Virus record (IMG/VR): IMGVR_UViG_3300014494_000005
Span: 284,924-348,923 of that record
Length of the DNA stretch: 64,000 bases
Direction: 5' to 3' (one strand)
Part shown: piece after piece, positions 1 through 64,000 of the stretch
Layout: each line of letters opens with the position of its first letter
Numbering within the stretch: position 1 is the stretch's first letter
Notes under the pieces: generated by a model
What the model was told of the DNA's origin: nothing
What the model saw: the letters and a program-made list of their open reading frames with translations, nothing else
The model's database searches: none
Translations under genes and position numbers: made by a program

Positions 1-86
1 AATGCAGTTGTTGAAAAATTATATGAAAATTCTTTGGTTCGTAAATTACATGATGCTGCACAAATATTACAAAAAGAACTTGAATA

Positions 87-533
87 ATGGAGAATTTTAG
101 TAAAAGGTCAATTAAAGCAATACTTGATAATGATGCTGCATATGCAATATTAGATAATACTGAAGCAGGTGGAAGTACTTGGTGCGCAGGTGGATGCGCA
201 ATACTTGCATATGCACTTAATATCGCCTTTGGACTTCCTATTTATGTAATATATGATTATGACCTTAAACAAATTGACCATTTTGGAGTTAAAACTAAAA
301 ATAACACATTTATTGATTGTGATGGTGAACAAAGAGAATGGCTGAGAAATTTCAAAAGAAAAGAATTATATATGCATCCAAATAAAAAAATAGGAATTCT
401 ACCATATACTCAGAATTTACATAATCTTGATATTGTTATTGATATGAAAGCTAGTAAAAAACTTGCAGCATTATTCAAACCACAACCAGTTGCAGTAAGT
501 AATCAAACCTTACACGAAGGTTTATTTATTTAA
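87..533 (+). CDS. hypothetical protein, possible papain/transglutaminase-like Cys-His-Asp fold
   Basis: ORF track; AGGCAILA...DHFGV...IDCDG gives C, H, D in triad-like order; function is inference. Confidence 0.5.
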   Translation: MENFSKRSIKAILDNDAAYAILDNTEAGGSTWCAGGCAILAYALNIAFGLPIYVIYDYDLKQIDHFGVKTKNNTFIDCDGEQREWLRNFKRKELYMHPNKKIGILPYTQNLHNLDIVIDMKASKKLAALFKPQPVAVSNQTLHEGLFI

Positions 534-570
534 ATATTTTCCTTGTATTTCTAATTAATATCAACTATAT

Positions 571-1005
571 TTGTTGCTAATTATTTATATTATGTTAGTA
601 AATTTAGAACATCATTTTACCAATAGAGGTTGGTATTCTGATATACATCCATTTATTTTCATTAGACTTGAAGGTGGTTTTGAAGCATTTTCAGGTAAAG
701 CAAGTGAAACTTGGGAATATAGATGGATAATTAATATTCCAGAAGATGAAGATTTAGGAATACCTGCTGTATTAGTTAAAGGTAATGTTCATGAAACTCT
801 TGATAGTCTTGCAGAAAGAACTTTAGAAAAATTTATAATCGAAGAAGAAAAACAAAAAAATAAACCACAAGAAATTAAAGAAATTCTTGTAGGTGATTTT
901 GTAGATTGGAATCAATATAATCTGGATGAACTTTGTGAATATCTTGATGAAAAATATAGATATAATAGTAGTGGTGAAGCACTGGCAATATTCAAATTAA
1001 TTTAA
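571..1005 (+). CDS. hypothetical protein (ATG start likely 592)
   Basis: ORF track; no motif recognised. Confidence 0.75.
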   Translation: MLLIIYIMLVNLEHHFTNRGWYSDIHPFIFIRLEGGFEAFSGKASETWEYRWIINIPEDEDLGIPAVLVKGNVHETLDSLAERTLEKFIIEEEKQKNKPQEIKEILVGDFVDWNQYNLDELCEYLDEKYRYNSSGEALAIFKLI

Positions 1006-1111
1006 TTTTATAATAAAAATAAAAAGAAATCATCAAATAAAAAAATAAAAGATATTACAAAAAATAAATTATCTCAATATCGAAAAGGTAGTAAAATTAA
1101 TAAAAATATTC

Positions 1112-1462
1112 ATGACAAATCTTAGAAAATCAATCTATTTTTTACAACAAACACTAAGAAAAGATTATAAAGACGATAAGGATTTATTAGAAGCACTTGA
1201 TATATTATATGTTGTTGAAAAAAGACCCAAAACATTACTTAAACTTGAAAAAATTGCCAGTACTTATCACGATAAAGATATCTTTGCGGGAGTTACTGTA
1301 TCAAGAGATTGTCCTATTTGTGAAAAACATATACTTAATTCAGTATGTATTGAATCAGATATATTGGATTATTCAAAAGATTTGTACATTTGTACAGAAT
1401 GCTATATGAAATTACATATGATTTGGAAAGATAAAACCCCAAAAAAAATCTGTCCGGTATGA
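1112..1462 (+). CDS. hypothetical protein with two CxxC pairs
   Basis: CPIC and CTEC; ATGA overlap with next gene. Confidence 0.8.
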   Translation: MTNLRKSIYFLQQTLRKDYKDDKDLLEALDILYVVEKRPKTLLKLEKIASTYHDKDIFAGVTVSRDCPICEKHILNSVCIESDILDYSKDLYICTECYMKLHMIWKDKTPKKICPV

Positions 1463-1683
1463 AAATAATTAAATTAGATGAAAAAAATCCATACACAGAA
1501 ATATTGTATGAAAAACTTAATAACTTCTTGTATTTTGGTTATGAATATTTACCAATAATATTTCTAAAATCAGTTTATCTGGATGGTGAGAAATTACAAT
1601 TACCACGTTGGATAACCAAAAGATATTTGGATAGTATTGATGAAGGAACACAAAAATTAATGCAAGAATTAAATTGGGAATAA
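1459..1683 (+). CDS. hypothetical protein
   Basis: ORF track; ATGA coupling. Confidence 0.75.
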   Translation: MKIIKLDEKNPYTEILYEKLNNFLYFGYEYLPIIFLKSVYLDGEKLQLPRWITKRYLDSIDEGTQKLMQELNWE

Positions 1684-1943
1684 TTATGAAAATATTAATT
1701 GATGAATTATTAAAATCTGATAGTACACAAGAACAAGCAACAGTGATTATTGATGGCAAAAAATTGCAGGGTTATCAAATCGCCAAACCATTAAACTATG
1801 AAAAAGAATACTGTACTTTTATGGAAAGACTAAAAGCAGCATTACTTGTATTTAAATGTAAAGCAATTGCTGTACAATATTTTAGAGATTTAACTGAAGA
1901 AGAAAAATTTAAATATGTAAAAAATAAAATAAAAAATGAGTAA
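1674..1943 (+). CDS. hypothetical protein (start likely 1686)
   Basis: ORF track; packed in + block. Confidence 0.75.
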   Translation: MGIIMKILIDELLKSDSTQEQATVIIDGKKLQGYQIAKPLNYEKEYCTFMERLKAALLVFKCKAIAVQYFRDLTEEEKFKYVKNKIKNE

Positions 1944-2265
1944 ATTAGGATTAGCAAATAAACTATTTTTTCAATGGTTGTTTATAAGACTTACAAAAAA
2001 TACCGATAGACAGGTTTTTAGTTATAATCCTATTAGTTATGATATAATGCCTTATGGAATTGCTTCACAAGGTATTGGTGAAGTAAGAGTTACCGAATGG
2101 TATAGTATCCAATATTGGATGTTACCTCTTACTGGCTGGAAATGTAATTATATCTATTTGGGTAAAAAAAGTCCAAGATATTGGCAAATAACAAAGAAAA
2201 AAATAATAAATAGTAATGTTATTAATAGTAAACCTAGAAGTAAATTTTTTAAATATATAAAATGA
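1936..2265 (+). CDS. hypothetical protein
   Basis: ORF track; overlaps neighbours. Confidence 0.75.
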   Translation: MSKLGLANKLFFQWLFIRLTKNTDRQVFSYNPISYDIMPYGIASQGIGEVRVTEWYSIQYWMLPLTGWKCNYIYLGKKSPRYWQITKKKIINSNVINSKPRSKFFKYIK

Positions 2266-2424
2266 AAATAGATGGAGTAGAATTAAAAGAAGATGATATG
2301 ATTGTTATTTTAAATCAACCAAATATTTTAGGTAAAACAATTTTTAGTTTTTTATATAAGTTTTTATTAAAAAGACGTAGACAGACTGAAAATGGTATAT
2401 ATGTCGTAACTAAAATAGGAAATA

Positions 2425-2661
2425 ATGATAACTAAACAAGAAGTACGAACATTTAGAATTGATAAAAAATGTCCGAAGTGTGATATAGGTAATATGATTG
2501 CAACAGGTACTCGCTATACTACAAATGTAACTCAAGTTCAACATAGATGTAATAATTGCAGTCATGAATGTAGTTATATCAATCAATCATATCCATTGTA
2601 TAGCCATGAAAATATTGGTGAAATAACATTATTAATAGATGATACTGAAGAAGTACAATAA
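2425..2661 (+). CDS. zinc-ribbon protein, paralog 1
   Basis: EVRTFRIDKKCPKC...HRCNNC; aligns by eye with next ORF. Confidence 0.8.
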   Translation: MITKQEVRTFRIDKKCPKCDIGNMIATGTRYTTNVTQVQHRCNNCSHECSYINQSYPLYSHENIGEITLLIDDTEEVQ

Positions 2662-2663
2662 TT

Positions 2664-2906
2664 ATGGAAGTAAAAAATGAAGTTAAAACAATAAGAGTGG
2701 ATTTCTTGTGTCCTAAATGTGAAAAAGGTTTTCTTAGACCTACTGGAAATGTCTTAACAACTTATCCAGCACAATATCCACCACAATATCCACATAAATG
2801 TAATAATCCTGATTGTGATTATGTACAAACTTTTGGTAATGTATATCCGTATGTAATACATGAACCTATTAATTTACTTACATTATTAGGAAAAAAATAT
2901 GGTTAA
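2664..2906 (+). CDS. zinc-ribbon protein, paralog 2
   Basis: EVKTIRVDFLCPKC...HKCNNPDC. Confidence 0.8.
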   Translation: MEVKNEVKTIRVDFLCPKCEKGFLRPTGNVLTTYPAQYPPQYPHKCNNPDCDYVQTFGNVYPYVIHEPINLLTLLGKKYG

Positions 2907-3065
2907 TCTCAAAAGAATAGAAAGATTTCAAAAAGGTATTGAACTATTTGGATATGATTCGGATTTTCGTAAAGAAATTGAAAATCTAATGAATGAAGTT
3001 CCTATTGATAGACAAAAACTTGATGATTGCTTTGACAAATACAATATTTCAAAAGAAAAATAATA

Positions 3066-3293
3066 ATGGATAATTTAAATATTGAATGTGAATATTATCC
3101 CTGTCATAAAAAAATGGAAGATTGTACTTTCTGTTATTGTCCTTTCTATCCATGTTATAATCAAGATTATGGAAAATTTATAAGAATTAAGAAAAAAAGA
3201 GTCTGGGATTGTAGTAATTGTACTTGGATTCATGAAAGCGAAACCGTGGATTGTATTTATGAATTTATAAAACAAAAATTTAACCTACCTTAA
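3066..3293 (+). CDS. cysteine-rich small domain (zf-like) protein
   Basis: CEYYPCH...CTFCYCPFYPC...WDCSNCTWIH signature. Confidence 0.75.
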   Translation: MDNLNIECEYYPCHKKMEDCTFCYCPFYPCYNQDYGKFIRIKKKRVWDCSNCTWIHESETVDCIYEFIKQKFNLP

Positions 3294-3394
3294 TATAATG
3301 ATTGTTATGATTCGAAACAATGAGGTCCGATTCCGTTTGATTCCTAATAAGGTTATATAATATTTCAATAGTCTATATATTATAGAAAATAAAT

Positions 3395-4150
3395 ATGAAT
3401 AATAAATATATAATTATTATATTGTTATTTGTGTTGCAAATATTATCAGCACAACAACTAAATTATAAACATGGTAAACCAACTACTAAAGGTATTTGTG
3501 AATATGTTGATAATAATATTGATAGTATTATAATTGAATTTGAGAAATTTGTTGATGATAGTATCTATAATGTCTATATTGCAACCGATGACCTTAGTGA
3601 ATATTATGAAAGAGATGGTTTGGAATTAGGAGAATTTAATGCACCTAATTCAATTGTCATTACTAATCAAATAATATTTTTTGATTATGAATTAAAATAC
3701 TTATCATGGTGGAAAAAAATTAATATCAGCGAATCTAATCAATTTGTAAAAGCAACTATTTTGCATGAACTTATGCATGATTATTTTTATATTGTAATAC
3801 AGAAAACAAAAAAATTACAATCAATACAATTGGACTATCTGAATGGTATTCATATGTGTCCTATTAATAGTGGTGCAGTTTTTATTGAAGAAGGTATTTG
3901 TGAATATCTTGTGGAAAAAATGGGTCAAATGATATGTGATGATGATTATAAAAATTATAATAACGATTCTATATCAAAATATTTTAATACTTATTATGTC
4001 AAATATCATATGAGTAGATTGTTTGTAAAACCAATTGTTGATAAATTTGGTTTTGGAAAAGCAATTGAAGTCCTTGTTACTAATAAACCACCAAGTATTG
4101 ATGAAATCCAATATCCGAATAAGTTCTATAATAGATTAAAAATTTTTTAA
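3395..4150 (+). CDS. secreted zincin-type metallopeptidase-like protein
   Basis: N-terminal signal-like segment; HELMH plus downstream EEG (gluzincin-like third ligand). Confidence 0.6.
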   Translation: MNNKYIIIILLFVLQILSAQQLNYKHGKPTTKGICEYVDNNIDSIIIEFEKFVDDSIYNVYIATDDLSEYYERDGLELGEFNAPNSIVITNQIIFFDYELKYLSWWKKINISESNQFVKATILHELMHDYFYIVIQKTKKLQSIQLDYLNGIHMCPINSGAVFIEEGICEYLVEKMGQMICDDDYKNYNNDSISKYFNTYYVKYHMSRLFVKPIVDKFGFGKAIEVLVTNKPPSIDEIQYPNKFYNRLKIF

Positions 4151-4290
4151 TTATAAAAAAATTTTTTATAGAATTTTTTATGGTTTTGTTTTTGGTTAAG
4201 TATCTATATATCAGGAATTTTATTAATATTTTTTTAAAATAATTAAATATTTATAGAATTATTTTAACCTATGTGAAGATAGTCGTGTAG

Positions 4291-4363
4291 CACCCCCACC
4301 GTCCAGAGGGGGTGTAAACAGGGGGTTATAGGAGGGGGGGATACGGGGGTATATAGGTAGGGG
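4291..4363 (+). other. G-tract island (G-quadruplex-capable) with CACCCCC/GGGGGTG hairpin
   Basis: G5 4308-12, G5 4321-25, G7 4334-40, G5 4345-49, G4 4360-63 between convergent genes. Confidence 0.8.
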
Positions 4364-4437
4364 TTAGTTTAGACAGGTTCTAAATAGTAAAGTAATTATA
4401 AAAAGAGGGATGAAATTTACACCCCCCTTTAGTTTTC

Positions 4438-4959
4438 TTATACTATTTCGTAAGTAGTGCCACGAACTTTTAGGCGTTTAATGTTTTCGACCGCAATTTC
4501 TCTATGATAAACTGGTTTATCAACACCCTGATATTTGGCAGGGTCAGATTGTGGAAAATACATCTTAATTAGTGCATTTGGAATAAGGTTAAGCACTGAA
4601 TCAAAGTGAAACGACCTAAAAGTTTGTTGTGCCTTATATGTAAGGTAAAACGTTCCTTTTTCAATATGTTTACTTAAAGCTGTGCTAATACGTTTACCTT
4701 TGCCGTTCCATAAAGGTTGGCTTAAAAATTCTCTTTCTTTACCTTCTCTTTCAAGTTCGTTATTAACAGCATTTTCGTATTTATAACCAATCATGCAGCC
4801 AACATTTGCAATTTTAGTAACATTGCCAAAACGCTGTTTACCTTCTTTTGTTAATTTAGGTTCAGTAACATACTGAATTGAAGCAGGTTGCGCACCATAG
4901 CTCCAATTAGCAAGCATTACAATTAACTGATTTACTGTTATTTTTTTAGTTATTCTCAT
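4438..4959 (-). CDS. hypothetical phage protein
   Basis: ORF track; own ECF-type promoter at 4994-5019. Confidence 0.85.
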   Translation of the reverse strand: MRITKKITVNQLIVMLANWSYGAQPASIQYVTEPKLTKEGKQRFGNVTKIANVGCMIGYKYENAVNNELEREGKEREFLSQPLWNGKGKRISTALSKHIEKGTFYLTYKAQQTFRSFHFDSVLNLIPNALIKMYFPQSDPAKYQGVDKPVYHREIAVENIKRLKVRGTTYEIV

Positions 4960-5033
4960 TTTGTTTTATGTTTAATTGGTTTATGAATGAGTATACGTAC
5001 AATGTTGAAAATAGTTACAGTTATTATTTAAAA

Positions 5034-5306
5034 TTAAAAATTATTTGTTTTATTATGTTCAATTAGTTCACTATCTTGTGAACCATTTTTGACCATTAAA
5101 TCAAATTTAATTTTTGCTTTATCGAATGTTTTATATAAACCATTTGAACAAAAAGGGTTTTTAGTAGTTTCGTACACAGCATAAGAAATTCCATTTTTGT
5201 AAGGTTTATTTAATCTTATTAGATTAACAAAACTACCATTTTTGAAATTTGCATATTCAATAAGAGGGCTATTAAATACCCTTCGGGGCAATATTAAGTA
5301 ACTCAT
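5034..5306 (-). CDS. hypothetical protein
   Basis: ORF track; own promoter. Confidence 0.85.
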   Translation of the reverse strand: MSYLILPRRVFNSPLIEYANFKNGSFVNLIRLNKPYKNGISYAVYETTKNPFCSNGLYKTFDKAKIKFDLMVKNGSQDSELIEHNKTNNF

Positions 5307-5401
5307 ATTTTTTTATTATTGGTTTATAATTATAAAGAGTATACGTAAGAAATAAAAAAAGGTTGCAATTTCTCACAACCTTTTTAACATTGTCTTATTG
5401 T

Positions 5402-5920
5402 TTACAGGTATTTATAAAATTCTGAATCTACTTTTATAGTTTCTCTTACTGTTTCCAATTTTTCTTTTAACTCGTGATATTTGTTAAGTTTTGCCTGTTC
5501 TTCATCAAAGTCAAGTACTTTGGTTAAATCTTTGGTTAGGTTATCAAAATCAGTCAAGTTTTTTAGGGTAGTATTATCCATTTCACCCAAGTAAATACTT
5601 TTTTCAAAATACTGGCAGTAATATGTTTTATCTTCATATTTACCACCATTGAAACAAAGTTTAAAATTCAAACAAATTGAATAATTACTTATACTGAAAT
5701 AACAACCCTGATTAGAAGCAAAATCATTATCAGTTAATTTGCAAACATTTGCATTGAAATTAAGAAAATCAATAATAAATTTTGCACTTTTACCGTTCAG
5801 TGTATTGATTTTCTTACCTATGAATTTTTCTAACTGTGGATAGATATGAATTAACTGTTCTAATACTATACGATTTAACTCATTCTTCCCATGTATTTCT
5901 AATTTTAAGTTGGTTTTCAT
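5402..5920 (-). CDS. hypothetical protein
   Basis: ORF track; own promoter and leader. Confidence 0.85.
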   Translation of the reverse strand: MKTNLKLEIHGKNELNRIVLEQLIHIYPQLEKFIGKKINTLNGKSAKFIIDFLNFNANVCKLTDNDFASNQGCYFSISNYSICLNFKLCFNGGKYEDKTYYCQYFEKSIYLGEMDNTTLKNLTDFDNLTKDLTKVLDFDEEQAKLNKYHELKEKLETVRETIKVDSEFYKYL

Positions 5921-5982
5921 TGCTTTATTGTTTTTATTGGTTTATAAAGAGTATACGTACAATATAGAAAATAGTTACAATT

Positions 5983-6180
5983 TTACCTTGAATCAGTGAA
6001 ATAATGACCTTGATTATTATAACCAGAAGATTCACAACCCCTTATGGTTGTTTTTAAATGATAAGAAAGACTGTGACAAAAATGAACAAAATTGTTCCAA
6101 TTTAATTCACATACCGAGTATTGTGGTTCTTTATCCCAATTTATGGCATTTGTACCGACTGTATAGTAATATGTTTTCAT
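5983..6180 (-). CDS. hypothetical protein
   Basis: ORF track; own promoter and leader. Confidence 0.8.
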   Translation of the reverse strand: MKTYYYTVGTNAINWDKEPQYSVCELNWNNFVHFCHSLSYHLKTTIRGCESSGYNNQGHYFTDSR

Positions 6181-6262
6181 TTGCTTTATTGTTTTTGGTT
6201 TATGTATAGTTTAACGTAAGAAATAAAAAAAGGTTACAATTTCTTATAACCTTTTTTACTTA

Positions 6263-6463
6263 TTATCTTTGTTTGAATTTACCGTCATCAATCCAGATAA
6301 TTAAATGGTCATCTGTTGGGACTAACATAATATGATAACCTTTAGATAAGATTATTTCTATAATGATATTACGCATATCAACTGAATAGTCAAATTCTGT
6401 ATTTCTTTCGTATGGCAGGTCATCAAATTTAGTACGCCAATATGATACAATTATTTTTTTCAT
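6263..6463 (-). CDS. hypothetical protein
   Basis: ORF track; own promoter and leader. Confidence 0.8.
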   Translation of the reverse strand: MKKIIVSYWRTKFDDLPYERNTEFDYSVDMRNIIIEIILSKGYHIMLVPTDDHLIIWIDDGKFKQR

Positions 6464-6655
6464 TTTCTTTTTGTTTTTATTGGTTTATGTATGGTTTAAC
6501 GTAAGAAATTAAAAAAGGTTACATTTGCCAGTAAATATAATATTATGGTAAATGTTCTAAAATATATTTATTTTTTGTAACCTTTTTAAATAAAATACGT
6601 TAAATACTATATATTTCACAAAATTTTATTTATTCATTAAAAACCAAAAAGCAAA

Positions 6656-7324
6656 ATGAAAAGAACTAAAAGTGAATTATTGAGTAACACTAAAGACGTA
6701 AAAAACTCAAAGTTTATTGATAACAATACATTAAGTATTGAATATCAAAATGGAATCAAAGCAATACGCTTGCATAATACTGATATTGTCACAATAAAAG
6801 ACAATATGTATATTCTTAATTCTGGTGGCTGGCGTACACCAACAACTAAAGACAGAATTAACAAATATTCACCTGCCAGAATCAGTCAAAACAACGGTCA
6901 ATGGTTTATTAAAGGCTTTTTATTTTACGATGGAATTGAAATTAATCAATCCGGTGACATTGTTTCCAAAAAACTTGAATCTGACAATGATAAAGTTAAT
7001 AAGATGAAAAAGAAAATTTCAGATTATTGTAATCTTGTTACTAAAGAAAATCTGCCTTTACCTTCCTCTGGTGACTGTTGGGATTGTGCATTTATTTCAA
7101 AAGATGGTAAAACAATGGGAGAACTTTCAAATAGCACTCATTTATTAAATCATCTTGACGAAAAGTATTTGCATGGTAGTATTTTAGTTAATGCAATGAG
7201 AGAAACCGGATATAATGACCAGCAAATCGGTTTTCATTACTCAGCAAAATTGTATACTACTTTTAGACGTGCATTAAGAAAGTATTTGCAAAAAAGATTA
7301 ATTGCTAACATAGCAATAAGATAA
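6656..7324 (+). CDS. conserved hypothetical phage protein
   Basis: IRLHNTDIV...LNSGGWRTPTTKDRIN motif recalled from phage proteins. Confidence 0.85.
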   Translation: MKRTKSELLSNTKDVKNSKFIDNNTLSIEYQNGIKAIRLHNTDIVTIKDNMYILNSGGWRTPTTKDRINKYSPARISQNNGQWFIKGFLFYDGIEINQSGDIVSKKLESDNDKVNKMKKKISDYCNLVTKENLPLPSSGDCWDCAFISKDGKTMGELSNSTHLLNHLDEKYLHGSILVNAMRETGYNDQQIGFHYSAKLYTTFRRALRKYLQKRLIANIAIR

Positions 7325-7416
7325 TGTCCAATGTACATAATAAAAGGTTACAATAAAATGTAACCTTTTATATTTTTTTACGTTTAACTATTATAAACCA
7401 ATAAAAACAAAGCAAA

Positions 7417-7629
7417 ATGGAAGTACCTAATATTATTACTGGAATTGACTGGAAGTTATTAAGAAAACAAAAAAGATTATTACTTCAAGTCATAAATAAT
7501 GATAATGTAAATTTTAAAGAAAAGGAAGCATTAGAAGGTATTTTAAATCTTATTGATGCAATACAGGATTATGCTGTTGATGATGCACAAATAGTCACAG
7601 AAATTGAGGTTTTCGGTAAGTTAAAATAA
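7417..7629 (+). CDS. hypothetical protein
   Basis: ORF track; own promoter and leader. Confidence 0.85.
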   Translation: MEVPNIITGIDWKLLRKQKRLLLQVINNDNVNFKEKEALEGILNLIDAIQDYAVDDAQIVTEIEVFGKLK

Positions 7630-7704
7630 TACTAATAAAATCATAATAACTATTTTCGTTCAATGTACGTAAACGAATTATTATAAACCAAAAAACACAA
7701 AGTA

Positions 7705-8271
7705 ATGATAAATTTTGAAACAATTTACAATGAGAACTATAATAATGTATTGAATTACATTAATAGTAAGATTAAAGACAGATTAACAGCCGAAGACCTA
7801 ACTGCAGAAGTGTTTGAAAAAGTGTACAAACATTTAGAAAGTGGTATTTCAGGTGCTTTTAATTCTGAAAAAGCAAAATTCAATACTTGGTTAATGGCAA
7901 TTACTAATAATCATCTTATTGACCATTTTCGCAAAACTGCAAATGATAACCGGGTTCAGAATGTCAGTGATTTTGTTAATGAAGAGGGTGATGAAATATT
8001 TCAATTTGTTGGTAGTAAAGACAGCGAAACCGATTTTGATATTAATGAAATTGAGCTTAAAAACAGACTTGACAAAGCATTTGATTCATTAAAACCTAAA
8101 TACAAAAGGGTTGCTGAATTATATTTCCGTAAGGAAATGAAATACATTGAAATTGCTGAAATGTGCCAGATTCCAATAGGTACGGTTAAAGCTACAATAA
8201 TGAGATGCAGGGAGATGTTACAAGCAGAATTAAAGAGTTTGCACAATGTTCGTAAAGTAGTAATGGCATAA
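7705..8271 (+). CDS. ECF (group IV) RNA polymerase sigma factor
   Basis: region 2 (AEDLTAEVFEKVY...FNTWLMAITNNHLIDHFRK) and region 4.2 HTH (KYIEIAEMCQIPIGTVKATIMR); 188 aa. Confidence 0.95.
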   Translation: MINFETIYNENYNNVLNYINSKIKDRLTAEDLTAEVFEKVYKHLESGISGAFNSEKAKFNTWLMAITNNHLIDHFRKTANDNRVQNVSDFVNEEGDEIFQFVGSKDSETDFDINEIELKNRLDKAFDSLKPKYKRVAELYFRKEMKYIEIAEMCQIPIGTVKATIMRCREMLQAELKSLHNVRKVVMA

Positions 8272-8330
8272 TGTAACCTTTTAGGGTAATGTACGTATAC
8301 TTATTATAAACCAATAAAAACAATAAAGCA

Positions 8331-8513
8331 ATGGAACGTAAAAATTGGATTGTTCGTTATTATGACAAAAAAGATGTTTTAATTAGTTCACATATAATTA
8401 AAGACAGAACCGACCACGAAGCCGAAAATGAAGCAATGGCAGATATGCCAGATAATTGTGATGATTGGTCAATGATTTCAGAAGAAGAAAATAAAAAATT
8501 GAGACCCAAATAA
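8331..8513 (+). CDS. hypothetical protein
   Basis: ORF track; promoter 8272 and leader TAAACCAATAAAAACAATAAAGCAATG. Confidence 0.85.
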   Translation: MERKNWIVRYYDKKDVLISSHIIKDRTDHEAENEAMADMPDNCDDWSMISEEENKKLRPK

Positions 8514-8562
8514 CAATTGTTCAATGTACATAAGTTACAAAACCAAAATAAACAATAAAGCA

Positions 8563-8748
8563 ATGCCAAATAAAAATGTTGTTAACGTATATCAAAAACC
8601 ATTAACCAATGAAGATTTTGAAGGACAAGCAGCTTTGATAAAGAAAGAAGATAATGTACAATCAAAACAACCCGGATATGAATATTGGTATGTACGTTTT
8701 CTTGATGAAGAAGCAAAAGTATTGAGATTAGTTAATATGAATTGTTAA
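8563..8748 (+). CDS. hypothetical protein (start moved to leader-associated ATG)
   Basis: leader AACAATAAAGCAATG ends at the ATG at 8563. Confidence 0.75.
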   Translation: MPNKNVVNVYQKPLTNEDFEGQAALIKKEDNVQSKQPGYEYWYVRFLDEEAKVLRLVNMNC

Positions 8749-8841
8749 ACCGGGTCAATGTACATAATAAAGGGTTGCTAATAATGCAACCTTTTTTAAT
8801 TTACTGCGTATACTCACTATAAACCAATAAACAATAAAGTT

Positions 8842-9087
8842 ATGACGACAAAAACAGCAGTAAGACCTTTGTACGAAATTGCAGAGGAAATCCGTAAAGA
8901 TTGGAAACCTGTAAACTATGCAGCTAAACCATATCTTGAAGCAATGTACAGCTTAAACAAAATTACTGACAATTACATTATGGATACTGGTAAAAGCATT
9001 GTAGCATATTTCCTTTGTAATGCAAGTTCTTGGAGAGGTGACGTTGCCAAACGTGTCAAAGCTGAATTGAATAAAATGATTAAGTAA
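8842..9087 (+). CDS. conserved hypothetical phage protein
   Basis: RPLYEIA.EI..DW...YAAKPYL.AM...WRG..AK.VK.EL pattern. Confidence 0.85.
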   Translation: MTTKTAVRPLYEIAEEIRKDWKPVNYAAKPYLEAMYSLNKITDNYIMDTGKSIVAYFLCNASSWRGDVAKRVKAELNKMIK

Positions 9088-9176
9088 TTAATCGATGTAC
9101 AATAAAAGAGGTTGCTAAATGCAACCTTTTTTATTTTATTGCGTATACTCATTCATAAACCAAAAACACAATTACA

Positions 9177-9665
9177 ATGAAAATAATTAACGGTAATTTT
9201 AAAGAAATTGATTATCCGGTTGGTGACCATATTCAAGAAAATATTCCCATTATTAATAATATGGGTATTAGAATTAAATCTATTTTAATTGAAAAGAAAT
9301 TAGAAAGTGATGACCAAATTAATCTAATTTGTAGTGGTAGTTCTGGTGCTATTATATCTTCAATTATAGCAACAATTCTTTATAAAGATTTTAAAGATGT
9401 TAATATTCGTCATATAAAAAAAGACGGTGAAAGTAGTCATGCAGCAGATAATTATAAATCTCATTTTTATAGTAGTTATTTTAATGGCTTTAATATTATA
9501 GTTGACGATTTTATTTGTAGTGGTGACACAATGAAACGTATCTTTAGTAAAATACGTGACGATATTCAAATTGATATAATTGCTATTAGTAAAATTAATA
9601 ATGGTTGTGAAAAAGTTATTAATTTTTTTAAAGAACAAAAAGTTAAGATATTATTAAGAGATTAA
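9177..9665 (+). CDS. type I phosphoribosyltransferase-fold protein, paralog 1
   Basis: PRPP-binding loop IIVDDFICSGDT; LICSGSSGAII. Confidence 0.8.
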   Translation: MKIINGNFKEIDYPVGDHIQENIPIINNMGIRIKSILIEKKLESDDQINLICSGSSGAIISSIIATILYKDFKDVNIRHIKKDGESSHAADNYKSHFYSSYFNGFNIIVDDFICSGDTMKRIFSKIRDDIQIDIIAISKINNGCEKVINFFKEQKVKILLRD

Positions 9666-9724
9666 TGTAACCTTTCTAACTAAAGTCCGTATACTCATAT
9701 ATAAACCAAAAAAACAATAAAGCA

Positions 9725-10201
9725 ATGAAAACAATACACGCAGATTTTACAACAATAAAATATCCTGTTGGTGACTATATTCAATACAATATTCCAATTA
9801 TTAAGTATATGGGAGATAAAATCAAATTAATTCTAATTGAAAAGAAATTAAATACCGATGCACAAATTAATTTGATTTGTAGTGGTTCATCTGGTGCTAT
9901 TATTGCTTCAATTATTGCAACAATTCTTTATGATAAATTTGAAAAGGTATGTATTCGTTACATAAAAAAAGATGGTGAAAATAGTCATGGATTTAGTTAT
10001 ATGTGTAGTGAATGGTTTAAAGGTTTTAATATTATTGTTGATGATTTTATTACTACTGGTGCAACAATGAAATATATTTTTAATAAAATCAATAATAATA
10101 CTAAAGTTGATTTAATTGCTGTTAGCGAAATTGATTGTGATTGGCTTAATAGTATTAATTATCTTAGAAAAAAGAAAGTTGGAATTTTATTAACTAAATA
10201 G
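9725..10201 (+). CDS. type I phosphoribosyltransferase-fold protein, paralog 2
   Basis: IIVDDFITTGAT; closely similar to preceding ORF. Confidence 0.8.
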   Translation: MKTIHADFTTIKYPVGDYIQYNIPIIKYMGDKIKLILIEKKLNTDAQINLICSGSSGAIIASIIATILYDKFEKVCIRYIKKDGENSHGFSYMCSEWFKGFNIIVDDFITTGATMKYIFNKINNNTKVDLIAVSEIDCDWLNSINYLRKKKVGILLTK

Positions 10202-10257
10202 TAACTTTTTTACTTAATGTCCGTATACTCATTATAAACCAATAAAAACAAAAAGCG

Positions 10258-10611
10258 ATGAATCAAATTAATGAAAAAATTGATTATCAGAAAATCACAA
10301 AGAGTTGCAGAAATCTGAATGTAAAAGAACTTATGCAATTACTTCATATTAACGTTTCGATTTTCTGGTCATGGGGTGCTCATGCCTTCATAGTTGACGA
10401 CAAACGCAATACCAGAATGTTTAGAATGGCTGTGCAAGGAAATCATCATAACGGTCATGTATATATCTTTGTAAATGGTTTGGATTTATTTGATGTTTAT
10501 CTAACCACATTGCAGGGAACTATTAAGGACAAAATTGAAGGATTGTACTTTGACCAATTAGTTGAATGGATTGACGAGAAAATTGAAAAAATTCCTGCTT
10601 ATTCACATTAA
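10258..10611 (+). CDS. conserved hypothetical phage protein
   Basis: ORF track; own promoter and leader. Confidence 0.85.
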   Translation: MNQINEKIDYQKITKSCRNLNVKELMQLLHINVSIFWSWGAHAFIVDDKRNTRMFRMAVQGNHHNGHVYIFVNGLDLFDVYLTTLQGTIKDKIEGLYFDQLVEWIDEKIEKIPAYSH

Positions 10612-10616
10612 GAAAT

Positions 10617-10640
10617 AAGGGACAGATTGTCCCTTTTTTT
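10617..10640 (+). terminator. intrinsic terminator
   Basis: AAGGGACA-gat-TGTCCCTT plus T run. Confidence 0.8.
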
Positions 10641-10701
10641 GTCCCTTATAATGTAACTTTTTTATTTAAAATTCGTATACAATTATATAAAAACAAAAGC
10701 A

Positions 10702-10920
10702 ATGTTAAAACCAATTGACATAGGAACGTTAATAAGAACGCCAGTTAGTGAATTACAAAAACACGTAGTTGAATTATTTCATAATACCGATGAATATAAA
10801 ACCGAAGTTATTATAAATGGTGGTGAGATATTATATTCACCTTGTGGAATGTTCATTTATCTTTATAATGAAAATCTGGATACATTAAATTGGATGTTAG
10901 AACTTGGTATATTAAATTAA
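10702..10920 (+). CDS. hypothetical protein
   Basis: ORF track; own promoter. Confidence 0.8.
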   Translation: MLKPIDIGTLIRTPVSELQKHVVELFHNTDEYKTEVIINGGEILYSPCGMFIYLYNENLDTLNWMLELGILN

Positions 10921-10970
10921 ACTGTAACATTTTTGTATATTGTCCGTATAATAAACTAAAACCAAAAGCA

Positions 10971-11339
10971 ATGGAAAAAATAGAAATTACAATCAGTCAG
11001 GAATTAACTCCGCAAGATATCAATGATATTGTTAGTACAGCATTAGAAGGTGGTATTAATTACTGGTGCGGTGGAGCAATTATTAAAGATGTACCCGCAA
11101 AAGCAGAAGGAAAATATGATTTTGCAAGTGATGTTATTTCAGTTGGTGGAACGCTTGAATTATACGATGCAGAAAGTCCTGACAGATGGGAACTAAATCT
11201 TGAAAAATTATTAAATGGAATTAAAATGCATTGTACAAAAATTGGTAAAACTCCATTAGAACTAATGGATGATTATGATGCCTGTGATGCTGATTGCATT
11301 GTACAATATGCAGTAATGGGAGAAATAGTATTTGGCTAA
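10971..11339 (+). CDS. conserved hypothetical phage protein (start moved to 10971)
   Basis: promoter 10923 and leader AAAGCAATG; DIVSTALEGGINYW...DACDADCIVQYA..GEIVFG. Confidence 0.85.
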   Translation: MEKIEITISQELTPQDINDIVSTALEGGINYWCGGAIIKDVPAKAEGKYDFASDVISVGGTLELYDAESPDRWELNLEKLLNGIKMHCTKIGKTPLELMDDYDACDADCIVQYAVMGEIVFG

Positions 11340-11383
11340 AAATATAATCATTAGTTTTGTTTCATTGTCTTTATATTGGTTTG

Positions 11384-11424
11384 CCCCTGTGCTTCATTTA
11401 ACCAGAATGACACAGGGGTTTTTT
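11384..11424. terminator. terminator between convergent genes
   Basis: CCCCTGTG...CACAGGGG plus T run. Confidence 0.75.
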
Positions 11425-11752
11425 ATGCTTCATATTTTAAGATATAATTTTGTATTTCGTGGTTACTTAAATGTACAGTTTTTTGTTTGTGTTTACTGTC
11501 ATTAATAATTGTAATGATAAATTCGTTCTTCAATGTACTATAAGTAATTTTTAGTATCCTATCATACCAAAAATTAAAGTTTTCGATATTGTACTTAATA
11601 TCTAAAACTGTGCTAATCATAGTTTTTAGTTCGTTCATCATAGTATAGTGTTTGTTCATTACATAATTACTACATTTCGTCACAAATTCCAAATAAAAGT
11701 AGATGATAGAAATCATCATTTTATATGTTTCTTTAGCTATAATAATGTACAA
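11423..11752 (-). CDS. hypothetical protein inserted against block orientation (start uncertain)
   Basis: ORF track. Confidence 0.6.
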   Translation of the reverse strand: MYIIIAKETYKMMISIIYFYLEFVTKCSNYVMNKHYTMMNELKTMISTVLDIKYNIENFNFWYDRILKITYSTLKNEFIITIINDSKHKQKTVHLSNHEIQNYILKYEA

Positions 11753-11824
11753 GTTTTATTTAAAATAACGTAACCTTTTTAATTAAAAACCGTATATACT
11801 AATGTACTAAAAATAAAACATATT

Positions 11825-12133
11825 ATGGAAAATCTAAATGAAAAACAACAATTAATTTCTTTATGTTATAAAGAAGTTAAACCAAATAATTTTGTTAAAA
11901 CAATTGGTTTTCATTTACTTCATTATAATATGGAAACTAAAAAATGGAGTAATTATTTTTTAGGTAAAAATGACCAAATTTGTATATGGCAGACTGTTAA
12001 ATATGAACAAACAGAATTTAGTACTTTATCTGCATTTCTTAGATACACAGAATGTTTTACAAAAACTACATTTTATAATACAGATACAGATTTTTCTATT
12101 TTAACACTTCTTGAAGTTTTTTCTAATATGTAA
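11825..12133 (+). CDS. hypothetical protein
   Basis: ORF track; own promoter. Confidence 0.8.
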   Translation: MENLNEKQQLISLCYKEVKPNNFVKTIGFHLLHYNMETKKWSNYFLGKNDQICIWQTVKYEQTEFSTLSAFLRYTECFTKTTFYNTDTDFSILTLLEVFSNM

Positions 12134-12193
12134 ATTGTAACCTTTTTAAATAAAATCCGTATTATCTACATAAACCAATAAAAACAGAAAGCA

Positions 12194-12754
12194 ATGGAAG
12201 CAGTTAAAACAATTCAGTACAAAAATCACATTATTAATATCATTCCAGATGAATTTTATAATAGTGATACTATGCTTGGCGAAGATGAAGAAGTATTTTT
12301 GCTTTATTATCACAGGGACTTCTACATTAAAAAAGATGGTTTTCCTGAACCTAAATCAAATGAAGATATTAAAGCATTGAAAAAAGATTATTTCTTATTT
12401 ATTGTCTATGCTTATATTCATTCAGGCGTTTCATTATCACTTGGCAATGATACATATCCTTTCAATGACCAGTGGGACGTTTCAAATTGTGGTTATGTTT
12501 TAATTAAAAAAGATTCTGGTATTGATAAACCCAGAGAAGCAGCACAATCATTGATTGATGAATATAATGATGTATTGTCCGGCAATGTTTATGGTTATCA
12601 AGTTACTTTTAATGATGAAGTAACTGATAGCTGTTGGGGTTTTGTTGGTGATATTGACAAGTCTGGCATTATTGATGAAGCAAAAGGAATTATTGATTAT
12701 AATGTTGAACACAATAAGGAAAAATTTGCTGAACAATTGACATTGGAATTATAA
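12194..12754 (+). CDS. conserved hypothetical phage protein
   Basis: YAYIHSGVSLS...WD...G..YGY...DSCWGFVG pattern. Confidence 0.85.
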   Translation: MEAVKTIQYKNHIINIIPDEFYNSDTMLGEDEEVFLLYYHRDFYIKKDGFPEPKSNEDIKALKKDYFLFIVYAYIHSGVSLSLGNDTYPFNDQWDVSNCGYVLIKKDSGIDKPREAAQSLIDEYNDVLSGNVYGYQVTFNDEVTDSCWGFVGDIDKSGIIDEAKGIIDYNVEHNKEKFAEQLTLEL

Positions 12755-12853
12755 AACAACATTGTTCAATGTACATAAAAGAGGTTGCTATAATGCAACC
12801 TTTTTAATTAAAATCCGTATACTATTATTATAAACCAAATAAAACAAAACAAA

Positions 12854-13192
12854 ATGGAAAAGATAATAACTAATAAAATTTTGACAATAAAGGCATACAT
12901 AGCATTTGCTGAATTTGTTGCAAAACCTGAAAATCTAAATTCATTAATAACCAAATTGGAATTAATTGAAAAAGAAATTAAACGAGGTAAAAATACCGAT
13001 AAAGGTTTATGGTTTAGATTTTTTAAAGGTGATACTGCAGCCACAACAATTGATAATTTGAAAGATACATTTGAAATCGAAACGCCAATGTACATAAGTA
13101 GTACTTCAACAGCCAAAAAAAATAAAGAATATATGATTGAAAATATTTGTATTGCTTTAAATGAAGTATCTTTACAATTATATTATTCATAA
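12854..13192 (+). CDS. hypothetical protein
   Basis: ORF track; own promoter. Confidence 0.8.
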   Translation: MEKIITNKILTIKAYIAFAEFVAKPENLNSLITKLELIEKEIKRGKNTDKGLWFRFFKGDTAATTIDNLKDTFEIETPMYISSTSTAKKNKEYMIENICIALNEVSLQLYYS

Positions 13193-13269
13193 ATCGTAAC
13201 TATTTTAAATAAAATCCGTATACTCATTATAATTAAGTTACAAGTATAAACCAATAAAAACAAAAAGCA

Positions 13270-13803
13270 ATGGGACAATATTACAAACCAGTGAATTTAG
13301 ACAAAAAGAAATTTGTTTATTCACACGACTACGGAAACGGTCTTAAATTAATGGAACATTCTTGGATTGACAATGATTTTGTTGCAATAGTTGAAAACCT
13401 TATTAAAAAAGGTGGCGACTGGTACGGCAATAGAATTGTTTGGGCAGGTGACTACGCTGAAAATGAACCAAAAAGAGAACACAATCTTTATCACATTGTT
13501 GGTGAAAATAAAATCACTCCCAATACAAAAAGAAATCCAAAACTCCGGTATTTAAAAAACTTAGATACAAAAGAATTTGTCAATCTCAGCAAAGTACCTG
13601 TAAGTGACGTTTATAACAATTTTAAATTCAGGATTCACCCTCTACCATTATTAACTTGTGAAGGTAACGGACAAGGTGGTGGCGATTACTTTGGCGAAGA
13701 TAAAAACAAATTGATTGGAAAATGGGCAAGAAACAGGGTTACAATACAATCACATAAACCCAAAGATGGAATTGAAATTGTTTTTGATTTGATTGAAAAA
13801 TAA
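13270..13803 (+). CDS. conserved hypothetical phage protein
   Basis: MGQYYKPVNLD...GLKLMEH...RIVWAGDYA pattern. Confidence 0.85.
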   Translation: MGQYYKPVNLDKKKFVYSHDYGNGLKLMEHSWIDNDFVAIVENLIKKGGDWYGNRIVWAGDYAENEPKREHNLYHIVGENKITPNTKRNPKLRYLKNLDTKEFVNLSKVPVSDVYNNFKFRIHPLPLLTCEGNGQGGGDYFGEDKNKLIGKWARNRVTIQSHKPKDGIEIVFDLIEK

Positions 13804-13931
13804 TCATTGTTCAATGTACATAAAAAGAGGTTGCTAATAATGCAACCTTTTTTATTTAAAATATATTCGTATATTTGTAACTATTTTATTTAAGATTCGT
13901 ATATACTAATATAAACTAAATAATAAAAATC

Positions 13932-14828
13932 ATGAGCAGACGAGTTAAAAAAACCAAAGTAGGTGCAACAGTTTGTACCATTGGCGACCTTCAATTTGAT
14001 GTTGAAATTCGCAACGAAACAATGACATGTAATAAAGAATATAGCCGTAAGGTTATAGGACAAATTAATGGCAGTGATTTTCTTTTAAATCAGTGTTCAG
14101 ACATTTACACCTTGGTGAAAAATACTGACATATTCCCAAACATTGAAAAGGTGTTAAATGATAATAATATCAAATTCAGTGTAACATATTCTCACATTAA
14201 CAACGTCAGATTTTATGCTGACTATATCATTGAAGACCAACGTTATTCTTATCACATGAATGGCACAACCGATTATGTTAAACCAATGTTAAGAGTTCAA
14301 CATTCTTACAATGGATTAACTAAATACAGAATTGTTTTCGGTTATTACCGCCTTGTTTGTACCAATGGAGCTACTATTCCAGTAGAACAAATGAAAAATT
14401 TCAATCTTTGTATTGTTGGAAAACATACTTTATCAATTGAACGTAGCTTTAATGAACTTGATAAAATGTTGAAGAACTTTGCTGTCAATGCAAAACAGAT
14501 AACCGAAGAAATAACTGCAAAGTACGAGTTACTTGGTGGTCGTATGGTTACCAAACTTGAAGACCGGGTAAAAGAAGTATTGAACGCTGTTAAAATACCA
14601 ATAGTTGATAATTCAAAGTTTAGTACATTGAATTACATTATAGGTAAAGCAAAAAATGAAGCAGATGACAGCGTTGGAAATCTTGGCTATCATGGAGTAG
14701 TAAACGATTTTCTTGTGTATAATGCAATTAATCAATACTTAAATGATAATAGTCGTAATATTGCCGTTCCTGAAAAACGTATGGAAACAGATTCAAAAGT
14801 ATTTGAATATATGCTTGAAAATGCTTAA
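13932..14828 (+). CDS. DUF932-like protein
   Basis: PMLRVQHSYNG...FGYYRLVCTNG signature (recalled). Confidence 0.7.
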   Translation: MSRRVKKTKVGATVCTIGDLQFDVEIRNETMTCNKEYSRKVIGQINGSDFLLNQCSDIYTLVKNTDIFPNIEKVLNDNNIKFSVTYSHINNVRFYADYIIEDQRYSYHMNGTTDYVKPMLRVQHSYNGLTKYRIVFGYYRLVCTNGATIPVEQMKNFNLCIVGKHTLSIERSFNELDKMLKNFAVNAKQITEEITAKYELLGGRMVTKLEDRVKEVLNAVKIPIVDNSKFSTLNYIIGKAKNEADDSVGNLGYHGVVNDFLVYNAINQYLNDNSRNIAVPEKRMETDSKVFEYMLENA

Positions 14829-14904
14829 GCAATGTACAAAAAAAAATGACCTTGTATTGTAACAAATGCAGGGTTTTTTCGTATAATAATTATAAAACAA
14901 AATA

Positions 14905-15078
14905 ATGGATAAAGAACTTGATGCACTTATGTTTGCAGTAAATGAGAAAGCAAATAAATCGAATGAAATTATGAATCAAAGTACTAGTGACATTGAAGAA
15001 TATAATTTTCATAAAGGTCAGTTTCAAGCATATTCAGAAGTTTACACTATGCTCGATAATATTAGGCAATCTTTGTAA
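14905..15078 (+). CDS. small hypothetical protein (57 aa, below ORF-track cutoff)
   Basis: MDKELDALMFAVNEK...NIRQSL after promoter 14858. Confidence 0.7.
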   Translation: MDKELDALMFAVNEKANKSNEIMNQSTSDIEEYNFHKGQFQAYSEVYTMLDNIRQSL

Positions 15079-15132
15079 CATATTGTCCAGAATTTCGTAT
15101 AATTATTATAAACCAATTAAAAAAATAAAGCT

Positions 15133-15390
15133 ATGTTACTACAAACCGAAGACAATAAAAAAATGTACTTAGTTCAATTAACCGATTTTAATGGAAATGA
15201 AATTGGATTGTACTTAGTTCCTGAGAATGTACCGCAAACTCAATTTGAAGAAGAAATTGAAAAGTATGGTGACCAAAGTGAATTTGATGAAAACAACGAA
15301 TTGGGTGTTGTAAGAGTTTTCGCAGAAGAAAGTATTTTGAGTGTTGTAAGAATTTTCGCAGAAGAAAGTATTGTTGATGTTGATTTTTAA
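15133..15390 (+). CDS. hypothetical protein with 36-bp internal duplication
   Basis: 15301-15336 and 15337-15372 (LGVVRVFAEESI / LSVVRIFAEESI). Confidence 0.8.
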   Translation: MLLQTEDNKKMYLVQLTDFNGNEIGLYLVPENVPQTQFEEEIEKYGDQSEFDENNELGVVRVFAEESILSVVRIFAEESIVDVDF

Positions 15391-15402
15391 AACATAAAGC
15401 AA

Positions 15403-15674
15403 ATGAAAAAAGGTTTTAAAATAGGTGACAAAGTATATTGGAGACTAATGATGGTAATATTATAAGCAGATGGTCAAGTAATAGAGACGATGGTAAAGAT
15501 ACTGTCTTTCTTGAACTTAATTTAAAACGAGAATTTAAAATTGATAGTATATTATTATTTCTTGGTAACTATAAACAAACGTATAATCTGTATATATCAT
15601 CTGCAGATACAAGCAATATGATATTAATAGGTAGTGAAAAACATACTCCAATTCCTGTGTATATAAAACATTAA
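15403..15674 (+). pseudogene. probable frameshifted gene
   Basis: ATG 15403 gives MKKGFKIGDKVYW; the long frame (ETNDGNII...) continues one base out of register. Confidence 0.45.
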
Positions 15675-15680
15675 AAAACA

Positions 15681-16019
15681 ATGGATGATATTAATGATTT
15701 TCTTGAAAACGAAAAAAATAATTTAGCTTCCAGTATTCAAAAATTTCTTGACTACAAATATAGAGACACAGTAAAAAAAGAAATTGGTGATAGAATTAAT
15801 GTAGTTGATTTTTCAAGTGTAACTCATGTAAACGGTGATGAACTTGAACCCGAAGAATATGATACAGATGATAATATACAAACATTTATGGTTATCGAAA
15901 CTAATCAAAAATATCAATTCCGGTCTTGTCATAAAACATATTCTCAAAACTTAATTATTGTTAATCTTAAAGATAAAAAACAATATAGAGTTAATTCTAG
16001 TCATGTAAAACTATTATGA
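15681..16019 (+). CDS. hypothetical protein
   Basis: ORF track. Confidence 0.8.
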   Translation: MDDINDFLENEKNNLASSIQKFLDYKYRDTVKKEIGDRINVVDFSSVTHVNGDELEPEEYDTDDNIQTFMVIETNQKYQFRSCHKTYSQNLIIVNLKDKKQYRVNSSHVKLL

Positions 16020-16020
16020 T

Positions 16021-16341
16021 ATGAACAAAAGAAATGCTATTATAGGTATCAAAGATATCATTAAGAAATATGGTGAAACTACCTCAATATATCTTAAGCT
16101 CAAAATTGAAGATAAACCTTGCTTAAGTTTAATTGTTAAAGGTAAAGAAATAAAATGTATATTTGTCGAATTGTATAATAAAGATAGTGTTACTGCTATT
16201 ACCAATATTAATGGTTATTTTAAAGAAAGTAATATTATTCCTTATGAAAATATTCCTGAACCAATATTAAATCAAATACTGAAACTATTAAAACATTACG
16301 AAAAAAGAAAAGTAGGAAATAAATACTTTGATATTTTGTAA
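16021..16341 (+). CDS. hypothetical protein
   Basis: ORF track. Confidence 0.75.
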   Translation: MNKRNAIIGIKDIIKKYGETTSIYLKLKIEDKPCLSLIVKGKEIKCIFVELYNKDSVTAITNINGYFKESNIIPYENIPEPILNQILKLLKHYEKRKVGNKYFDIL

Positions 16342-16388
16342 CATTTTTAATTAAAATCCGTATAATCATATATAACATTTAAATAACT

Positions 16389-16461
16389 GATAGTTGTAAC
16401 TGGAAACAGGGACCGAGTAGACCGAAGAGTGCACTGAACTCAGATGTTAGAATCGTTCTAA
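16389..16461 (+). ncRNA. candidate small RNA, family copy A
   Basis: no ORF after promoter 16337; GTTG-hairpin(CTG-GAAA-CAG)-GAGTAGAC-N23-GTTAGAATCGTTCTAA. Confidence 0.6.
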
Positions 16462-16508
16462 ATAATAATTGTCGAAAATGTTTAATATGTAGACAATTAA
16501 AGAAATAA

Positions 16509-16769
16509 TTATATATTTTTTCTAATATTTATATGATTTAATACTTCTATTAATAAAGGATGTTTATAATTTATAATATATGGTTTATCTCGTAAATAAT
16601 TAACATCAACTATTGGTGCACCATATTCATTATCAGTTTCAAATGGAATGTTTTCTTTTTTTAATAACTCAATATATCCCTTTTGTTGTTCAAGTAATGC
16701 TAATTCTAATTCATTTCCAATTTTAACTAAATCTGCATAATAATCAAAATCAATACTATATTGTTTCAT
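16509..16769 (-). CDS. hypothetical protein
   Basis: ORF track. Confidence 0.7.
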   Translation of the reverse strand: MKQYSIDFDYYADLVKIGNELELALLEQQKGYIELLKKENIPFETDNEYGAPIVDVNYLRDKPYIINYKHPLLIEVLNHINIRKNI

Positions 16770-16911
16770 ATTTTTATATTTTAAGTAAAGATAAATACTT
16801 TAAATATAAAATCCTATTCTTTTTTCTTTTTATTTTATTCTATTTGCATTGTACTATATATTGTGTAGTAATATGAAAATATTTACTATTTTTGTATTAA
16901 AATAATAATGT

Positions 16912-17421
16912 ATGAGTATTGAAAATAAAAATGAAAAGCGTAGACAATATTATGCTAAAAATAAAGAAAAAATAATTAAACAAGGAAAACAATGGCGTAT
17001 TAATAATAAAGAAAAGGTTAAAAATAATAAAAGACGATATTATTTAAAAAATAGAGAAAAAATTAAACAACAATGGATTGATAATAAAGAAATTCATAAA
17101 GAATATTATCTTAAATATTGGGACAGATATAAACAATATCGTATTGATAATAAAAAGAAAATAAAAGAAAGTGCAGTAAATAGAATTTATAAAATAACAC
17201 CAGAAAAACAAAACGAATTATATGTTAAACAAAATGGTTGTTGTGCTATATGTGGTATACCAGAAGATAAATTAAACTATTTTTTATCTATTGACCATAA
17301 TCATAAAACTAAAAAAGTAAGAGGATTGTTATGTCATACTTGTAATAGAGGCATTGGATTACTTAAAGATAATATTAATATATTACAAAAAGCAATTGAT
17401 TATATAAAAAATAGTAAATAA
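16912..17421 (+). CDS. endonuclease VII-like HNH nuclease (homing-type)
   Basis: QNGCCAICG...IDHNH...VRGLLCHTCNRGIG; K/Y-rich repeat N-terminus. Confidence 0.9.
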   Translation: MSIENKNEKRRQYYAKNKEKIIKQGKQWRINNKEKVKNNKRRYYLKNREKIKQQWIDNKEIHKEYYLKYWDRYKQYRIDNKKKIKESAVNRIYKITPEKQNELYVKQNGCCAICGIPEDKLNYFLSIDHNHKTKKVRGLLCHTCNRGIGLLKDNINILQKAIDYIKNSK

Positions 17422-17479
17422 TTGTAACATTTTTGGTTTAAATCCGTAATATAACACATAAACCAAAAAACATACACAA

Positions 17480-18307
17480 ATGAAATTCACTACAATTGCT
17501 CAAACAAAAACAGACACGGGCTTGTCTTATCTTGGTTCTGTTAACAAGAGTGCTAAACTTGCTAAGAACGGCAAAATTTCGCACCAATATACATATAGTA
17601 TCTATTTAGCACCTGCTAATATTTCTGGCTATAATGTATGCAGTCATAGTACGCCTGAATGTAGACTAAATTGTTTACATACTTCGGGGCGAAATGGTAT
17701 GGAAATTCTATCAGGTGTTAAGACAATGACAAATGATTGCCGTATTAAGAAAACCAAATTATTTTATGAACAACCTGAATATTTTATGCAATGGTTAATT
17801 GCTGAATTAGAACGGTATCAAAATAAAGCAAAAAAAGACGGTTATGGATTTAGTGTAAGGCTTAATTGTACTTCGGATATAAACTGGCAAACAGTTTTGA
17901 TAAATAGCAAAAATCTGTTTGAATTGTACCCGGACGTGGTTTTTTATGATTATACAAAAAACCCTGCTAAATTCATCAATAAGCCCAAAAATTATCATCT
18001 AACATTTTCATTTACCGGACGTAATGAAATATCATGTAAAGCATTACTTCAAAAAGGATTTAATATTGCAACAATATTTGATATAAAGAATGAAACAGAG
18101 TTGCCAAAAACATTTATGGGTTTTCCTGTTATTAATGGAGACAAAACCGATTATAGAGTTAATGACCCTAAAGGTATTATCGTTGGATTGAAATTTAAGA
18201 GAATTGCTAACCAAAAAGCAGAAAAGGATTGTTTTGTAGTTAATCCAACAACAGATGAACGTTGTCAGAATGTCAATGTACATGAAAATGAATTGACATT
18301 AGTTTAA
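17480..18307 (+). CDS. Gp88-like phage protein
   Basis: CxxxxxxCxxxC, RLNCTSD, FYDYTK, NYHLTFS, GDKTDYR..DP.G.IVGLKFK (recalled family). Confidence 0.75.
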   Translation: MKFTTIAQTKTDTGLSYLGSVNKSAKLAKNGKISHQYTYSIYLAPANISGYNVCSHSTPECRLNCLHTSGRNGMEILSGVKTMTNDCRIKKTKLFYEQPEYFMQWLIAELERYQNKAKKDGYGFSVRLNCTSDINWQTVLINSKNLFELYPDVVFYDYTKNPAKFINKPKNYHLTFSFTGRNEISCKALLQKGFNIATIFDIKNETELPKTFMGFPVINGDKTDYRVNDPKGIIVGLKFKRIANQKAEKDCFVVNPTTDERCQNVNVHENELTLV

Positions 18308-18339
18308 AATATATTATCTTTGTAGTTTATTTTTATAAA

Positions 18340-18540
18340 ATGGCAAACAAAGAGTATAACAAACAATGGTATATTGCAAATAAAGAACATATTAAACAAT
18401 ATAGGATTAATAATTCAGAAAAGATTAAAAATTATATGAAGGATTATTCTGAAAGGAATAAAGAAGCAATAAAATTAAAAAGAAAGAAATATATTAAAGC
18501 AAATAAAGAAAAAATAAAAATACAACAATGGAAAACTTAA
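18340..18540 (+). pseudogene. truncated N-terminus of an HNH-type nuclease
   Basis: NKEHIKQY/NKEKIK repeats like 16912 but no nuclease domain; runs into next leader. Confidence 0.55.
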
Positions 18541-18854
18541 AACTGTCTTTAGTTAAAACTGTAGAATATAATTTAAAACCCTTTGGTAAGTTCTTAATTA
18601 AATGGAACTGTGGCGAAAAATCAAAACAAAATCCAAACATAATACCATTTAGTGAACTTCATTTTGATTATAATACTGGTATGCCATATACTAAAGAACA
18701 ATACAAAGATATTGTTAAGTATATGAAGGCAAACAAAACTGATATACTAACCGAAAATGGTAAGTATTATACAATATTAAGTGAAAATCTGGTTGAATGT
18801 AAACACGGTAAATTAATTGATTATCGAAATAAATTAGAACTTCAAAATGTTTAA
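18528..18854 (+). CDS. hypothetical protein
   Basis: ORF track. Confidence 0.8.
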   Translation: MENLKLSLVKTVEYNLKPFGKFLIKWNCGEKSKQNPNIIPFSELHFDYNTGMPYTKEQYKDIVKYMKANKTDILTENGKYYTILSENLVECKHGKLIDYRNKLELQNV

Positions 18855-18873
18855 CCAATAAAAATATAAAGCA

Positions 18874-19407
18874 ATGAAAGAGCCAAAAATAACATTTAAA
18901 AATGTAAAGACTTTTCGAGGTATGGAAGGAATTGGATTAAACGCTGATATCTATATTAATGGTGTTAAATGTATATTTGTAATTGATGAAGCTAATGGTG
19001 GTGAATATAATTACGAAAATTATGAATATAACAATCCAAAAGCTGAACAGGTAAGAGCAAACATTAAATTAATGGACAATTATATTGCCAGTCTACCTGC
19101 AAAAATTTGTACTGATTTTGGTAAATCAATAAGTATTAAAGTTGATAGAGATACTTATATTAATGATAAATTACTTGAAATTGAAGAACAAAAAGCTGAT
19201 AAGAAAATGCAGAAGTTATTTAAAACAGGTATAGTATTTGGTGTACCAAATAGCGGTAAATATCAATACCTGAACTTCAAACGTCCATTGTCCGAAATAA
19301 TGTCAATGATTGTACAGAGACAAATTAATATTGTTAAGAAAGAGTATTGTAAAAATGGTGAACAAATTCTTAACACCAACCTTGCTAAACTCGGATTAAT
19401 TGTTTAA
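18874..19407 (+). CDS. hypothetical protein
   Basis: ORF track; leader AAAGCAATG. Confidence 0.85.
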   Translation: MKEPKITFKNVKTFRGMEGIGLNADIYINGVKCIFVIDEANGGEYNYENYEYNNPKAEQVRANIKLMDNYIASLPAKICTDFGKSISIKVDRDTYINDKLLEIEEQKADKKMQKLFKTGIVFGVPNSGKYQYLNFKRPLSEIMSMIVQRQINIVKKEYCKNGEQILNTNLAKLGLIV

Positions 19408-19668
19408 TATTGTACAAATGTTTAACCAATAAATAATATAATTATGATGTCAATGTTAGCAATTGCAATAATTGCTTGGTGGCATATATGTCTACCATTA
19501 TCAATAATATTAATTGCATTTTGTATTCTAATAATAGTTGTTAATGCAATAGATTATTAACACTAATGTCCGCAAGTTGTGCGGTGAATAATAATTATAA
19601 TGTCCGCATAATTTTGTAACAATTTAAACCAATGTACGTATATCAATGTACACAAAAACATAAACACA

Positions 19669-20130
19669 ATGGGAAAAGTAAAAGAAAAACAAGTACTTAT
19701 TGATGCAGTCATTGCTGACCTTAAGAAAGATTTTGAAGCAGGTGACTACACGGTATTGGAAGAACTATTGTTCATGATACCAAATGAGAACCTCATTCAT
19801 TCTCTACCAGAAGAAGACTGGAAAGAATATGAGAATGTACAAGAAAACGTACATGAGAATGTACAAAATGATAATGATTACTTTCTTGGTATTGAAACCT
19901 ATGACCCAAGAAATTTTAGTGATGAAGAAGTTCGGGAGTTTAAAGAAAAATGGGGTCAATCACACGGAGAACTCTGTGCTGAACTTGGTTATGATGAAGT
20001 CGATACTTCTGAGCTTATTATGATTGATTTCTTCTGGATTGAAGCAGATAAAAAATGGTATAATATTGCTGCCTCAATGTACACCGATAGAGAACAAGAA
20101 ATTGCTAATTACTTAAGACTTGGTAAATAA
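19669..20130 (+). CDS. acidic hypothetical protein
   Basis: ORF track; promoter 19615. Confidence 0.85.
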   Translation: MGKVKEKQVLIDAVIADLKKDFEAGDYTVLEELLFMIPNENLIHSLPEEDWKEYENVQENVHENVQNDNDYFLGIETYDPRNFSDEEVREFKEKWGQSHGELCAELGYDEVDTSELIMIDFFWIEADKKWYNIAASMYTDREQEIANYLRLGK

Positions 20131-20450
20131 TAATTAAAAACTTTATAATATGAATACATATCTTATTCTTTCATTTATTTTATTCCTGATATTAGGAATA
20201 TGTTGGACTAAAAGTAATTTCCTAAACCTTATAGTTAAAATTCTCTTATTTGGTATGGGAATTGTTGGACTTTTCTTGTGGTTACAATTAAATGGCTACA
20301 TTATAAAGATACATTAATATACTAATAGAATGTCCGTTCCATATTGTACAATAGGTATAATATTATTAATACTGTTTTGTATTGTACATGAAACATATTT
20401 AAAATATAAAAAGAAACACTAACCTTTTGTATTTATACAAAAGGTTTTTT

Positions 20451-20822
20451 ATGAATGTACTAAACCAGAATGTACTTGATAACTATGTTTCTTATTTAAA
20501 AAATAATAAATATAAGAATGTACTGCAGGAATTAAAACTTGATTATGATAGTGAAAATGGTACTGATTTCATCTTCCTGCTTTTAATTAAAATCAAACGA
20601 CATGAACATAATAAAGGTTGGGGTTCAAAAGTTCTTAAAGATATTGTACAAGTAGCTAATAAATATAATGTACAAGTCAGACTTTGGATAACAGCTATCT
20701 ATGGAATGAATTTAAATAGATTAATGAAATTCTATATGAAACAAGGTTTTGTCTTAGACCACGATGATTATATGATATACACACCAAAAAAAATTAGAAA
20801 AAATTGTAACAAATTAGAATAA
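20451..20822 (+). CDS. GNAT-like acetyltransferase (start moved to 20451)
   Basis: HNKGWGSKVL (motif A-like) and LMKFYMKQGF. Confidence 0.65.
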   Translation: MNVLNQNVLDNYVSYLKNNKYKNVLQELKLDYDSENGTDFIFLLLIKIKRHEHNKGWGSKVLKDIVQVANKYNVQVRLWITAIYGMNLNRLMKFYMKQGFVLDHDDYMIYTPKKIRKNCNKLE

Positions 20823-20855
20823 TATTCGTATCATTGTACATAAATTAGAAAAAAT

Positions 20856-21059
20856 ATGACAACAACATTAACAATAATCTTATACATATTTCTTTATCTT
20901 ATTGTTGGAAGAATATATACTAATCTCATGAAAAGTGATGAGTATGAAAATGCAGTTATTACTATCTTCTATCCAATAATAATCGTATGGAAAATTGCAA
21001 TGAGTATTGCTGATAATATAACAAACATTTTATTTAAAAAAAGTTCTAAAGATATTTAA
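20856..21059 (+). CDS. small membrane protein
   Basis: two hydrophobic segments; promoter 20805. Confidence 0.75.
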   Translation: MTTTLTIILYIFLYLIVGRIYTNLMKSDEYENAVITIFYPIIIVWKIAMSIADNITNILFKKSSKDI

Positions 21060-21067
21060 GAAACAAA

Positions 21068-21343
21068 ATGCCAACCGTAGTCTGACTGAAAATGATTTAC
21101 TATAGCTAAGTTGTCAAGTAAGTAGATGGTAGTCTTCGGACGGGAATTGAACTGTATTGTGGAGTAACGCACTCCAAAAGAGTAAGGCAGCTTAACGAAC
21201 TGCATACAGTGATGATATTCTTACGGCAATGGTTATTCGATGAGTGAGTTGCTACACTCCAAATTGCAATCGAGTAGAAAAACCCCTGTTATTCCCTGAA
21301 ACTGCACTTAGTACAGATATAAAAAGGAATTGCGGGGGTTTTT
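21068..21343 (+). ncRNA. candidate large structured RNA
   Basis: GC-richer ORF-free stretch with nested helices and a C(UUCG)G tetraloop. Confidence 0.6.
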
Positions 21344-21368
21344 CCTTTTAAAATACTTGATAAATTCA

Positions 21369-21472
21369 AAAAGTTGTTGTAGCTTTACAGCAGCTTTTTG
21401 TTTTTAGTGTTGTTCAAACCACCTGCTTTTATTTCATCTTTCATAAGTTAATTATTTTGCAGGTGGTTTTTT
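21369..21472 (+). terminator. two further tandem terminators
   Basis: AAAAGTTGTTGTA/TACAGCAGCTTTT (GU pairs work on + strand) and AAACCACCTGC/GCAGGTGGTTT plus T runs. Confidence 0.75.
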
Positions 21473-21525
21473 TATTTAATATTGTAACATTTTTAATTAA
21501 AATCCGTATAATATATTAATAAAAG

Positions 21526-21598
21526 GGTTGACATACCATTGTATGTTGAGAGAGTAGACTTCAACCTACCTATAACTCTGTTGTTAGAATCATTCTAA
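21526..21598 (+). ncRNA. candidate small RNA, family copy B
   Basis: GTTG-hairpin(ACATAC/GTATGT)-GAGTAGAC-N23-GTTAGAATCATTCTAA after promoter 21483. Confidence 0.6.
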
Positions 21599-21656
21599 AT
21601 AATATAATATTTGTAACATTTCCTGAAGATATCCGTATTATAAAGAAAACACAATT

Positions 21657-22676
21657 ATGGAAAAATTACCCACATTACATTTTCTACCATTAAATCAAGA
21701 CCAGAAAGATTTGATTATTTCAATTATAAATCATTTTGGTACTGCTCAACATCCGATTTGCAATAATACTACTATAGATGGTTTTATGGTCTCTTATTTG
21801 AAAGAGATTATTAATAGTAAGAAATTCAAAAAATCAATAAGTAATTTATCTGAAAACGGTAAAAGAATTTTAGCTGAAATTGAAGAAATAATATATCTTA
21901 ACCAAAAAAACACAATGAAAACAAAAACAAATTGGTCATCTCCAAAAACAAATATCTTTGCTGGTATAAATGACTTGCGCAAATGCTTTGCCAGTGGTTA
22001 TAAAGCCAGACTGGTCAGAGCACGTAATGAAGACTGTCAGCATCCTATTACGGAAAAAGCATATCCTAATGACTTCAGAAGCTACGAATTCTCTATAGGT
22101 TATATCAGTAATGTAAATAAAATAAAGTCTGAAGAAATAATGTATAATGAATTCGAAAAAAGTCTCAGTCTTAATTATATCAATTGTTATGGAACTACTG
22201 AAGCAAAAAATCGATATTACCAAACTGGTATATTAAGTAAAGACAATTTTCATACACAGGGTTGTTCTCATCTGGTACATGTAGATGACTATATTAAATT
22301 CCTTGAAAAATCAGGAGACCTTGACCGTGCACAAATGTACAAGAAACAATATAGAATACCTGAATATGGAAATACTGCACACTTCTTCGATTTCTATAGA
22401 TTAAAAAATGGTTATCATGATTGGAATGTGAAAAAATTTAAACGTAAACTCTGGGTTGTTGAAATGCTTAATGAGAAAGAACCTCAACCCCAGATTTCTA
22501 TAATGATGAAAACAATAATTAAAATTATTAATGTACTGGTATATCCTCTGAAATACATTCCCCAGAGGTCAGTACTGCGTATGAAAGAATATAATGTTCA
22601 TACATTCAGAGTTGGAGATGTAACAAATGGGTTCTGTGTTGAATTCCATATACCAAAGAAGTTCAGTTTTAAATAA
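21657..22676 (+). CDS. hypothetical protein, possible fusion with internal start at 21915
   Basis: in-frame leader-like TAACCAAAAAAACACAATG inside the ORF. Confidence 0.75.
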   Translation: MEKLPTLHFLPLNQDQKDLIISIINHFGTAQHPICNNTTIDGFMVSYLKEIINSKKFKKSISNLSENGKRILAEIEEIIYLNQKNTMKTKTNWSSPKTNIFAGINDLRKCFASGYKARLVRARNEDCQHPITEKAYPNDFRSYEFSIGYISNVNKIKSEEIMYNEFEKSLSLNYINCYGTTEAKNRYYQTGILSKDNFHTQGCSHLVHVDDYIKFLEKSGDLDRAQMYKKQYRIPEYGNTAHFFDFYRLKNGYHDWNVKKFKRKLWVVEMLNEKEPQPQISIMMKTIIKIINVLVYPLKYIPQRSVLRMKEYNVHTFRVGDVTNGFCVEFHIPKKFSFK

Positions 22677-22761
22677 AAATATTTTTCGCTCCGTTCTTGG
22701 AGCAACATTGTGTTTTGGTTTTTTTGGTTGATGTTTAATGGAGTTGTGACCCATTAAGCTG

Positions 22762-22792
22762 CCTCAGTGAAATTATATTCACTGAGGTTTTT
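22762..22792 (+). terminator. intrinsic terminator
   Basis: CCTCAGTGAA/TTCACTGAGG plus T run. Confidence 0.85.
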
Positions 22793-22832
22793 TATAAAAA
22801 TCTTTGTATTTATATGAAATTAATAGATTTTT

Positions 22833-23210
22833 ATGAGAACAAAAGAAGAAATATTAGAATATAATAAACAATATAAATTAAGAAATAAAGATAAGGTTGC
22901 AAAACATTGCGCAAAATATTATCAATTACATAAAAAAGAAATAAGTAAACGTTCAAGAATTGCTACAATAAAAGAACATGGATTAACATTAGACCAATAT
23001 GATGTTATTTTTAATAAACAGAATGGTAAATGTGTTATTTGTGGCAGACATCAAAGTGAATTAAAATTAACATTAGCTGTTGACCATGACCATATATCTG
23101 GTAAAGTAAGAGGATTATTATGTAATACCTGTAATCGTGGTATTGGTTATCTTCATGATGATATTAATTTATTAGAAAAAGCAATTCAATATATAAAAAC
23201 TAATCGTTGA
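22833..23210 (+). CDS. endonuclease VII-like HNH nuclease
   Basis: QNGKCVICG...VDHDH...VRGLLCNTCNRGIG. Confidence 0.9.
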   Translation: MRTKEEILEYNKQYKLRNKDKVAKHCAKYYQLHKKEISKRSRIATIKEHGLTLDQYDVIFNKQNGKCVICGRHQSELKLTLAVDHDHISGKVRGLLCNTCNRGIGYLHDDINLLEKAIQYIKTNR

Positions 23211-23253
23211 TTTTGTAACATTTTTAATTAAAATCCGTATAATATATAATAAT

Positions 23254-23328
23254 AGTTGTAACAGGATTGTACGCCTGAGACCAAGTATACTGATTAGTGC
23301 CTTTATGAATGTACGTAGAATCATTCTA
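23254..23328 (+). ncRNA. candidate small RNA, family copy C
   Basis: GTTG-hairpin(CAGG/CCTG)-AAGTATAC-N23-CGTAGAATCATTCTA after promoter 23214. Confidence 0.55.
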
Positions 23329-23409
23329 TATAATGTACATGAATAGATTGTCCATGAATGATTGTACACTTAAGCCATTGTACGACCATAATGTAAATTA
23401 TATCAACTA

Positions 23410-23955
23410 TTATTGATTGATGAATTGTTCATTCTTTTTCTTTACAGTAATTTCATATCCAAGAACATTTAACACTTTTTTAATATTATAAAATCTTGCT
23501 TTTTTATTACCATTTTCAATCATACTTAAAGTAGGTCTACTAATTTTTGCCATTTTACATATATCTTCCTGACGAAGATTTTGATAATTTCTACTTTCTT
23601 TAATTGTTTTACTAATTATTTGTATATCTGCATCTTCAAATATATATTCTTTTTTACTTATAATATTATCTGCATGATTATGTGCAACATTTAATAAATA
23701 ACATCCCTCATCTATTGATTTTTTTATCCATTCTTTTTCTTTTTCATCAAGATTATTTTCATCACATTCTTCCAGTATTTTAATAACTGGTTTATATCCT
23801 AATATTTTTAATTGGAAAACCCATTCATTAATTTTTTCAGAATGTGATTCAGTCATGTGTTGCTTGGGTCTTATCATATATTTACTACTCTTTCCTATAT
23901 AATGTAAATTATTTGTAAAGGGACAATAAAGACCATAAATTAAATTTTTATTCAT
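23410..23955 (-). CDS. GIY-YIG domain plus XRE HTH protein
   Basis: LIYGLY...HYIGKS; C-terminal LRQEDICKMAKISRPTLSMIENG. Confidence 0.8.
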   Translation of the reverse strand: MNKNLIYGLYCPFTNNLHYIGKSSKYMIRPKQHMTESHSEKINEWVFQLKILGYKPVIKILEECDENNLDEKEKEWIKKSIDEGCYLLNVAHNHADNIISKKEYIFEDADIQIISKTIKESRNYQNLRQEDICKMAKISRPTLSMIENGNKKARFYNIKKVLNVLGYEITVKKKNEQFINQ

Positions 23956-24285
23956 ATTAATATTTTAATATAAATACTGCCGTAAAATATATTTTCTATT
24001 TGTAAAGTATAGTTTACATTATAAAATATTATAATTTATTATAAATCAGGTTTTGGTAAAAATTAATGAGGGTCGAACGATGGTTGCGTGGGACATACAA
24101 AACTACCATTATTATATACTTTTCCTACCACATTTTCCCATTTTCTCCCACAATCTACCACAGCAATTTATTAGTCATTGTTTAACATCTTAATAATCAA
24201 TACTGCTAAATCTCAATAAAAACGCTTAAAATAGCAACATTAAAATAATTAAAGTACGTATAACTCCAAGTTATTGTACATATAT

Positions 24286-24537
24286 TTAAAACACATAAAA
24301 TTCCGGCAAAATACCTAAATAATAATATTTACCATTCACAATAGAAACAGTCATATAATAAAACATATCATCTTTTTCATATTCTGCTTCTCCACACTGA
24401 ATAAAACCATTTAAATTACATTTAGGTACAACAATACTGCCTATAGATAAATATAATTCTTCATCAATTTGACAAGGTTCTATTAGGTATTCATTTAAAT
24501 TCAATTTAGATTTTTCCCATGCTTTAAATTTTTTCAT
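24286..24537 (-). CDS. hypothetical protein
   Basis: ORF track. Confidence 0.75.
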   Translation of the reverse strand: MKKFKAWEKSKLNLNEYLIEPCQIDEELYLSIGSIVVPKCNLNGFIQCGEAEYEKDDMFYYMTVSIVNGKYYYLGILPEFYVF

Positions 24538-24931
24538 AATTTACTTTTTTCAAAAACATTTTAAACTTTTTACCACCAGACTTAAATTCAACATAACTAT
24601 TTTCAGCAGGTAACATTTCCAATACAAATTTATCATTATTACCATTTATTACTTTAATTGCTTCAAGGGGTTCATCATCATCGAATTGAATAAATAATTT
24701 CAGTTCTTTATTCTCTTTGATTTCAAAAAATTCTTCAAGACCATCAATATTAAAAATATGTTCTTCATTTTCATCATTAAGAATAGTTATACTACCATAT
24801 TTGACATCTATTGGATGATAATTTTTATCAATAGTTAATGTAGGTCTGTTATCTTTTAACATTCTGCATTCATCAATAGCGATTAATGAATACTTATTCC
24901 AGTCAACATTTATAATATCAGTTGTTTTCAT
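24524..24931 (-). CDS. hypothetical protein
   Basis: ORF track. Confidence 0.75.
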   Translation of the reverse strand: MKTTDIINVDWNKYSLIAIDECRMLKDNRPTLTIDKNYHPIDVKYGSITILNDENEEHIFNIDGLEEFFEIKENKELKLFIQFDDDEPLEAIKVINGNNDKFVLEMLPAENSYVEFKSGGKKFKMFLKKVNYEKI

Positions 24932-25272
24932 TATTTAATTTTTTTAAAGATTGTTTCTTTATTTGTCACCAATAATCTTTCGTTAATACATTTAATTTGC
25001 CATTCATTATTTAATATTTCTATTTCATTTTCCAATATTTTTATTTTTTCCAGATATTCAATACCAAAATACCAACATTTAGAGCAATAGACGGTTCTAC
25101 AATCACCACCATTATATTCTTCATGTGCAACACAATTATTACATAAGTCTTTACCACACATTTCACATTTTGCATTGGAACAAGCCATACTATTTTTTAT
25201 TTCAATTCCGCAGTCATCGCAATGTTTATGATAGACTATAATTTCTTTTGTACTTTTTTCTTCTTTTATCAT
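24931..25272 (-). CDS. Cys-rich zinc-finger protein
   Basis: four CxxC-type pairs. Confidence 0.75.
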   Translation of the reverse strand: MIKEEKSTKEIIVYHKHCDDCGIEIKNSMACSNAKCEMCGKDLCNNCVAHEEYNGGDCRTVYCSKCWYFGIEYLEKIKILENEIEILNNEWQIKCINERLLVTNKETIFKKIK

Positions 25273-25278
25273 AATTAT

Positions 25279-25641
25279 TTAATCAATTTTAATATTCTTT
25301 TTTTCTGCAAGTTTTCTCAATACTTTGGCTCTATAACGATATGCACTTAAGAGTTCTTCAGGAGTACTGGCAGAACCTATTTTTAGATATGATTTTGAAA
25401 TTTTTTTGTTATAATCAACACAACCGCCTTCTTTTTCATAAACGCATTTAAAACATACTGTATCTACTTTAAGGCATAGTGTACATTTTTTTACATGGCC
25501 ATAACCAGTTAATCTTGTTTTTAATAAAGAAAATACAAAATACTTTTTCTTTTTTTCTAAAATTTCTTTCAGAGTAATAGTTTCATATCTATGAATTAGA
25601 TTAATAAATTCATCAATATTTTCAGCATTATTATTTTTCAT
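25279..25641 (-). CDS. hypothetical protein with CxxC motifs
   Basis: ORF track. Confidence 0.75.
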   Translation of the reverse strand: MKNNNAENIDEFINLIHRYETITLKEILEKKKKYFVFSLLKTRLTGYGHVKKCTLCLKVDTVCFKCVYEKEGGCVDYNKKISKSYLKIGSASTPEELLSAYRYRAKVLRKLAEKKNIKID

Positions 25642-25674
25642 AAGTTTTAATTAAATAAAATAGTATATTTATTT

Positions 25675-25878
25675 TTATTTCAATTCCACAGTCATCGCAA
25701 TGTTTATGAAAAGAATTACAATAATAACAATACCAATTACATACACAGAAATTATATCAACATTATTTCTTAAATATTTTTTATATTTCTTTGTAGGTAA
25801 TTTAAAATGCCAGAGGATATACAATACATAAAGTATTGCAATACCAATCCAACCGAAAAATCTAACTAAGTATTTCAT
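25675..25878 (-). CDS. small membrane protein
   Basis: two hydrophobic helices. Confidence 0.75.
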   Translation of the reverse strand: MKYLVRFFGWIGIAILYVLYILWHFKLPTKKYKKYLRNNVDIISVYVIGIVIIVILFINIAMTVELK

Positions 25879-25889
25879 AATATCTGTTT

Positions 25890-26330
25890 TTATTCGTGAA
25901 ATATATATTGAAAATTTTCTTTATAATCTCGTTTATCAGCACGTTCTTTTACAAGCGATGGATTATTTAATGACATATAATATTCATTTTTTCCTAATCC
26001 AACTATGTGTGCAGTTAAATCCCAAAATCCATCATCACCAGTTCCCCATTGTATTGTAATTGATGTTAATTTATCAACCAAAATACTTCTTTTATTTTTT
26101 ACAAACTCTTTAAGTTGTCTTATTTGTTCTGGTGAATAATTATTTTTTAGCCATTCACCTTTTTCTTTATATGAATATCCACCAACAGAGTTCCATTGTA
26201 ATTTATTAATCATTTCCCAATATACGTCTTCATTTTCAGACATAATTACATTTTCTGATTGTTGTAATTGTTCAACATAATCTTGAATTGTTTTAACTGC
26301 TTTTAAAAAATCTTCTTTGTATAAAATCAT
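25890..26330 (-). CDS. DUF4240-like protein
   Basis: YWEMI...GDDGFWDL.AHIVG.G..Y....NP...Y.ENF (recalled). Confidence 0.55.
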   Translation of the reverse strand: MILYKEDFLKAVKTIQDYVEQLQQSENVIMSENEDVYWEMINKLQWNSVGGYSYKEKGEWLKNNYSPEQIRQLKEFVKNKRSILVDKLTSITIQWGTGDDGFWDLTAHIVGLGKNEYYMSLNNPSLVKERADKRDYKENFQYIFHE

Positions 26331-26408
26331 AGAATTGTATTATTAATAATATTATTTTTATGTAAATCTATCACCTCTCGGCAATCTTTTTTTCTTCTTT
26401 AATTATAA

Positions 26409-26753
26409 TTAATCTTTATTTAATACTGCAATATTTTTATTAAATCCCTCTTGTTGTTCTTTAAAATACTGTTCCCATGTTATACCGCATAGTCTCTGGT
26501 ATTCTCTTGTATTTTCAATTAATTCTTTTTTTGTTTTTCCCGAAGCAATAACACGTTCTTCCACGTAATTAAAATCAATTCTTTCACCATCTTGATTAGT
26601 CCATTGATTTTGTTTATCATCTGCTGTATTGCGATTAAAACCAATAATTAAATACATTTTACCTTTTTCTAAAGGTTTACTTATTCTTGCAGTATCACAT
26701 TTAACTATTTCTCTGCAGTCCTGAATAAGTTTATCGTAGTTAATTTCTTTCAT
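26409..26753 (-). CDS. hypothetical protein
   Basis: ORF track. Confidence 0.8.
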   Translation of the reverse strand: MKEINYDKLIQDCREIVKCDTARISKPLEKGKMYLIIGFNRNTADDKQNQWTNQDGERIDFNYVEERVIASGKTKKELIENTREYQRLCGITWEQYFKEQQEGFNKNIAVLNKD

Positions 26754-26992
26754 GTTGTTATCACTTTAAATTTATTATAATCCTGAATTACTTTATCAAT
26801 AAATTCAGCTTTTTCTTTATTAGTACCTTTAACATTTAATATTAAATCTTTTGCAAATATTAACGATTTTTTTGCATGAAAAACTGCAGTATTAAAATCT
26901 GATTCATCTCTTAAACCACCAATTATATGTTCTTCCAATAATAAATTGGCGCAATAATTTATGTGATAATCTTTTATAATTTTCTTATTCAT
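26750..26992 (-). CDS. hypothetical protein
   Basis: ORF track; ATGA coupling. Confidence 0.75.
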   Translation of the reverse strand: MNKKIIKDYHINYCANLLLEEHIIGGLRDESDFNTAVFHAKKSLIFAKDLILNVKGTNKEKAEFIDKVIQDYNKFKVITT

Positions 26993-27063
26993 GATTTATT
27001 AATTTTTTAATATATATTCTTTTAAATATTTTGGATTTTTTTGCCATTTATTTCCAATCTTCA

Positions 27064-27297
27064 TTAACTACTTTGTATTCCATTTTTATAATTATATAAT
27101 AATTTTAATAATTCAGGATTATTTTTACAAAGTCTCGAATGACTTAACATCATTGGTATATCATCTTTGCACCATTTGCAAACAAAAGAAGTATCACTTT
27201 TTTGAATCCAATAATGTGAATCACTTAACCAATCATACATTTGAATTTCAAATTCATTTTCTTCCGAAATAATCGGTTTTGGTAATAATTTTATCAT
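27064..27297 (-). CDS. hypothetical protein
   Basis: ORF track. Confidence 0.75.
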   Translation of the reverse strand: MIKLLPKPIISEENEFEIQMYDWLSDSHYWIQKSDTSFVCKWCKDDIPMMLSHSRLCKNNPELLKLLYNYKNGIQSS

Positions 27298-27300
27298 AAT

Positions 27301-27594
27301 TTATAATTTTATTTCTTTTAATAAATTTAATGTATCATCTGAAAGACTTTCTTTTTTTGCTATACAGACTGCTACACATGGTGTTTCTCCAAATGCTAAA
27401 TGACTTATATCTCCAGCATTTTTAAATGCATTTGCAGCTAATCCAAATTGAATCTTTTTAACATTTCTTTTTGCATTAACACTGACATTTCCTACAAGAT
27501 TAGAAGTAAAGACAACATATTCGTCATCATCAATTTGTTTATTAAGCCATTTCATAAAATGGTCTTTTGTGTAGATATAAGTATCTCTATCCAT
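27301..27594 (-). CDS. hypothetical protein
   Basis: ORF track. Confidence 0.8.
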   Translation of the reverse strand: MDRDTYIYTKDHFMKWLNKQIDDDEYVVFTSNLVGNVSVNAKRNVKKIQFGLAANAFKNAGDISHLAFGETPCVAVCIAKKESLSDDTLNLLKEIKL

Positions 27595-27607
27595 TTTGAT
27601 ATATATT

Positions 27608-27817
27608 TTAATATTTTAATTTTTTATATGTTAATACTCTATATGAATAATATTTATTTATTTGTCCATCACCTCGTTGAGTATAAAAAAAATCACCTTT
27701 TTTATTAAACCTACCCACTAATTGGGTTGTATAATCTCGTACTATAAACATATACATTTCATCTTTTTCACTACAGAAAGTATTTTCTATTTCTTTCATG
27801 TTTTTATCTTCATCCAT
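27608..27817 (-). CDS. hypothetical protein
   Basis: ORF track. Confidence 0.7.
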   Translation of the reverse strand: MDEDKNMKEIENTFCSEKDEMYMFIVRDYTTQLVGRFNKKGDFFYTQRGDGQINKYYSYRVLTYKKLKY

Positions 27818-27823
27818 ATAATT

Positions 27824-28102
27824 TTATTTTAAATCTGATTTATTCTCCAAAAATTCAATTGCATCTTTTAATGGTTGATAATTATTTGTGGTGAGAATAA
27901 TATCATCCCAATTACCATATTTACATTTATAACCACAGATGTATTTAATAGCAATCCAAATTCTTTTAATGAAATTCTTATAAGTTTTTAAATGAATTTG
28001 TAAATAAACCATTCTTATATCTCTAAATTCATCATCTTTTATAATAATTATTTGATGTTCAGGAGAACCGCATTCACATAGTATTAAATTTTCTTTTTCC
28101 AT
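27824..28102 (-). CDS. conserved hypothetical phage protein
   Basis: LILCECGSPEHQ...RIWIAIKYICGY. Confidence 0.8.
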   Translation of the reverse strand: MEKENLILCECGSPEHQIIIIKDDEFRDIRMVYLQIHLKTYKNFIKRIWIAIKYICGYKCKYGNWDDIILTTNNYQPLKDAIEFLENKSDLK

Positions 28103-28126
28103 AATATTATCTTTATTAATTAAATA

Positions 28127-28561
28127 TTATAAACAATAACCTTTATCTGCCCACCATTCCAATAAATCAGGTTGTGTAAGTTTATAAAGTTCATTATTGC
28201 ATTCCATTTTTAAAACCATTTGATTATATGCTGCATAAGCAGTTATACAAGTTTCGCCACAAAATCCTACTTTTTTGGATAAATATTCTAAGAATTCACT
28301 TGCTAATTCTGGTAAATCTTCCATTGGTATTTCCATCATTTTTATCGCCACATCTACCGCACGGTCACTACCAATAACAACATTTGATTGTGAGCTTTGT
28401 GGTTTATTTATTCCTAACAACAATTGATTATATGCTTCATCCAAAGCACTAATAAAATGGTATTCCTTTAAAGTTTTAATTGTTTCGCATTCAATAATTG
28501 TTGTACCAATTACATTACCTTCCTTGTCAATGATTTCCATTTTTACTTTACAATTTTTCAT
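28127..28561 (-). CDS. hypothetical protein
   Basis: ORF track. Confidence 0.75.
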   Translation of the reverse strand: MKNCKVKMEIIDKEGNVIGTTIIECETIKTLKEYHFISALDEAYNQLLLGINKPQSSQSNVVIGSDRAVDVAIKMMEIPMEDLPELASEFLEYLSKKVGFCGETCITAYAAYNQMVLKMECNNELYKLTQPDLLEWWADKGYCL

Positions 28562-28583
28562 AATTTTATATTATTTTCTCATG

Positions 28584-28666
28584 CAAATATATAAAAAAAT
28601 CTCATATCAACATCTATTATTTAAATTATTTTTATATATTTGCAACAATTTTAATTAATATTCGTA
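28584..28666. promoter_or_regulatory. divergent promoter region: Bacteroidota -7 TAnnTTTG on both strands plus an ECF-type promoter
   Basis: CAAATATA 28584-91 (-); TATATTTG 28635-42 (+); TGCAAC 28641-N16-CGTA. Other TAnnTTTG at 18315, 29953, 31341 (+) and 52000, 60436, 60974 (-). Confidence 0.75.
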
Positions 28667-28711
28667 TTATTACATACATAGCAAATATTTAAATTTATAA
28701 AACTAAAAAAT

Positions 28712-29329
28712 ATGTTTAAAAAATGTAAGGTATTTATGCTTCCTACTGATGAAAAAAGCAAATTATTTATTGGTAAAATATCCGGTCAATTACATGATTT
28801 AGCTATTGCTGATAATGATGAATCCACAATTAATCAACATCTTTATATTATTTCAGATGAAGAAATAAAAGAAAGTGATTATGTATATGAAAATAATTTA
28901 AATAATAATCATATATATCAAGTATATAAAAGAAACGATGAACTTGGAATTTTTAGATTTCAAAATGTTTGGATTAAATTAAATAAATCTGGTTGTAAAA
29001 AGGTTATTGCTACAACAGATAAATCATTAAATCTTCCCGAACCTTCTCAATCATTCATTCAAAAATATATATCTGAATATAATAAAGGCAATATTATAAC
29101 TGAAATTTTGGTTGAATATGAAGAAATTGTAAAACCGAAAAATTGTTCTGACTTTTATAATGAATGTTTTATTAATGTTGATTCTAAAAATAACACCATC
29201 ACTATTAAAAAAGTAAAGAATTGTTGGAATAGAGAAGAAGTGATTAAATTACTTGATGATTTTGATACTGATTTTGGAGATACAACAAAAGAACAATTTA
29301 ATAAATGGATTGAAGAAAATTTATATTAA
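28712..29329 (+). CDS. conserved hypothetical protein of Bacteroidota phages
   Basis: MLPT...QHLYIISDEEIK...KKVIATTD...FIQKYI.EYNKG pattern. Confidence 0.85.
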   Translation: MFKKCKVFMLPTDEKSKLFIGKISGQLHDLAIADNDESTINQHLYIISDEEIKESDYVYENNLNNNHIYQVYKRNDELGIFRFQNVWIKLNKSGCKKVIATTDKSLNLPEPSQSFIQKYISEYNKGNIITEILVEYEEIVKPKNCSDFYNECFINVDSKNNTITIKKVKNCWNREEVIKLLDDFDTDFGDTTKEQFNKWIEENLY

Positions 29330-29392
29330 ATAATATGAATAACAAAATCTTTACACCTGAATTTCTAAAAGAAATTGGATTTATTTTAGTTT

Positions 29393-29626
29393 ATGAAAAA
29401 GATAAGTGAATATAAGCCAAATAAACCCTATGGTTGTGCAGTAGATAAAATAGGTATGACACATATATATTGGAATGAAGAAGGCAATTCTTGTACATAT
29501 TCAGGTAAGAAATTAGAACCAAATGTATCAATGTCAATTCGTAAAGATGCTGATACAAGATATGCTTTTAATGGATATGTTTTTAATCAAGATGATGTTC
29601 GTAGGTTATTAAAACTTACTTACTAG
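29393..29626 (+). CDS. hypothetical protein
   Basis: ORF track. Confidence 0.75.
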   Translation: MKKISEYKPNKPYGCAVDKIGMTHIYWNEEGNSCTYSGKKLEPNVSMSIRKDADTRYAFNGYVFNQDDVRRLLKLTY

Positions 29627-29647
29627 TTCAACTAAAATTCGTGATAG

Positions 29648-29973
29648 ATGTTTTATGTAGGTGGTCATAAAGTATATTTAGATAAACTAGAACCAAATGT
29701 TTGGAGATATTCTGATACGAATGCTTTTGTAAAAGATGAATGGAAATTTAGAAAATGTCCTAGATGTAATGAACCACCAACAAAAGATGGTCATGATGCT
29801 TGTATTGCATTGCTTGTTGCGGTCATGGCATAGGTAATGGTCAGAGATATGTTTATTTTGAATCTGGTGAAATAATTCGAGATTCAGACCCAAAATTTAA
29901 AAATATATTAAATGAATTAAGAAATAAACGTAACAATTATTATAATTTTTCGTATATTTGCATAATTAATTAA
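29648..29973 (+). pseudogene. frameshifted Cys/His-motif gene
   Basis: GHDACI in one frame, ACCGHG (29812-29829) in another frame open to 29973. Confidence 0.6.
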
Positions 29974-29998
29974 TATAATCTTATTATTTTAAGTCGTT

Positions 29999-31300
29999 AT
30001 GAAGAAAACAATAAAAGATTTTACACCTGAAATTCAAAGTAAAATTCCTGAATACATTACTAAATATACTAAAGGAATTGATAATGGTGAAAGATATTAT
30101 AATTTTAAATTTGAAAATGCTGAAAAACTAATTAATTGGAATTATGAAAAATGTGGTTTTAAAAAACCTGTTGTTTTGGTTGTTGAAAATATTTATGAAC
30201 AACAAATATTTTTTAATTTTATTGTCGCAAATAAAGAAAAGTATTTTCCAATTCTTTATTTGATATATAATCTAAAAAATAATATGAATGACGAAATAAA
30301 AAAATTTATTAAAAATTTAAAAAAGAAAAACAAGGGCAATACACTCTACAATACACTCGACAATACACTCGACAATACACTACGCAATACACTCTACAAT
30401 ACACTCGACAATACACTCTACAATACACTACGCAATACACTCTACAATACACTCGACAATACACTCTACAATACACTACGCAATACACTCTACAATACAC
30501 TACGCAATACACTACGCAATACACTCTACAATACACTCGACAATACACTCGACAATACACTAAAAGTCTATAATAATTTATATTTATTTACAACAAATGT
30601 TTATTCAAATGCTATATTAGCTTGGTGGAAATTTATTAAAGATGAATTTAAAATTGATTGTGGAGAAATTGGAATTACTTTGGATTCTTGGAATGATATG
30701 TATTTAGAATCTGGTGTATATTCAACAATATTTTCTGAATTATTATGTGTTGTTTCAAAATATCCTAAAAAGATATGTAGAGATAATAATAACAATTTAC
30801 ATAATACAAATGGTTTAGCTGTTGAATGGGGATATATTATTGAAGAAACAAAATTTGATTGTTATTATATTCATGGTAGACAAATGCCTAAACAGATTTT
30901 CGAAAAATATCAAAATAATTTATTAACAAAAGCAGATTTTATTAATGAAACTAATGAAGACGTTAGGGGTGGAATATACGAAATAATTGAAAGCAAAGGA
31001 GAGGGTGAAATGATGAAATTTCTTGGAGCAATTGAGGTGGACAGAAAAACGATTAAACATGCAAAAGGAAATGAAGAATTTATATTATATAAAACCAAAG
31101 AAGTTTTTAATGAAGAACAAGATTTAAATGATAAATCTCCTGCAGCTTTGGCTTGGTTAAAAATGACTTGTCCAAGTACAGGACAGAATTATTTAATACC
31201 AACTGATAGTAGTTTTACAAATTGTATTGATGCTGCTAAATATCATAGACCTGATGAAATACCAAAAGAATTAGAATATTTTTGGAATAGTAGAAATTAA
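29999..31300 (+). CDS. DUF6745-like protein with NTL[Y/D/R] tetrapeptide repeats
   Basis: LHNTNGLAVEWG...YIHG...CPSTGQNY C-terminal pattern (recalled). Confidence 0.7.
   Translation: MKKTIKDFTPEIQSKIPEYITKYTKGIDNGERYYNFKFENAEKLINWNYEKCGFKKPVVLVVENIYEQQIFFNFIVANKEKYFPILYLIYNLKNNMNDEIKKFIKNLKKKNKGNTLYNTLDNTLDNTLRNTLYNTLDNTLYNTLRNTLYNTLDNTLYNTLRNTLYNTLRNTLRNTLYNTLDNTLDNTLKVYNNLYLFTTNVYSNAILAWWKFIKDEFKIDCGEIGITLDSWNDMYLESGVYSTIFSELLCVVSKYPKKICRDNNNNLHNTNGLAVEWGYIIEETKFDCYYIHGRQMPKQIFEKYQNNLLTKADFINETNEDVRGGIYEIIESKGEGEMMKFLGAIEVDRKTIKHAKGNEEFILYKTKEVFNEEQDLNDKSPAALAWLKMTCPSTGQNYLIPTDSSFTNCIDAAKYHRPDEIPKELEYFWNSRN
30338..30565 (+). repeat. 19 x 12-bp coding tandem repeat
   Basis: AATACACTCTAC x7, AATACACTCGAC x6, AATACACTACGC x5, AATACACTAAAA x1. 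Confidence 0.95.
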
Positions 31301-31379
31301 AAATAATTATAAATAATAGTTAATATTAAAAATAATTAATTATATTTGCTTTTTAAAATTACAAATAAATAATAAAAAT

Positions 31380-31769
31380 ATGAAAAATTTAAATTTCATG
31401 AATCAATTCGCTGGACATCAAGGAGATATCCAAATATTTTCAATAAGTAGACTTCCAAAAGGAATTAAGAAAATTGAAAAAACATTTTTAGCAAAATCGG
31501 AAAAGTCTGGTCATTGCCATGCAATGTGTGGTGATTATAATCTCTATGAATTAGAAAAAGATGGCGGTTTTGTAATTGAAGTAGGAACTGATGGTTGTAC
31601 TTTAAATCATACCAGAGTTGAAAATCTCACGCCTGAATATTGGAATAAAAATCAAATAACTGAAATTGCTGACCATAAACCAACGATTCTTGAAAAAGGC
31701 TTGTATTTCATTGGAATACAAAAAAGAAAGAAACATTTCTCAAAATTATGGGAAAAAGTTATAGATTAG
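31380..31769 (+). CDS. small His-rich partner of DUF6745-like protein
   Basis: HQGDI...SGHCH...H...HKP..L.KG.Y; usual downstream neighbour of this family (recalled). Confidence 0.7.
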   Translation: MKNLNFMNQFAGHQGDIQIFSISRLPKGIKKIEKTFLAKSEKSGHCHAMCGDYNLYELEKDGGFVIEVGTDGCTLNHTRVENLTPEYWNKNQITEIADHKPTILEKGLYFIGIQKRKKHFSKLWEKVID

Positions 31770-31802
31770 TATAATAAAAAAATCCCAATATTTTAAATTA
31801 TT

Positions 31803-31830
31803 AAAACTCCATAAATTTTATGGAGTTTTT
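31803..31830 (+). terminator. intrinsic terminator
   Basis: AAAACTCCATAAA/TTTATGGAGTTTT. Confidence 0.8.
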
Positions 31831-31866
31831 TGTATTGATGTACAGCATTTATATTAAATTCATAAC

Positions 31867-32706
31867 ATGAAATACAATGGCGAATTAAAAATAATTGATA
31901 CACAAGAAAAAGCATATTTACTTGGATTTTTATATGGCGATGGTTGTATTTCATATTCTTTCACTAAATCAAATACAGAATCATTTTCAACCAATTTAAA
32001 TATTAGTGAAATTGATGTTGAAACTATTTTAAATTTAAAAGAATGTTTTCCTTTTTTTAATTTTAATATGGGATATTGTAATAAACATAATAAAAATCAT
32101 AATAAACAAGTGGTAATAAGAAAATTATCTAAAGAATTATATAATGACCTTATGTTACATGGTATGTATCCAAGAAAATCGTTTGAAAATGCACCAAAAT
32201 TAAAAATTCCTAATATTGATGATAATTTAATGTCTCATTTTATTAGAGGATTTTTTGATGCTGATGGTACTGTATGTAACATAGCAAAAAGAAAAAATTT
32301 AATATATATTGGATTTTCGTCAGTAGCATATAATTTTCTAAATGAAATTAATTTATATTTAAAAAATAAGAATATTAATTCGTGGAAAATAAGTTCAGTT
32401 ATTCCTAAAATTAAAAATAGACAAATTTGTTATAATTTAATATTTCATAAAACTTTTGAAATACTTAAATTGATTAATTTTATGTATAAAGACGCTAATA
32501 TTAGTTTAAAAAGAAAGGCAAATAAATGTTTACAATATAAACCCATTAATAAAGTTATTGATAGAAATATTACTTGTCCTAAATGTAATAGTAATAAAAC
32601 TTGGTCACATGGAATCAGAAATAAATCAAACGAATATTTATGTAAAAATTGCGGAAAATATTTTCGAATAAAACAAAAACTTAATCAATATTTTGTAACA
32701 TATTAA
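31867..32706 (+). CDS. free-standing LAGLIDADG endonuclease with C-terminal zinc ribbon
   Basis: YLLGFLYGDG and FIRGFFDADG; CPKC...CKNC. Confidence 0.9.
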   Translation: MKYNGELKIIDTQEKAYLLGFLYGDGCISYSFTKSNTESFSTNLNISEIDVETILNLKECFPFFNFNMGYCNKHNKNHNKQVVIRKLSKELYNDLMLHGMYPRKSFENAPKLKIPNIDDNLMSHFIRGFFDADGTVCNIAKRKNLIYIGFSSVAYNFLNEINLYLKNKNINSWKISSVIPKIKNRQICYNLIFHKTFEILKLINFMYKDANISLKRKANKCLQYKPINKVIDRNITCPKCNSNKTWSHGIRNKSNEYLCKNCGKYFRIKQKLNQYFVTY

Positions 32707-32766
32707 TTTATTTTTCGTATTATATGTCAAAGAGAAACGTAGTATTAACCAAAAAACGCAAATAAT

Positions 32767-35070
32767 ATGAAATATGGTGTTAATAATTATTCAGATGTTG
32801 AAACACTAACAACAACAGAAGAAAGAGAAATTACATTATCATCAGACTGCCAATCAATTATTTTTCAAATGTTTTCTAAAAATATTTATAGTAATCCTAT
32901 TGGGAGTGTTGTACGTGAAATAACTTCAAATAGTTTTGATTCGCATATCGAAGCAAAAGTCAATGCACCTGTTTTAATTAAAAGAGGTTATGACAAACAA
33001 ACTAATAGTTATTATATTTCTTTTATTGATTATGGGGTTGGTATGTCACCAAAACGTATTGAAAAGGTGTTTTCTGTTATGTTTAATAGTACTAAACGTA
33101 TTGATAATGAACAAATTGGTTGCTTCGGCTTGGGGTCCAAAACCCCTCTGGCTTATAAGCGTAGTACTGGTTTTGGAGAAGGAGAATATGATAATTCTTA
33201 TTCTATTATTACAATATTTAATAAAATTAAATACATATATCAAATATATGAAGGTAAAAATTCTCCTAAAATATCTTTATTGCACAGCGAATCCGTGAAC
33301 GAACACAACGGTACTGAAATTCGTATACCTGTATTAGAGAAAGACCTACAGACATTTGCAAAAGAAATGGTACGTCAACTCTATTATTTTGAAAACGTTA
33401 TTTTTGAAGGTTTTGATAAAGACGAAAGTCATTATGAAGAAACTTTGACAAATGAATATCAAATTATCAGGGGTAAATCTTTCTTATTCAGAGGAAGTGA
33501 ATACAGCGAAAAAATGCACGTATGTTTAGGCAGGGTTGCATATCCGATAGACTATACTGTACTTGGTTTAAGTTCAGGTGATTATTACCTTCCAGTTGCA
33601 GTAAAACTTGAAGTAGGAGAAATAGGTGTAACAGTATCGAGAGAAAGTCTGGATTACAGTGAAACTACGATTAAGATATTAAAGAAGAAATTGGAAGCAG
33701 CAAAGAAAGAAATTATGGAATTAATCACCAAGCAGTATCAGAATGTACAGACATTGGAAGATTACTTTAATGTAAAACATAATTTTGGTGTATTGATTTT
33801 CAGTAATGGTAGCAGTATTAATACTGGCAATCTTATTAAACAATCTGATGTTGATTTCTCAAATTTCAAATACAGTTTTATGAAGATGCCTTCTGACAGG
33901 CATTTGTTTAAGTTCTTTTTCAAGTCTCGTACTTATGGTAAGAAACCCCGCAAAAGTCGTTATAGTAATAATGGTTATGAATTTGACGGTGGTTATGATG
34001 AATTACAAAAGAATAAAAACTTATTATATTTTGAAGATACTTTTGTTCGCAAGATTGTTAAGCAAGCATATTTAAAGTCTTTGTATGAAATGTATCATAT
34101 TATTGAAAAACGCAATATTGCTGATAATTGCTTGCGTCATGAAATTGCTGAACTTTTTAATGTAGCAATTGATAATACTTGTGATGCTAACGGCAAACCA
34201 ATTGCTTATGTTCAGACCTTGCTTGAAATGCAGGAAGAATATTTTGAAATTGTACGCAAGTATGCACAGGATTATGATAAAATAGAAGTACCGGAAGATT
34301 TTGTAATTGACAGAAAGAAAAACTCAATGTCCAAAGACTTACGTAATACAACTATTCCTGTTAAGTTCGTAGGTGGATATTCAAAATACAGAATTAAACT
34401 TGAAAATCTTTTTGATTATAATTGTCCGATTTTCTATGGCAATCAGGGTGATGAAACTAAATTGCATGAAATCTATAGAATATTCACAACATTATTTGGT
34501 GAAGATATTCCAGTTACTTTTTACAGTGATTATGACCATCAGTTTGAAAATAGAAGGTCTGGCAAGTCAAATAAGAAAAGTATAATGTTCATCATATTGG
34601 CTGAAAACAACCTTAAATATATGCAGTATTGCAAGAAAGCATATAAGATAGACCAGTTCTTTCAGAAGATATTGTACAGGAAATCTGATGCTGTTATGCA
34701 GTATTTTCAAACCAATAATATTATCGAAAAATTTCGTAGCATTCAGGAATTATATACAAGCAAATCATTTATCAAAATAGATACCAAATGGGGTAAGAAA
34801 ATAAATGATATAAAAGCCAGTATTGATGCAATTCCTGCAAAAGGTAGAGAAGATAAGATTGGTGGTATTAAACCGTATTTATCTACTTATTTTGACTTGT
34901 CAAATATAAAAATGACTGCAGTACAAAAGAAATTGGAAAAGCAAATTGACGAAGTTCTGGCATTACAGGCAAAGAATGAAAAGGTTTTACAGTACATTAA
35001 TTTACCATATAGAATTGAAAGTCTTGATGATAAATTAATTACCATCTTACAAGTAGTAATGGAATTTTAA
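32767..35070 (+). CDS. rIIA: rIIA-like protein (GHKL/HSP90-type ATPase N-terminus)
   Basis: VVREITSNSFD, DYGVGMS, GCFGLG.K, NGTEI; 767 aa; rIIB-like gene downstream. Confidence 0.85.
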   Translation: MKYGVNNYSDVETLTTTEEREITLSSDCQSIIFQMFSKNIYSNPIGSVVREITSNSFDSHIEAKVNAPVLIKRGYDKQTNSYYISFIDYGVGMSPKRIEKVFSVMFNSTKRIDNEQIGCFGLGSKTPLAYKRSTGFGEGEYDNSYSIITIFNKIKYIYQIYEGKNSPKISLLHSESVNEHNGTEIRIPVLEKDLQTFAKEMVRQLYYFENVIFEGFDKDESHYEETLTNEYQIIRGKSFLFRGSEYSEKMHVCLGRVAYPIDYTVLGLSSGDYYLPVAVKLEVGEIGVTVSRESLDYSETTIKILKKKLEAAKKEIMELITKQYQNVQTLEDYFNVKHNFGVLIFSNGSSINTGNLIKQSDVDFSNFKYSFMKMPSDRHLFKFFFKSRTYGKKPRKSRYSNNGYEFDGGYDELQKNKNLLYFEDTFVRKIVKQAYLKSLYEMYHIIEKRNIADNCLRHEIAELFNVAIDNTCDANGKPIAYVQTLLEMQEEYFEIVRKYAQDYDKIEVPEDFVIDRKKNSMSKDLRNTTIPVKFVGGYSKYRIKLENLFDYNCPIFYGNQGDETKLHEIYRIFTTLFGEDIPVTFYSDYDHQFENRRSGKSNKKSIMFIILAENNLKYMQYCKKAYKIDQFFQKILYRKSDAVMQYFQTNNIIEKFRSIQELYTSKSFIKIDTKWGKKINDIKASIDAIPAKGREDKIGGIKPYLSTYFDLSNIKMTAVQKKLEKQIDEVLALQAKNEKVLQYINLPYRIESLDDKLITILQVVMEF

Positions 35071-35081
35071 TAAAAGTAATT

Positions 35082-35528
35082 ATGGAAACTGTTGTTGCCA
35101 AGATATTCAAAGATTTAACTGATGTTGGTATTAATAAAGCAATGGGATATTTGCCTTTAAATACAATTGTTCAATATGGTAGTGATGTACAGATATTTAT
35201 TGATTGGGCAAATGCTTCAAACCTACATTTTGAATTAGCAAGTGAAAATAAATCTAAGGTTTGGTCTGGAGCATTATTTATTTGGGATGACAAAATGCTT
35301 ACAGAAATACTTGAAAAGTATAAAACAATATTAATGGAAGCAAAAATTCCTACAACTCCCAATGAATATGTTAATCATATTATAAGAAAGACAGTATTTT
35401 ATGATAATTTTCCTCTGGCATTTATTGTAATTGGCTTTACTTTTAATGATAGCAGATTTACTGGCAAGGGTGATAATCTTGAGGAAATTAGTAGGGAATT
35501 TGATAAAATTTATTATAAAAGAAAATAA
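35082..35528 (+). CDS. hypothetical protein
   Basis: ORF track. Confidence 0.8.
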   Translation: METVVAKIFKDLTDVGINKAMGYLPLNTIVQYGSDVQIFIDWANASNLHFELASENKSKVWSGALFIWDDKMLTEILEKYKTILMEAKIPTTPNEYVNHIIRKTVFYDNFPLAFIVIGFTFNDSRFTGKGDNLEEISREFDKIYYKRK

Positions 35529-35588
35529 TAAATAGTTTTAATAATATATTCAAAAATAATTTGTATAATTGCATATTATTTAATAATT

Positions 35589-36023
35589 ATGGAAGAAACA
35601 TTAATTTCACTGAAAACAGCTAAATTAGCTAAAGAAAAATTATTCAATATAATAACTAGTAACAAATATCTTAAAGTTGGTGGAGTACAATTTTTATGTG
35701 AATATGACTCGCTTGCTAATAGTTATTATTGTCCTTTATTAAATGACCATATAATTGAATATGATGAATCTATTAATGTCTCTAATCAGTCATTACTTCA
35801 AAAGTGGTTACGAGAAGTACATAATCTTCATGTTATTATTCAACCTGAATTTTATACCACAGGAATAAATTATTGTGTTCAGGTTCTTTGTTATGCACCT
35901 GAATTAGAAGATTGTGAAGACAATAATAAATGCACTGGTATGTATGGTGATAATGGTGAATATCCAACATATGAAGAAGCATTGGAATTTGGGTTACAAT
36001 TAGCATTAAATTTGATTAAATAA
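35589..36023 (+). CDS. tandem paralog 1 of 4
   Basis: ISLKTAKLAKEK...QSLLQKWLREVH...YEEALE.GL. Confidence 0.85.
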   Translation: MEETLISLKTAKLAKEKLFNIITSNKYLKVGGVQFLCEYDSLANSYYCPLLNDHIIEYDESINVSNQSLLQKWLREVHNLHVIIQPEFYTTGINYCVQVLCYAPELEDCEDNNKCTGMYGDNGEYPTYEEALEFGLQLALNLIK

Positions 36024-36025
36024 TT

Positions 36026-36436
36026 ATGAAAGAAACATTAATTACACTGAAAACCGCAGTTTTAGCAAATGAAAAAGGTTTTTATGAATATAATGGTTGT
36101 GAATCTTGCTATCACAATAATGAATTGAAAAGATGGTGTTCAATAACAGGATTTTATGAAGATTATATATTAGCACCGACACAGAGTTTGTTACAAAAAT
36201 ACTTAAGAGAAAAACATAACATTTTTGTTTTTATAAATAATGGCTATAATCCTTATTTAAGTTGTGATACAATTATTTTTGAATATCAAATATTTTATAT
36301 AACAAAAAGAAAAGAAAATCAATTTGTTGGAGATAATTGTCATCATTTAGATTCACAAAAAAGAGATTATAATACTTATGAAGAAGCATTAGAAGCTGGA
36401 TTATATCAGGGATTACTTTTAATCAAAAAATTATGA
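36026..36436 (+). CDS. tandem paralog 2 of 4
   Basis: same three motifs. Confidence 0.85.
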   Translation: MKETLITLKTAVLANEKGFYEYNGCESCYHNNELKRWCSITGFYEDYILAPTQSLLQKYLREKHNIFVFINNGYNPYLSCDTIIFEYQIFYITKRKENQFVGDNCHHLDSQKRDYNTYEEALEAGLYQGLLLIKKL

Positions 36437-36801
36437 GAGAACAATTAATTTCATATAATACTGCAGTATTGGCAAAAGAAAAAGGATTTCCACAAAAACA
36501 ATATTATATCTATGTTATTTCAAAAAATAAAAGAAAAAAACCATATCTAACTGATATAAATGCTTGTCATTTTTCTCCAGAAAGAACTTATTATTCTTCA
36601 ACACAAACATTACTTTCAAAATGGTTAAGAGAAAAACACGATATCATAATCGAGATTCAATTTGATACAATAACATTTGGATATAGAATATTTAATCCAT
36701 TTAAAGTTTCTGATTATTTTACTGATTGGAAATATGATAAATGGAGTTATGAAGAAGCACTGGAAGAAGGTTTATATCAAGGACTATTATTAATTAAATA
36801 A
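36433..36801 (+). CDS. tandem paralog 3 of 4
   Basis: same three motifs. Confidence 0.85.
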   Translation: MREQLISYNTAVLAKEKGFPQKQYYIYVISKNKRKKPYLTDINACHFSPERTYYSSTQTLLSKWLREKHDIIIEIQFDTITFGYRIFNPFKVSDYFTDWKYDKWSYEEALEEGLYQGLLLIK

Positions 36802-36803
36802 CT

Positions 36804-37229
36804 ATGAAAGAAGAATTTATTTCTTTGAAAACCGCTAAATTAGTTAAAGAAAAAAGATTTAATATATATGTAAATTCTTATTATATAGAGTATATCAAAA
36901 CACAAAAATCAGACAATCCTTCTTTCAAAATGAAAAAAGGAGAAGTTGAAATAGATTCGAATTATTTTGCTAATGGAGATAATACAACAGGTGATTTTTC
37001 TTGTGATAATTATATTTGTTATGCAAGACCAACACAGGCATTGTTGCAACGTTGGTTAAGAGAAGTACATAACATTAATGTAATTTCTTATCCTTCTGCA
37101 GTTTTTAATAAAAAATATATTTATTTGTTATTATCTGATTTAGAATTAATAGAAGAAGGTGATATAAAATATGATTCTTATGAACAAGCACTTGAAGCAG
37201 GATTATATAAGGCATTATTATTAATTTAA
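36804..37229 (+). CDS. tandem paralog 4 of 4
   Basis: same three motifs. Confidence 0.85.
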   Translation: MKEEFISLKTAKLVKEKRFNIYVNSYYIEYIKTQKSDNPSFKMKKGEVEIDSNYFANGDNTTGDFSCDNYICYARPTQALLQRWLREVHNINVISYPSAVFNKKYIYLLLSDLELIEEGDIKYDSYEQALEAGLYKALLLI

Positions 37230-37233
37230 TTAA

Positions 37234-37449
37234 ATGGAACATATTTTAAGACAAGGAGAAATTGGATTACGACAAGATTTATTAATATATAATAAAGAAT
37301 ATCATCTTTGGAAAAGAGGTAAATATTTAGGTATTGCAACATATACTGATGACCCTAATATTGGAGATTCTTTTTTAAATGGAATAACAAATGATACTAA
37401 TGAAGATTGTTTTCAAGTATATATTGCAGATGAATGGAAATTTGTTTAA
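37234..37449 (+). CDS. hypothetical protein
   Basis: ORF track. Confidence 0.75.
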   Translation: MEHILRQGEIGLRQDLLIYNKEYHLWKRGKYLGIATYTDDPNIGDSFLNGITNDTNEDCFQVYIADEWKFV

Positions 37450-37542
37450 AATGAATAATAATTTAATATTTTTGTAACATATTCAAATATTATTCGTATC
37501 ATTGCAAAGAGAAACATAATTTATTAACTTAATAAAATTAAA

Positions 37543-38787
37543 ATGAAAAAAATTAATGCTGTCAAGACCGGGAATGTAATAAATTTATCAATTGATGGTA
37601 AATTGCATAAAAAGAACTGTGGTAGTTCCATAGAAGCAGACGAACTGTTCAAGCTCGTATTGATAGCAAAGGAAAATCCCACAGATGAAAATATTAAAAA
37701 TCTCCGTGCATACCTTAACGAAAGAACAAGGGTTGCAATGATGGCAGGTCTGGAAGCAGACAGTGAAACTGGTGAAGTTTATCTTGCAGGTTTCAACACG
37801 CCAATTCCAATGACTTTGGTTGAGGTAATTAAAGAATATCATGAAAATGGTTATCCATTGGATGCAATCATTAATTTCTGGAAGTTATTGATGATTAACC
37901 CCGATTTACGTGTACGTACAAGTCTTTTCGATTTTATTACAACCCATGATTTTGTCCTGACAGACAAAGGTTATATGGTTGTGTACAAAGCAGTGTACAG
38001 AAAAGATGAAAATGTTGACCATTCATTTGAAGAATTCGTTACCAATCAGGCATTGCACGTAAAGAAAAACTGGAAATGTAGTCCGAATAAGTACGTGGTA
38101 TACAAAGATTTTCAGAAAAGTTTTGATGATGATGGTGAAATTGATGATATTGATTATGAAGATTTTACCTATCAGATAACTAAAATAGAAACTGCCGAAA
38201 ACTGGAACGAAAAAGAAAAAGGTATTGAAATTATGGGTAAACTCGGTGAATTATTCTCTGCTATTGTTAATAGTGATAATCAGGAAAGCACCGAAAAGAC
38301 TGCAAAATATACCGATATGCGTACACGCAGCATGAATATTGAACTCGGTGTTCCTGTTCATATGCCACGTCACGAATGTGATAGTGACCCTGCAGTTGAT
38401 TGTTCATATGGACTTCATTGTGGTGCAACAAAGTACGTTGAAACATTCGCAGGTAGTTCAAGTGTAATACTTGTATGTCTTGTTAACCCTGCTCATGTGG
38501 TTGCCGTTCCTGATTATGACCACAGTAAAATGAGGGTTGCCGAATATTTCCCGTTTGCTTTTGCTACATATAATGATGGTAAAATTGACATCATTGAAGA
38601 AGCATATTTTGAAAATGATTATCAGGTATATGAACTCGAAGAACTGGAAAAACAAATTGAATTAATTCAGGCAAATGAAAAACCGATTGAAACTGCCATT
38701 GCTGCAGAAGAAGATGAAAGACCAATGACTGAATTAATGAAAATAATTGAGTCAAGAATTATAGATATTGAAAATTTTAAAGATTAA
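37543..38787 (+). CDS. rIIB: rIIB-like protein
   Basis: FWKLLMINP..R...LFDF...LTDKGY.V.YK...CSYGLH.G...V.VP.DY...KMRV.EY. Confidence 0.85.
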   Translation: MKKINAVKTGNVINLSIDGKLHKKNCGSSIEADELFKLVLIAKENPTDENIKNLRAYLNERTRVAMMAGLEADSETGEVYLAGFNTPIPMTLVEVIKEYHENGYPLDAIINFWKLLMINPDLRVRTSLFDFITTHDFVLTDKGYMVVYKAVYRKDENVDHSFEEFVTNQALHVKKNWKCSPNKYVVYKDFQKSFDDDGEIDDIDYEDFTYQITKIETAENWNEKEKGIEIMGKLGELFSAIVNSDNQESTEKTAKYTDMRTRSMNIELGVPVHMPRHECDSDPAVDCSYGLHCGATKYVETFAGSSSVILVCLVNPAHVVAVPDYDHSKMRVAEYFPFAFATYNDGKIDIIEEAYFENDYQVYELEELEKQIELIQANEKPIETAIAAEEDERPMTELMKIIESRIIDIENFKD

Positions 38788-38894
38788 TATTGTGTTTCTC
38801 TAATTTTAAATCCTGTACTATCAATGTACAAGATTTTTTATTATTTTTGCAACATAATGTCCAAAATTTCGTATATTAAATAAAACGAATAACT

Positions 38895-39767
38895 ATGTTT
38901 AAAACAATATCAGATAAAAAACAAAAATTAATTGATGCTAAGAATGCTTCACCATTAATATTTGGAGAAGAAATTAGTGTTAAATATAATGCTGTTAATC
39001 CTTATTTTGATAAAGAAAGAGAAAATCGGACAGTTAATTGTATGATAATTAAAATTCTTAAGAATAAAATTGTTGTTAAACATGTAGATGGTTTTATAAA
39101 TGCGCCAGTATATACAATACAAAAAGATGATATTGTTGGAAGAGAAACACTATATATTGGTGAAAATCCTTTTGATGAAAAATTTGATAGCATAAAAGCT
39201 GTTAATTTCACTCTTGAAAGTATTTTATTTAATTTAAATATTTTGGGTGAAAAAAATAATGATAAATATCATATAAATAATGTTCCAATTACTGAATTAA
39301 ATTGGAATCCTTTTATATTTTTAAAAGACGGAACAAAACAATATTATCAAAGACCATTTGTCTGGACAGTTGCTGATAAACAACTTTTAATTGAATCAAT
39401 ATATCATGGAATTGATTGCGGTAAAATATTGGTTCGAATGAGAAGTTGGAAAGAACTGGAACAAATGCAAAAAAATGGGGAAACTGAACTATCATTCAAA
39501 GACATTATTGATGGTAAGCAAAGATTAAATACCATAAAAGAATTTATGAATAATAAATTTTCCGATAGTTTTGGAAATTGTTATGGCGATTTAAGTTATT
39601 ATTCACAACATAAATTTACAAATCATCAATTGTTCAGTTATGCAGAAATGCCGGAAAATTCAAAAGATGAAGATGTACTACATCAATTTTTAAGATTAAA
39701 TTTTACTGGTATTCCTCAAAGTAAAGAACATATTGATTATGTGAAATCATTAAAATCAAAATTTTAA
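38895..39767 (+). CDS. DUF262 (GmrS/ParB-like) domain protein
   Basis: YQRPFVW, LIESI, IIDGKQRL, FLRLN; no DUF1524/HNH half. Confidence 0.85.
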   Translation: MFKTISDKKQKLIDAKNASPLIFGEEISVKYNAVNPYFDKERENRTVNCMIIKILKNKIVVKHVDGFINAPVYTIQKDDIVGRETLYIGENPFDEKFDSIKAVNFTLESILFNLNILGEKNNDKYHINNVPITELNWNPFIFLKDGTKQYYQRPFVWTVADKQLLIESIYHGIDCGKILVRMRSWKELEQMQKNGETELSFKDIIDGKQRLNTIKEFMNNKFSDSFGNCYGDLSYYSQHKFTNHQLFSYAEMPENSKDEDVLHQFLRLNFTGIPQSKEHIDYVKSLKSKF

Positions 39768-39792
39768 TATTGTAAAATAAAATAATAAACAA

Positions 39793-40020
39793 ATGAAAAT
39801 ACTATTGGAAGACTATCAAAATAAATTAAAAATAGCAGAAGAATTAGTTGCTGATAATAGAAATAATGGCAGCATTCATGACGAAAAGAGAGCAGAAAGA
39901 TTGCAGACTAAAGCCAGTGAATATCGTGCATTTATTGTCGATATTGAACGTGCAATTGCAAGAGAAGAATCTATAAGACAAAATACGTTATTAGCATTAC
40001 AAGAACTAAATAAATCATAA
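39793..40020 (+). CDS. hypothetical protein
   Basis: ORF track. Confidence 0.8.
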   Translation: MKILLEDYQNKLKIAEELVADNRNNGSIHDEKRAERLQTKASEYRAFIVDIERAIAREESIRQNTLLALQELNKS

Positions 40021-40024
40021 TTCA

Positions 40025-40327
40025 ATGGAACGTAAAACAGCAAAAGTTTATCGTAAAGAACTTGAATATCTTGAAAGAAACATTGAAAATCTTAAAAAAA
40101 GAATTTCTGAAAGACTATTGGAACTCTGTAAGCAAAATCCAGAAGCACCTGTAGCTATAAAAACAAAATTCGATGGTGGTGATACAATTTTTGCTAAATC
40201 AATTAATAATGCAAATTATATTCAATTTATTAGCGTTGATACTCGGCTTAACTTTATTGAAGTAATTGAAAAATATCTGGAAGAACAGCAACCTTATAAA
40301 CAAACTACAATTGAATTTAATAATTAA
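40025..40327 (+). CDS. hypothetical protein
   Basis: ORF track. Confidence 0.8.
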   Translation: MERKTAKVYRKELEYLERNIENLKKRISERLLELCKQNPEAPVAIKTKFDGGDTIFAKSINNANYIQFISVDTRLNFIEVIEKYLEEQQPYKQTTIEFNN

Positions 40328-40462
40328 TATCATATTATGATAATAATAGCAATATTAAAAGTATCAGCATTTATTGTTTTAATTTGTTTTTTGGGTTTTA
40401 TAGCCGAAAAAATAATTAATAGTATTAGTGATTATATAAATCAAAATAAACAATAACTAAAT

Positions 40463-40738
40463 ATGGATAATCAAGAAATAATTGAAGGCAATGAATTGAT
40501 TGCAGATTTTATGAAATCTTTAAGTCCTGATTTGCATTATCATTCTTCATGGAATTGGTTAATGCCAGTAGTTGAAAAAATAGAAGAATTAGATAATGTT
40601 TATGATGTTGAAATACATCCTAACGGAATTTGTAGTATTTTTTCCGATGAAACTTTTGAAAAAGGTGGTGAAAATACTATTGAAGCACTTTGGCTTACAG
40701 TAGTTAGCTTTATTAAATGGTATAATTTAAATAAATAA
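40463..40738 (+). CDS. conserved hypothetical phage protein
   Basis: NELIADFM...YHSSWNWLMPVVEKIE pattern. Confidence 0.85.
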   Translation: MDNQEIIEGNELIADFMKSLSPDLHYHSSWNWLMPVVEKIEELDNVYDVEIHPNGICSIFSDETFEKGGENTIEALWLTVVSFIKWYNLNK

Positions 40739-40757
40739 CAATAATTATAATAATAAC

Positions 40758-41123
<366 letters not shown>

Positions 41124-41127
<4 letters not shown>

Positions 41128-41333
41128 GTAGACCAAATTATTTAAACTGTCCAATGACTCCTGAAATTATAAATCATATAAGACAGGAACAAGAAAGATA
41201 TGATAAAAACCCGAAATTATACGAACAGCAGAAAAAAGAGGAACAAGAACTATATTTACAAGAACAAGAAGAAATGATATCTCAGATGAAACAAGAACAA
41301 GAAAGACAAGCAGAAGAATCAAAAAATTTGTAA
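41124..41333 (+). CDS. hypothetical protein
   Basis: ORF track; ATGA coupling. Confidence 0.75.
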
Positions 41334-41408
41334 TAATTTCGCTGATTTAACGTATAATAATTCATAAAAACATTTAGTTTTAGTATTAACCAAAAAAATT
41401 TATACACA

Positions 41409-41789
41409 ATGAAAACAATTAAATCAAAAATTAATGAATTATTGCTGTTATCAGCAAAAAAAATCGAAAGAAAAGATTATTTCAAGGGTTTAAAAGCCAA
41501 AATGGATACACAGGAAGTAATCATGAATGAACTCAAAGCACTGGCAAAAGCAAATAAGACGCTTTTAGGTCGTATTATTAAATTTCCTCGTGCAGATTCA
41601 TATGCATTTTATGTTGTTACAAAAGTAAATAAAAGAAGTGTTCGTATTGACTGGTTGGATTTTTGTGATGCTTGGATTGATGACCGTTGCGGTAAAGCAG
41701 CAATGTTAGGTATTGATTATGCAAGACAACAAATTCATGGTGAAGATGTACTTGATGAAATGTTTTCAAAAAAGAAAGTAATTGCTTAA
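41409..41789 (+). CDS. hypothetical protein
   Basis: ORF track; promoter 41329. Confidence 0.85.
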   Translation: MKTIKSKINELLLLSAKKIERKDYFKGLKAKMDTQEVIMNELKALAKANKTLLGRIIKFPRADSYAFYVVTKVNKRSVRIDWLDFCDAWIDDRCGKAAMLGIDYARQQIHGEDVLDEMFSKKKVIA

Positions 41790-41938
41790 ATAATATAAGG
41801 TCATTCATTTAAACAATGGATGACCTTGTTTTTTAAATAACGAAATTGAAATTGTTGAAGGAAAAAATTTTTATTTCTGAAACTAATTATTACTTTTAAC
41901 CATTAAATTATAACTAATATATAAATTTTACTTAAGAT

Positions 41939-42388
41939 ATGCCTAACATAAACTACATAATCGGAGACGCAACACAACCACAGGGAGAAGGTAATAAAAT
42001 ACTATGTCATGTGGTCAATACTTTAGGTTTTTGGGGAAAAGGTTTTGTGATTGCTCTTAGTAATCGTTGGAAAATGCCGGAAGTAGCATATAAATTAAAA
42101 AAGAAATATATTCTTGGTGAGGTTGATTTCGTTCGTGTAGAAAACGATATTGTTGTAGCAAATATGATTGCACAACATGGTATTCGTTCCGCAGGAAATG
42201 ATACACCAATAGATTATAATGCAGTACGTACTTGTTTAAATGCTGTTAATGATATGGCGTTTCGTACTGGTGCAACAATACACATGCCTCGTATTGGCTG
42301 TGGTTTAGCGGGGGGTAAATGGGAAGAAATTGAAAAAATAATAAAACATGTAATGTCTGTTGATGTTTATGTATATGATTTAAAATAA
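41939..42388 (+). CDS. macrodomain ADP-ribosylhydrolase (Poa1p/TARG1/DarG-like)
   Basis: YIIGDAT, HVVN..G.WGKGF, IHMPRIGCGLAGGKW. Confidence 0.9.
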   Translation: MPNINYIIGDATQPQGEGNKILCHVVNTLGFWGKGFVIALSNRWKMPEVAYKLKKKYILGEVDFVRVENDIVVANMIAQHGIRSAGNDTPIDYNAVRTCLNAVNDMAFRTGATIHMPRIGCGLAGGKWEEIEKIIKHVMSVDVYVYDLK

Positions 42389-42466
42389 AAACATTCTTAA
42401 AAAGAAAGGAAGAAGTAGATGCTAAAATAGCAAAAAATAACTGTATTATCTCATATCTCAGCAATT

Positions 42467-42883
42467 ATGTTACAAAAAGAAGAGTATATTACTCATGATT
42501 TTAAATTACCAAATCACAGTAATGAACTAAGTAAAGCAACAGATTTCATTGAAAATTTAAAACAGAAAATCGAAAAATTAAAAACTGAAAAATCAATTAA
42601 TGGCAATGTACACACTACAGTATACGAAGAAGTAATTAGAGTATTGGATTATGTAGGTAGATTAAGCATGCCAGCATTTGAAATTGAAGACCGGATGCGT
42701 GAAATGTACATCATGCAATACAAGCATTCACCTCAGTTAGCAAAGAAATTATGGATTGACCATTATGAAAAAATTCATCATCCATATACATTATTAAAGA
42801 ATAGATGTTTTAGATTGCTTGATGAATTAGATGCAATGTACTTTAAGAAGTTTAAGAAACAACCACCTAATTGGAATTATTAA
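42467..42883 (+). CDS. hypothetical protein
   Basis: ORF track. Confidence 0.8.
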   Translation: MLQKEEYITHDFKLPNHSNELSKATDFIENLKQKIEKLKTEKSINGNVHTTVYEEVIRVLDYVGRLSMPAFEIEDRMREMYIMQYKHSPQLAKKLWIDHYEKIHHPYTLLKNRCFRLLDELDAMYFKKFKKQPPNWNY

Positions 42884-43012
42884 AATAATCGGGACACAAT
42901 GTCCTGATTATTGTCCAGATAATGTTCGTTTACTATTGTACTGATTTTAATTAAGATTTGTATTGTACACATGGATATAATATCCAAGTTAATGTTCATG
43001 CTTATGTACTAA

Positions 43013-43303
43013 TTATTTTTTAGGATTTAATCTACTTTCTTTAGGAAATGGAGTTTCATCACAATTAAATGTTTCAGTTGCTTTGCTTTTATCAACCATG
43101 ATACCAATTTTATTTTTAGTATCTGATAATATATTATCAATTTCTCCAATATTCAATACAATATTTTCATCATCGGCATCTGAATTTATACTTTTAATAT
43201 CTAATACATATGCACCATTGTTTTTATAAGAGAAGTTAATAATAACGTCCCTATATACTAATTTTCTTTCAGTAATAAAATCGATTATATCTTTGCCCAA
43301 CAT
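43013..43303 (-). CDS. hypothetical protein
   Basis: ORF track. Confidence 0.75.
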   Translation of the reverse strand: MLGKDIIDFITERKLVYRDVIINFSYKNNGAYVLDIKSINSDADDENIVLNIGEIDNILSDTKNKIGIMVDKSKATETFNCDETPFPKESRLNPKK

Positions 43304-43403
43304 AGTTTTAATTATTATTTTATTTTATTTCTTCGATGAATCCACCAAAGTATACAAATCAATATACAAACAACTATAATGTCTATATCATCATTAGTTA
43401 AAT

Positions 43404-43586
43404 TCATATTAAATGTTTTTGTTTAAGTAATTTTAAACATTTTTCACAAGTAACATATTCAGGTATACTTGTTGAATTAGGATAATAGATAGGTATTGCA
43501 AGTTTTTTCTTACAAAGAGTATAAAAATAGAATCTTTCTATATCTCCTTTAGTTAATTTGTGAAAATGTATTTCTTCTTCTTTCAT
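43404..43586 (-). CDS. small hypothetical protein (H...C...CxxC)
   Basis: ORF track. Confidence 0.7.
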   Translation of the reverse strand: MKEEEIHFHKLTKGDIERFYFYTLCKKKLAIPIYYPNSTSIPEYVTCEKCLKLLKQKHLI

Positions 43587-43589
43587 AAT

Positions 43590-43790
43590 TTATTTTGGTA
43601 TCCAATCCCAATGAGTTGGTTTAAGTTCTTTTTTTATTGTTTCATTTTGCTTAATCATCCAATTTCCATTCTTATATATTCCAGTACTTTCCCATCCTTC
43701 ACGTTCTGGTGCTCCAGTTCCAGTTATCATATGTTTTAGTTTAACTCTTATTCCTTCGTGAGGTCTACTATTTTTTAATGAACGCCACAT
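43590..43790 (-). CDS. small hypothetical protein
   Basis: W-rich termini (MWRS...PTHWDWIP). Confidence 0.75.
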   Translation of the reverse strand: MWRSLKNSRPHEGIRVKLKHMITGTGAPEREGWESTGIYKNGNWMIKQNETIKKELKPTHWDWIPK

Positions 43791-43801
43791 AATTTTATTT
43801 G

Positions 43802-44863
43802 TTATTCGGATATTTTTTCTCTATTATTATTTTTTAATGCAAATCCGGTTGTTGTTTTTTTATTATATTTTGTACTGGAAATATATTCTCCCATATTTTG
43901 TAATTCTCGAATAGATTCATCCATATCTTTTCCAAAAATAAAAACTGATTTAATTAACTCACCTAGATGTGATAAAGATAGTCCTTCAGTTTTATCCACC
44001 ATTTCCTGAATATTAATTTTTTTCATATCATCATCTTTTATTTTATGTTCGAAGTAATATCTTCTAATATTTGCTTCAGGATGACCGATATAATATCGTT
44101 TATCAAATCTACTTGGTCTATTTAATATTCTTTCTTTTAATCTTTCGGGATAATTAGTACAGCCAAGATAAACAATATTTTGTGATTGATAAAAACCATC
44201 AAGTATATTCAATATTCTTGTTTCATTTTCTTGATATTCAAGTAATCCATCAAGGTCTTCAATTATTGTTAAGATTGGTGTATTTTCTTCTATTATTCTA
44301 AAAAATTTAGTAACTGCATCAAAATAAATTTCCAAATCTCTACTAGATTTAATTGAAAAAACAACTCCTTGTTTAGTATCAATTATCATTTGTGTTAATA
44401 ATGCACCTAAACAAGTTTTACCATTTCCTGCCGGACCGTGAAGTAAAATACCTCTTTTATATGCGAATTTATATTTCTTGAATTTATCTTCATTATCCCA
44501 AAAATATTCCATATCATTTAAAATTTGTTTAAATAATGGATTTGGTAAATTCAGTAGTTCATCCAATTCAAGTTTTTGTTTATTAAAAATATAAACTCCT
44601 CCATTTCCGTCCCAACTTATATCATAAATCCCTGCAGGTAATTTTTTTCTAATTATTAATGGGGAAGTTGGAATATAATTATTATTTTTTGCTTCAATCC
44701 ATTCACAATAATTATCTAAATTAGATGATTTTCTTTCTTCAATTGCATCTATCTTACATTCAATTGCTTCTTCTCTTGTTGGTATGAAAATATCTTCTTT
44801 AGTTTCTTCATATTTATTTTTTTTGGCTAAATCTTTTAATTCTTGAATTCTTTTTTTATCCAT
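43802..44863 (-). CDS. AAA+ ATPase
   Basis: Walker A GPAGNGKT, Walker B IIEDLD, second region of homology ILNRPSRFD. Confidence 0.95.
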   Translation of the reverse strand: MDKKRIQELKDLAKKNKYEETKEDIFIPTREEAIECKIDAIEERKSSNLDNYCEWIEAKNNNYIPTSPLIIRKKLPAGIYDISWDGNGGVYIFNKQKLELDELLNLPNPLFKQILNDMEYFWDNEDKFKKYKFAYKRGILLHGPAGNGKTCLGALLTQMIIDTKQGVVFSIKSSRDLEIYFDAVTKFFRIIEENTPILTIIEDLDGLLEYQENETRILNILDGFYQSQNIVYLGCTNYPERLKERILNRPSRFDKRYYIGHPEANIRRYYFEHKIKDDDMKKINIQEMVDKTEGLSLSHLGELIKSVFIFGKDMDESIRELQNMGEYISSTKYNKKTTTGFALKNNNREKISE

Positions 44864-44892
44864 TTTTATCCATTTTTATTGTTTTTTATTTG

Positions 44893-45111
44893 TTATTCAA
44901 TACCCAGCATTTTGCCAGTAATTGAAAATATTTTATCTTCTACCATTGATAATACTTTACGTTTTTTCTTAAGATATGAAGTATATTGTCCCATGTGATA
45001 AGTATTTTGTTGACTTTCATTCAATAAATAAAATGTTTGAATGCCCTCAATTAATCTTTCTCGATGGTTATTTAATTTTTCTAATTCTGTAAGTTTCTTA
45101 TGTTTTGCCAT
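44893..45111 (-). CDS. hypothetical protein
   Basis: ORF track. Confidence 0.75.
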   Translation of the reverse strand: MAKHKKLTELEKLNNHRERLIEGIQTFYLLNESQQNTYHMGQYTSYLKKKRKVLSMVEDKIFSITGKMLGIE

Positions 45112-45113
45112 AA

Positions 45114-45344
45114 TTATTCTTTATAACAATGCTTACAATATGGATTATCAAAACTATCTGGTGGTAACACATATTCATGTTTACCTGTAGGACTTTTGAT
45201 ACATTCAGGTCTTTTCTCATATTCCAATAAAAAAGCAATAACTTCATCAACAAAATAGACTTTATCTTGTTTCCAAGTAGTTAAGCCAATTTTATTTATT
45301 AGTTCTTCTTCTTTACTTCTTAACCATTTTTCGACATCACTCAT
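45114..45344 (-). CDS. hypothetical protein
   Basis: ORF track. Confidence 0.75.
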   Translation of the reverse strand: MSDVEKWLRSKEEELINKIGLTTWKQDKVYFVDEVIAFLLEYEKRPECIKSPTGKHEYVLPPDSFDNPYCKHCYKE

Positions 45345-45362
45345 ATTTTTTCTAATTTTTTA

Positions 45363-45599
45363 TTATTTACAATCAGTTTTGGTTTCAGCAAAACAAGAAA
45401 GAAGCCACATTCCATATTTTTTATCAAGCATTACTCCATGTATAACTTCTGGCATGAACATATTGAATGTATTTGACCATTTACTTGGTGTTTTAACAAC
45501 TTCATGTATTGTGACTTTCTCTCCTAATTTAAGCACTATTCCACCTGCAATATCAATAATATCGTGGCCAACAGTTAATTCATCACCGACTGCAATCAT
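45363..45599 (-). CDS. hypothetical protein
   Basis: ORF track. Confidence 0.75.
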   Translation of the reverse strand: MIAVGDELTVGHDIIDIAGGIVLKLGEKVTIHEVVKTPSKWSNTFNMFMPEVIHGVMLDKKYGMWLLSCFAETKTDCK

Positions 45600-47175
45600 T
45601 TTTAATTTCTTTAGTTTTATTTTCGATTACATTTTTCCATTTAATTGACTTAAATTTGTCATCAATTTTTAATATAACTCCTTTTGAACATATCATTTCA
45701 ACAGTTCCTTCACAAACTTTTCCATGATGTGAAACAATAAAAATATCATGAAGTGTAGTTAATGTTTTTAAAGTTATTGATTTGCAACCAAATTCAACAA
45801 ACTTATCGTTTTCATATATTTCAGCATTATAGCCAGAAATAGTAATATTCCTTTCATTAAAATTTTTTTTTTCTTCTTGTGTTGCATAACGAACAGCATT
45901 GTCATAAACATCTTTACTATTTCTCCATAAAACATCACGAGAAGGAGAATAATAATCTATTGATATGATTTTAAAAATCAATCCTGATTCATATCCTGCT
46001 CCACCATAGTTAATATCACTAGAATTACCAACAGTTTCAAATCCCGGTAAACAAACAACTATATCATCTACTTTATAGTTGGGTTTATTAAATGTTTCTA
46101 TTTCTTCTTGTGTAGCGTAACGAACAGCATTATCAAAAATACCATAACCAACTGTTGGAAATAAAACAGTATAGTCAGGATATTCATCTATTTTTCTAAT
46201 CTTAAAAACCAATCCTGATTCATATCCTGCTCCACCATAAATTTTACCATATGCATTATTATCATTAAATCCCGGTAAACAAACAACAATATCATCAATT
46301 TTATAATGTGGCATGACCACTTTTACTGGAGTTACTTTAGGTTTTAAATGTTTAAATGTTTCTTCAATATGTTTAAGTTCTGCTTCAAGATTTTCTTTTA
46401 ATCCTTTTAATTCATTATAGTTAATTTTTTCACAACCAATTGTTTGAATGATATATTCTATACCTTCATTGTCTTTTAGAATATAACATGTTTCAACATT
46501 CCATGATATAAATTCCTTTACTATTTCAAGAATATCACCATTTTTTGCAATTGGTTTATTTAACCAAAAATGATATTTAGTACAACCCAATTCTTTAGCA
46601 TCTTGACGCTGAGAATAACTTTTTCCAGCATTAATTACTTTTACAAATTCTTTACTTTCCATTGTTTTAGTTTTATTAGCAATATCATTTGTTTCTTTAT
46701 TATAATATAATTCTTTCCATTCATTAAATAATAAAACAGGAAGATGTTTATATTCGTTTGGAATTATATTGAAAATATTGACACCTTCATTAGAATCTCT
46801 TTCAGTATGTTTATATTTTATAACATAATTCCAATGACTCCATCTATTTTTACCACTATTTGGATGTAAAGTATTTACTACTTTAGTGGTTTCTTCCATA
46901 TTTTCGCATTTTACAATATATTCTTGAGGTAATTTATCTAATTTTGGAAGTAATTCGCAAACATCAAGCAATGTTTCTTCACTAAATCCATATTCTTTAC
47001 CATCAATTTCAATTAATAATCCAGTAAAACCAATACAATCTTTTTTATTTTTAACAATACCAACTACTGGATATTTAAAATTTACTCCAATCGGATTATT
47101 ATTAGAAAATTCACTTGACCATGTAATGGGATTTTTATTTATTCTAATTCTATCACCAATATTTAATGTTTTCAT
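45583..47175 (-). CDS. multi-module hypothetical protein with 77-aa internal duplication
   Basis: YK.DDIVVCLPGF...YGGAGYESGL.FKI...DNAVRYATQEE twice; DNA period 231 nt. Confidence 0.85.
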   Translation of the reverse strand: MKTLNIGDRIRINKNPITWSSEFSNNNPIGVNFKYPVVGIVKNKKDCIGFTGLLIEIDGKEYGFSEETLLDVCELLPKLDKLPQEYIVKCENMEETTKVVNTLHPNSGKNRWSHWNYVIKYKHTERDSNEGVNIFNIIPNEYKHLPVLLFNEWKELYYNKETNDIANKTKTMESKEFVKVINAGKSYSQRQDAKELGCTKYHFWLNKPIAKNGDILEIVKEFISWNVETCYILKDNEGIEYIIQTIGCEKINYNELKGLKENLEAELKHIEETFKHLKPKVTPVKVVMPHYKIDDIVVCLPGFNDNNAYGKIYGGAGYESGLVFKIRKIDEYPDYTVLFPTVGYGIFDNAVRYATQEEIETFNKPNYKVDDIVVCLPGFETVGNSSDINYGGAGYESGLIFKIISIDYYSPSRDVLWRNSKDVYDNAVRYATQEEKKNFNERNITISGYNAEIYENDKFVEFGCKSITLKTLTTLHDIFIVSHHGKVCEGTVEMICSKGVILKIDDKFKSIKWKNVIENKTKEIKNDCSR

Positions 47176-47184
47176 GTTTTTGAT

Positions 47185-47685
47185 TTATTTAATTTTTCCA
47201 ATAATTTTATATTTACCATCAAGGTATTGCCCATCAATAATTAATTTTTGAGCTTCTTTGCAATTATCAATATATGAACATTCCCATGCAACATCTTGTG
47301 GTCGTTCAATAATTTTTTCGGCTTGTTCTTTAGTATATTTACCCGCTTTAGATATATTAGTAGTATAACCTTTAGAATCAATTGCCCACCATGCTATTGC
47401 ATTACCAACATATCCGTTTTGAATATAATACATTTCTTCTTTTATATCTTGTTTTTTAATAATTGCTTTTTTCTTTTCACAAATTTCTTTTACATCTTCT
47501 CTCATATCAATACCATACCATTCTTTAATACCTTTTGCAACTGCTTCGGCTGTTTCATGGTCACCATTAAGTTCGCATATCTCTGCAACCATAGCTTTGG
47601 GAAATAATTTTCGTTCTGATTCACTATGTGCTTTAACATATCTTAAGAACGTTTTTTCATCCATGTCGCCATTATAATACTTCAT
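47185..47685 (-). CDS. hypothetical protein
   Basis: C-terminal YVGNAIAWWA...GYTT.I.KAG.Y phage motif. Confidence 0.8.
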   Translation of the reverse strand: MKYYNGDMDEKTFLRYVKAHSESERKLFPKAMVAEICELNGDHETAEAVAKGIKEWYGIDMREDVKEICEKKKAIIKKQDIKEEMYYIQNGYVGNAIAWWAIDSKGYTTNISKAGKYTKEQAEKIIERPQDVAWECSYIDNCKEAQKLIIDGQYLDGKYKIIGKIK

Positions 47686-47689
47686 AATT

Positions 47690-48007
47690 TTAATTTTCTT
47701 TAGGTATATATTTTTTCATTAATGATTTATATTTTGGTAAATGAATTAGTTTAACTCTATGGCATAATTCAATAATAACTGCTTCAGCCATTTTCACTTT
47801 AGTTCCTTTTTTTAAATTCTTATTATGAGAATCTACACAAACCAAAGTATAAATTCTATTTATTCCCCATTCATTAGATTTTTCTTCAACACCTTGTGTT
47901 TCCCAAATGCCGTTTGATATTATATGATTAGGAATATCATTCTTATAATAATCAACATCCAGCATCCACAATGTAAGTAATTTTACTTTTGGTTTGGTGT
48001 TATTCAT
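47690..48007 (-). CDS. hypothetical protein
   Basis: ORF track. Confidence 0.75.
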   Translation of the reverse strand: MNNTKPKVKLLTLWMLDVDYYKNDIPNHIISNGIWETQGVEEKSNEWGINRIYTLVCVDSHNKNLKKGTKVKMAEAVIIELCHRVKLIHLPKYKSLMKKYIPKEN

Positions 48008-48261
48008 AATTTTATTTTATTATCTTTTGCAAATTGTTCTAAATATTTTTTAACGCTCGTTAGAATTTGTTTTTTTGTTAATTTACTTTCTTTACAAACA
48101 AGTTCTTCACTTATGTTTTTATATAATTCTCTCACTAATTCAAGTAATTCTTTCTCTTTGTTATAGTTCAATTCAAAAGTTAAATCAATTAATTTAGTAG
48201 ATAAATCATCGTTTTCTTTTTCAAGTTCTTCTATCCTATTATTTCTTTCTTCATTTTCCAT
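48004..48261 (-). CDS. hypothetical coiled-coil protein
   Basis: ORF track. Confidence 0.75.
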   Translation of the reverse strand: MENEERNNRIEELEKENDDLSTKLIDLTFELNYNKEKELLELVRELYKNISEELVCKESKLTKKQILTSVKKYLEQFAKDNKIKL

Positions 48262-48295
48262 AAATTAAACCTTACTATACAAATAATTATATTAT

Positions 48296-48958
48296 TTACA
48301 TTCCACAACCATGTTCATAAAAAATTATATCATTTTCATTAACACGTTCAAACATTACAAAATTAAATGGAAGTTCAGGAAATTCTTCTAAATATATGTC
48401 AGTATTCCAATTATATACTTTAATTTCTTTTATGTGATAAATTGTTTCAGGTATAAGATATTTTAATGCTCTTTCTCCCTGACAATCATATCCAGCACCA
48501 ACTTTTCCATCTTTCATATAAAGTTTTACTTTAGTGCCTTTTTTGGCATGAATATCCACTTCTTTTTCCATATGGTCAATTACGTCTTGATTAAATGTAA
48601 TTTTTGTATTACCATCAGTAGATTTTAATTCAGGATTTTCTTTTAAAACCTTTGTTAATTTTTTATGAAAATCATTAGTATCTATTGATTCACTTACTAT
48701 AGTTTCAATATTATCTAAATTTTCAATAATGATTTCTGGTTCAGGATAAATCCATTTATCTTGGTCAGGTATTTTAGATTGATTAATAACTTCTGGCTGT
48801 GAATAAGCTAAATCAATAAATTCTCTGACATTACCATTTTCATCAAAGACAAGTTCTTTAGGTATTCTACATATTCTTAATATACAACCTTTGTAATTAT
48901 TAATTCTAATAACAGCACCGTTTGGTTTTAAATCATATTGAATTTCGAGTTTTCTCAT
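48296..48958 (-). CDS. hypothetical protein
   Basis: ORF track. Confidence 0.8.
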   Translation of the reverse strand: MRKLEIQYDLKPNGAVIRINNYKGCILRICRIPKELVFDENGNVREFIDLAYSQPEVINQSKIPDQDKWIYPEPEIIIENLDNIETIVSESIDTNDFHKKLTKVLKENPELKSTDGNTKITFNQDVIDHMEKEVDIHAKKGTKVKLYMKDGKVGAGYDCQGERALKYLIPETIYHIKEIKVYNWNTDIYLEEFPELPFNFVMFERVNENDIIFYEHGCGM

Positions 48959-49035
48959 AAGTAATATGTTATATTGAAAATTTTTGTAAAGATATGTTTT
49001 TATTTTAAATAAAAAAATTAATTATTAATTAATTT

Positions 49036-49326
49036 TTATTTATATTCAACTTTAATTTTTATTACTGGATTTCCTTGACATTTTGTATGAACAAGTCCAC
49101 TTCCAGAACAAAATGAACAACCTTTTATGATAAATTGTCGTCTTTCATAACGTTGCCATTCCCATACAGTTTTATTACAGATTCTGCATTGTGTAACAGC
49201 AGGAAAACCATAATAGTTTTTATCAGTACAAAGCCAATAAACTCGTCCTATTGGAGCAGATAATATAATTGAAATTACGATACTTCGAAATATTATTTTT
49301 AGTGTTTTTTGTTTAATTTTTTTCAT
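49036..49326 (-). CDS. membrane-anchored Cys-motif protein
   Basis: N-terminal hydrophobic helix; CxxC pairs. Confidence 0.75.
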   Translation of the reverse strand: MKKIKQKTLKIIFRSIVISIILSAPIGRVYWLCTDKNYYGFPAVTQCRICNKTVWEWQRYERRQFIIKGCSFCSGSGLVHTKCQGNPVIKIKVEYK

Positions 49327-49579
49327 CTGATTTAAAATTTTTTTGATAATCTTTACAATTCTTTAACCAATTCAATAAGTCTTGATTTCTCTGCCAGTCT
49401 TTATTACCTTCACTGTCTCTGGTAACAAACATGTGTTGATATACTTTACCTTTTTTTGTAAATTTAGCATAATGAAAAAGAAGTTCAATATTAAATTCTT
49501 TTGCTAAATCTACAGTACGTTTAAGTACTGGATAATTTTGAACAGCTTCTTTAATTGATATTGAATATTTACCGTCCAT
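49313..49579 (-). CDS. hypothetical protein
   Basis: ORF track. Confidence 0.75.
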   Translation of the reverse strand: MDGKYSISIKEAVQNYPVLKRTVDLAKEFNIELLFHYAKFTKKGKVYQHMFVTRDSEGNKDWQRNQDLLNWLKNCKDYQKNFKSDEKN

Positions 49580-49964
49580 TTAATTTTAGTTTTTTCTGTA
49601 TTAAAATAATTGCTCTTTCCATTCCTCTTATAAGTGCATCATCATAACAATGAAAGTTTGAATGTGTTTCAACGTCTACTGTATTACGAACCAAATAATT
49701 TTTTTCTTGATATTCCGAATTCCAATAAGGTTCAATAATAATATCCAAATCATGAACTTTGGCAATCCATTCACGAGCTTGTTGCCAAAGTGGAGCAGAA
49801 ACATATCCGCCACCACTTGGTGAATTATAGTTTAATAATTTAAATGGACTTCCAGTCATAGTACATGCCATAGTCACTTCATCATAAGCAACAATACTGG
49901 GTTCATCAAAACCCAATTTTTTTAGTTGTTTAGCTATTTCATAACTTACGTATTCAGTTTTCAT
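49569..49964 (-). CDS. distant member of the 35589-37229 paralog family
   Basis: VSYEIAKQLKKLGF...APLWQQAREW...YDDALIRG. Confidence 0.75.
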   Translation of the reverse strand: MKTEYVSYEIAKQLKKLGFDEPSIVAYDEVTMACTMTGSPFKLLNYNSPSGGGYVSAPLWQQAREWIAKVHDLDIIIEPYWNSEYQEKNYLVRNTVDVETHSNFHCYDDALIRGMERAIILIQKKLKLNGR

Positions 49965-50251
49965 TATTTTATTTCACTAATTAACAATGAATATACTTTA
50001 TTTGGTGTAAGACCTTTAAATGCAAAAGATTTACATTTACCATTTTTTGCACCAACAGCTTCTCTTACTTGAACAGTGGTTTTTTTACCTTCTGCAAATA
50101 TTGATAGATTTTGGCTATCAATAATTTTTTTCAATTCTTCGATACATTCATCTTGGAAGGTATCACAAACTGTCAAATATTCAGATTTATGACCTTGTTG
50201 TGTAATCATTATTCTCAAAACAGCATCAGGCAATTGTTTATAGAGTCTCAT
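49964..50251 (-). CDS. hypothetical protein
   Basis: ORF track. Confidence 0.75.
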   Translation of the reverse strand: MRLYKQLPDAVLRIMITQQGHKSEYLTVCDTFQDECIEELKKIIDSQNLSIFAEGKKTTVQVREAVGAKNGKCKSFAFKGLTPNKVYSLLISEIK

Positions 50252-50453
50252 GATTTAATAATTTGTAGGTTCGTTAATTTCAATCCAATGATTTATTTTT
50301 GGAGTTTTATTTGCAATAACCTAATTCATTTTGTTTTTAATTTAACGTTATTATTATTTTCTTTATTTAAGATTTTCAATAAATCTTCTGTTGAAAATAT
50401 ACCTTTATTTGTTATATGCAAACCCTTTCCTTTTTTAAAAATAACAATTTTTT

Positions 50454-50753
50454 TCATTTTATATTATTTTTATGTTTATTTGCAATATCTTCATAAGATG
50501 TATTAAGTTCTTCGCAAGTACGATATGCCCAATCTTTAAGTATTGTAGCATCACTATAATCTAACCAGAATAAATGTAGAAAACGTATTTGAATTACATA
50601 TTTGGTTATTGGCGAACCTATGATTTGATTTTCTACAACTACTTTAACTCTATATTTTTTAGTTTTGTTTGCCATATTAGTAGGAAATATAACTTTCATT
50701 ATCTTTTTCAAGTTCTTCCCATGTTCCACCCATAATTCAACAGGTATTTTCAT
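50454..50753 (-). CDS. hypothetical protein
   Basis: ORF track. Confidence 0.7.
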   Translation of the reverse strand: MKIPVELWVEHGKNLKKIMKVIFPTNMANKTKKYRVKVVVENQIIGSPITKYVIQIRFLHLFWLDYSDATILKDWAYRTCEELNTSYEDIANKHKNNIK

Positions 50754-50767
50754 TACATTAATTTTAT

Positions 50768-51133
50768 TTAAAAACCAACAACTTTAATTTTATTAAATCT
50801 ATTAATTGCATTTTGTATTGTTGCATTTTTCTTTTGGGCTTTTCCAAGTGCAATTATGCTGTCAGCTTCCAACATAGCTAAATATATATCAACATCTCTT
50901 TCAATTGCAATACTTAATACTTCGGATGTCATGTGTGAACATTCACAAATACCATCATATACTTCATTGCTTACTATATCTACAATTGAATATGAAACTT
51001 CATCATCGGGTGTTGAACTTATACCTCTATCGCCCTTTTCTCGTGAATTACCAACATCTTGTATAAATCCATAAGAATTAGTATCGCAATTAAATACTAA
51101 GTTTCCGTTTTTAATTTCTTCTTTTTTTAACAT
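50768..51133 (-). CDS. hypothetical protein
   Basis: ORF track. Confidence 0.75.
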   Translation of the reverse strand: MLKKEEIKNGNLVFNCDTNSYGFIQDVGNSREKGDRGISSTPDDEVSYSIVDIVSNEVYDGICECSHMTSEVLSIAIERDVDIYLAMLEADSIIALGKAQKKNATIQNAINRFNKIKVVGF

Positions 51134-51138
51134 AATAA

Positions 51139-51747
51139 TTAAATTACTTCATCAACTAATTTATATTTTTCACAAGTTTCTGCATCCCACCATAAATCAT
51201 GGTCTAATATCTTATCAATTTCGGTTTCTGGAACTTCTGTATATTGAGCATAAACTCTTTTAATCATTTTCATTATTTCATCACTATTCTTCATATCATC
51301 TTGAAGGTCTCTGTATTTTCCATAAAGACCAGATGATAATTGATGAATAAGCATATAAGAATTTGGTGTCATTTTTCTCAGAGTACCAACAACAGAAAGA
51401 AATGTTGCTGCACTTGCAACACCACCTTCAACAATGGTAATAATATCTACATATTTTTTTAGTCTTAATATAGTATCCATTGATGAGATACCCGCAAAAA
51501 TATATCCACCATAACTACTTATATGTAAGTAAATTTTTGGTCTTCCAAAATCATTTTTTAATGATATACAGAGTAATTCATCTGCTTTATCTTGTAATGC
51601 TTTGTTTAAATCCAAAGTAGATTTAGCATCAACATCACAATAATAATAAATATGATTTGATTCTAATTTAATAATAACTGGTTTTTCTTCAGCACATTCA
51701 TTTTTTTTAATAGCTAATTCAGCTAATGACCATTTTTTTTCCATCAT
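51139..51747 (-). CDS. ClpP-like serine protease
   Basis: HISSYGG, VASAAT (Ser), MLIHQ (His), DLWWDAE.C..Y.LVD. Confidence 0.9.
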   Translation of the reverse strand: MMEKKWSLAELAIKKNECAEEKPVIIKLESNHIYYYCDVDAKSTLDLNKALQDKADELLCISLKNDFGRPKIYLHISSYGGYIFAGISSMDTILRLKKYVDIITIVEGGVASAATFLSVVGTLRKMTPNSYMLIHQLSSGLYGKYRDLQDDMKNSDEIMKMIKRVYAQYTEVPETEIDKILDHDLWWDAETCEKYKLVDEVI

Positions 51748-52067
51748 AATGTTTTTAAATTTATAATTTATATAATTCTTATTATATATTATTTTTATAT
51801 TTCATGAAATAAATCAATAAGAAAAATAATACCTTCTGCTCCAAGAATAAATCTCGAAAAACCATTCCAATTCGCTGGATGATATGACCAATTACATAAA
51901 ACTAAAAATCCAAATGTCATTATAAGAATTATTAGCCATTTAATTGAAAACTTAAACATTCTTTTCATATTATTTTAATTTTTATATAAAAATGTTTTAC
52001 AAATATAATAACTTTTTAATAATTTTCAGTATTTATAGATAAATTAAATTATCTATAAATTGTTAAA

Positions 52068-53216
52068 ATGTTAAAAGCATACAAATATAGAATATTTCCA
52101 AATCAAATCCAAATAAATCTTCTTGCTAATATATTTGGTCAAGTTAGATTTGTTTATAATCTTGGATTAGAAACTAAAATCTGTGCTTATGCAGGAAATA
52201 AAAAGAATATTGATTGTTTTGACCTTATTAAACAAATAAAAGAATTAAAAGATAACGAATGTTATTGGTTAAAGGAAGCACCTTCACAGGCATTACAAAT
52301 GTCTTTAAGAAATTTGGATAATTCATATACTAACTTCTTTAAAGGTAAAGGATTTCCTAAATTTAAGGGTAAGTATGCAAGACAAAGTTTTCAATTACCT
52401 CAAGGTATACATATTACTAAAGATAATAAACAAATTTTCATTCCTAAATTAAAATATGTTGGAATTGATTTAGATAGAGAATTTAAAGGAATTATAAAAA
52501 CCGTAACAATAAGTAAAACCGTAACTAATAAATATTTTGTATCAATATTAGTTGAAAATGATATTAAAATTCCCAATAAAAAACCAATTATTGATTCAAC
52601 AACTATTGGTATAGATTTGGGAATTAAAGATTTTGCAATAACATCTGATGGAAAGAAATTCGAGAACAAAGATTTCTTTAAATCAAAACAACATCAACTT
52701 AGAATTGAACAACGTTCACTTTCAAGAAAAGTTAAAGGAAGTAACCATTACTATAGGCAAAAAATGGTAGTTGCTTTACTTCATGAAAAGATAAAGAATC
52801 AAAGACAGGATTATCTACATAAAATCAGTAAATCTCTTATTGATAATTATGATACAATATGTCTTGAAGACTTAACTGTTAAAAATATGGTTAAGAATCA
52901 TTGTTTGGCAAGAGCTATATCTGATATGGGTTGGAGTGAGTTTAAAACAATGCTTGAATATAAAGCTAATTGGTACGGAAAGAATGTTATAACTATTGGC
53001 AGATTTGAGCCAAGTAGTAAGATTTGCAGTTGTTGTGGTAATATCAACAAGAATTTAACTCTTAATGATAGAGAATGGACATGTTCAAATTGTAAGACTA
53101 TACATGATAGAGATGTTAATGCTGCGATTAATATAAAGAATTTCGGACTTAGGAACAAGTCTGGCGTTGCGCAAAGTGATGGGATACCATGTGCTTGCAG
53201 CGTAGAAGTTAATTAA
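52068..53216 (+). CDS. tnpB: TnpB RNA-guided endonuclease (IS200/IS605 type), no TnpA
   Basis: [10 protein letters not shown]-terminus; RuvC D (GIDLG), E (LEDL), D (DRDVNAA); CxxC...CxxC. Confidence 0.95.
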
Positions 53217-53238
53217 TTTTTAATTAATGGTTCACAAT
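53130..53238 (+). mobile_element. candidate right end / omegaRNA region of TnpB1 element
   Basis: TTAATTAA-tttt-TTAATTAA hairpin then TGGTTCAC, resembling IS200/IS605 right ends; boundary inferred. Confidence 0.45.
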
Positions 53239-53251
53239 CATAACTTTCATA

Positions 53252-53482
53252 TTATTTTTCTTTAAATGTTTGACAACCTCTGGTATAACAACCAACAAAT
53301 GATATGAACATATTCATTTTGCAATTAATATTACCATCATGATGAACGCAATTAGGACAAATCCAACCATTGGGTTTGGATTGAAGTTGTAATATTTCTT
53401 CAATGGTTATTATTGGTGTATTAATTGCGGTACTTGAATTATTATAATTCACTACTCTATCTGAATTAGTATAATTAATCAT
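53252..53482 (-). CDS. hypothetical Cys-motif protein
   Basis: GWICPNC...C...C..C. Confidence 0.75.
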   Translation of the reverse strand: MINYTNSDRVVNYNNSSTAINTPIITIEEILQLQSKPNGWICPNCVHHDGNINCKMNMFISFVGCYTRGCQTFKEK

Positions 53483-54228
53483 TTAATTTTTGATTTAAAA
53501 ATAATTTCAGCATCTTCATATTCTTTACAAACTGCAATAGTTTGTTTACCTTCAATATTACTTTTTACACCATCATGATAATCATGCCATTTACATACCA
53601 CAAAATCATTAGGACTTGTAGTAAAAGTAAAAAAATTTGGAAACCAATTTTTTGCTAAAACAATGGCAATTGTAGTTATATTATCTTGCCACGCTAAGAC
53701 TGTTTTCATGTCTTCAATAATTTTGAAGTTTTCTATATTACCACCATTTCTTTCATGCATACTAATTTTAGTATTACTTTCAATTGGTTTTAATTTTTCT
53801 AATCCTTCTTGTAATTCTTCAAAAGAATAACAAATGTCACCACCATTTTCCTTAGTGAAAGCATGCATTATGTCCCATTTTTCAGGCTCTTCATCAAATA
53901 AAATAAAACAAGGTTTACCTTGCCCTATCATATAACCCAATTCCAAATGACCAGATTTTCCTGCTGGCATAACTAAAACACCCATATTACTTCTGTCTAT
54001 ATGAAACTTATCAAATTCATAAATATGTTTCGCAGCATAATTGCTAAGTGCTTGTTTATGTGTAGTGCCTCTAACTTTTTCAAAATTACGCCAAAAATCA
54101 TCTGCTTCAGGACCGGGCGAGAACCAGTCATCAAAAACTTCAAATCCTAATTCTCTGATTTTATTGGCAATGTGAGGAATTTGGTCATTTTTTAAACTAC
54201 CAATTAAATAAATTATTTTTTTAGACAT
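53479..54228 (-). CDS. nucleoside 2-deoxyribosyltransferase-like protein with C-terminal extension
   Basis: IYLIGS...EVFDDW...FDKFHI...GKSGHLELGYMIGQGKP. Confidence 0.8.
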   Translation of the reverse strand: MSKKIIYLIGSLKNDQIPHIANKIRELGFEVFDDWFSPGPEADDFWRNFEKVRGTTHKQALSNYAAKHIYEFDKFHIDRSNMGVLVMPAGKSGHLELGYMIGQGKPCFILFDEEPEKWDIMHAFTKENGGDICYSFEELQEGLEKLKPIESNTKISMHERNGGNIENFKIIEDMKTVLAWQDNITTIAIVLAKNWFPNFFTFTTSPNDFVVCKWHDYHDGVKSNIEGKQTIAVCKEYEDAEIIFKSKIK

Positions 54229-54319
54229 GCTTTTTATTGGTTTATATAAAGTTATTTTAATTAAAAAACCCCTGTAATAATTACAAGGGTCAAATATAAT
54301 AAATATTTTTTAATTACAA

Positions 54320-54508
54320 TTATTTTTTCTTATATTTTTTAATAAAATCTTTTATTTCTTTTAATACGGTTGTCATTAATTCTTGATTTGCTTCACCAAC
54401 TTCACTTATGCTACGTAAATGGTCGCCAAATGATGGAAAATTGGCATTATCAACCTCATTTAAGAATACTTGTAGTTCTTCATTGATGATTTGTTTTACA
54501 CTTGACAT
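54320..54508 (-). CDS. hypothetical protein
   Basis: ORF track; GTATTTAT upstream. Confidence 0.65.
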   Translation of the reverse strand: MSSVKQIINEELQVFLNEVDNANFPSFGDHLRSISEVGEANQELMTTVLKEIKDFIKKYKKK

Positions 54509-54603
54509 GATAGTTTTTATATAAATACTAATATAAAATATGTTTATTAAAATGTAAATTTTCTGAACTATTATAGTATTTATGTCTATATAGACGTAAA
54601 TTT

Positions 54604-55845
54604 ATGCAATTAGTAGAACAACATATTATTAAACAAGATAATCAATATTTTAAAGAAATTGATAATCTTTGCTTTCTTTCTAAAAATTTATATAATAGTT
54701 GTTTATATCTTATTCGACAAGAATTTATTCATAATAAAAATAATGTTTTATATGAATTGCATCATCGAATGAAAAATACTGAACAATATTGGGCATTACC
54801 TGCTAAAGTATCATCAAACGTTATTATTGCCGTACAACATAATTTTAAATCGTTTTTTGCTGCGCTAAAAGTATATAATATAAATCCATCTAAATTTACA
54901 TCAAAGCCAAAATTACCTTATTATTTAGATAAAGAAAATGGAAGATTTTTTGTATCATATACTAACCAAGCTATTTCTAAGAAAGTGTTTAAAAAAACAA
55001 ATAAAATTAAATTAAGTAAATCAAACATTGAATTTAAAACCAAAATAAATGATTTTAATGTTATTGATTGTATAAGAATAATACCTAAAATTGGATATTA
55101 TGTTATTGAAGTGGTCTCAACTATAGAGGATATACCAATATTATTGAATAATGATAAATATTCAAGTATTGATTTGGGGGTAAATAATTTAGCCACTGTT
55201 GTTAGTAATATTAAAGAAATTAAACCATATATAATTAATGGAAAACCGTTAAAATCAATAAATCAATATTATAATAAGAAAAAAGCATGTTTACAATCAA
55301 TATTAAGAATTAGAAATAAAAAATATGGTTCAAAGCAATTAAACAAATTAAATTTAAAAAGAAAATGTAAGGTTGATAATTATTTACATAAAGCAAGTAA
55401 AATAATTATTAATGAATTAATTAATAATAACATTAACACATTAATTATTGGTAAAAATAATTATTGGAAAAATGAAAGTAGATTAAATAAAACAAATAAT
55501 CAAAATTTTGTACAAATACCACATAGTAGATTTATAGATATGCTAAAATATAAATGCGAAAGACGGGGTATTAATGTTATGTGTAGAGAAGAAAGTTATA
55601 CAAGTAAAGCAAGTTTTCTGAATTTAGATTATATACCTTCTTATAAAAAGAATGATAAAACAGTGTATGTTTTTAGTGGTTATCGTGAACATAGAGGGAT
55701 ATATAAAATTAAAAATAGTAATATTAAAATAAATTCAGATGTAAATGGCGCATATAACATATTAAGAAAAGCAATCCCAAATGCATTTGCAAATGGGATA
55801 GAGGGTATTGGAGTATATCCAGAAATCATAAATATTTTGAAGTAG
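54604..55845 (+). CDS. tnpB: TnpB-family endonuclease with rearranged RuvC-II, no TnpA
   Basis: MQLVEQHII N-terminus; SIDLGVNN; IIGKN at the usual Glu position; EESYTS; NSDVNGAYNI; no CxxC finger. Confidence 0.9.
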   Translation: MQLVEQHIIKQDNQYFKEIDNLCFLSKNLYNSCLYLIRQEFIHNKNNVLYELHHRMKNTEQYWALPAKVSSNVIIAVQHNFKSFFAALKVYNINPSKFTSKPKLPYYLDKENGRFFVSYTNQAISKKVFKKTNKIKLSKSNIEFKTKINDFNVIDCIRIIPKIGYYVIEVVSTIEDIPILLNNDKYSSIDLGVNNLATVVSNIKEIKPYIINGKPLKSINQYYNKKKACLQSILRIRNKKYGSKQLNKLNLKRKCKVDNYLHKASKIIINELINNNINTLIIGKNNYWKNESRLNKTNNQNFVQIPHSRFIDMLKYKCERRGINVMCREESYTSKASFLNLDYIPSYKKNDKTVYVFSGYREHRGIYKIKNSNIKINSDVNGAYNILRKAIPNAFANGIEGIGVYPEIINILK

Positions 55846-55884
55846 ATAAATTTTATTTACATACTCTTCAACGTGATAACATAA

Positions 55885-56058
55885 TTAATTTTCTTTAGGC
55901 ATTGGTTCGGCTTTACTATCACCTAATATTCATTCAAGAGCATATTTCACACCCTCTTCATAGGACATTCCGTGATACTTACCACCGTTTTTTTCGGCTT
56001 CTACAATTCTGTCAAGTTGTTCATAAACTTGTTTTGTGGTTCTTACTCCAATTGTCAT
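55885..56058 (-). pseudogene. small gene with in-frame TGA
   Basis: ...GMSYEEGVKYALE*ILGDSKAEPMPKEN; TGA at 55930-32 where Trp fits the E-W-(V/I)LG motif. Confidence 0.6.
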
Positions 56059-56068
56059 ATTTTCGAGA

Positions 56069-56260
56069 TTAAAGTATTGTTGAACTGTATTTCTTAACGG
56101 TTTCATTCTTGCTTTCTTTCAGCGAACCAGTGCAATAATTATAGGCTTTCTTACCATTTTCAATAGTAAAGGTTCTAACCTTGGTAATAGTAGGATTTGA
56201 ACTAAATGCAAAAATTCCTAAAACAACCAATAAAATCGTAAATTTAATAAAATTTTTCAT
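56069..56260 (-). CDS. small secreted/membrane protein
   Basis: signal-like N-terminus; ECF-type promoter 56299-56324. Confidence 0.75.
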   Translation of the reverse strand: MKNFIKFTILLVVLGIFAFSSNPTITKVRTFTIENGKKAYNYCTGSLKESKNETVKKYSSTIL

Positions 56261-56340
56261 CTTTTTCGTTTTTAGTTAATACTTGTAACAAATGATTATA
56301 CGAATTATTGATGAAAATGTTACAAAAATTAATAAAATTA

Positions 56341-56598
56341 TCACATATCCATTCTTGCATCTTCGGCAATAGATTCTTCATTTTTACACCATTCTCGGCA
56401 TGCATTTTCTACCTCGCTATTACTTCCTTTAATCCATGAAAATTTACATTTTTGATGACAATTTTTACCTATTTCACAGAATGGAACTTTATTCAAATAT
56501 AAAATATCAACACATTCATAACCATGTAAAGTTTCTTATGAAAATTCACATTGATGATGCCCGCAATTTCCAGTTTTTTCTTTATTTTGACAAGCCAT
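56341..56598 (-). pseudogene. Cys-rich gene with in-frame TAA
   Basis: CEFS* (TAA 56536-38) versus internal repeat CKFSW. Confidence 0.6.
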
Positions 56599-56601
56599 AT
56601 A

Positions 56602-56906
56602 TTAATATGATTTAAATAATTTTTTTAATTCTTTTTCTTTCAAATTTAGTTCATTATTTAATTTGTTTAAAGCAATTGTTATAATAGTTTCTAAAGCATC
56701 TTTACTTGCAGTATCGTTTATCCTTACTTCATAATTATCAACTGTAACTGGTATATATCTTCCACCATCTTTATATTCTAAAGCATTTAAAGTCCATTCA
56801 TAATTATGTTTTACACTCTTTAAATAATCAATACTTTTAATTAAAATGAAATTTTTTCAAGATTTTCGTTGTTTTGCTTTGATTTATTATCTACATTTGT
56901 TTTCAT
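56602..56906 (-). pseudogene. gene with 1-nt frameshift in a T run
   Basis: 21 codons from ATG then an 80-codon open frame offset by one base near 56843; span 305 nt. Confidence 0.6.
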
Positions 56907-56912
56907 AATATA

Positions 56913-57191
56913 TTAATATAAATTTTCAGAAATAAGTATTGAATCTTCCTCATTTTCACTTGCATCATATCCATATTTAATTTGATTATTTTCTTTAGCT
57001 ATTTTCCATGTTTCACCTCTATTAACAAAACGATTTTCTGAAGTGAGAAAACCTTGTTTTTCTCTAGGTGGTAGTACTGGATTAGAAACTAACTTTTGTA
57101 AGATTGAATAACAATCACTATGTCTATGTCCAGATATTATAGTTCCATTATAATCAATAGCAGCACACAATATAAATTCTTTTTGTTCCAT
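56913..57191 (-). CDS. conserved hypothetical phage protein
   Basis: ILCAAI...GHRH.DC...QGFLTS.NRFV.R...LISENLY. Confidence 0.85.
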   Translation of the reverse strand: MEQKEFILCAAIDYNGTIISGHRHSDCYSILQKLVSNPVLPPREKQGFLTSENRFVNRGETWKIAKENNQIKYGYDASENEEDSILISENLY

Positions 57192-57376
57192 TATTCTGCT
57201 TGTATATATCGTTCACCATCAACATAAACATTATGTTTTGGTTGAAAACTATCTTTATATTCGCCATCAATATAATTATCTCTCCACCAGTGTTCAAAAC
57301 GTTCGCCCATTTCATCTGGATGAAGATTATAAAATTGAATATATGCTTTAAATGCTAATTCTTTTGCTGTTTTCAT
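57191..57376 (-). CDS. hypothetical protein
   Basis: ORF track. Confidence 0.75.
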   Translation of the reverse strand: MKTAKELAFKAYIQFYNLHPDEMGERFEHWWRDNYIDGEYKDSFQPKHNVYVDGERYIQAE

Positions 57377-57377
57377 A

Positions 57378-57569
57378 TTACCATGTATTATAATCAGTTA
57401 TATTTTTTTCTCTATCACCAACTTTAATGGATACACCAATACCTATACCATTACCAAAATCAAATATCATTTTCTTTGATTCATTTTTATATCTCTTAGG
57501 TAATTTAGCAATGAATTTTTCTGCAGCTTTTACCTCATTTTCATTTAATTCAAATTTAGACCTTATCAT
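57378..57569 (-). CDS. hypothetical protein
   Basis: ORF track. Confidence 0.8.
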   Translation of the reverse strand: MIRSKFELNENEVKAAEKFIAKLPKRYKNESKKMIFDFGNGIGIGVSIKVGDREKNITDYNTW

Positions 57570-57572
57570 ATA

Positions 57573-58088
57573 TTATTTAATAATCAAATTAATAATAACA
57601 AGAACAAATGCCATTGTTTCAATCCACCAAGTATAGTTAGGTATACCATTTGTCCACCATTTCATCCAAGATTTATCTAAAAATTTAGGTAATTTTTTGG
57701 GTACAGCTAAAATCGCAAATAATCCCATAATTGCTGGAAGATAATATTGATGATAAGCAACTATCATTGCAATATATCCAAGTGAAATACCACCTGTTGC
57801 ACCAATAATATGTACAGTACCTTCTTGTTCTTCTTTAAATGCAGGTGCTGCGCCAACAAATGCAAGAAATGCTCCGGCAAAAAACATTAAAGGTGTAACA
57901 CTAACACCAAGTATTATCATTGGAAATGCAATACTCCAGATGAATAATGTAAATAATGCTTTATTATTTTCTCTATAGTAACTATCTGAAATACTTGTAA
58001 GTATTCCATATTTAAAATAAACAAATAACCAATAGGTGACAAATACTACAATAATATAAATCAATAAACAAATTTCATAATTTTTCAT
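57573..58088 (-). CDS. multi-pass membrane protein
   Basis: about five hydrophobic segments. Confidence 0.85.
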   Translation of the reverse strand: MKNYEICLLIYIIVVFVTYWLFVYFKYGILTSISDSYYRENNKALFTLFIWSIAFPMIILGVSVTPLMFFAGAFLAFVGAAPAFKEEQEGTVHIIGATGGISLGYIAMIVAYHQYYLPAIMGLFAILAVPKKLPKFLDKSWMKWWTNGIPNYTWWIETMAFVLVIINLIIK

Positions 58089-58109
58089 AATATAATTTAT
58101 TAATTTTAT

Positions 58110-58301
58110 TTATATCGGTAAATCTGAATTATTATCACTAACATGTCTTTTAAAATAAAATGTAAAATAATCAGCGTGAGATTTACTTGGAATGACTTGA
58201 ATTAATTCCCAACTTTCACTTCCAAGTTTATCAAGATATTCTTCAATATCTTGATTCATTGCATTAGTAAGGTAAAATTTTTTAACTAAATATTTCCACA
58301 T
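58110..58301 (-). CDS. DUF4177-like small protein
   Basis: W.Y...L..LG...WELIQV...YFKR (recalled). Confidence 0.6.
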   Translation of the reverse strand: MWKYLVKKFYLTNAMNQDIEEYLDKLGSESWELIQVIPSKSHADYFTFYFKRHVSDNNSDLPI

Positions 58302-58313
58302 ATATTTTAATTT

Positions 58314-58868
58314 TTAATCTAAATATATTAAACAGCAGTTTTTATATTTTTTGCCTGAAAAACATGGGCATAAATCATTTCTTTGAATCTGTTTTTTTGC
58401 TGGTAATTTATAATTATAATCAACAACATTTTCTTCAATACCATTAAGATGATTAACTTCATGTTGCCAAATTTGTGCTTCAAAACCACCATAAATTTGA
58501 TTTGTATGATGATTACCATCTATATCATCATAACTAACATTGATTGCACGATATCTATCCGCAAGAATTGATTTACCTACCCAAGTAAGACAACCTTCAA
58601 GTTTGGGTTCTATCATTCCAAAATATTTATCAATTTTTGGATTAATAATTAGTTTCCAAGAATTTTCTTTTAAATTTCGAAGAGCAAAGATATTTTGCAT
58701 AAATCTTTGTTCATCTAAGCTACATTGATTTGCTGCCAATCCAACAGCATTATGATGACTACAAGCAAATTCAAGAAATACTTTTAATATTTCGGTATTG
58801 GTTTCGAAATCATGAACAAGTTCAAATACACAAGGGGTTTGTTGATTTGGAATTATTTCAAATTTCAT
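58314..58868 (-). CDS. def: peptide deformylase with C-terminal SEC-C motif
   Basis: VGLAANQ, EGCLT, QHEVNH; RNDLCPCFSGKKYKNCC. Confidence 0.9.
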   Translation of the reverse strand: MKFEIIPNQQTPCVFELVHDFETNTEILKVFLEFACSHHNAVGLAANQCSLDEQRFMQNIFALRNLKENSWKLIINPKIDKYFGMIEPKLEGCLTWVGKSILADRYRAINVSYDDIDGNHHTNQIYGGFEAQIWQHEVNHLNGIEENVVDYNYKLPAKKQIQRNDLCPCFSGKKYKNCCLIYLD

Positions 58869-58879
58869 GATTTTTTATT

Positions 58880-59095
58880 TTAATATGGATTAACCAATCG
58901 ACTTTCTCTCATTACAAATTCTCCACTTTTATATAATTCATCAGCATATTCTTTATCTGTTGTTACAAACATTAAATTATCTTTAGTTCTATGCATTATA
59001 TAACAAGTACAATTACTTTTAGATTCCAATTGTTTATAATATTCAGTAATTATTTTTTTTGCTTTTAAGTAATCTTCTTTTGATATTGTTTCCAT
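58880..59095 (-). CDS. hypothetical protein
   Basis: ORF track. Confidence 0.7.
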   Translation of the reverse strand: METISKEDYLKAKKIITEYYKQLESKSNCTCYIMHRTKDNLMFVTTDKEYADELYKSGEFVMRESRLVNPY

Positions 59096-59123
59096 AATTT
59101 ATTGATTATTTAAAAATAAGTCA

Positions 59124-59450
59124 CTTAGTAATGAATTTATATAGACCCTAACAATGATAATGCCACTGGCACAGACCTTCCCTTGCACAATGGCAAGGAC
59201 AAAAGCGAAGTCGTTTTCTACCTCTGATTAATTATCCCGAAGGTAACTTAGTCAGCAGTCATGGTGGTTTTGTAAAAATCCCATAGAAAACTTGTTTTTT
59301 CGCAAGGAAAGCGATTTTACCTTTTAATGGAGCACATGTCCCCGTAGAGACATTTGCGAATTAACGTTGTTAATTTTTCATATATTTAAAGAACTCATTA
59401 CTAAGCACAAAGAAGAACAGACTCGGCTTGTGCTCTATCTATTCTTCACC
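59124..59450 (-). ncRNA. candidate large structured RNA downstream of coiled-coil gene
   Basis: 14-bp closing helix 59392-59405 with 59124-59137; C(UUCG)G and C(UACG)G loops on - strand. Confidence 0.65.
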
Positions 59451-59458
59451 TTAAGTTT

Positions 59459-60400
59459 TTATTCTTGTTTTGGAAGTTGATTCAAAAATGTATTAATAAT
59501 TTCTTGAAATCTTGGGTCGATTTCAATACGCATACTTGCAATTTCCTTAATACTTGTCTGACGGTCTTTTTCAAATTCAGCTTTAGCTGTATTAAGTGCT
59601 TCATGATGTTTTTTCATTGTAGTATCGTAAGTAAGTTGCAGGTCATTGTTAGTTTTTTCTGCACTATTTTGAGCATCAGCATTAAGTTTGGCAATACGTG
59701 CATTTTCTTCGGTAGTAAGGTTTTTTACTTTTGCTTTGTAATAATTTACCTTTTGTTCAAAGTTACGATGGAGTGCTGCAAGTTCTTCATGAATTTTAAG
59801 AAGTTGTTCAGAAGTATGATGTACTTTTATTTCAACAGGGGTTTTAGTTCCATCACCTTTAATAACCATCCATTCAACTGAAGGTATATTATTAATTTCA
59901 TTGCGTAATCCTGCAAGAATTGACCTTTCATGAATAAATTGACCAATATGTGAGGCATATGCTTCGGCTTCCAGATATTCATTATATTCAGATGCAGTAA
60001 GTTGTTCCCAACCAAATTCTTCATTAACTTGTGATAAAATTACAGGATAAACAAATTTGGGTTTTTCTGGAGTTATACTTTTAAGACCATCGGGTATAGT
60101 ATATGCAATGTTTTTTGCAACATTAAGCAAGTTTTCTTTTGCTTTCATATTTTCCATGAGAAATGCCTGACAAGCATGAAGTTTTGCTTTTTCCTGTAAT
60201 AAAATAACAACATTATCAGGAAGTTTAACACCCTTAACGGTTTCATGGTCTTTACCTTCAACATTTACTGTTTTAGTGTAATTATTTACTGCCATTAATT
60301 GTTTAGCAATTTCAGTAGCTCTTTGATTGCAGAGATTAGAAATTGATTGAGCTTGTGAAAGGCTTAGACCTTTATTCGGAACTAAATTATTTTTCTTCAT
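59459..60400 (-). CDS. long coiled-coil protein of unknown function
   Basis: helical heptad-rich 313 aa; TATATTTG promoter at 60436-43. Confidence 0.9.
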   Translation of the reverse strand: MKKNNLVPNKGLSLSQAQSISNLCNQRATEIAKQLMAVNNYTKTVNVEGKDHETVKGVKLPDNVVILLQEKAKLHACQAFLMENMKAKENLLNVAKNIAYTIPDGLKSITPEKPKFVYPVILSQVNEEFGWEQLTASEYNEYLEAEAYASHIGQFIHERSILAGLRNEINNIPSVEWMVIKGDGTKTPVEIKVHHTSEQLLKIHEELAALHRNFEQKVNYYKAKVKNLTTEENARIAKLNADAQNSAEKTNNDLQLTYDTTMKKHHEALNTAKAEFEKDRQTSIKEIASMRIEIDPRFQEIINTFLNQLPKQE

Positions 60401-60518
60401 GACTTCAAGTTTTTAGTTAATTAAAATTAAGACTGCAAATATAACTATATTTTATTTAAATACAAATTTATTTTAAAAAATAAAAAATTCCCCACAATAA
60501 ATGTGGGGAATTTAATTA

Positions 60519-60896
60519 TTATAGTACTATTACATATTTACCTAACTCACCAATTTTATTGTTCTGATTTCTTTCAGTTATTGATGATTTAAAAAATTTA
60601 GTAGAACCCACCAATAAATTATCTGGTGTCAAATTATCCAAATATGCCCATGAATTGGAAGGATGATTAACAATAATCATATCTTTTACATCATTAGTGT
60701 TTAATCGAATTCTTATCGATTTTTCATTATCCTTAAAATAAGGATGAACACTAATTGCACCAATAGTTGCACCATTTGGTGCAATAAAATAACCTTTAGA
60801 CATAATTGAAGTGAGTACTTCAGTAAGTTTTGTTATACTATTCTCAGTATAACCGTTTTCATGCATAAATGCATGTAATGTGAATAAATTTTTCAT
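60519..60896 (-). CDS. hypothetical protein
   Basis: ORF track; terminator hairpin near 60486-60511. Confidence 0.8.
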   Translation of the reverse strand: MKNLFTLHAFMHENGYTENSITKLTEVLTSIMSKGYFIAPNGATIGAISVHPYFKDNEKSIRIRLNTNDVKDMIIVNHPSNSWAYLDNLTPDNLLVGSTKFFKSSITERNQNNKIGELGKYVIVL

Positions 60897-61032
60897 GTTA
60901 AATTGTTTTTAAGAACAGTGCCGTAATAGCTATCTATTCAGTTAATAATACCAATATGATATTATATTGGGTGCAAATATATAAAAAAATTGGGAAATAT
61001 AAAAATTATTTTAACATATTTTTCGTATTTAT

Positions 61033-61608
61033 ATGAAAATATATACTATGACTCTAAATGACGTAAAAACAGGAGATGACTTTTTAGTTAAAGGTAATAC
61101 TTGGCTAAGTAAAATTATATGTGCAGTAATGAAAAAATGGGGTAAAAAGAATGGTTATGATGTCAGTCTTCTTTTTAGTCATGCAGCACAATTTTTATGG
61201 ATTGCAGATGAATTATATTTATTTGGTTCAGTAGATACTGGTTACAGACCAATTTTATTTAAAAACCACTATAATTGGGATACTGATAATTTTGTTGTAA
61301 TGAGACGTAATGTTGAATTAACTGAAGAAGAAATGAAACAAACAATAAATTATTGTTTACATCTTGATACTGTTTCACAAGGTTATCAATATTGGAATTT
61401 CATTCAATGGTTATTACTTGTATATTTAAATATTAATACATTTAAAGATACTGATAGATTTAATTATTGCTATGAATCTGAAAGAAAATGTAGAAAAAAT
61501 TTAAATCCAGACCATTATGGAGATGTTGCTGAAACAAGTATTTTTGATTTATTGTTTGATAAATTTTATGGAATAATTTATAAATCTAAAAACATTGCTA
61601 TTAAATAA
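61033..61608 (+). CDS. permuted papain-like (YaeF/YiiX-type NlpC/P60) protein
   Basis: GDDFLV...FSHAA (His) before NYCYE (Cys). Confidence 0.6.
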   Translation: MKIYTMTLNDVKTGDDFLVKGNTWLSKIICAVMKKWGKKNGYDVSLLFSHAAQFLWIADELYLFGSVDTGYRPILFKNHYNWDTDNFVVMRRNVELTEEEMKQTINYCLHLDTVSQGYQYWNFIQWLLLVYLNINTFKDTDRFNYCYESERKCRKNLNPDHYGDVAETSIFDLLFDKFYGIIYKSKNIAIK

Positions 61609-61655
61609 TACATATAAGTATTTATTAATAAATAATATTATTTAAAATTTAACAT

Positions 61656-62072
61656 ATGTCAATAAATATAGAACCTGTTTTTGCAAACTCATGGGTTTTG
61701 GGAATGGTTCGTTTAAATACTGGAAATACTGCATCAAATGGTAGTGGTTCAATAACAAAAGTAGTAACTGGTGCTACTAATGGTACTCGTATAGATAAAA
61801 TTACATTTATAAATTCACAATTAATTGCAACTGGTAGTACTGCAATGACAGGCAAAGTCTTCTTATCTAATAATGGCGGTAGTACTTGGTTTTTCTATAA
61901 TGAAATAGCTATTGCAACGGCAACTCGTAGTACAGCAGTTATTGGTGCTAAAAATATAATGATAACTGGTGGTTTATTTCTTCCAAGTGGTGTAATATTG
62001 GGTGTTGCTCAAAGTGTTTATGCTGGTGCAAAAGACCAACAAGATGTTATTGTTGAAGGTGGTAATTTTTAA
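61656..62072 (+). CDS. probable virion/tail-associated protein
   Basis: T/G/S-rich beta pattern (P.F...NTA.NGSG...V.TG..NGTRID.I) recalled from phage tail modules. Confidence 0.5.
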   Translation: MSINIEPVFANSWVLGMVRLNTGNTASNGSGSITKVVTGATNGTRIDKITFINSQLIATGSTAMTGKVFLSNNGGSTWFFYNEIAIATATRSTAVIGAKNIMITGGLFLPSGVILGVAQSVYAGAKDQQDVIVEGGNF

Positions 62073-62330
62073 TTAATTTTTATTTAAAACATAATCAATT
62101 TTATCAACCATATTAATACAATTATTGTGTTTATCAAGTAATGCTACCAATAAAAGTAAGTCTCTACTTTCTTTTAATAATTCAATTATGTTTTTTTGTT
62201 TTGATGTTTCAGATATATAATTTTCGTGTGCTTTCCAACCTTTAAGAAAATATTGTTTAGATGTTTCTTTAGAGTTTTTAATGATATTTTTTATCTCAAC
62301 ATCTGTTAAATTATTTACACTCATTTTCAT
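62073..62330 (-). CDS. hypothetical protein
   Basis: ORF track. Confidence 0.7.
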   Translation of the reverse strand: MKMSVNNLTDVEIKNIIKNSKETSKQYFLKGWKAHENYISETSKQKNIIELLKESRDLLLLVALLDKHNNCINMVDKIDYVLNKN

Positions 62331-62585
62331 GTGTTTTAAGATAGTTTTGATATTCGGTTTTAGTTAAAAAAACTGTTTCACCATCAGAAGTACTTGCAAT
62401 AATAGCTCCATCTTCATAGGTATTTATTATAAAAAGTTCATTCATATTTGTGATGTCTTATTATGTGATTATCTGATTTTAACAATACATTATAATTATT
62501 ATGTAGATAATGTTTACCTGCCTTTGGTCTATGATGATTTAAATAAGGATTTTTCCTTGTAGTACCACAAGCAATAATTAATAAT

Positions 62586-62715
62586 ATTGTAAAAATTAAT
62601 TGTATGTTTTTCATTCTTTTCGTTTTTAAATGTTACAAAAAAATAATAAAATTGTAAAAATTAATTGTATGTTTTTCATTCTTTTTGTTTTTAAATGTTA
62701 CAAAAAAATAATAAA
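62586..62715 (+). repeat. 2 x 65-bp direct repeat, one mismatch
   Basis: units begin at 62586 and 62651. Confidence 0.9.
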
Positions 62716-62719
62716 ATTG

Positions 62720-63019
62720 TTACAAATTTTTAATCAATTCTTCTAATTTATTTTGATTTTTTTCTTTTGAAAGTTTGTATAATTCTTGAGGAGTGAGAGT
62801 CAATAGTTCTTCAAAGCTATAACGTAGATAATCTTTTTCATTTTCATCATATTCTAATTGATTTTTTGATAACCATATGGGTGAATATTCTTTATCAATA
62901 CTACCCAAATCTTCATTTATCATATGATTATTTACTTCATTTAAATATTTAATACGTTCAGCATTTAACTTAATCCATAGATTACGTTCAGATTCTGATT
63001 TAAAAAAATTTTTTGACAT
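62720..63019 (-). CDS. hypothetical protein
   Basis: ORF track. Confidence 0.75.
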   Translation of the reverse strand: MSKNFFKSESERNLWIKLNAERIKYLNEVNNHMINEDLGSIDKEYSPIWLSKNQLEYDENEKDYLRYSFEELLTLTPQELYKLSKEKNQNKLEELIKNL

Positions 63020-63031
63020 AATTACTTATAA

Positions 63032-63841
63032 TTAAATTGGTAACAAAACTTTATTAAGTAAATTAGTACTCACATGTGTATAAATTTCAGTTGTTTTAGA
63101 ACTACTATGTCCAGCTATTTTTTGAATAACTCTTAAATCTGTTCCTTGCTCTAATAAAGCAGTAAAACAAGAATGTCTAAGTAAATGAAAATGATATTCT
63201 TTACCTATATAATGTTTTACTAATTTATTACAACTCTCAGAAGAATACTGTAAAGAATTATTTTGCCCGTTAAATAAATAAATTTTAGGCTTAAATCGCA
63301 CATAATATTTTCGTAGTATCTCTAATATGTTTCGAGATAATGGAACTATTCTGTCTTTTTTACCTTTTGCTTGTCTAATATTTATAAGCATTCTTTTTGA
63401 ATCAATATCTTCTATCTTTAAATTAATAACCTCACTCACTCTTAATCCAACAGAATACGCTAAAGAAATAATTGCTTTATGCTTTAAATTTTGAATCTGG
63501 TTTATTTTATCGAGCAAAAAATCTCTATCAATTATCTGGGGTAAGTGTTTTTCTTTACGAGGTCTCTGAAAATTAATTTTGTCATATTTTTTATCGAGGA
63601 CCTTTTCATAAAGAAATTTAATTGCATTAATTATCTGATTTTGTTGTGAAATAGAAGTAAAATGATATTTATTAAGATAATTTTGAAAATCATTTGAAAC
63701 TAAATGTTGAGGATACTTATCCACAACAATTAAAAAATTTTCAATATAATAAATATAAATTTCAATAGTATGTCTTGAGTAATTAAAATAATTTAATTTT
63801 TCAAAACAAATCTTTAAAATGTTGATGTATTTATTGTTCAT
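63032..63841 (-). CDS. tyrosine recombinase with SAM-like N-terminus
   Basis: GLRVSE (R), HLLRH, GHSS, TEIY; lacks the IntI-specific insertion. Confidence 0.95.
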   Translation of the reverse strand: MNNKYINILKICFEKLNYFNYSRHTIEIYIYYIENFLIVVDKYPQHLVSNDFQNYLNKYHFTSISQQNQIINAIKFLYEKVLDKKYDKINFQRPRKEKHLPQIIDRDFLLDKINQIQNLKHKAIISLAYSVGLRVSEVINLKIEDIDSKRMLINIRQAKGKKDRIVPLSRNILEILRKYYVRFKPKIYLFNGQNNSLQYSSESCNKLVKHYIGKEYHFHLLRHSCFTALLEQGTDLRVIQKIAGHSSSKTTEIYTHVSTNLLNKVLLPI

Positions 63842-63877
63842 AATTAATTAGTTAAGTAGTAAACTTTATATATTATA

Positions 63878-63911
63878 GTTAGGTGCAAGCGTGGGTCGGC
63901 TGCGCTTGCAC
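63878..63911 (+). other. GTTRRRY core-like site plus GC-rich hairpin
   Basis: GTTAGGT 63878-84; GTGCAAGCG/CGCTTGCAC stem. Confidence 0.5.
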
Positions 63912-63918
63912 ACTATTA

Positions 63919-64000
63919 CTATTTTGAACTTGACGAGCTACTTTTAAAAAGTATGCCAGCTAATAAGTTCAATCCTAATGCCTGCCAAAATCCGATTTTA
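63919..64000 (-). CDS. C-terminus of a small membrane protein (cut by window edge)
   Basis: KIGFWQALGLNLLAGILFKSSSSSSK*. Confidence 0.65.
   Translation of the reverse strand, partial: KIGFWQALGLNLLAGILFKSSSSSSK

What the first reader, a model, noticed from the sequence alone, without database searches (positions are those of the whole stretch)
21068..21472. ~280-nt highly paired RNA followed by stacked terminators
Seen: an ORF-free, GC-richer stretch with helices CCGUAG 21075/UUACGG 21221, GUC-UUCG-GAC 21132, ACUGUAU 21151/AUACAGU 21204 enclosing GGAGU/ACUCC and GCAG/CUGC, GAGUG 21242/CACUC 21255, and AAAAACCCC 21278/GGGGUUUUU 21335, then two more terminators and small-RNA copy B. There is no tRNA, tmRNA or intron core that I can recognise. 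Inference: a stand-alone phage ncRNA.
Basis: partly seen in the sequence, partly recalled or inferred. Interest (0 to 1): 0.7.

Follow-up and report, generated by a model that had tools for sequence, protein, structure and literature searches.

The report
Abundant new jumbo-phage structured RNA
The flagged stretch encodes a real, heavily accumulated, roughly 240-270-nt structured non-coding RNA of a T4-like jumbo phage; it belongs to a previously undescribed RNA family that in related phages sits directly behind a tRNA-like element, and it is cut out of its precursor at a conserved internal loop.

Summary
Observation confirmed. The + strand of 21064-21350 folds better than all 200 shuffles (z -3.45) and matches no Rfam family, tRNA or tmRNA. 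In six peat or bioreactor metatranscriptomes an identical contig begins at 21075-21086 and ends at 21299-21318. Its depth is 20-5100x, while flanking genes have 0-22x. At least 17 RNA runs hold the same part.

A covariance model found 15 members, all in related T4-type (Gp23 capsid, rIIA) jumbo phages and none in prokaryote genomes. Of 47 modelled pairs, 35 show compensatory changes, and 94% of cells pair against 36-48% in slid controls.

The invariant core is RCC-A-A-CCG / CGG-CAA-UGG-UUA. It is followed by a 7-bp helix, a hairpin and a long conserved terminator-like hairpin. The central domain varies from 18 to 146 nt.

In at least 10 of 15 members a tRNA or tRNA-like domain abuts the 5' side. 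In the window a 67-codon ORF takes that place.

The 5' end (C21075) lies in the conserved internal loop, so a site-specific cut releases the RNA.

The function is not shown. My best guess is a stable trans-acting RNA that binds a protein. A new self-cleaving ribozyme is the main rival. T4 RNA C and RNA D are the nearest analogues but are not homologues.

The parts
20806..20834 (+). Phage-type promoter motif (GTAAC-N16-CGTATC, a near-consensus variant) that most likely drives the ORF67-RNA transcript
   Evidence: Repeat family D20. The strict motif GTAAC-N16-CGTAWW occurs 22 times in the window against 0.25 expected. Relatives carry the same motif upstream of their tRNA-like element plus RNA.
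20856..21059 (+). ORF67, a small hydrophobic protein. It occupies the place that a tRNA-like domain holds in most relatives
   Evidence: ORF list. Only weak PHROG hits, to families of unknown function. The upstream sequence of metagenome locus L209 shows the same ORF-then-RNA arrangement by my own reading of the frame. RNA depth is 4-22x here against about 4000x on the RNA.
21060..21074 (+). A-rich linker plus the 5' strand of helix P1b (G21070-A21073) and the unpaired A21074. This segment is removed from the accumulated RNA
   Evidence: The motif RCCAACCG is conserved in 15 of 15 members. Upstream contigs end at 21071 and 21073, and RNA contigs begin at 21075-21077.
21075..21080 (+). 5' strand of helix P1a (pairs with 21221-21226). 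C21075 is the observed 5' end of the abundant RNA
   Evidence: Contig starts are 21075, 21075, 21076, 21077, 21086 and 21086 in six runs whose depth ranges from 20x to 5100x. CCG/CGG is invariant in 15 of 15.
21081..21220 (+). Variable central domain: an expanded arm with a UUCG hairpin, then a stem (ACUGUAU/AUACAGU) enclosing two or three hairpins
   Evidence: MFE fold. The domain between the P1a strands is 18-146 nt long in nine family members, and five of them share its architecture. The GCAG/CUGC hairpin is supported by covariation (helix 4).
21221..21233 (+). 3' strand of P1a (21221-26), the conserved unpaired CAA (21227-29) and the 3' strand of P1b (UGGU, 21230-33)
   Evidence: CGG and GG are invariant. 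The P1b pair A-U becomes G-C in one member, and G-U alternates with A-U.
21234..21276 (+). Helix H2 (21234-40 / 21270-76) carrying hairpin H3 (21242-46 / 21255-59)
   Evidence: H2 has 5 of 7 pairs with compensatory changes and 99% of cells paired. H3 has 4 of 5.
21277..21349 (+). Long 3' hairpin H4 (21277-21344) with the conserved internal loop CUGAAACU / AGAUAUAAAA, a small apical hairpin and a U run. It is terminator-like. The RNA-seq contigs stop in its apical part (21299-21318)
   Evidence: 17 of 19 stem pairs covary. The loop word GAAACT is conserved in 13 of 15 members. An Illumina adapter follows 21311 (X16) and about 21314-18 (X19).
21367..21405 (+). Second intrinsic-terminator-like hairpin plus T run
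   Evidence: Terminator scan: 15-pair stem and T run; 4 sites found against 0.3 expected.
21417..21475 (+).
   Evidence: Single exact match in the window, none in shuffles. A similar hairpin follows the RNA in relative G011. No RNA contigs cover it.
21484..21512 (+). Next phage promoter motif, the start of the following transcription unit

Best explanation
The locus encodes a stable, structured non-coding RNA of a new family that is confined, as far as searched, to one clade of T4-type jumbo phages. SHOWN: (1) it accumulates as a discrete molecule starting at C21075 and reaching at least 21299-21318, hundreds of times above neighbouring mRNAs; (2) its fold is conserved by covariation, namely P1b-loop-P1a closing a variable domain, then H2/H3, then the long hairpin H4; (3) in most members a tRNA or tRNA-like domain lies a fixed short distance upstream, inside the same promoter-terminator unit. 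INFERRED: the RNA is transcribed from the phage promoter as the 3' part of a precursor (tRNA-like domain, or here ORF67, then RNA, then terminator). It is released by one endonucleolytic cut at A21074|C21075, inside the invariant 1x3 internal loop between P1b and P1a. P1b forms in the precursor to present that site. The cutter is probably a host or phage endonuclease that reads a helix start, of the RNase P type. GUESS: the mature RNA acts in trans and stoichiometrically, as a protein-binding scaffold or decoy. It would do so through its invariant junction (CAAUGGUUA, single-stranded after the cut) and the conserved H4 internal loop. The variable central arm would be dispensable decoration.
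For: Expression: contigs 21075-21311 (3933x), 21086-21299 (4202x), 21077-21318 (5137x and 820x), 21075-21305 (348x), 21086-21306 (1939x) and 21076-21299 (19.5x). All are 100% identical to the window, and flanks have 0-22x. At least 17 RNA runs from many samples hold the same 0.74-0.81 share of 21064-21350. Cut site: upstream contigs end at 21071 and 21073 while RNA contigs begin at 21075-77, whatever the depth. No promoter motif lies between ORF67 and the RNA. Family: model R1 finds 15 members at 31-223 bits. Covariation: 94.2% of cells paired against 36-48% in slid controls, 35 of 47 pairs with double changes, 0 of 500 shuffles reaching the observed values. Strand: many G-U pairs (for example 9 of 15 at the first P1b pair), the better z-score on +, and promoter and terminator orientation. 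The adapter type after 21311 also fits a + strand RNA if the libraries are dUTP-stranded. tRNA-like leader: a T-loop motif sits 23 nt upstream in 7 of the 8 IMG/VR relatives. T-arm plus acceptor sequences are readable at the same place in 3 of the 6 metagenome loci, two of which have Rfam support. Rfam tRNA hits abut the RNA in L122 and L185, and tmRNA tRNA-like-domain type hits occur in L120, L119 and L189. Folds give cloverleaf or anticodon-arm-less shapes. Core conservation beyond pairing: CC, CCG, CGG, GG and UA are invariant in 15 of 15. The variable arm is dispensable: 18 nt in G007 against 146 nt here.
Against: No function is shown. No conserved protein partner was found: the adjacent GNAT-like gene is not co-distributed with the RNA. 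All expression data are assembled contigs, not reads, so exact ends, their chemistry and the strand are inferred. One older run (X17) has a contig bridging the cut site (20761-21198), so uncut precursor exists or the cut is conditional. The 3' arm of H4 is never covered, which leaves the 3' end open: either a real end in the H4 loop or failure of random priming inside a very stable hairpin. Only 8 of 14 complete related genomes carry the RNA, so it is not essential to the clade. The alignments used for pair counts were fitted to the model.
Confidence: 0.5

Rival explanations
1. The conserved core is a new class of self-cleaving ribozyme. It cuts at CCAA|CCG just downstream of a tRNA-like gene (here an ORF), trimming that RNA's 3' trailer as HDV-like theta ribozymes are proposed to do. 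The abundant RNA would be the stable 3' cleavage product, carrying a 5'-OH end, strong structure and a terminator.
For: The 5' end maps inside an invariant internal loop flanked by two covarying helices. Cutting happens in the window phage without any tRNA-like domain, so tRNA 3'-processing enzymes are not required. A second conserved internal loop on a neighbouring arm (H4: UGAAACU / AGAAUCRAAC) would allow loop-loop docking as in hairpin or VS ribozymes. Ribozymes placed next to phage tRNAs have precedent (PMC10879173). Sequence invariance exceeds what pairing needs.
Against: No known ribozyme family matches. The HDV-like topology cannot be drawn in the minimal member G007, which has a plain hairpin between the P1 strands. 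The hairpin-ribozyme rule N|GUC is not met, since C is at +1. At 130-290 nt the RNA is large for a processing ribozyme. An uncut contig exists in X17. The cut lies 7-12 nt beyond the tRNA-like 3' end, not at it.
Confidence: 0.18
2. The RNA is a decay-resistant by-product. The structured 3' untranslated end plus terminator of the early transcript simply survives 5'-to-3' or endonucleolytic mRNA decay, which stalls at the first stable helix, and has no activity of its own beyond termination or 3' protection.
For: The 5' end coincides with the first nucleotide of the first stable helix, P1a. Three stacked terminators follow. Abundance in rRNA-depleted metatranscriptomes favours any very stable RNA.
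Against: A by-product would not keep invariant unpaired nucleotides, a covarying P1b that lies upstream of the end, and a conserved internal-loop sequence in H4 across 15 diverged members. Upstream fragments that end at 21071-73 point to an endonucleolytic cut rather than exonuclease stalling. In relatives the unit has its own promoter and encodes nothing but the tRNA-like domain and this RNA.
Confidence: 0.12
3. The element is a cis-acting riboswitch or attenuator. A ligand- or tRNA-sensing leader would decide between termination at H4 and read-through into downstream genes (rIIA lies downstream in several relatives).
For: It has a multi-stem aptamer-like fold followed by a terminator. UGGU pairs with ACCA, which recalls the T-box bulge that pairs with a tRNA 3' end (my recollection). 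Terminated leaders are often abundant.
Against: No T-box or other riboswitch model matches. Two more terminators and a fresh promoter separate it from the next gene here, and relatives also carry a promoter after it. It is preceded by an ORF or tRNA-like domain and a processing site rather than by a transcription start. No alternative anti-terminator pairing is conserved. UGGU is CGGU or GGGU in two members.
Confidence: 0.05
4. The region is not an RNA gene at all: it would be a small-protein gene or a DNA-level element such as an origin, a packaging site or a homing-endonuclease target.
For: Small ORFs overlap it (49 aa on the - strand, 35 aa on the + strand). Homing-endonuclease genes lie nearby.
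Against: Compensatory base-pair changes including G-U pairs, indels of arbitrary length between homologues, and a discrete RNA hundreds of times above its flanks.
Confidence: 0.02

Closest known systems
Phage T4 RNA C and RNA D (species 1 and 2 stable RNAs)
   Same: They are small stable RNAs of a T4-type phage encoded immediately 3' of a tRNA gene: tRNA-Arg, then rnaD, then rnaC. They are co-transcribed with it and cut out. Their function is still unknown (PMC3014915, PMC9697503). RNA C carries a T-arm-like sequence, readable.
   Different: Neither covariance model detects any sequence or structure similarity. They are 119 and 139 nt against 133-290 nt here. T4 reports class them as late RNAs, whereas this one sits among early-type promoters upstream of rIIA. 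Analogue, not homologue.
HDV-like theta ribozymes next to phage tRNAs (PMC10879173)
   Same: A structured RNA placed directly downstream of phage tRNA genes, proposed to define an RNA end by cleavage at the ribozyme's own 5' edge.
   Different: Theta ribozymes are minimal nested double pseudoknots that lie within +/-5 nt of the tRNA. No HDV-type Rfam model matches here, the topology does not fit the minimal member, and this RNA is much larger and accumulates heavily.
GOLLD and ROOL large phage-associated ncRNAs (Rfam; my own knowledge of the literature)
   Same: Ornate, highly expressed structured RNAs of unknown function in phages or prophages, often beside tRNA genes.
   Different: They are 500-800 nt with unrelated folds. 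There is no Rfam match.
tRNA-like-element-driven RNA maturation (MALAT1/mascRNA, gammaherpesvirus tRNA-miRNA units; RNase P-processed phage P4 CI and P1 C4 RNAs; my own knowledge)
   Same: A tRNA-like module in one transcript with a functional non-tRNA RNA, where ends are defined by site-specific processing at a helix start.
   Different: Here the observed cut lies 7-12 nt beyond the tRNA-like 3' end and still occurs where the tRNA-like module has been replaced by an ORF. The determinant is therefore in the RNA's own P1 loop.
Hairpin and VS ribozymes (architecture only; my own knowledge)
   Same: A scissile site in a conserved internal loop, with a second conserved internal loop on a neighbouring arm.
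   Different: The sequence rules are not met (no G at +1, no AGAA strand), there is no Rfam hit, and catalysis is untested.

Membership tests
Any Rfam 15 family | Covariance-model score at or above the family's gathering threshold | tested here: not met
   There are 0 matches in the whole window. The best sub-threshold hits (ohsC 25 bits against 50, SAM-V 22 against 41) cover only the terminator or a short word. Relatives give only tRNA and tmRNA hits, on the upstream element.
tRNA / tmRNA | Cloverleaf, or a tRNA-like domain with a tag reading frame, detected by ARAGORN | tested here: not met
   ARAGORN finds 0 genes in the window. The tRNA-like elements lie upstream of the RNA in relatives and are not part of the conserved core.
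T4 RNA C / RNA D | Position directly 3' of a tRNA gene in a T4-type phage | tested here: inconclusive
   Met in at least 10 of 15 family members. Not met in the window copy, where ORF67 precedes the RNA.
T4 RNA C / RNA D | Sequence and structure homology to rnaC or rnaD | tested here: not met
   With filters off, R1 and R2 give no significant match. The only match on the gene strand inside the annotated RNAs is a 29-nt fragment within rnaC (7.3 bits, E 0.047), which aligns only the two ends of the model.
T4 RNA C / RNA D | Accumulates as a stable small RNA | tested here: met
HDV-like / theta ribozyme | Nested double pseudoknot (P1, P1.1, P2, P3, P4) with the catalytic C in J4/2 | tested here: not met
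   No HDV-type Rfam model hits. In G007 the two P1 strands enclose only an 18-nt hairpin, which leaves no room for P2 and P3.
HDV-like / theta ribozyme | Cleavage site within +/-5 nt of the tRNA 3' end (PMC10879173) | tested here: not met
   The position equivalent to C21075 lies 7-12 nt after the discriminator base of the upstream tRNA-like element.
Self-cleaving ribozyme (any class) | Autocatalytic site-specific scission giving 5'-OH and 2',3'-cyclic phosphate ends | not testable with these tools
   Only contig ends are available.
Hairpin ribozyme | Loop A with N|GUC opposite AGAA, and an essential G at +1 | tested here: not met
   The +1 nucleotide is C21075, which is paired. The opposite strand is CAA.
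Intrinsic terminator | GC-rich hairpin directly followed by a U run | tested here: met
   H4 has a CCCC/GGGG stem core followed by U21339-43, although the simple scan missed it because the loop is long.
T-box leader | Match to the T-box covariance model (Rfam RF00230), which encodes Stem I, the specifier loop and the conserved T-box sequence | tested here: not met
   No RF00230 match even at E <= 10. The individual features were not examined by hand. No regulated gene follows in the same unit.
TnpB omega RNA | Overlaps or abuts the 3' end of a tnpB gene | tested here: not met
   The tnpB genes lie about 31 kb away, at 52068-53216 and 54604-55845. There is no similarity to their 3' flanks or to anything else in the genome.
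Y RNA / YrlA | Encoded with a Ro (TROVE) protein and matching a Y RNA model | tested here: not met
   There is no TROVE domain in the 349-kb genome and no Rfam match.
Type III toxin-antitoxin RNA (ToxI-like) | Tandem repeats of a short RNA unit next to an endoribonuclease toxin gene | tested here: not met
   The RNA is single copy, with no internal or genomic repeats.

The most novel reading that the evidence does not exclude
The invariant core (P1b, the 1x3 loop, P1a, plus the H2 and H4 arms with a second conserved loop) is a new class of self-cleaving ribozyme that cuts at CCAA|CCG behind tRNA-like genes of jumbo phages. Its heavily accumulating 3' product is itself a functional RNA.
Probability: 0.18. 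Interest if true: 0.9.

Novelty: new variant of a known kind. Interest (0 to 1): 0.74.

Why it matters
tRNA-linked stable RNAs of T4-type phages (T4 RNA C and D) have had no known function for decades (PMC3014915, PMC9697503). This family gives that question a second, independent and much richer example. It has 15 diverged sequences and a defined invariant core. A minimal 133-nt version shows which parts are dispensable. A mapped processing site lies in a conserved loop. There is direct evidence that the RNA is among the most abundant phage transcripts in natural peat and bioreactor communities. The core is small enough for direct in vitro tests of self-cleavage, RNase P cleavage, structure probing and cryo-EM. 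If it proves catalytic it would be a new ribozyme class. If it proves to be a decoy or scaffold it would point to a host or phage protein that jumbo phages titrate with RNA.

Tried and rejected
1. Close copies. A pattern scan of IMG/VR and a protein search with the downstream 339-aa ORF found only the identical phage. BLAST against cultured-phage GenBank records found nothing.

2. TnpB omega RNA. There is no similarity to the 3' flanks of the two tnpB genes or to any other place in the genome.

3. Ro/Y RNA. The genome has no TROVE protein.

4. Functional pairing with the upstream GNAT-like gene. The protein is a small GNAT fold (pLDDT 89). Its weak fold matches are NatD, TacT/AtaT-type tRNA-acetylating toxins and AcrVA5. 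The gene is missing from two genomes that have the RNA and present in two that lack it. I therefore treat the adjacency as synteny only.

5. Homology to T4 rnaC and rnaD. A few shared short words exist (UGGUU, CUGAGUA, GGAAUUGCG), but there is no model match.

6. A pseudoknot between the loop GAGUAAC and GUUACUC at the start of H2. It can be drawn in three close members but not in others, so I dropped it.

7. A mini-ORF starting at AUG 21068. The AUG is absent in about half of the members.

8. A second covariance model, of the 3' domain only, found no further members in 38 related genomes.

9. The pattern scan of prokaryote genomes gave 31 hits, all chance. A scan with a conserved 21-mer found only known members.

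Full report
WHERE THE WINDOW COMES FROM. The window is the last 64 kb of a 348,923-bp IMG/VR virus record. The phage has a T4-type Gp23 major capsid protein and an rIIA gene at 32767-35070. It carries 33 tRNA genes. About 27% of its bases are G or C. It uses a promoter motif of its own, GTAAC-N16-CGTAWW, which occurs 22 times in the window against 0.25 expected by chance. The DNA is found in many peat and permafrost metagenomes.

THE OBSERVATION. The region is richer in G+C than its flanks: 0.33-0.41 against 0.20-0.27. The + strand of 21060-21350 folds to -79.9 kcal/mol, z -3.45, and none of 200 shuffles does as well. The - strand gives z -2.33. ARAGORN finds no tRNA or tmRNA. Rfam 15 gives nothing at gathering score and nothing credible at E <= 10. 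Two more terminator-like hairpins follow, at 21367-21400 and 21417-21468. A new promoter motif then begins at 21484.

IS THERE A TRANSCRIPT? Yes, and it is very abundant.
- In two 2024 peat metatranscriptomes a contig identical to the window covers 21075-21311 (depth 3933) and 21086-21299 (depth 4202). The contigs over the neighbouring genes have depths of 3-22.
- Four further runs from other studies, both peat and bioreactor, give 21077-21318 (5137 and 820), 21075-21305 (348), 21086-21306 (1939) and 21076-21299 (19.5). Nothing else is found within +/-400 nt.
- At least 17 RNA runs hold the same 0.74-0.81 share of the sampled words of 21064-21350. That share matches these boundaries.
- The start at 21075-21077 is the same at 20x as at 5000x, so it is a hard boundary and not a coverage taper.
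- In the two runs where the upstream gene is seen, its contigs end at 21071 and 21073.
- Both products of a cut near A21074|C21075 are therefore visible.
- One older run has a contig that bridges the site (20761-21198, depth 444). Uncut precursor therefore exists too.

THE 3' END. The contigs stop at 21299-21318, in the apical part of the last hairpin. In two runs an Illumina adapter follows directly, after 21311 and after about 21314-18. The 3' arm (21319-21344) is never covered. There are two possible reasons. The RNA may really end there, possibly with the short 3' piece still annealed. Alternatively, random priming may fail inside a very stable stem of about 20 bp. The scatter of end positions favours the second reading, and the total absence at 5000x favours the first. 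I leave the 3' end open, at about 21311-21318 or about 21345.

IS THE STRUCTURE CONSERVED? Related phages were collected through the capsid protein: 80 IMG/VR contigs with 75-100% amino-acid identity.
- BLAST found partial matches in four of them, and a five-sequence alignment already showed compensatory changes.
- A covariance model built from it (R1) found single copies in eight related records, that is 7 of the 13 near-complete related genomes searched and 8 of 14 once the window's own genome is counted.
- An anchored pattern scan of JGI metagenome contigs, filtered with R1, added six more. Of its 50 pattern hits 41 were chance.
- The same pattern in 185,579 prokaryote genomes gave 31 hits, none real.
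- On the 15-member alignment, 94.2% of cells form standard pairs, against 36-48% when partners are slid by 1-3 columns. Of 47 pairs, 35 show changes on both sides. No shuffle out of 500 reaches the observed values. The caveat is that the alignment was fitted to the model.
- The independent MAFFT/RNAalifold run on the 3' domain gives the same H2 helix, with UA, CG, AU and GC at single positions.
- Frequent G-U pairs place the RNA on the + strand.

ANATOMY (window coordinates).
- P1b is G21070-A21073 paired with U21230-U21233.
- A 1x3 internal loop follows: A21074 opposite C21227-A21229.
- P1a is 21075-80 paired with 21221-26.
- The central domain varies from 18 nt (G007) to 146 nt (here). Five members share an architecture of one hairpin plus a stem enclosing two or three hairpins. 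The UUCG arm is an expansion specific to this phage.
- H2 is 21234-40 paired with 21270-76, and it carries hairpin H3 (21242-46 / 21255-59).
- H4 is the long hairpin 21277-21344. It has a conserved internal loop (UGAAACU opposite AGAAUCRAAC, here AGAUAUAAAA), a small covarying apical hairpin and a U run.
- Invariant in 15 of 15 members are CC and CCG on the 5' side, CGG and GG on the 3' side, and the first UA pair of H2.
- No linker separates P1b from H2, and only one or two purines separate H2 from H4.

CONTEXT.
- In 7 of the 8 IMG/VR relatives a T-loop motif (GGTTCRAnTCC) lies 23 nt before the model start, followed by an acceptor 3' strand. The eighth, G011, has a T-arm further upstream.
- I read the same T-arm plus acceptor in 3 of the 6 metagenome loci. 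That makes 10 of 15.
- Rfam calls a tRNA that abuts the RNA in two members (L122, L185). It gives sub-threshold tmRNA hits of the tRNA-like-domain type in three (L120, L119, L189).
- Folding gives cloverleaves with aberrant anticodon loops, or forms that lack the anticodon arm.
- A phage promoter precedes the tRNA-like element and nothing else lies in the unit. The ancestral unit therefore appears to be promoter, tRNA-like domain, short A-rich linker, RNA, terminator.
- In the window a 67-codon hydrophobic ORF replaces the tRNA-like domain. By my reading of the upstream frame the same is true of L209. The RNA is nevertheless cut at the equivalent place. The determinant of the cut is therefore the RNA's own P1 region and not the tRNA-like module.
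- P1b covaries (A-U to G-C; G-U to A-U) although its 5' strand is lost from the mature RNA. It must therefore form in the precursor.
- The locus lies in a conserved early-type region: GP88-like gene, two unknown genes, a small GNAT-like gene, the RNA, then rIIA.
- The GNAT-like protein has a confident GNAT fold but is not co-distributed with the RNA.

WHAT IT IS AND HOW IT WORKS.
- Shown: it is a conserved, structured, discrete and extremely abundant phage RNA with a defined 5' end in a conserved loop.
- Inferred: it matures by one endonucleolytic cut of a precursor transcript.
- Candidates for the cutter: a host or phage endonuclease that recognises a helix start with an unpaired -1 nucleotide (RNase P type, as for the P4 CI and P1 C4 RNAs; my own knowledge), or the RNA itself.
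- Guess: it acts in trans and in stoichiometric amounts. High abundance, invariant unpaired nucleotides and a dispensable variable arm all fit a protein-binding scaffold or decoy. After the cut, CAAUGGUUA becomes single-stranded.
- I put 0.5 on this overall picture, about 0.9 on 'real, processed ncRNA family', and about 0.35 on the trans-acting protein-binding function.

RIVALS.
- A new self-cleaving ribozyme (0.18). It is attractive because the cut sits in an invariant loop, with a second conserved loop on a neighbouring arm and with phage tRNA-adjacent ribozymes as precedent (PMC10879173). No known class fits, and catalysis is untested.
- A decay-resistant by-product (0.12).
- A riboswitch or attenuator (0.05).
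- Not an RNA gene at all (0.02).

COMPARISON WITH WHAT IS KNOWN. The nearest analogues are T4 RNA C and RNA D, which follow tRNA-Arg directly and whose roles remain unknown (PMC3014915, PMC9697503). Neither model detects them, so this is an analogue and not a member. It is not a member of any Rfam family. It is neither an HDV-like nor a hairpin ribozyme by their defining features. It is not a T-box, a TnpB omega RNA, a Y RNA or a ToxI-type RNA.

VERDICT. The finding is a new family within the long-unexplained kind 'tRNA-linked stable RNAs of T4-type phages'. It has unusually strong in-situ expression evidence and a mapped processing site.

Noticed in passing
window, 22 sites, e.g. 8273-8299, 16338-16364, 21484-21510, 23215-23241: A phage-specific promoter-like motif GTAAC-N16-CGTAWW with fixed spacing occurs 22 times against 0.25 expected. 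It sits almost always on the coding strand just upstream of ORFs. The implied 19-nt spacer is unusual for sigma-70.
   Followed up: partly
window 7386-15130 (repeat families D12, D15, D18, D19): Many early-region genes share a conserved leader, TATAAACCAATAAAAACAA...GCAATG, between promoter and start codon, with no Shine-Dalgarno sequence. Its word AAACCAA resembles the RNA's own 5' leader (AAAA[U]RCCAA), which pairs with UGGU. A possible target relation was not tested.
   Followed up: no
window 20427-20822 (+): A small protein with a confident GNAT fold lies directly upstream of the RNA unit in several relatives. Its weak fold matches are NatD, TacT/AtaT-type tRNA-acetylating toxins and the anti-CRISPR AcrVA5. 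It is not co-distributed with the RNA.
   Followed up: yes
window 52068-53216 (+) and 54604-55845 (+): Two TnpB (IS605 OrfB / Cas12f-like) genes lie in a jumbo-phage genome. Their omega RNA regions were only read, not analysed.
   Followed up: partly
window 30289-30597 (inside ORF 29999-31300): About 18-26 tandem copies of a 12-nt unit lie inside a 433-aa ORF with no Pfam match, which implies a repetitive four-residue protein segment.
   Followed up: no
G000:C1:268386-268463 (outside the window): Among the phage's 33 tRNA genes is one with anticodon CUA, an amber suppressor that ARAGORN labels 'Pyl'. It hints at possible TAG recoding late in infection. All ORFs used here were open under table 11.
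   Followed up: no
window 16912-17421 and 22833-23210; 23410-23955 (-): There are two paralogous Endonuclease VII-domain genes (72% DNA identity over 219 nt) and a gene with HTH_3 plus weak GIY-YIG matches, near the RNA locus. They look like homing-endonuclease-type insertions that break up synteny with relatives.
   Followed up: no
window 21077-21225, run X19: Beside the identical contig (5137x), a second contig with 10 differences in 150 nt (18.5x) maps to the RNA. A related strain's version of the RNA is expressed in the same sample.
   Followed up: no
L120 (G006) about 1170-1400, upstream of its tRNA-like element: Three direct repeats of about 36 nt (GTTGTAAACAACCACAAATTGAAAGGTACTTACAAC) and a second T-loop-bearing element precede the tRNA-like element and RNA in relative G006.
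   Followed up: no
window 35521-37094 (repeat families D4, D13): Four copies of a 125-nt segment are spaced about 400 nt apart, which suggests a tandem array of small paralogous genes.
   Followed up: no

Follow-up and report, generated by a model that had tools for sequence, protein, structure and literature searches.

A 349-kb phage carries, beside a small tyrosine recombinase gene, a row of small genes separated by hairpin sites resembling the attC sites of integrons, and comparison with related phages suggests that these genes are exchanged as cassettes at a fixed junction upstream of the recombinase. Similar arrangements recur in many other phages and in Bacteroidota chromosomes, and no description of such a system was found in the literature that could be searched, subscription journals not being covered. 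The stretch of DNA that was analysed, hereafter the window, comprises 64,000 nucleotides and is the last 64 kb of G000, an IMG/VR virus record of 348,923 bp (IMGVR_UViG_3300014494_000005). G000 is a single contig with 26% G+C, classed as linear and estimated to be 100% complete. As it contains 33 tRNAs, rIIA and rIIB, and a terminase, it is a T4-like jumbo phage, and not an obviously temperate one. An alternative genetic code, suggested by a CTA-anticodon tRNA, was rejected, since coverage by ORFs of at least 100 aa is 82.6% under code 11 and rises by only 0.5% if TAG is read through. The features at the end of the window are the following:

63032-63841, - strand: tyrosine recombinase of 269 aa, with its ATG at 63839-63841.
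63864-63881, - strand: attI-like box, reading TAAC followed by TATAATATATAAAG, where cassettes are joined to the integrase side; 36 nt separate TAAC from the ATG.
63878-63884, + strand: GTTAGGT (ACCTAAC on the - strand), the junction core, the crossover lying within or next to TAAC/GTTA.
63883-63911, no strand assigned: 9-bp GC-rich hairpin, GTGCAAGCG (63883-63891) paired with CGCTTGCAC (63903-63911), with an 11-nt loop, between the stop codon of the cassette ORF and the core.
63919-64000, - strand: 3' part of the ORF of the integrase-proximal cassette, with its stop at 63919-63921, encoding a small membrane protein (66-76 aa in full) and cut by the contig end.

An earlier note, made from the sequence alone, had pointed to the GTTAGGT heptamer upstream of the recombinase, joined to the GC stem and following a small co-oriented ORF, and had inferred the first junction of a phage-borne cassette array continuing beyond the window. 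The observation is confirmed, except that the gap to the ATG is 36 nt and not 37, and the inference is supported. Nevertheless, the heptamer alone is not above chance, GTTRRRY occurring 104 times in the window against 141 +/- 11 expected, and its meaning comes only from comparison with relatives. Besides, the GC stem, which overlaps the last two bases of the heptamer and lies 7 nt from the stop of the small ORF, is cassette cargo and not part of the conserved site: a pattern search over 180 loci detected it only in G000 itself and in the two copies of this cassette in the contig L001 described below. It may be an RNA 3'-end structure.

The continuation of the array was revealed by L001, one of 215 relatives of the recombinase in IMG/VR, which is 100% identical and joins the end of G000 (L001 9842 onward) to its start (L001 up to 6691), with 3.15 kb in between. 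In L001, a 394-bp unit holding the small membrane-protein ORF and the GC hairpin is present twice, at 6569-6962 and 9571-9964, and both contig ends of G000 lie inside this repeat, the rest of the truncated cassette, including its attC-like site, being found at G000 1-127 plus 148 bp missing from G000. In the same line, Logan contigs from four independent peat, permafrost and bioreactor runs show the same graph, with a 394-bp unitig at about twice the neighbouring depth and a 2,668-bp unitig between the copies, although these contigs cannot tell a duplicated cassette in the genome from a genome plus a free 3-kb circle. The contig end is therefore a repeat-induced break, and the array predicted by the earlier note lies at the other end of the contig. 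Directly upstream of the recombinase, L001 displays nine small ORFs, all on its strand, separated by nine imperfect palindromes at L001 5737-5823, 6275-6359, 6571-6696, 6959-7046, 7734-7857, 8449-8536, 8882-8966, 9287-9411 and 9573-9698. None of the nine ORFs has a Pfam family, and only the membrane ORF has PHROG matches, namely phrog_705 (3e-13) and phrog_2169 'membrane protein' (4e-10). The genes downstream of the integrase (window 62073-63019) are not conserved in any related locus, so there is no accessory partner.

Once aligned, the sites share invariant TAACG on the left and TGTTA on the right, inner boxes (GTATGA / TTATAC), a long stem and a variable loop, and they fall into length classes of about 63, 100 and 140 nt. 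Among eight sites, RNAalifold predicts 24 pairs, 14 of which show compensatory changes, and single-strand DNA folds have z-scores down to -5. No Rfam family matched at E up to 1 on L001 1-11500, and a simple palindrome scanner, too noisy at 13 of 16 pairs in this AT-rich genome, was used only at 14-15 of 16. A covariance model (R1) finds sites in the whole 349-kb genome only at G000 1-127, 324-423 and 860-961, plus one lone site at 268,571-268,672. On 135 distinct sites, 97.3% of cells pair, against 71.6% in shuffles and 37-56% when partners are slid, with 789 double-change cells and 16 of 18 inner-stem pairs showing double changes; this alignment was fitted to the model, which favours the structure, but the margin is large. 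A TTG bulge on the 5' arm and three G.T pairs are also conserved, making the hairpin strand-specific. This suggests a folded single strand as substrate, as in integrons, although conserved G.T pairs on the sense strand fit an RNA structure as well as folded DNA. Whereas the GTTAGGT of the window fits the integron core GTTRRRY invoked in the earlier note, the family core is GTTA(T/G): only GTTA is invariant, and the fifth base is T in 95 of 135 sites, which breaks that consensus.

The association with the integrase extends to related phages. In the 79 other phage loci, R1 detects 324 sites at E up to 0.01, and the best 150 are all on the integrase strand, 144 upstream of the gene and 6 downstream. 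Of 49 distinct loci with at least 2 kb of upstream flank, 48 have sites, with a density of 0.77 per kb upstream against 0.03 per kb downstream, and in 71 of 71 inter-site segments the longest ORF is on the same strand, with a median of 89 aa. In addition, a conserved box (TAAC followed by TATnATATAT; motif YAAC-TA-n(2-3)-TATA) is present in 52 of 52 distinct integrase upstream regions, 36 or 51-52 nt before the ATG, against a background of 0.013 per 100 nt, the sequence before TAAC being variable and the sequence after it conserved. However, the 80 phage loci were chosen through the integrase, so that this association is one-directional. In the reverse test, a pattern scan for the left arm gave 34 loci with genuine sites, but only 1 of 28 of their records has this integrase. 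This is partly due to contigs that break in arrays, such as G007, in which 33 sites run up to the contig end, and is partly real, since G026, a complete 83,872-bp genome with terminal repeats, has 10 clustered sites and no tyrosine recombinase at all. Arrays can therefore persist, or be served in trans, without the enzyme, as CALINs do for integrons; alternatively, the sites may have a second role.

Evidence for site-specific cassette movement arises from phages that are 96-100% identical on the integrase side but diverge exactly at TAAC, as observed for the loci L024/L028, L026/L029/L031 and L054/L055/L069. The same cassette end is followed by an attC-type arm in one phage and by the attI-type box in another (L029 against L031, and L054 against L055 and L069), and cassette order is permuted between L054 and L069. 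Cassettes shared by otherwise different arrays also end at TAAC. As attI and attC share only these four or five bases, homologous recombination cannot explain the joints. Interestingly, the 394-bp cassette duplicated in L001 is bounded by TATAAC and CCTAAC and ends at this CCTAAC in both copies, one being followed by an attC arm (L001 6962) and the other by the attI box (L001 9964), which is the product expected if a circle was excised by recombination between two attC-like sites and re-inserted at attI.

Cultured phages point in the same direction. The Polaribacter phages Freya_1 to Freya_10 carry a 38.5%-identical integrase and differ by 0 to 12 small ORFs inserted exactly at an AAC core 45 nt before the integrase ATG. 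Compared with Freya_1, Freya_10 has 12 extra small ORFs (4.94 kb), and the distal junction continues as AAC-GGATATGGTATGG, resembling an attC arm. Other isolates hold different parts of that array, and Danklef phages share part of it. Model R1 gave only weak hits of 22 bits or less on Freya and Ingeline, whose sites are too diverged for this model, so the Freya evidence rests on junction comparison instead. In bacteria, genome contigs with 43-47%-identical integrases are almost all from Bacteroidota (Flavobacterium, Belliella, Pedobacter, Daejeonella, Chitinophaga and others) and carry their own arrays, confirming the statement of the earlier note that Bacteroidota relatives sit beside such arrays. 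There, the sites lie downstream of the integrase on the opposite strand, giving ORF-then-site units with the crossover core at the far end, as in canonical cassettes. No cassette shared between these arrays and the sampled phages was found at the nucleotide level, only the integrase gene matching.

The recombinase has a SAM-like N-terminal domain (PF13495, 9e-12) and a catalytic domain (PF00589, 1.6e-35), and is the only PF00589 match in the genome. The catalytic R134, K159, H219-x-x-R222, H245 and Y254 are all conserved in 43 relatives. The best solved relatives are the archaeal XerA proteins 4A8E and 5HXY. As the earlier note had stated, the enzyme lacks the IntI insertion: the alignment to VchIntIA (2A3V) covers query 19-179 and 213-268, so 33 aa stand where IntI has 80. 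Every NCBIfam equivalog or subfamily cut-off is missed, with XerA_Arch at 167.9 bits (cut-off 220), the integron integrase TIGR02249 at 152.9 bits in two stretches (cut-off 265), XerD at 135.1 (329.6), XerC at 129.1 (335) and PRK15417 at 98.3 (435).

Taken together, these data are best explained by the integrase end of an integron-like gene-cassette platform, a reading that we consider likely. It would combine a short XerA/IntI-like tyrosine recombinase, an attI-like site 36 nt upstream of its start codon reading TAAC followed by TATnATATATAAA, and an array of small single-ORF cassettes each carrying one attC-like imperfect palindrome, the mobile unit running from one TAAC cut point to the next (hairpin site, ORF, then TAAC). 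In the inferred mechanism, the recombinase excises a cassette as a circle by recombination between two attC-like sites and re-inserts circles at the attI-like site, with strand exchange in or next to TAAC, new cassettes therefore arriving next to the integrase gene. While the anatomy, the covariation, the conserved junction and the breakpoints at TAAC are observed, catalysis by this enzyme, the circular intermediate, the single-stranded substrate and the exact cleavage position remain inferences. No excised circle and no catalytic activity has been observed, and all runs were available as contigs only. The enzyme also lacks the IntI helix that reads extrahelical bases in integrons.

Two other readings are unlikely. 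First, the hairpins could be PeSL-like regulatory cassettes (promoter plus terminator stem-loops), as in the hyperplastic regions of T4-type phages, with ORFs shuffled by general recombination between these repeats and an unrelated neighbouring recombinase. In favour of this view, G000 is T4-like, the hairpins lie between small ORFans on the sense strand with conserved G.T pairs, a repeated block, TGATTTGAAACAC, follows several sites, integrase-less arrays exist, and PeSL mini-circles are documented (PMC2839356). However, the joints between attC arms and the attI box share only TAAC, too short for homologous exchange, the attI box keeps its position upstream of the integrase ATG in 52 of 52 relatives, the sites of G000 are confined to the integrase neighbourhood rather than spread over hyperplastic regions, and the outer boxes are invariant while the stem covaries, which is the pattern of a protein-recognised site. 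Second, and as doubtful, the sites could be moved by another enzyme, either a host-encoded integrase of the same family acting in trans or an IS200/IS605-type single-strand transposase, the adjacent gene being a passenger or an ordinary integrase. The integrase-less arrays, the Bacteroidota chromosomal integrases with their own arrays, and the three TnpB genes of G000, one of them 2 kb from the array, are compatible with this idea, and IS200/IS605 elements also use hairpin ends and a tetranucleotide target. Nevertheless, G000 has no Y1 transposase (no PF01797 match), the insertion hot spot is the box directly upstream of the integrase gene in every lineage, and the units have one long central palindrome rather than two different subterminal hairpins. 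Finally, an ordinary temperate-phage integrase with an upstream attP, an artefactual contig end and unrelated palindromes is very unlikely, even though PHROGs names the protein an integrase, the gene sits at the contig end and Bartlau et al. read the Freya and Ingeline homologues as a sign of a temperate lifestyle (PMC8776804), since L001 shows a repeat-induced break inside phage DNA and not a host junction, the phage has a T4-like lytic gene set, and the variable material at the junction is small phage-type ORF cassettes, not host DNA.

With integrons, such as class 1 integrons and the Vibrio cholerae chromosomal integron, the locus shares a tyrosine recombinase gene next to a fixed site where cassettes enter, mostly single-ORF cassettes with imperfect palindromes bearing outer and inner boxes, an unpaired spacer or bulge and a variable loop, structure conserved more than sequence, a crossover in a GTT/AAC core, cassettes that can be duplicated with the new copy next to attI, and arrays without an integrase. 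It is nevertheless not a member of the IntI family by that family's defining protein feature, and its carriers are lytic-type phages. In addition, if the array is read with attI on the left and the crossover at G|TTA, the ORFs point back towards attI and the integrase, the reverse of canonical integrons, so that expression from an attI-side Pc promoter is impossible and each ORF follows its own hairpin instead of preceding it. The integrase gene lies downstream of the array and is co-oriented with it. Inverted-integrase integrons (Treponema, Chlorobi and others) also have the integrase and the cassettes on the same strand, but those known still have the IntI insertion, and in the phage version the site polarity relative to the ORFs is flipped and the array lies upstream of the integrase rather than downstream. 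The integrons and CALINs reported in phage genomes, including in phages of Polaribacter (Qi et al. 2023, PMC9892861), were found with IntegronFinder and are canonical attC sites recognised by IntI1 or fragments of bacterial integrons, without description of an insertion-less recombinase, attI box or family-wide array. The PeSL cassettes of T4-type phages (Arbiol et al. 2010, PMC2839356; Comeau et al. 2014, PMC4122927) also separate small ORFan genes by conserved stem-loops, with documented modular shuffling and mini-circles, but have no dedicated recombinase and recombine through homology. Xer recombinases (archaeal XerA, XerC/XerD) are the best sequence matches, with the same two-domain size and no insertion, and the folded stem offers two inverted boxes around a spacer, like a dif core; however, many sites in direct orientation flank cargo genes here, instead of a single dif site, and the protein is encoded by phages.

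A broader view, judged somewhat more likely than not, is that these loci form a distinct and widespread class of integron in Bacteroidota and their phages, built on a short recombinase without the IntI insertion and on its own attC family, so that IntegronFinder-type searches would not see it. In phages, it would serve to acquire, duplicate and reshuffle small accessory genes, plausibly host-takeover or anti-defence genes, while host chromosomal arrays of the same family could be a shared cassette pool. It may also account for part of the 'integron-type' recombinases without recognised attC in environmental surveys: in a permafrost study, 97.4% of contigs with such recombinases had no recognised attC, and novel attC sites were proposed as one explanation (PMC13323075). 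Integrons are defined by IntI with its special insertion, and current search tools depend on that insertion and on one attC model. An insertion-less relative with its own attC family and inverted cassette orientation would give a concrete candidate for the thousands of such recombinases in soil and peat metagenomes, would mean that the single-strand hairpin recombination strategy is older or more flexible than the IntI helix suggests, and would explain how large phages turn over small ORFan genes at one locus.

In L001, the contig that joins both ends of the phage record G000, a repeated block, TGATTTGAAACAC, occurs inside the loops of two sites and just after others, at the following positions:
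L001 6597-6618, repeated block
L001 7077-7095, repeated block
L001 7706-7721, repeated block
L001 7758-7779, repeated block
This block may be a cassette-borne promoter, which would fit ORFs that cannot be expressed from the attI side. Besides, in one peat run (X8), the 2,668-bp segment between the two cassette copies (L001 6933-9600) was detected at a depth of 36 compared to 21-26 for the flanks, whereas the ratio is about 1 in three other runs. This could reflect extra tandem copies or free 3-kb circles in that population, or it could be noise in contig depth.

Further features of the G000 genome, some of them outside the window, are the following:
G000 268386-268463, outside the window, tRNA with a CTA anticodon (amber suppressor; labelled Pyl by ARAGORN)
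G000 268571-268672 (L094 8571-8672), outside the window, opposite strand to the array, lone and complete attC-like site with a variant left core (CAAC)
window 52068-53216, + strand, TnpB gene
window 54604-55845, + strand, TnpB gene
G000 about 3340-4611, TnpB gene
window about 62586-62716, two tandem copies of an AT-rich unit of about 64 nt
The suppressor tRNA lies in a 33-tRNA island at 238-283 kb. Genome-wide TAG recoding is not supported: ORFs of at least 100 aa cover 82.6% under code 11, and only 0.5% more if TAG is read through, while TAG ends 14 of 349 long ORFs. The lone attC-like site is found 108 nt after this tRNA and before a 79-aa ORF, and may be a stray or fossil cassette far from the integrase. 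Regarding the three TnpB (IS605 OrfB / Cas12f-like) genes, one copy lies 2 kb from the distal end of the cassette array, whereas no Y1 TnpA is present in the genome. Finally, the two tandem AT-rich copies are located in the gap between two small - strand ORFs downstream of the recombinase.

Arrays were also observed without an integrase. G026 (C1, 56112-63565; L302), a complete 83,872-bp genome with terminal repeats, has 10 clustered sites and no tyrosine recombinase, and its array ends at a DNA methyltransferase-like ORF. In G007 (C1, 67966-92250; L303), 33 sites over 24 kb run into the contig end. In the Bacteroidota genome contigs (L110-L180; e.g. L128 10786-20573, L166, L154, and L113), chromosomal integrases of 43-47% identity are followed by arrays whose sites lie on the opposite strand, thereby giving ORF-then-site units as in canonical cassettes. 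Many of these contigs end within about 1 kb after the integrase, as if arrays break assemblies.

Ten isolates of one cultured phage species, the Polaribacter phages Freya (loci L099 and L181-L183, from Freya_10 and Freya_1, MT732472 and MT732463), carry different parts of an array of up to 12 small ORFs (4.94 kb), which is inserted exactly at an AAC core 45 nt upstream of a 38.5%-identical integrase. Danklef phages share part of this array. This is a ready experimental model.

As for the nature of the G000 phage itself, two genes of the window are informative:
window 32767-35070, + strand, and window 37543-38787, + strand, rIIA- and rIIB-like genes
These genes mark the phage as T4-like and, together with the 349-kb size and 26% G+C, point to a lytic jumbo phage of an AT-rich host, probably belonging to the Bacteroidota.
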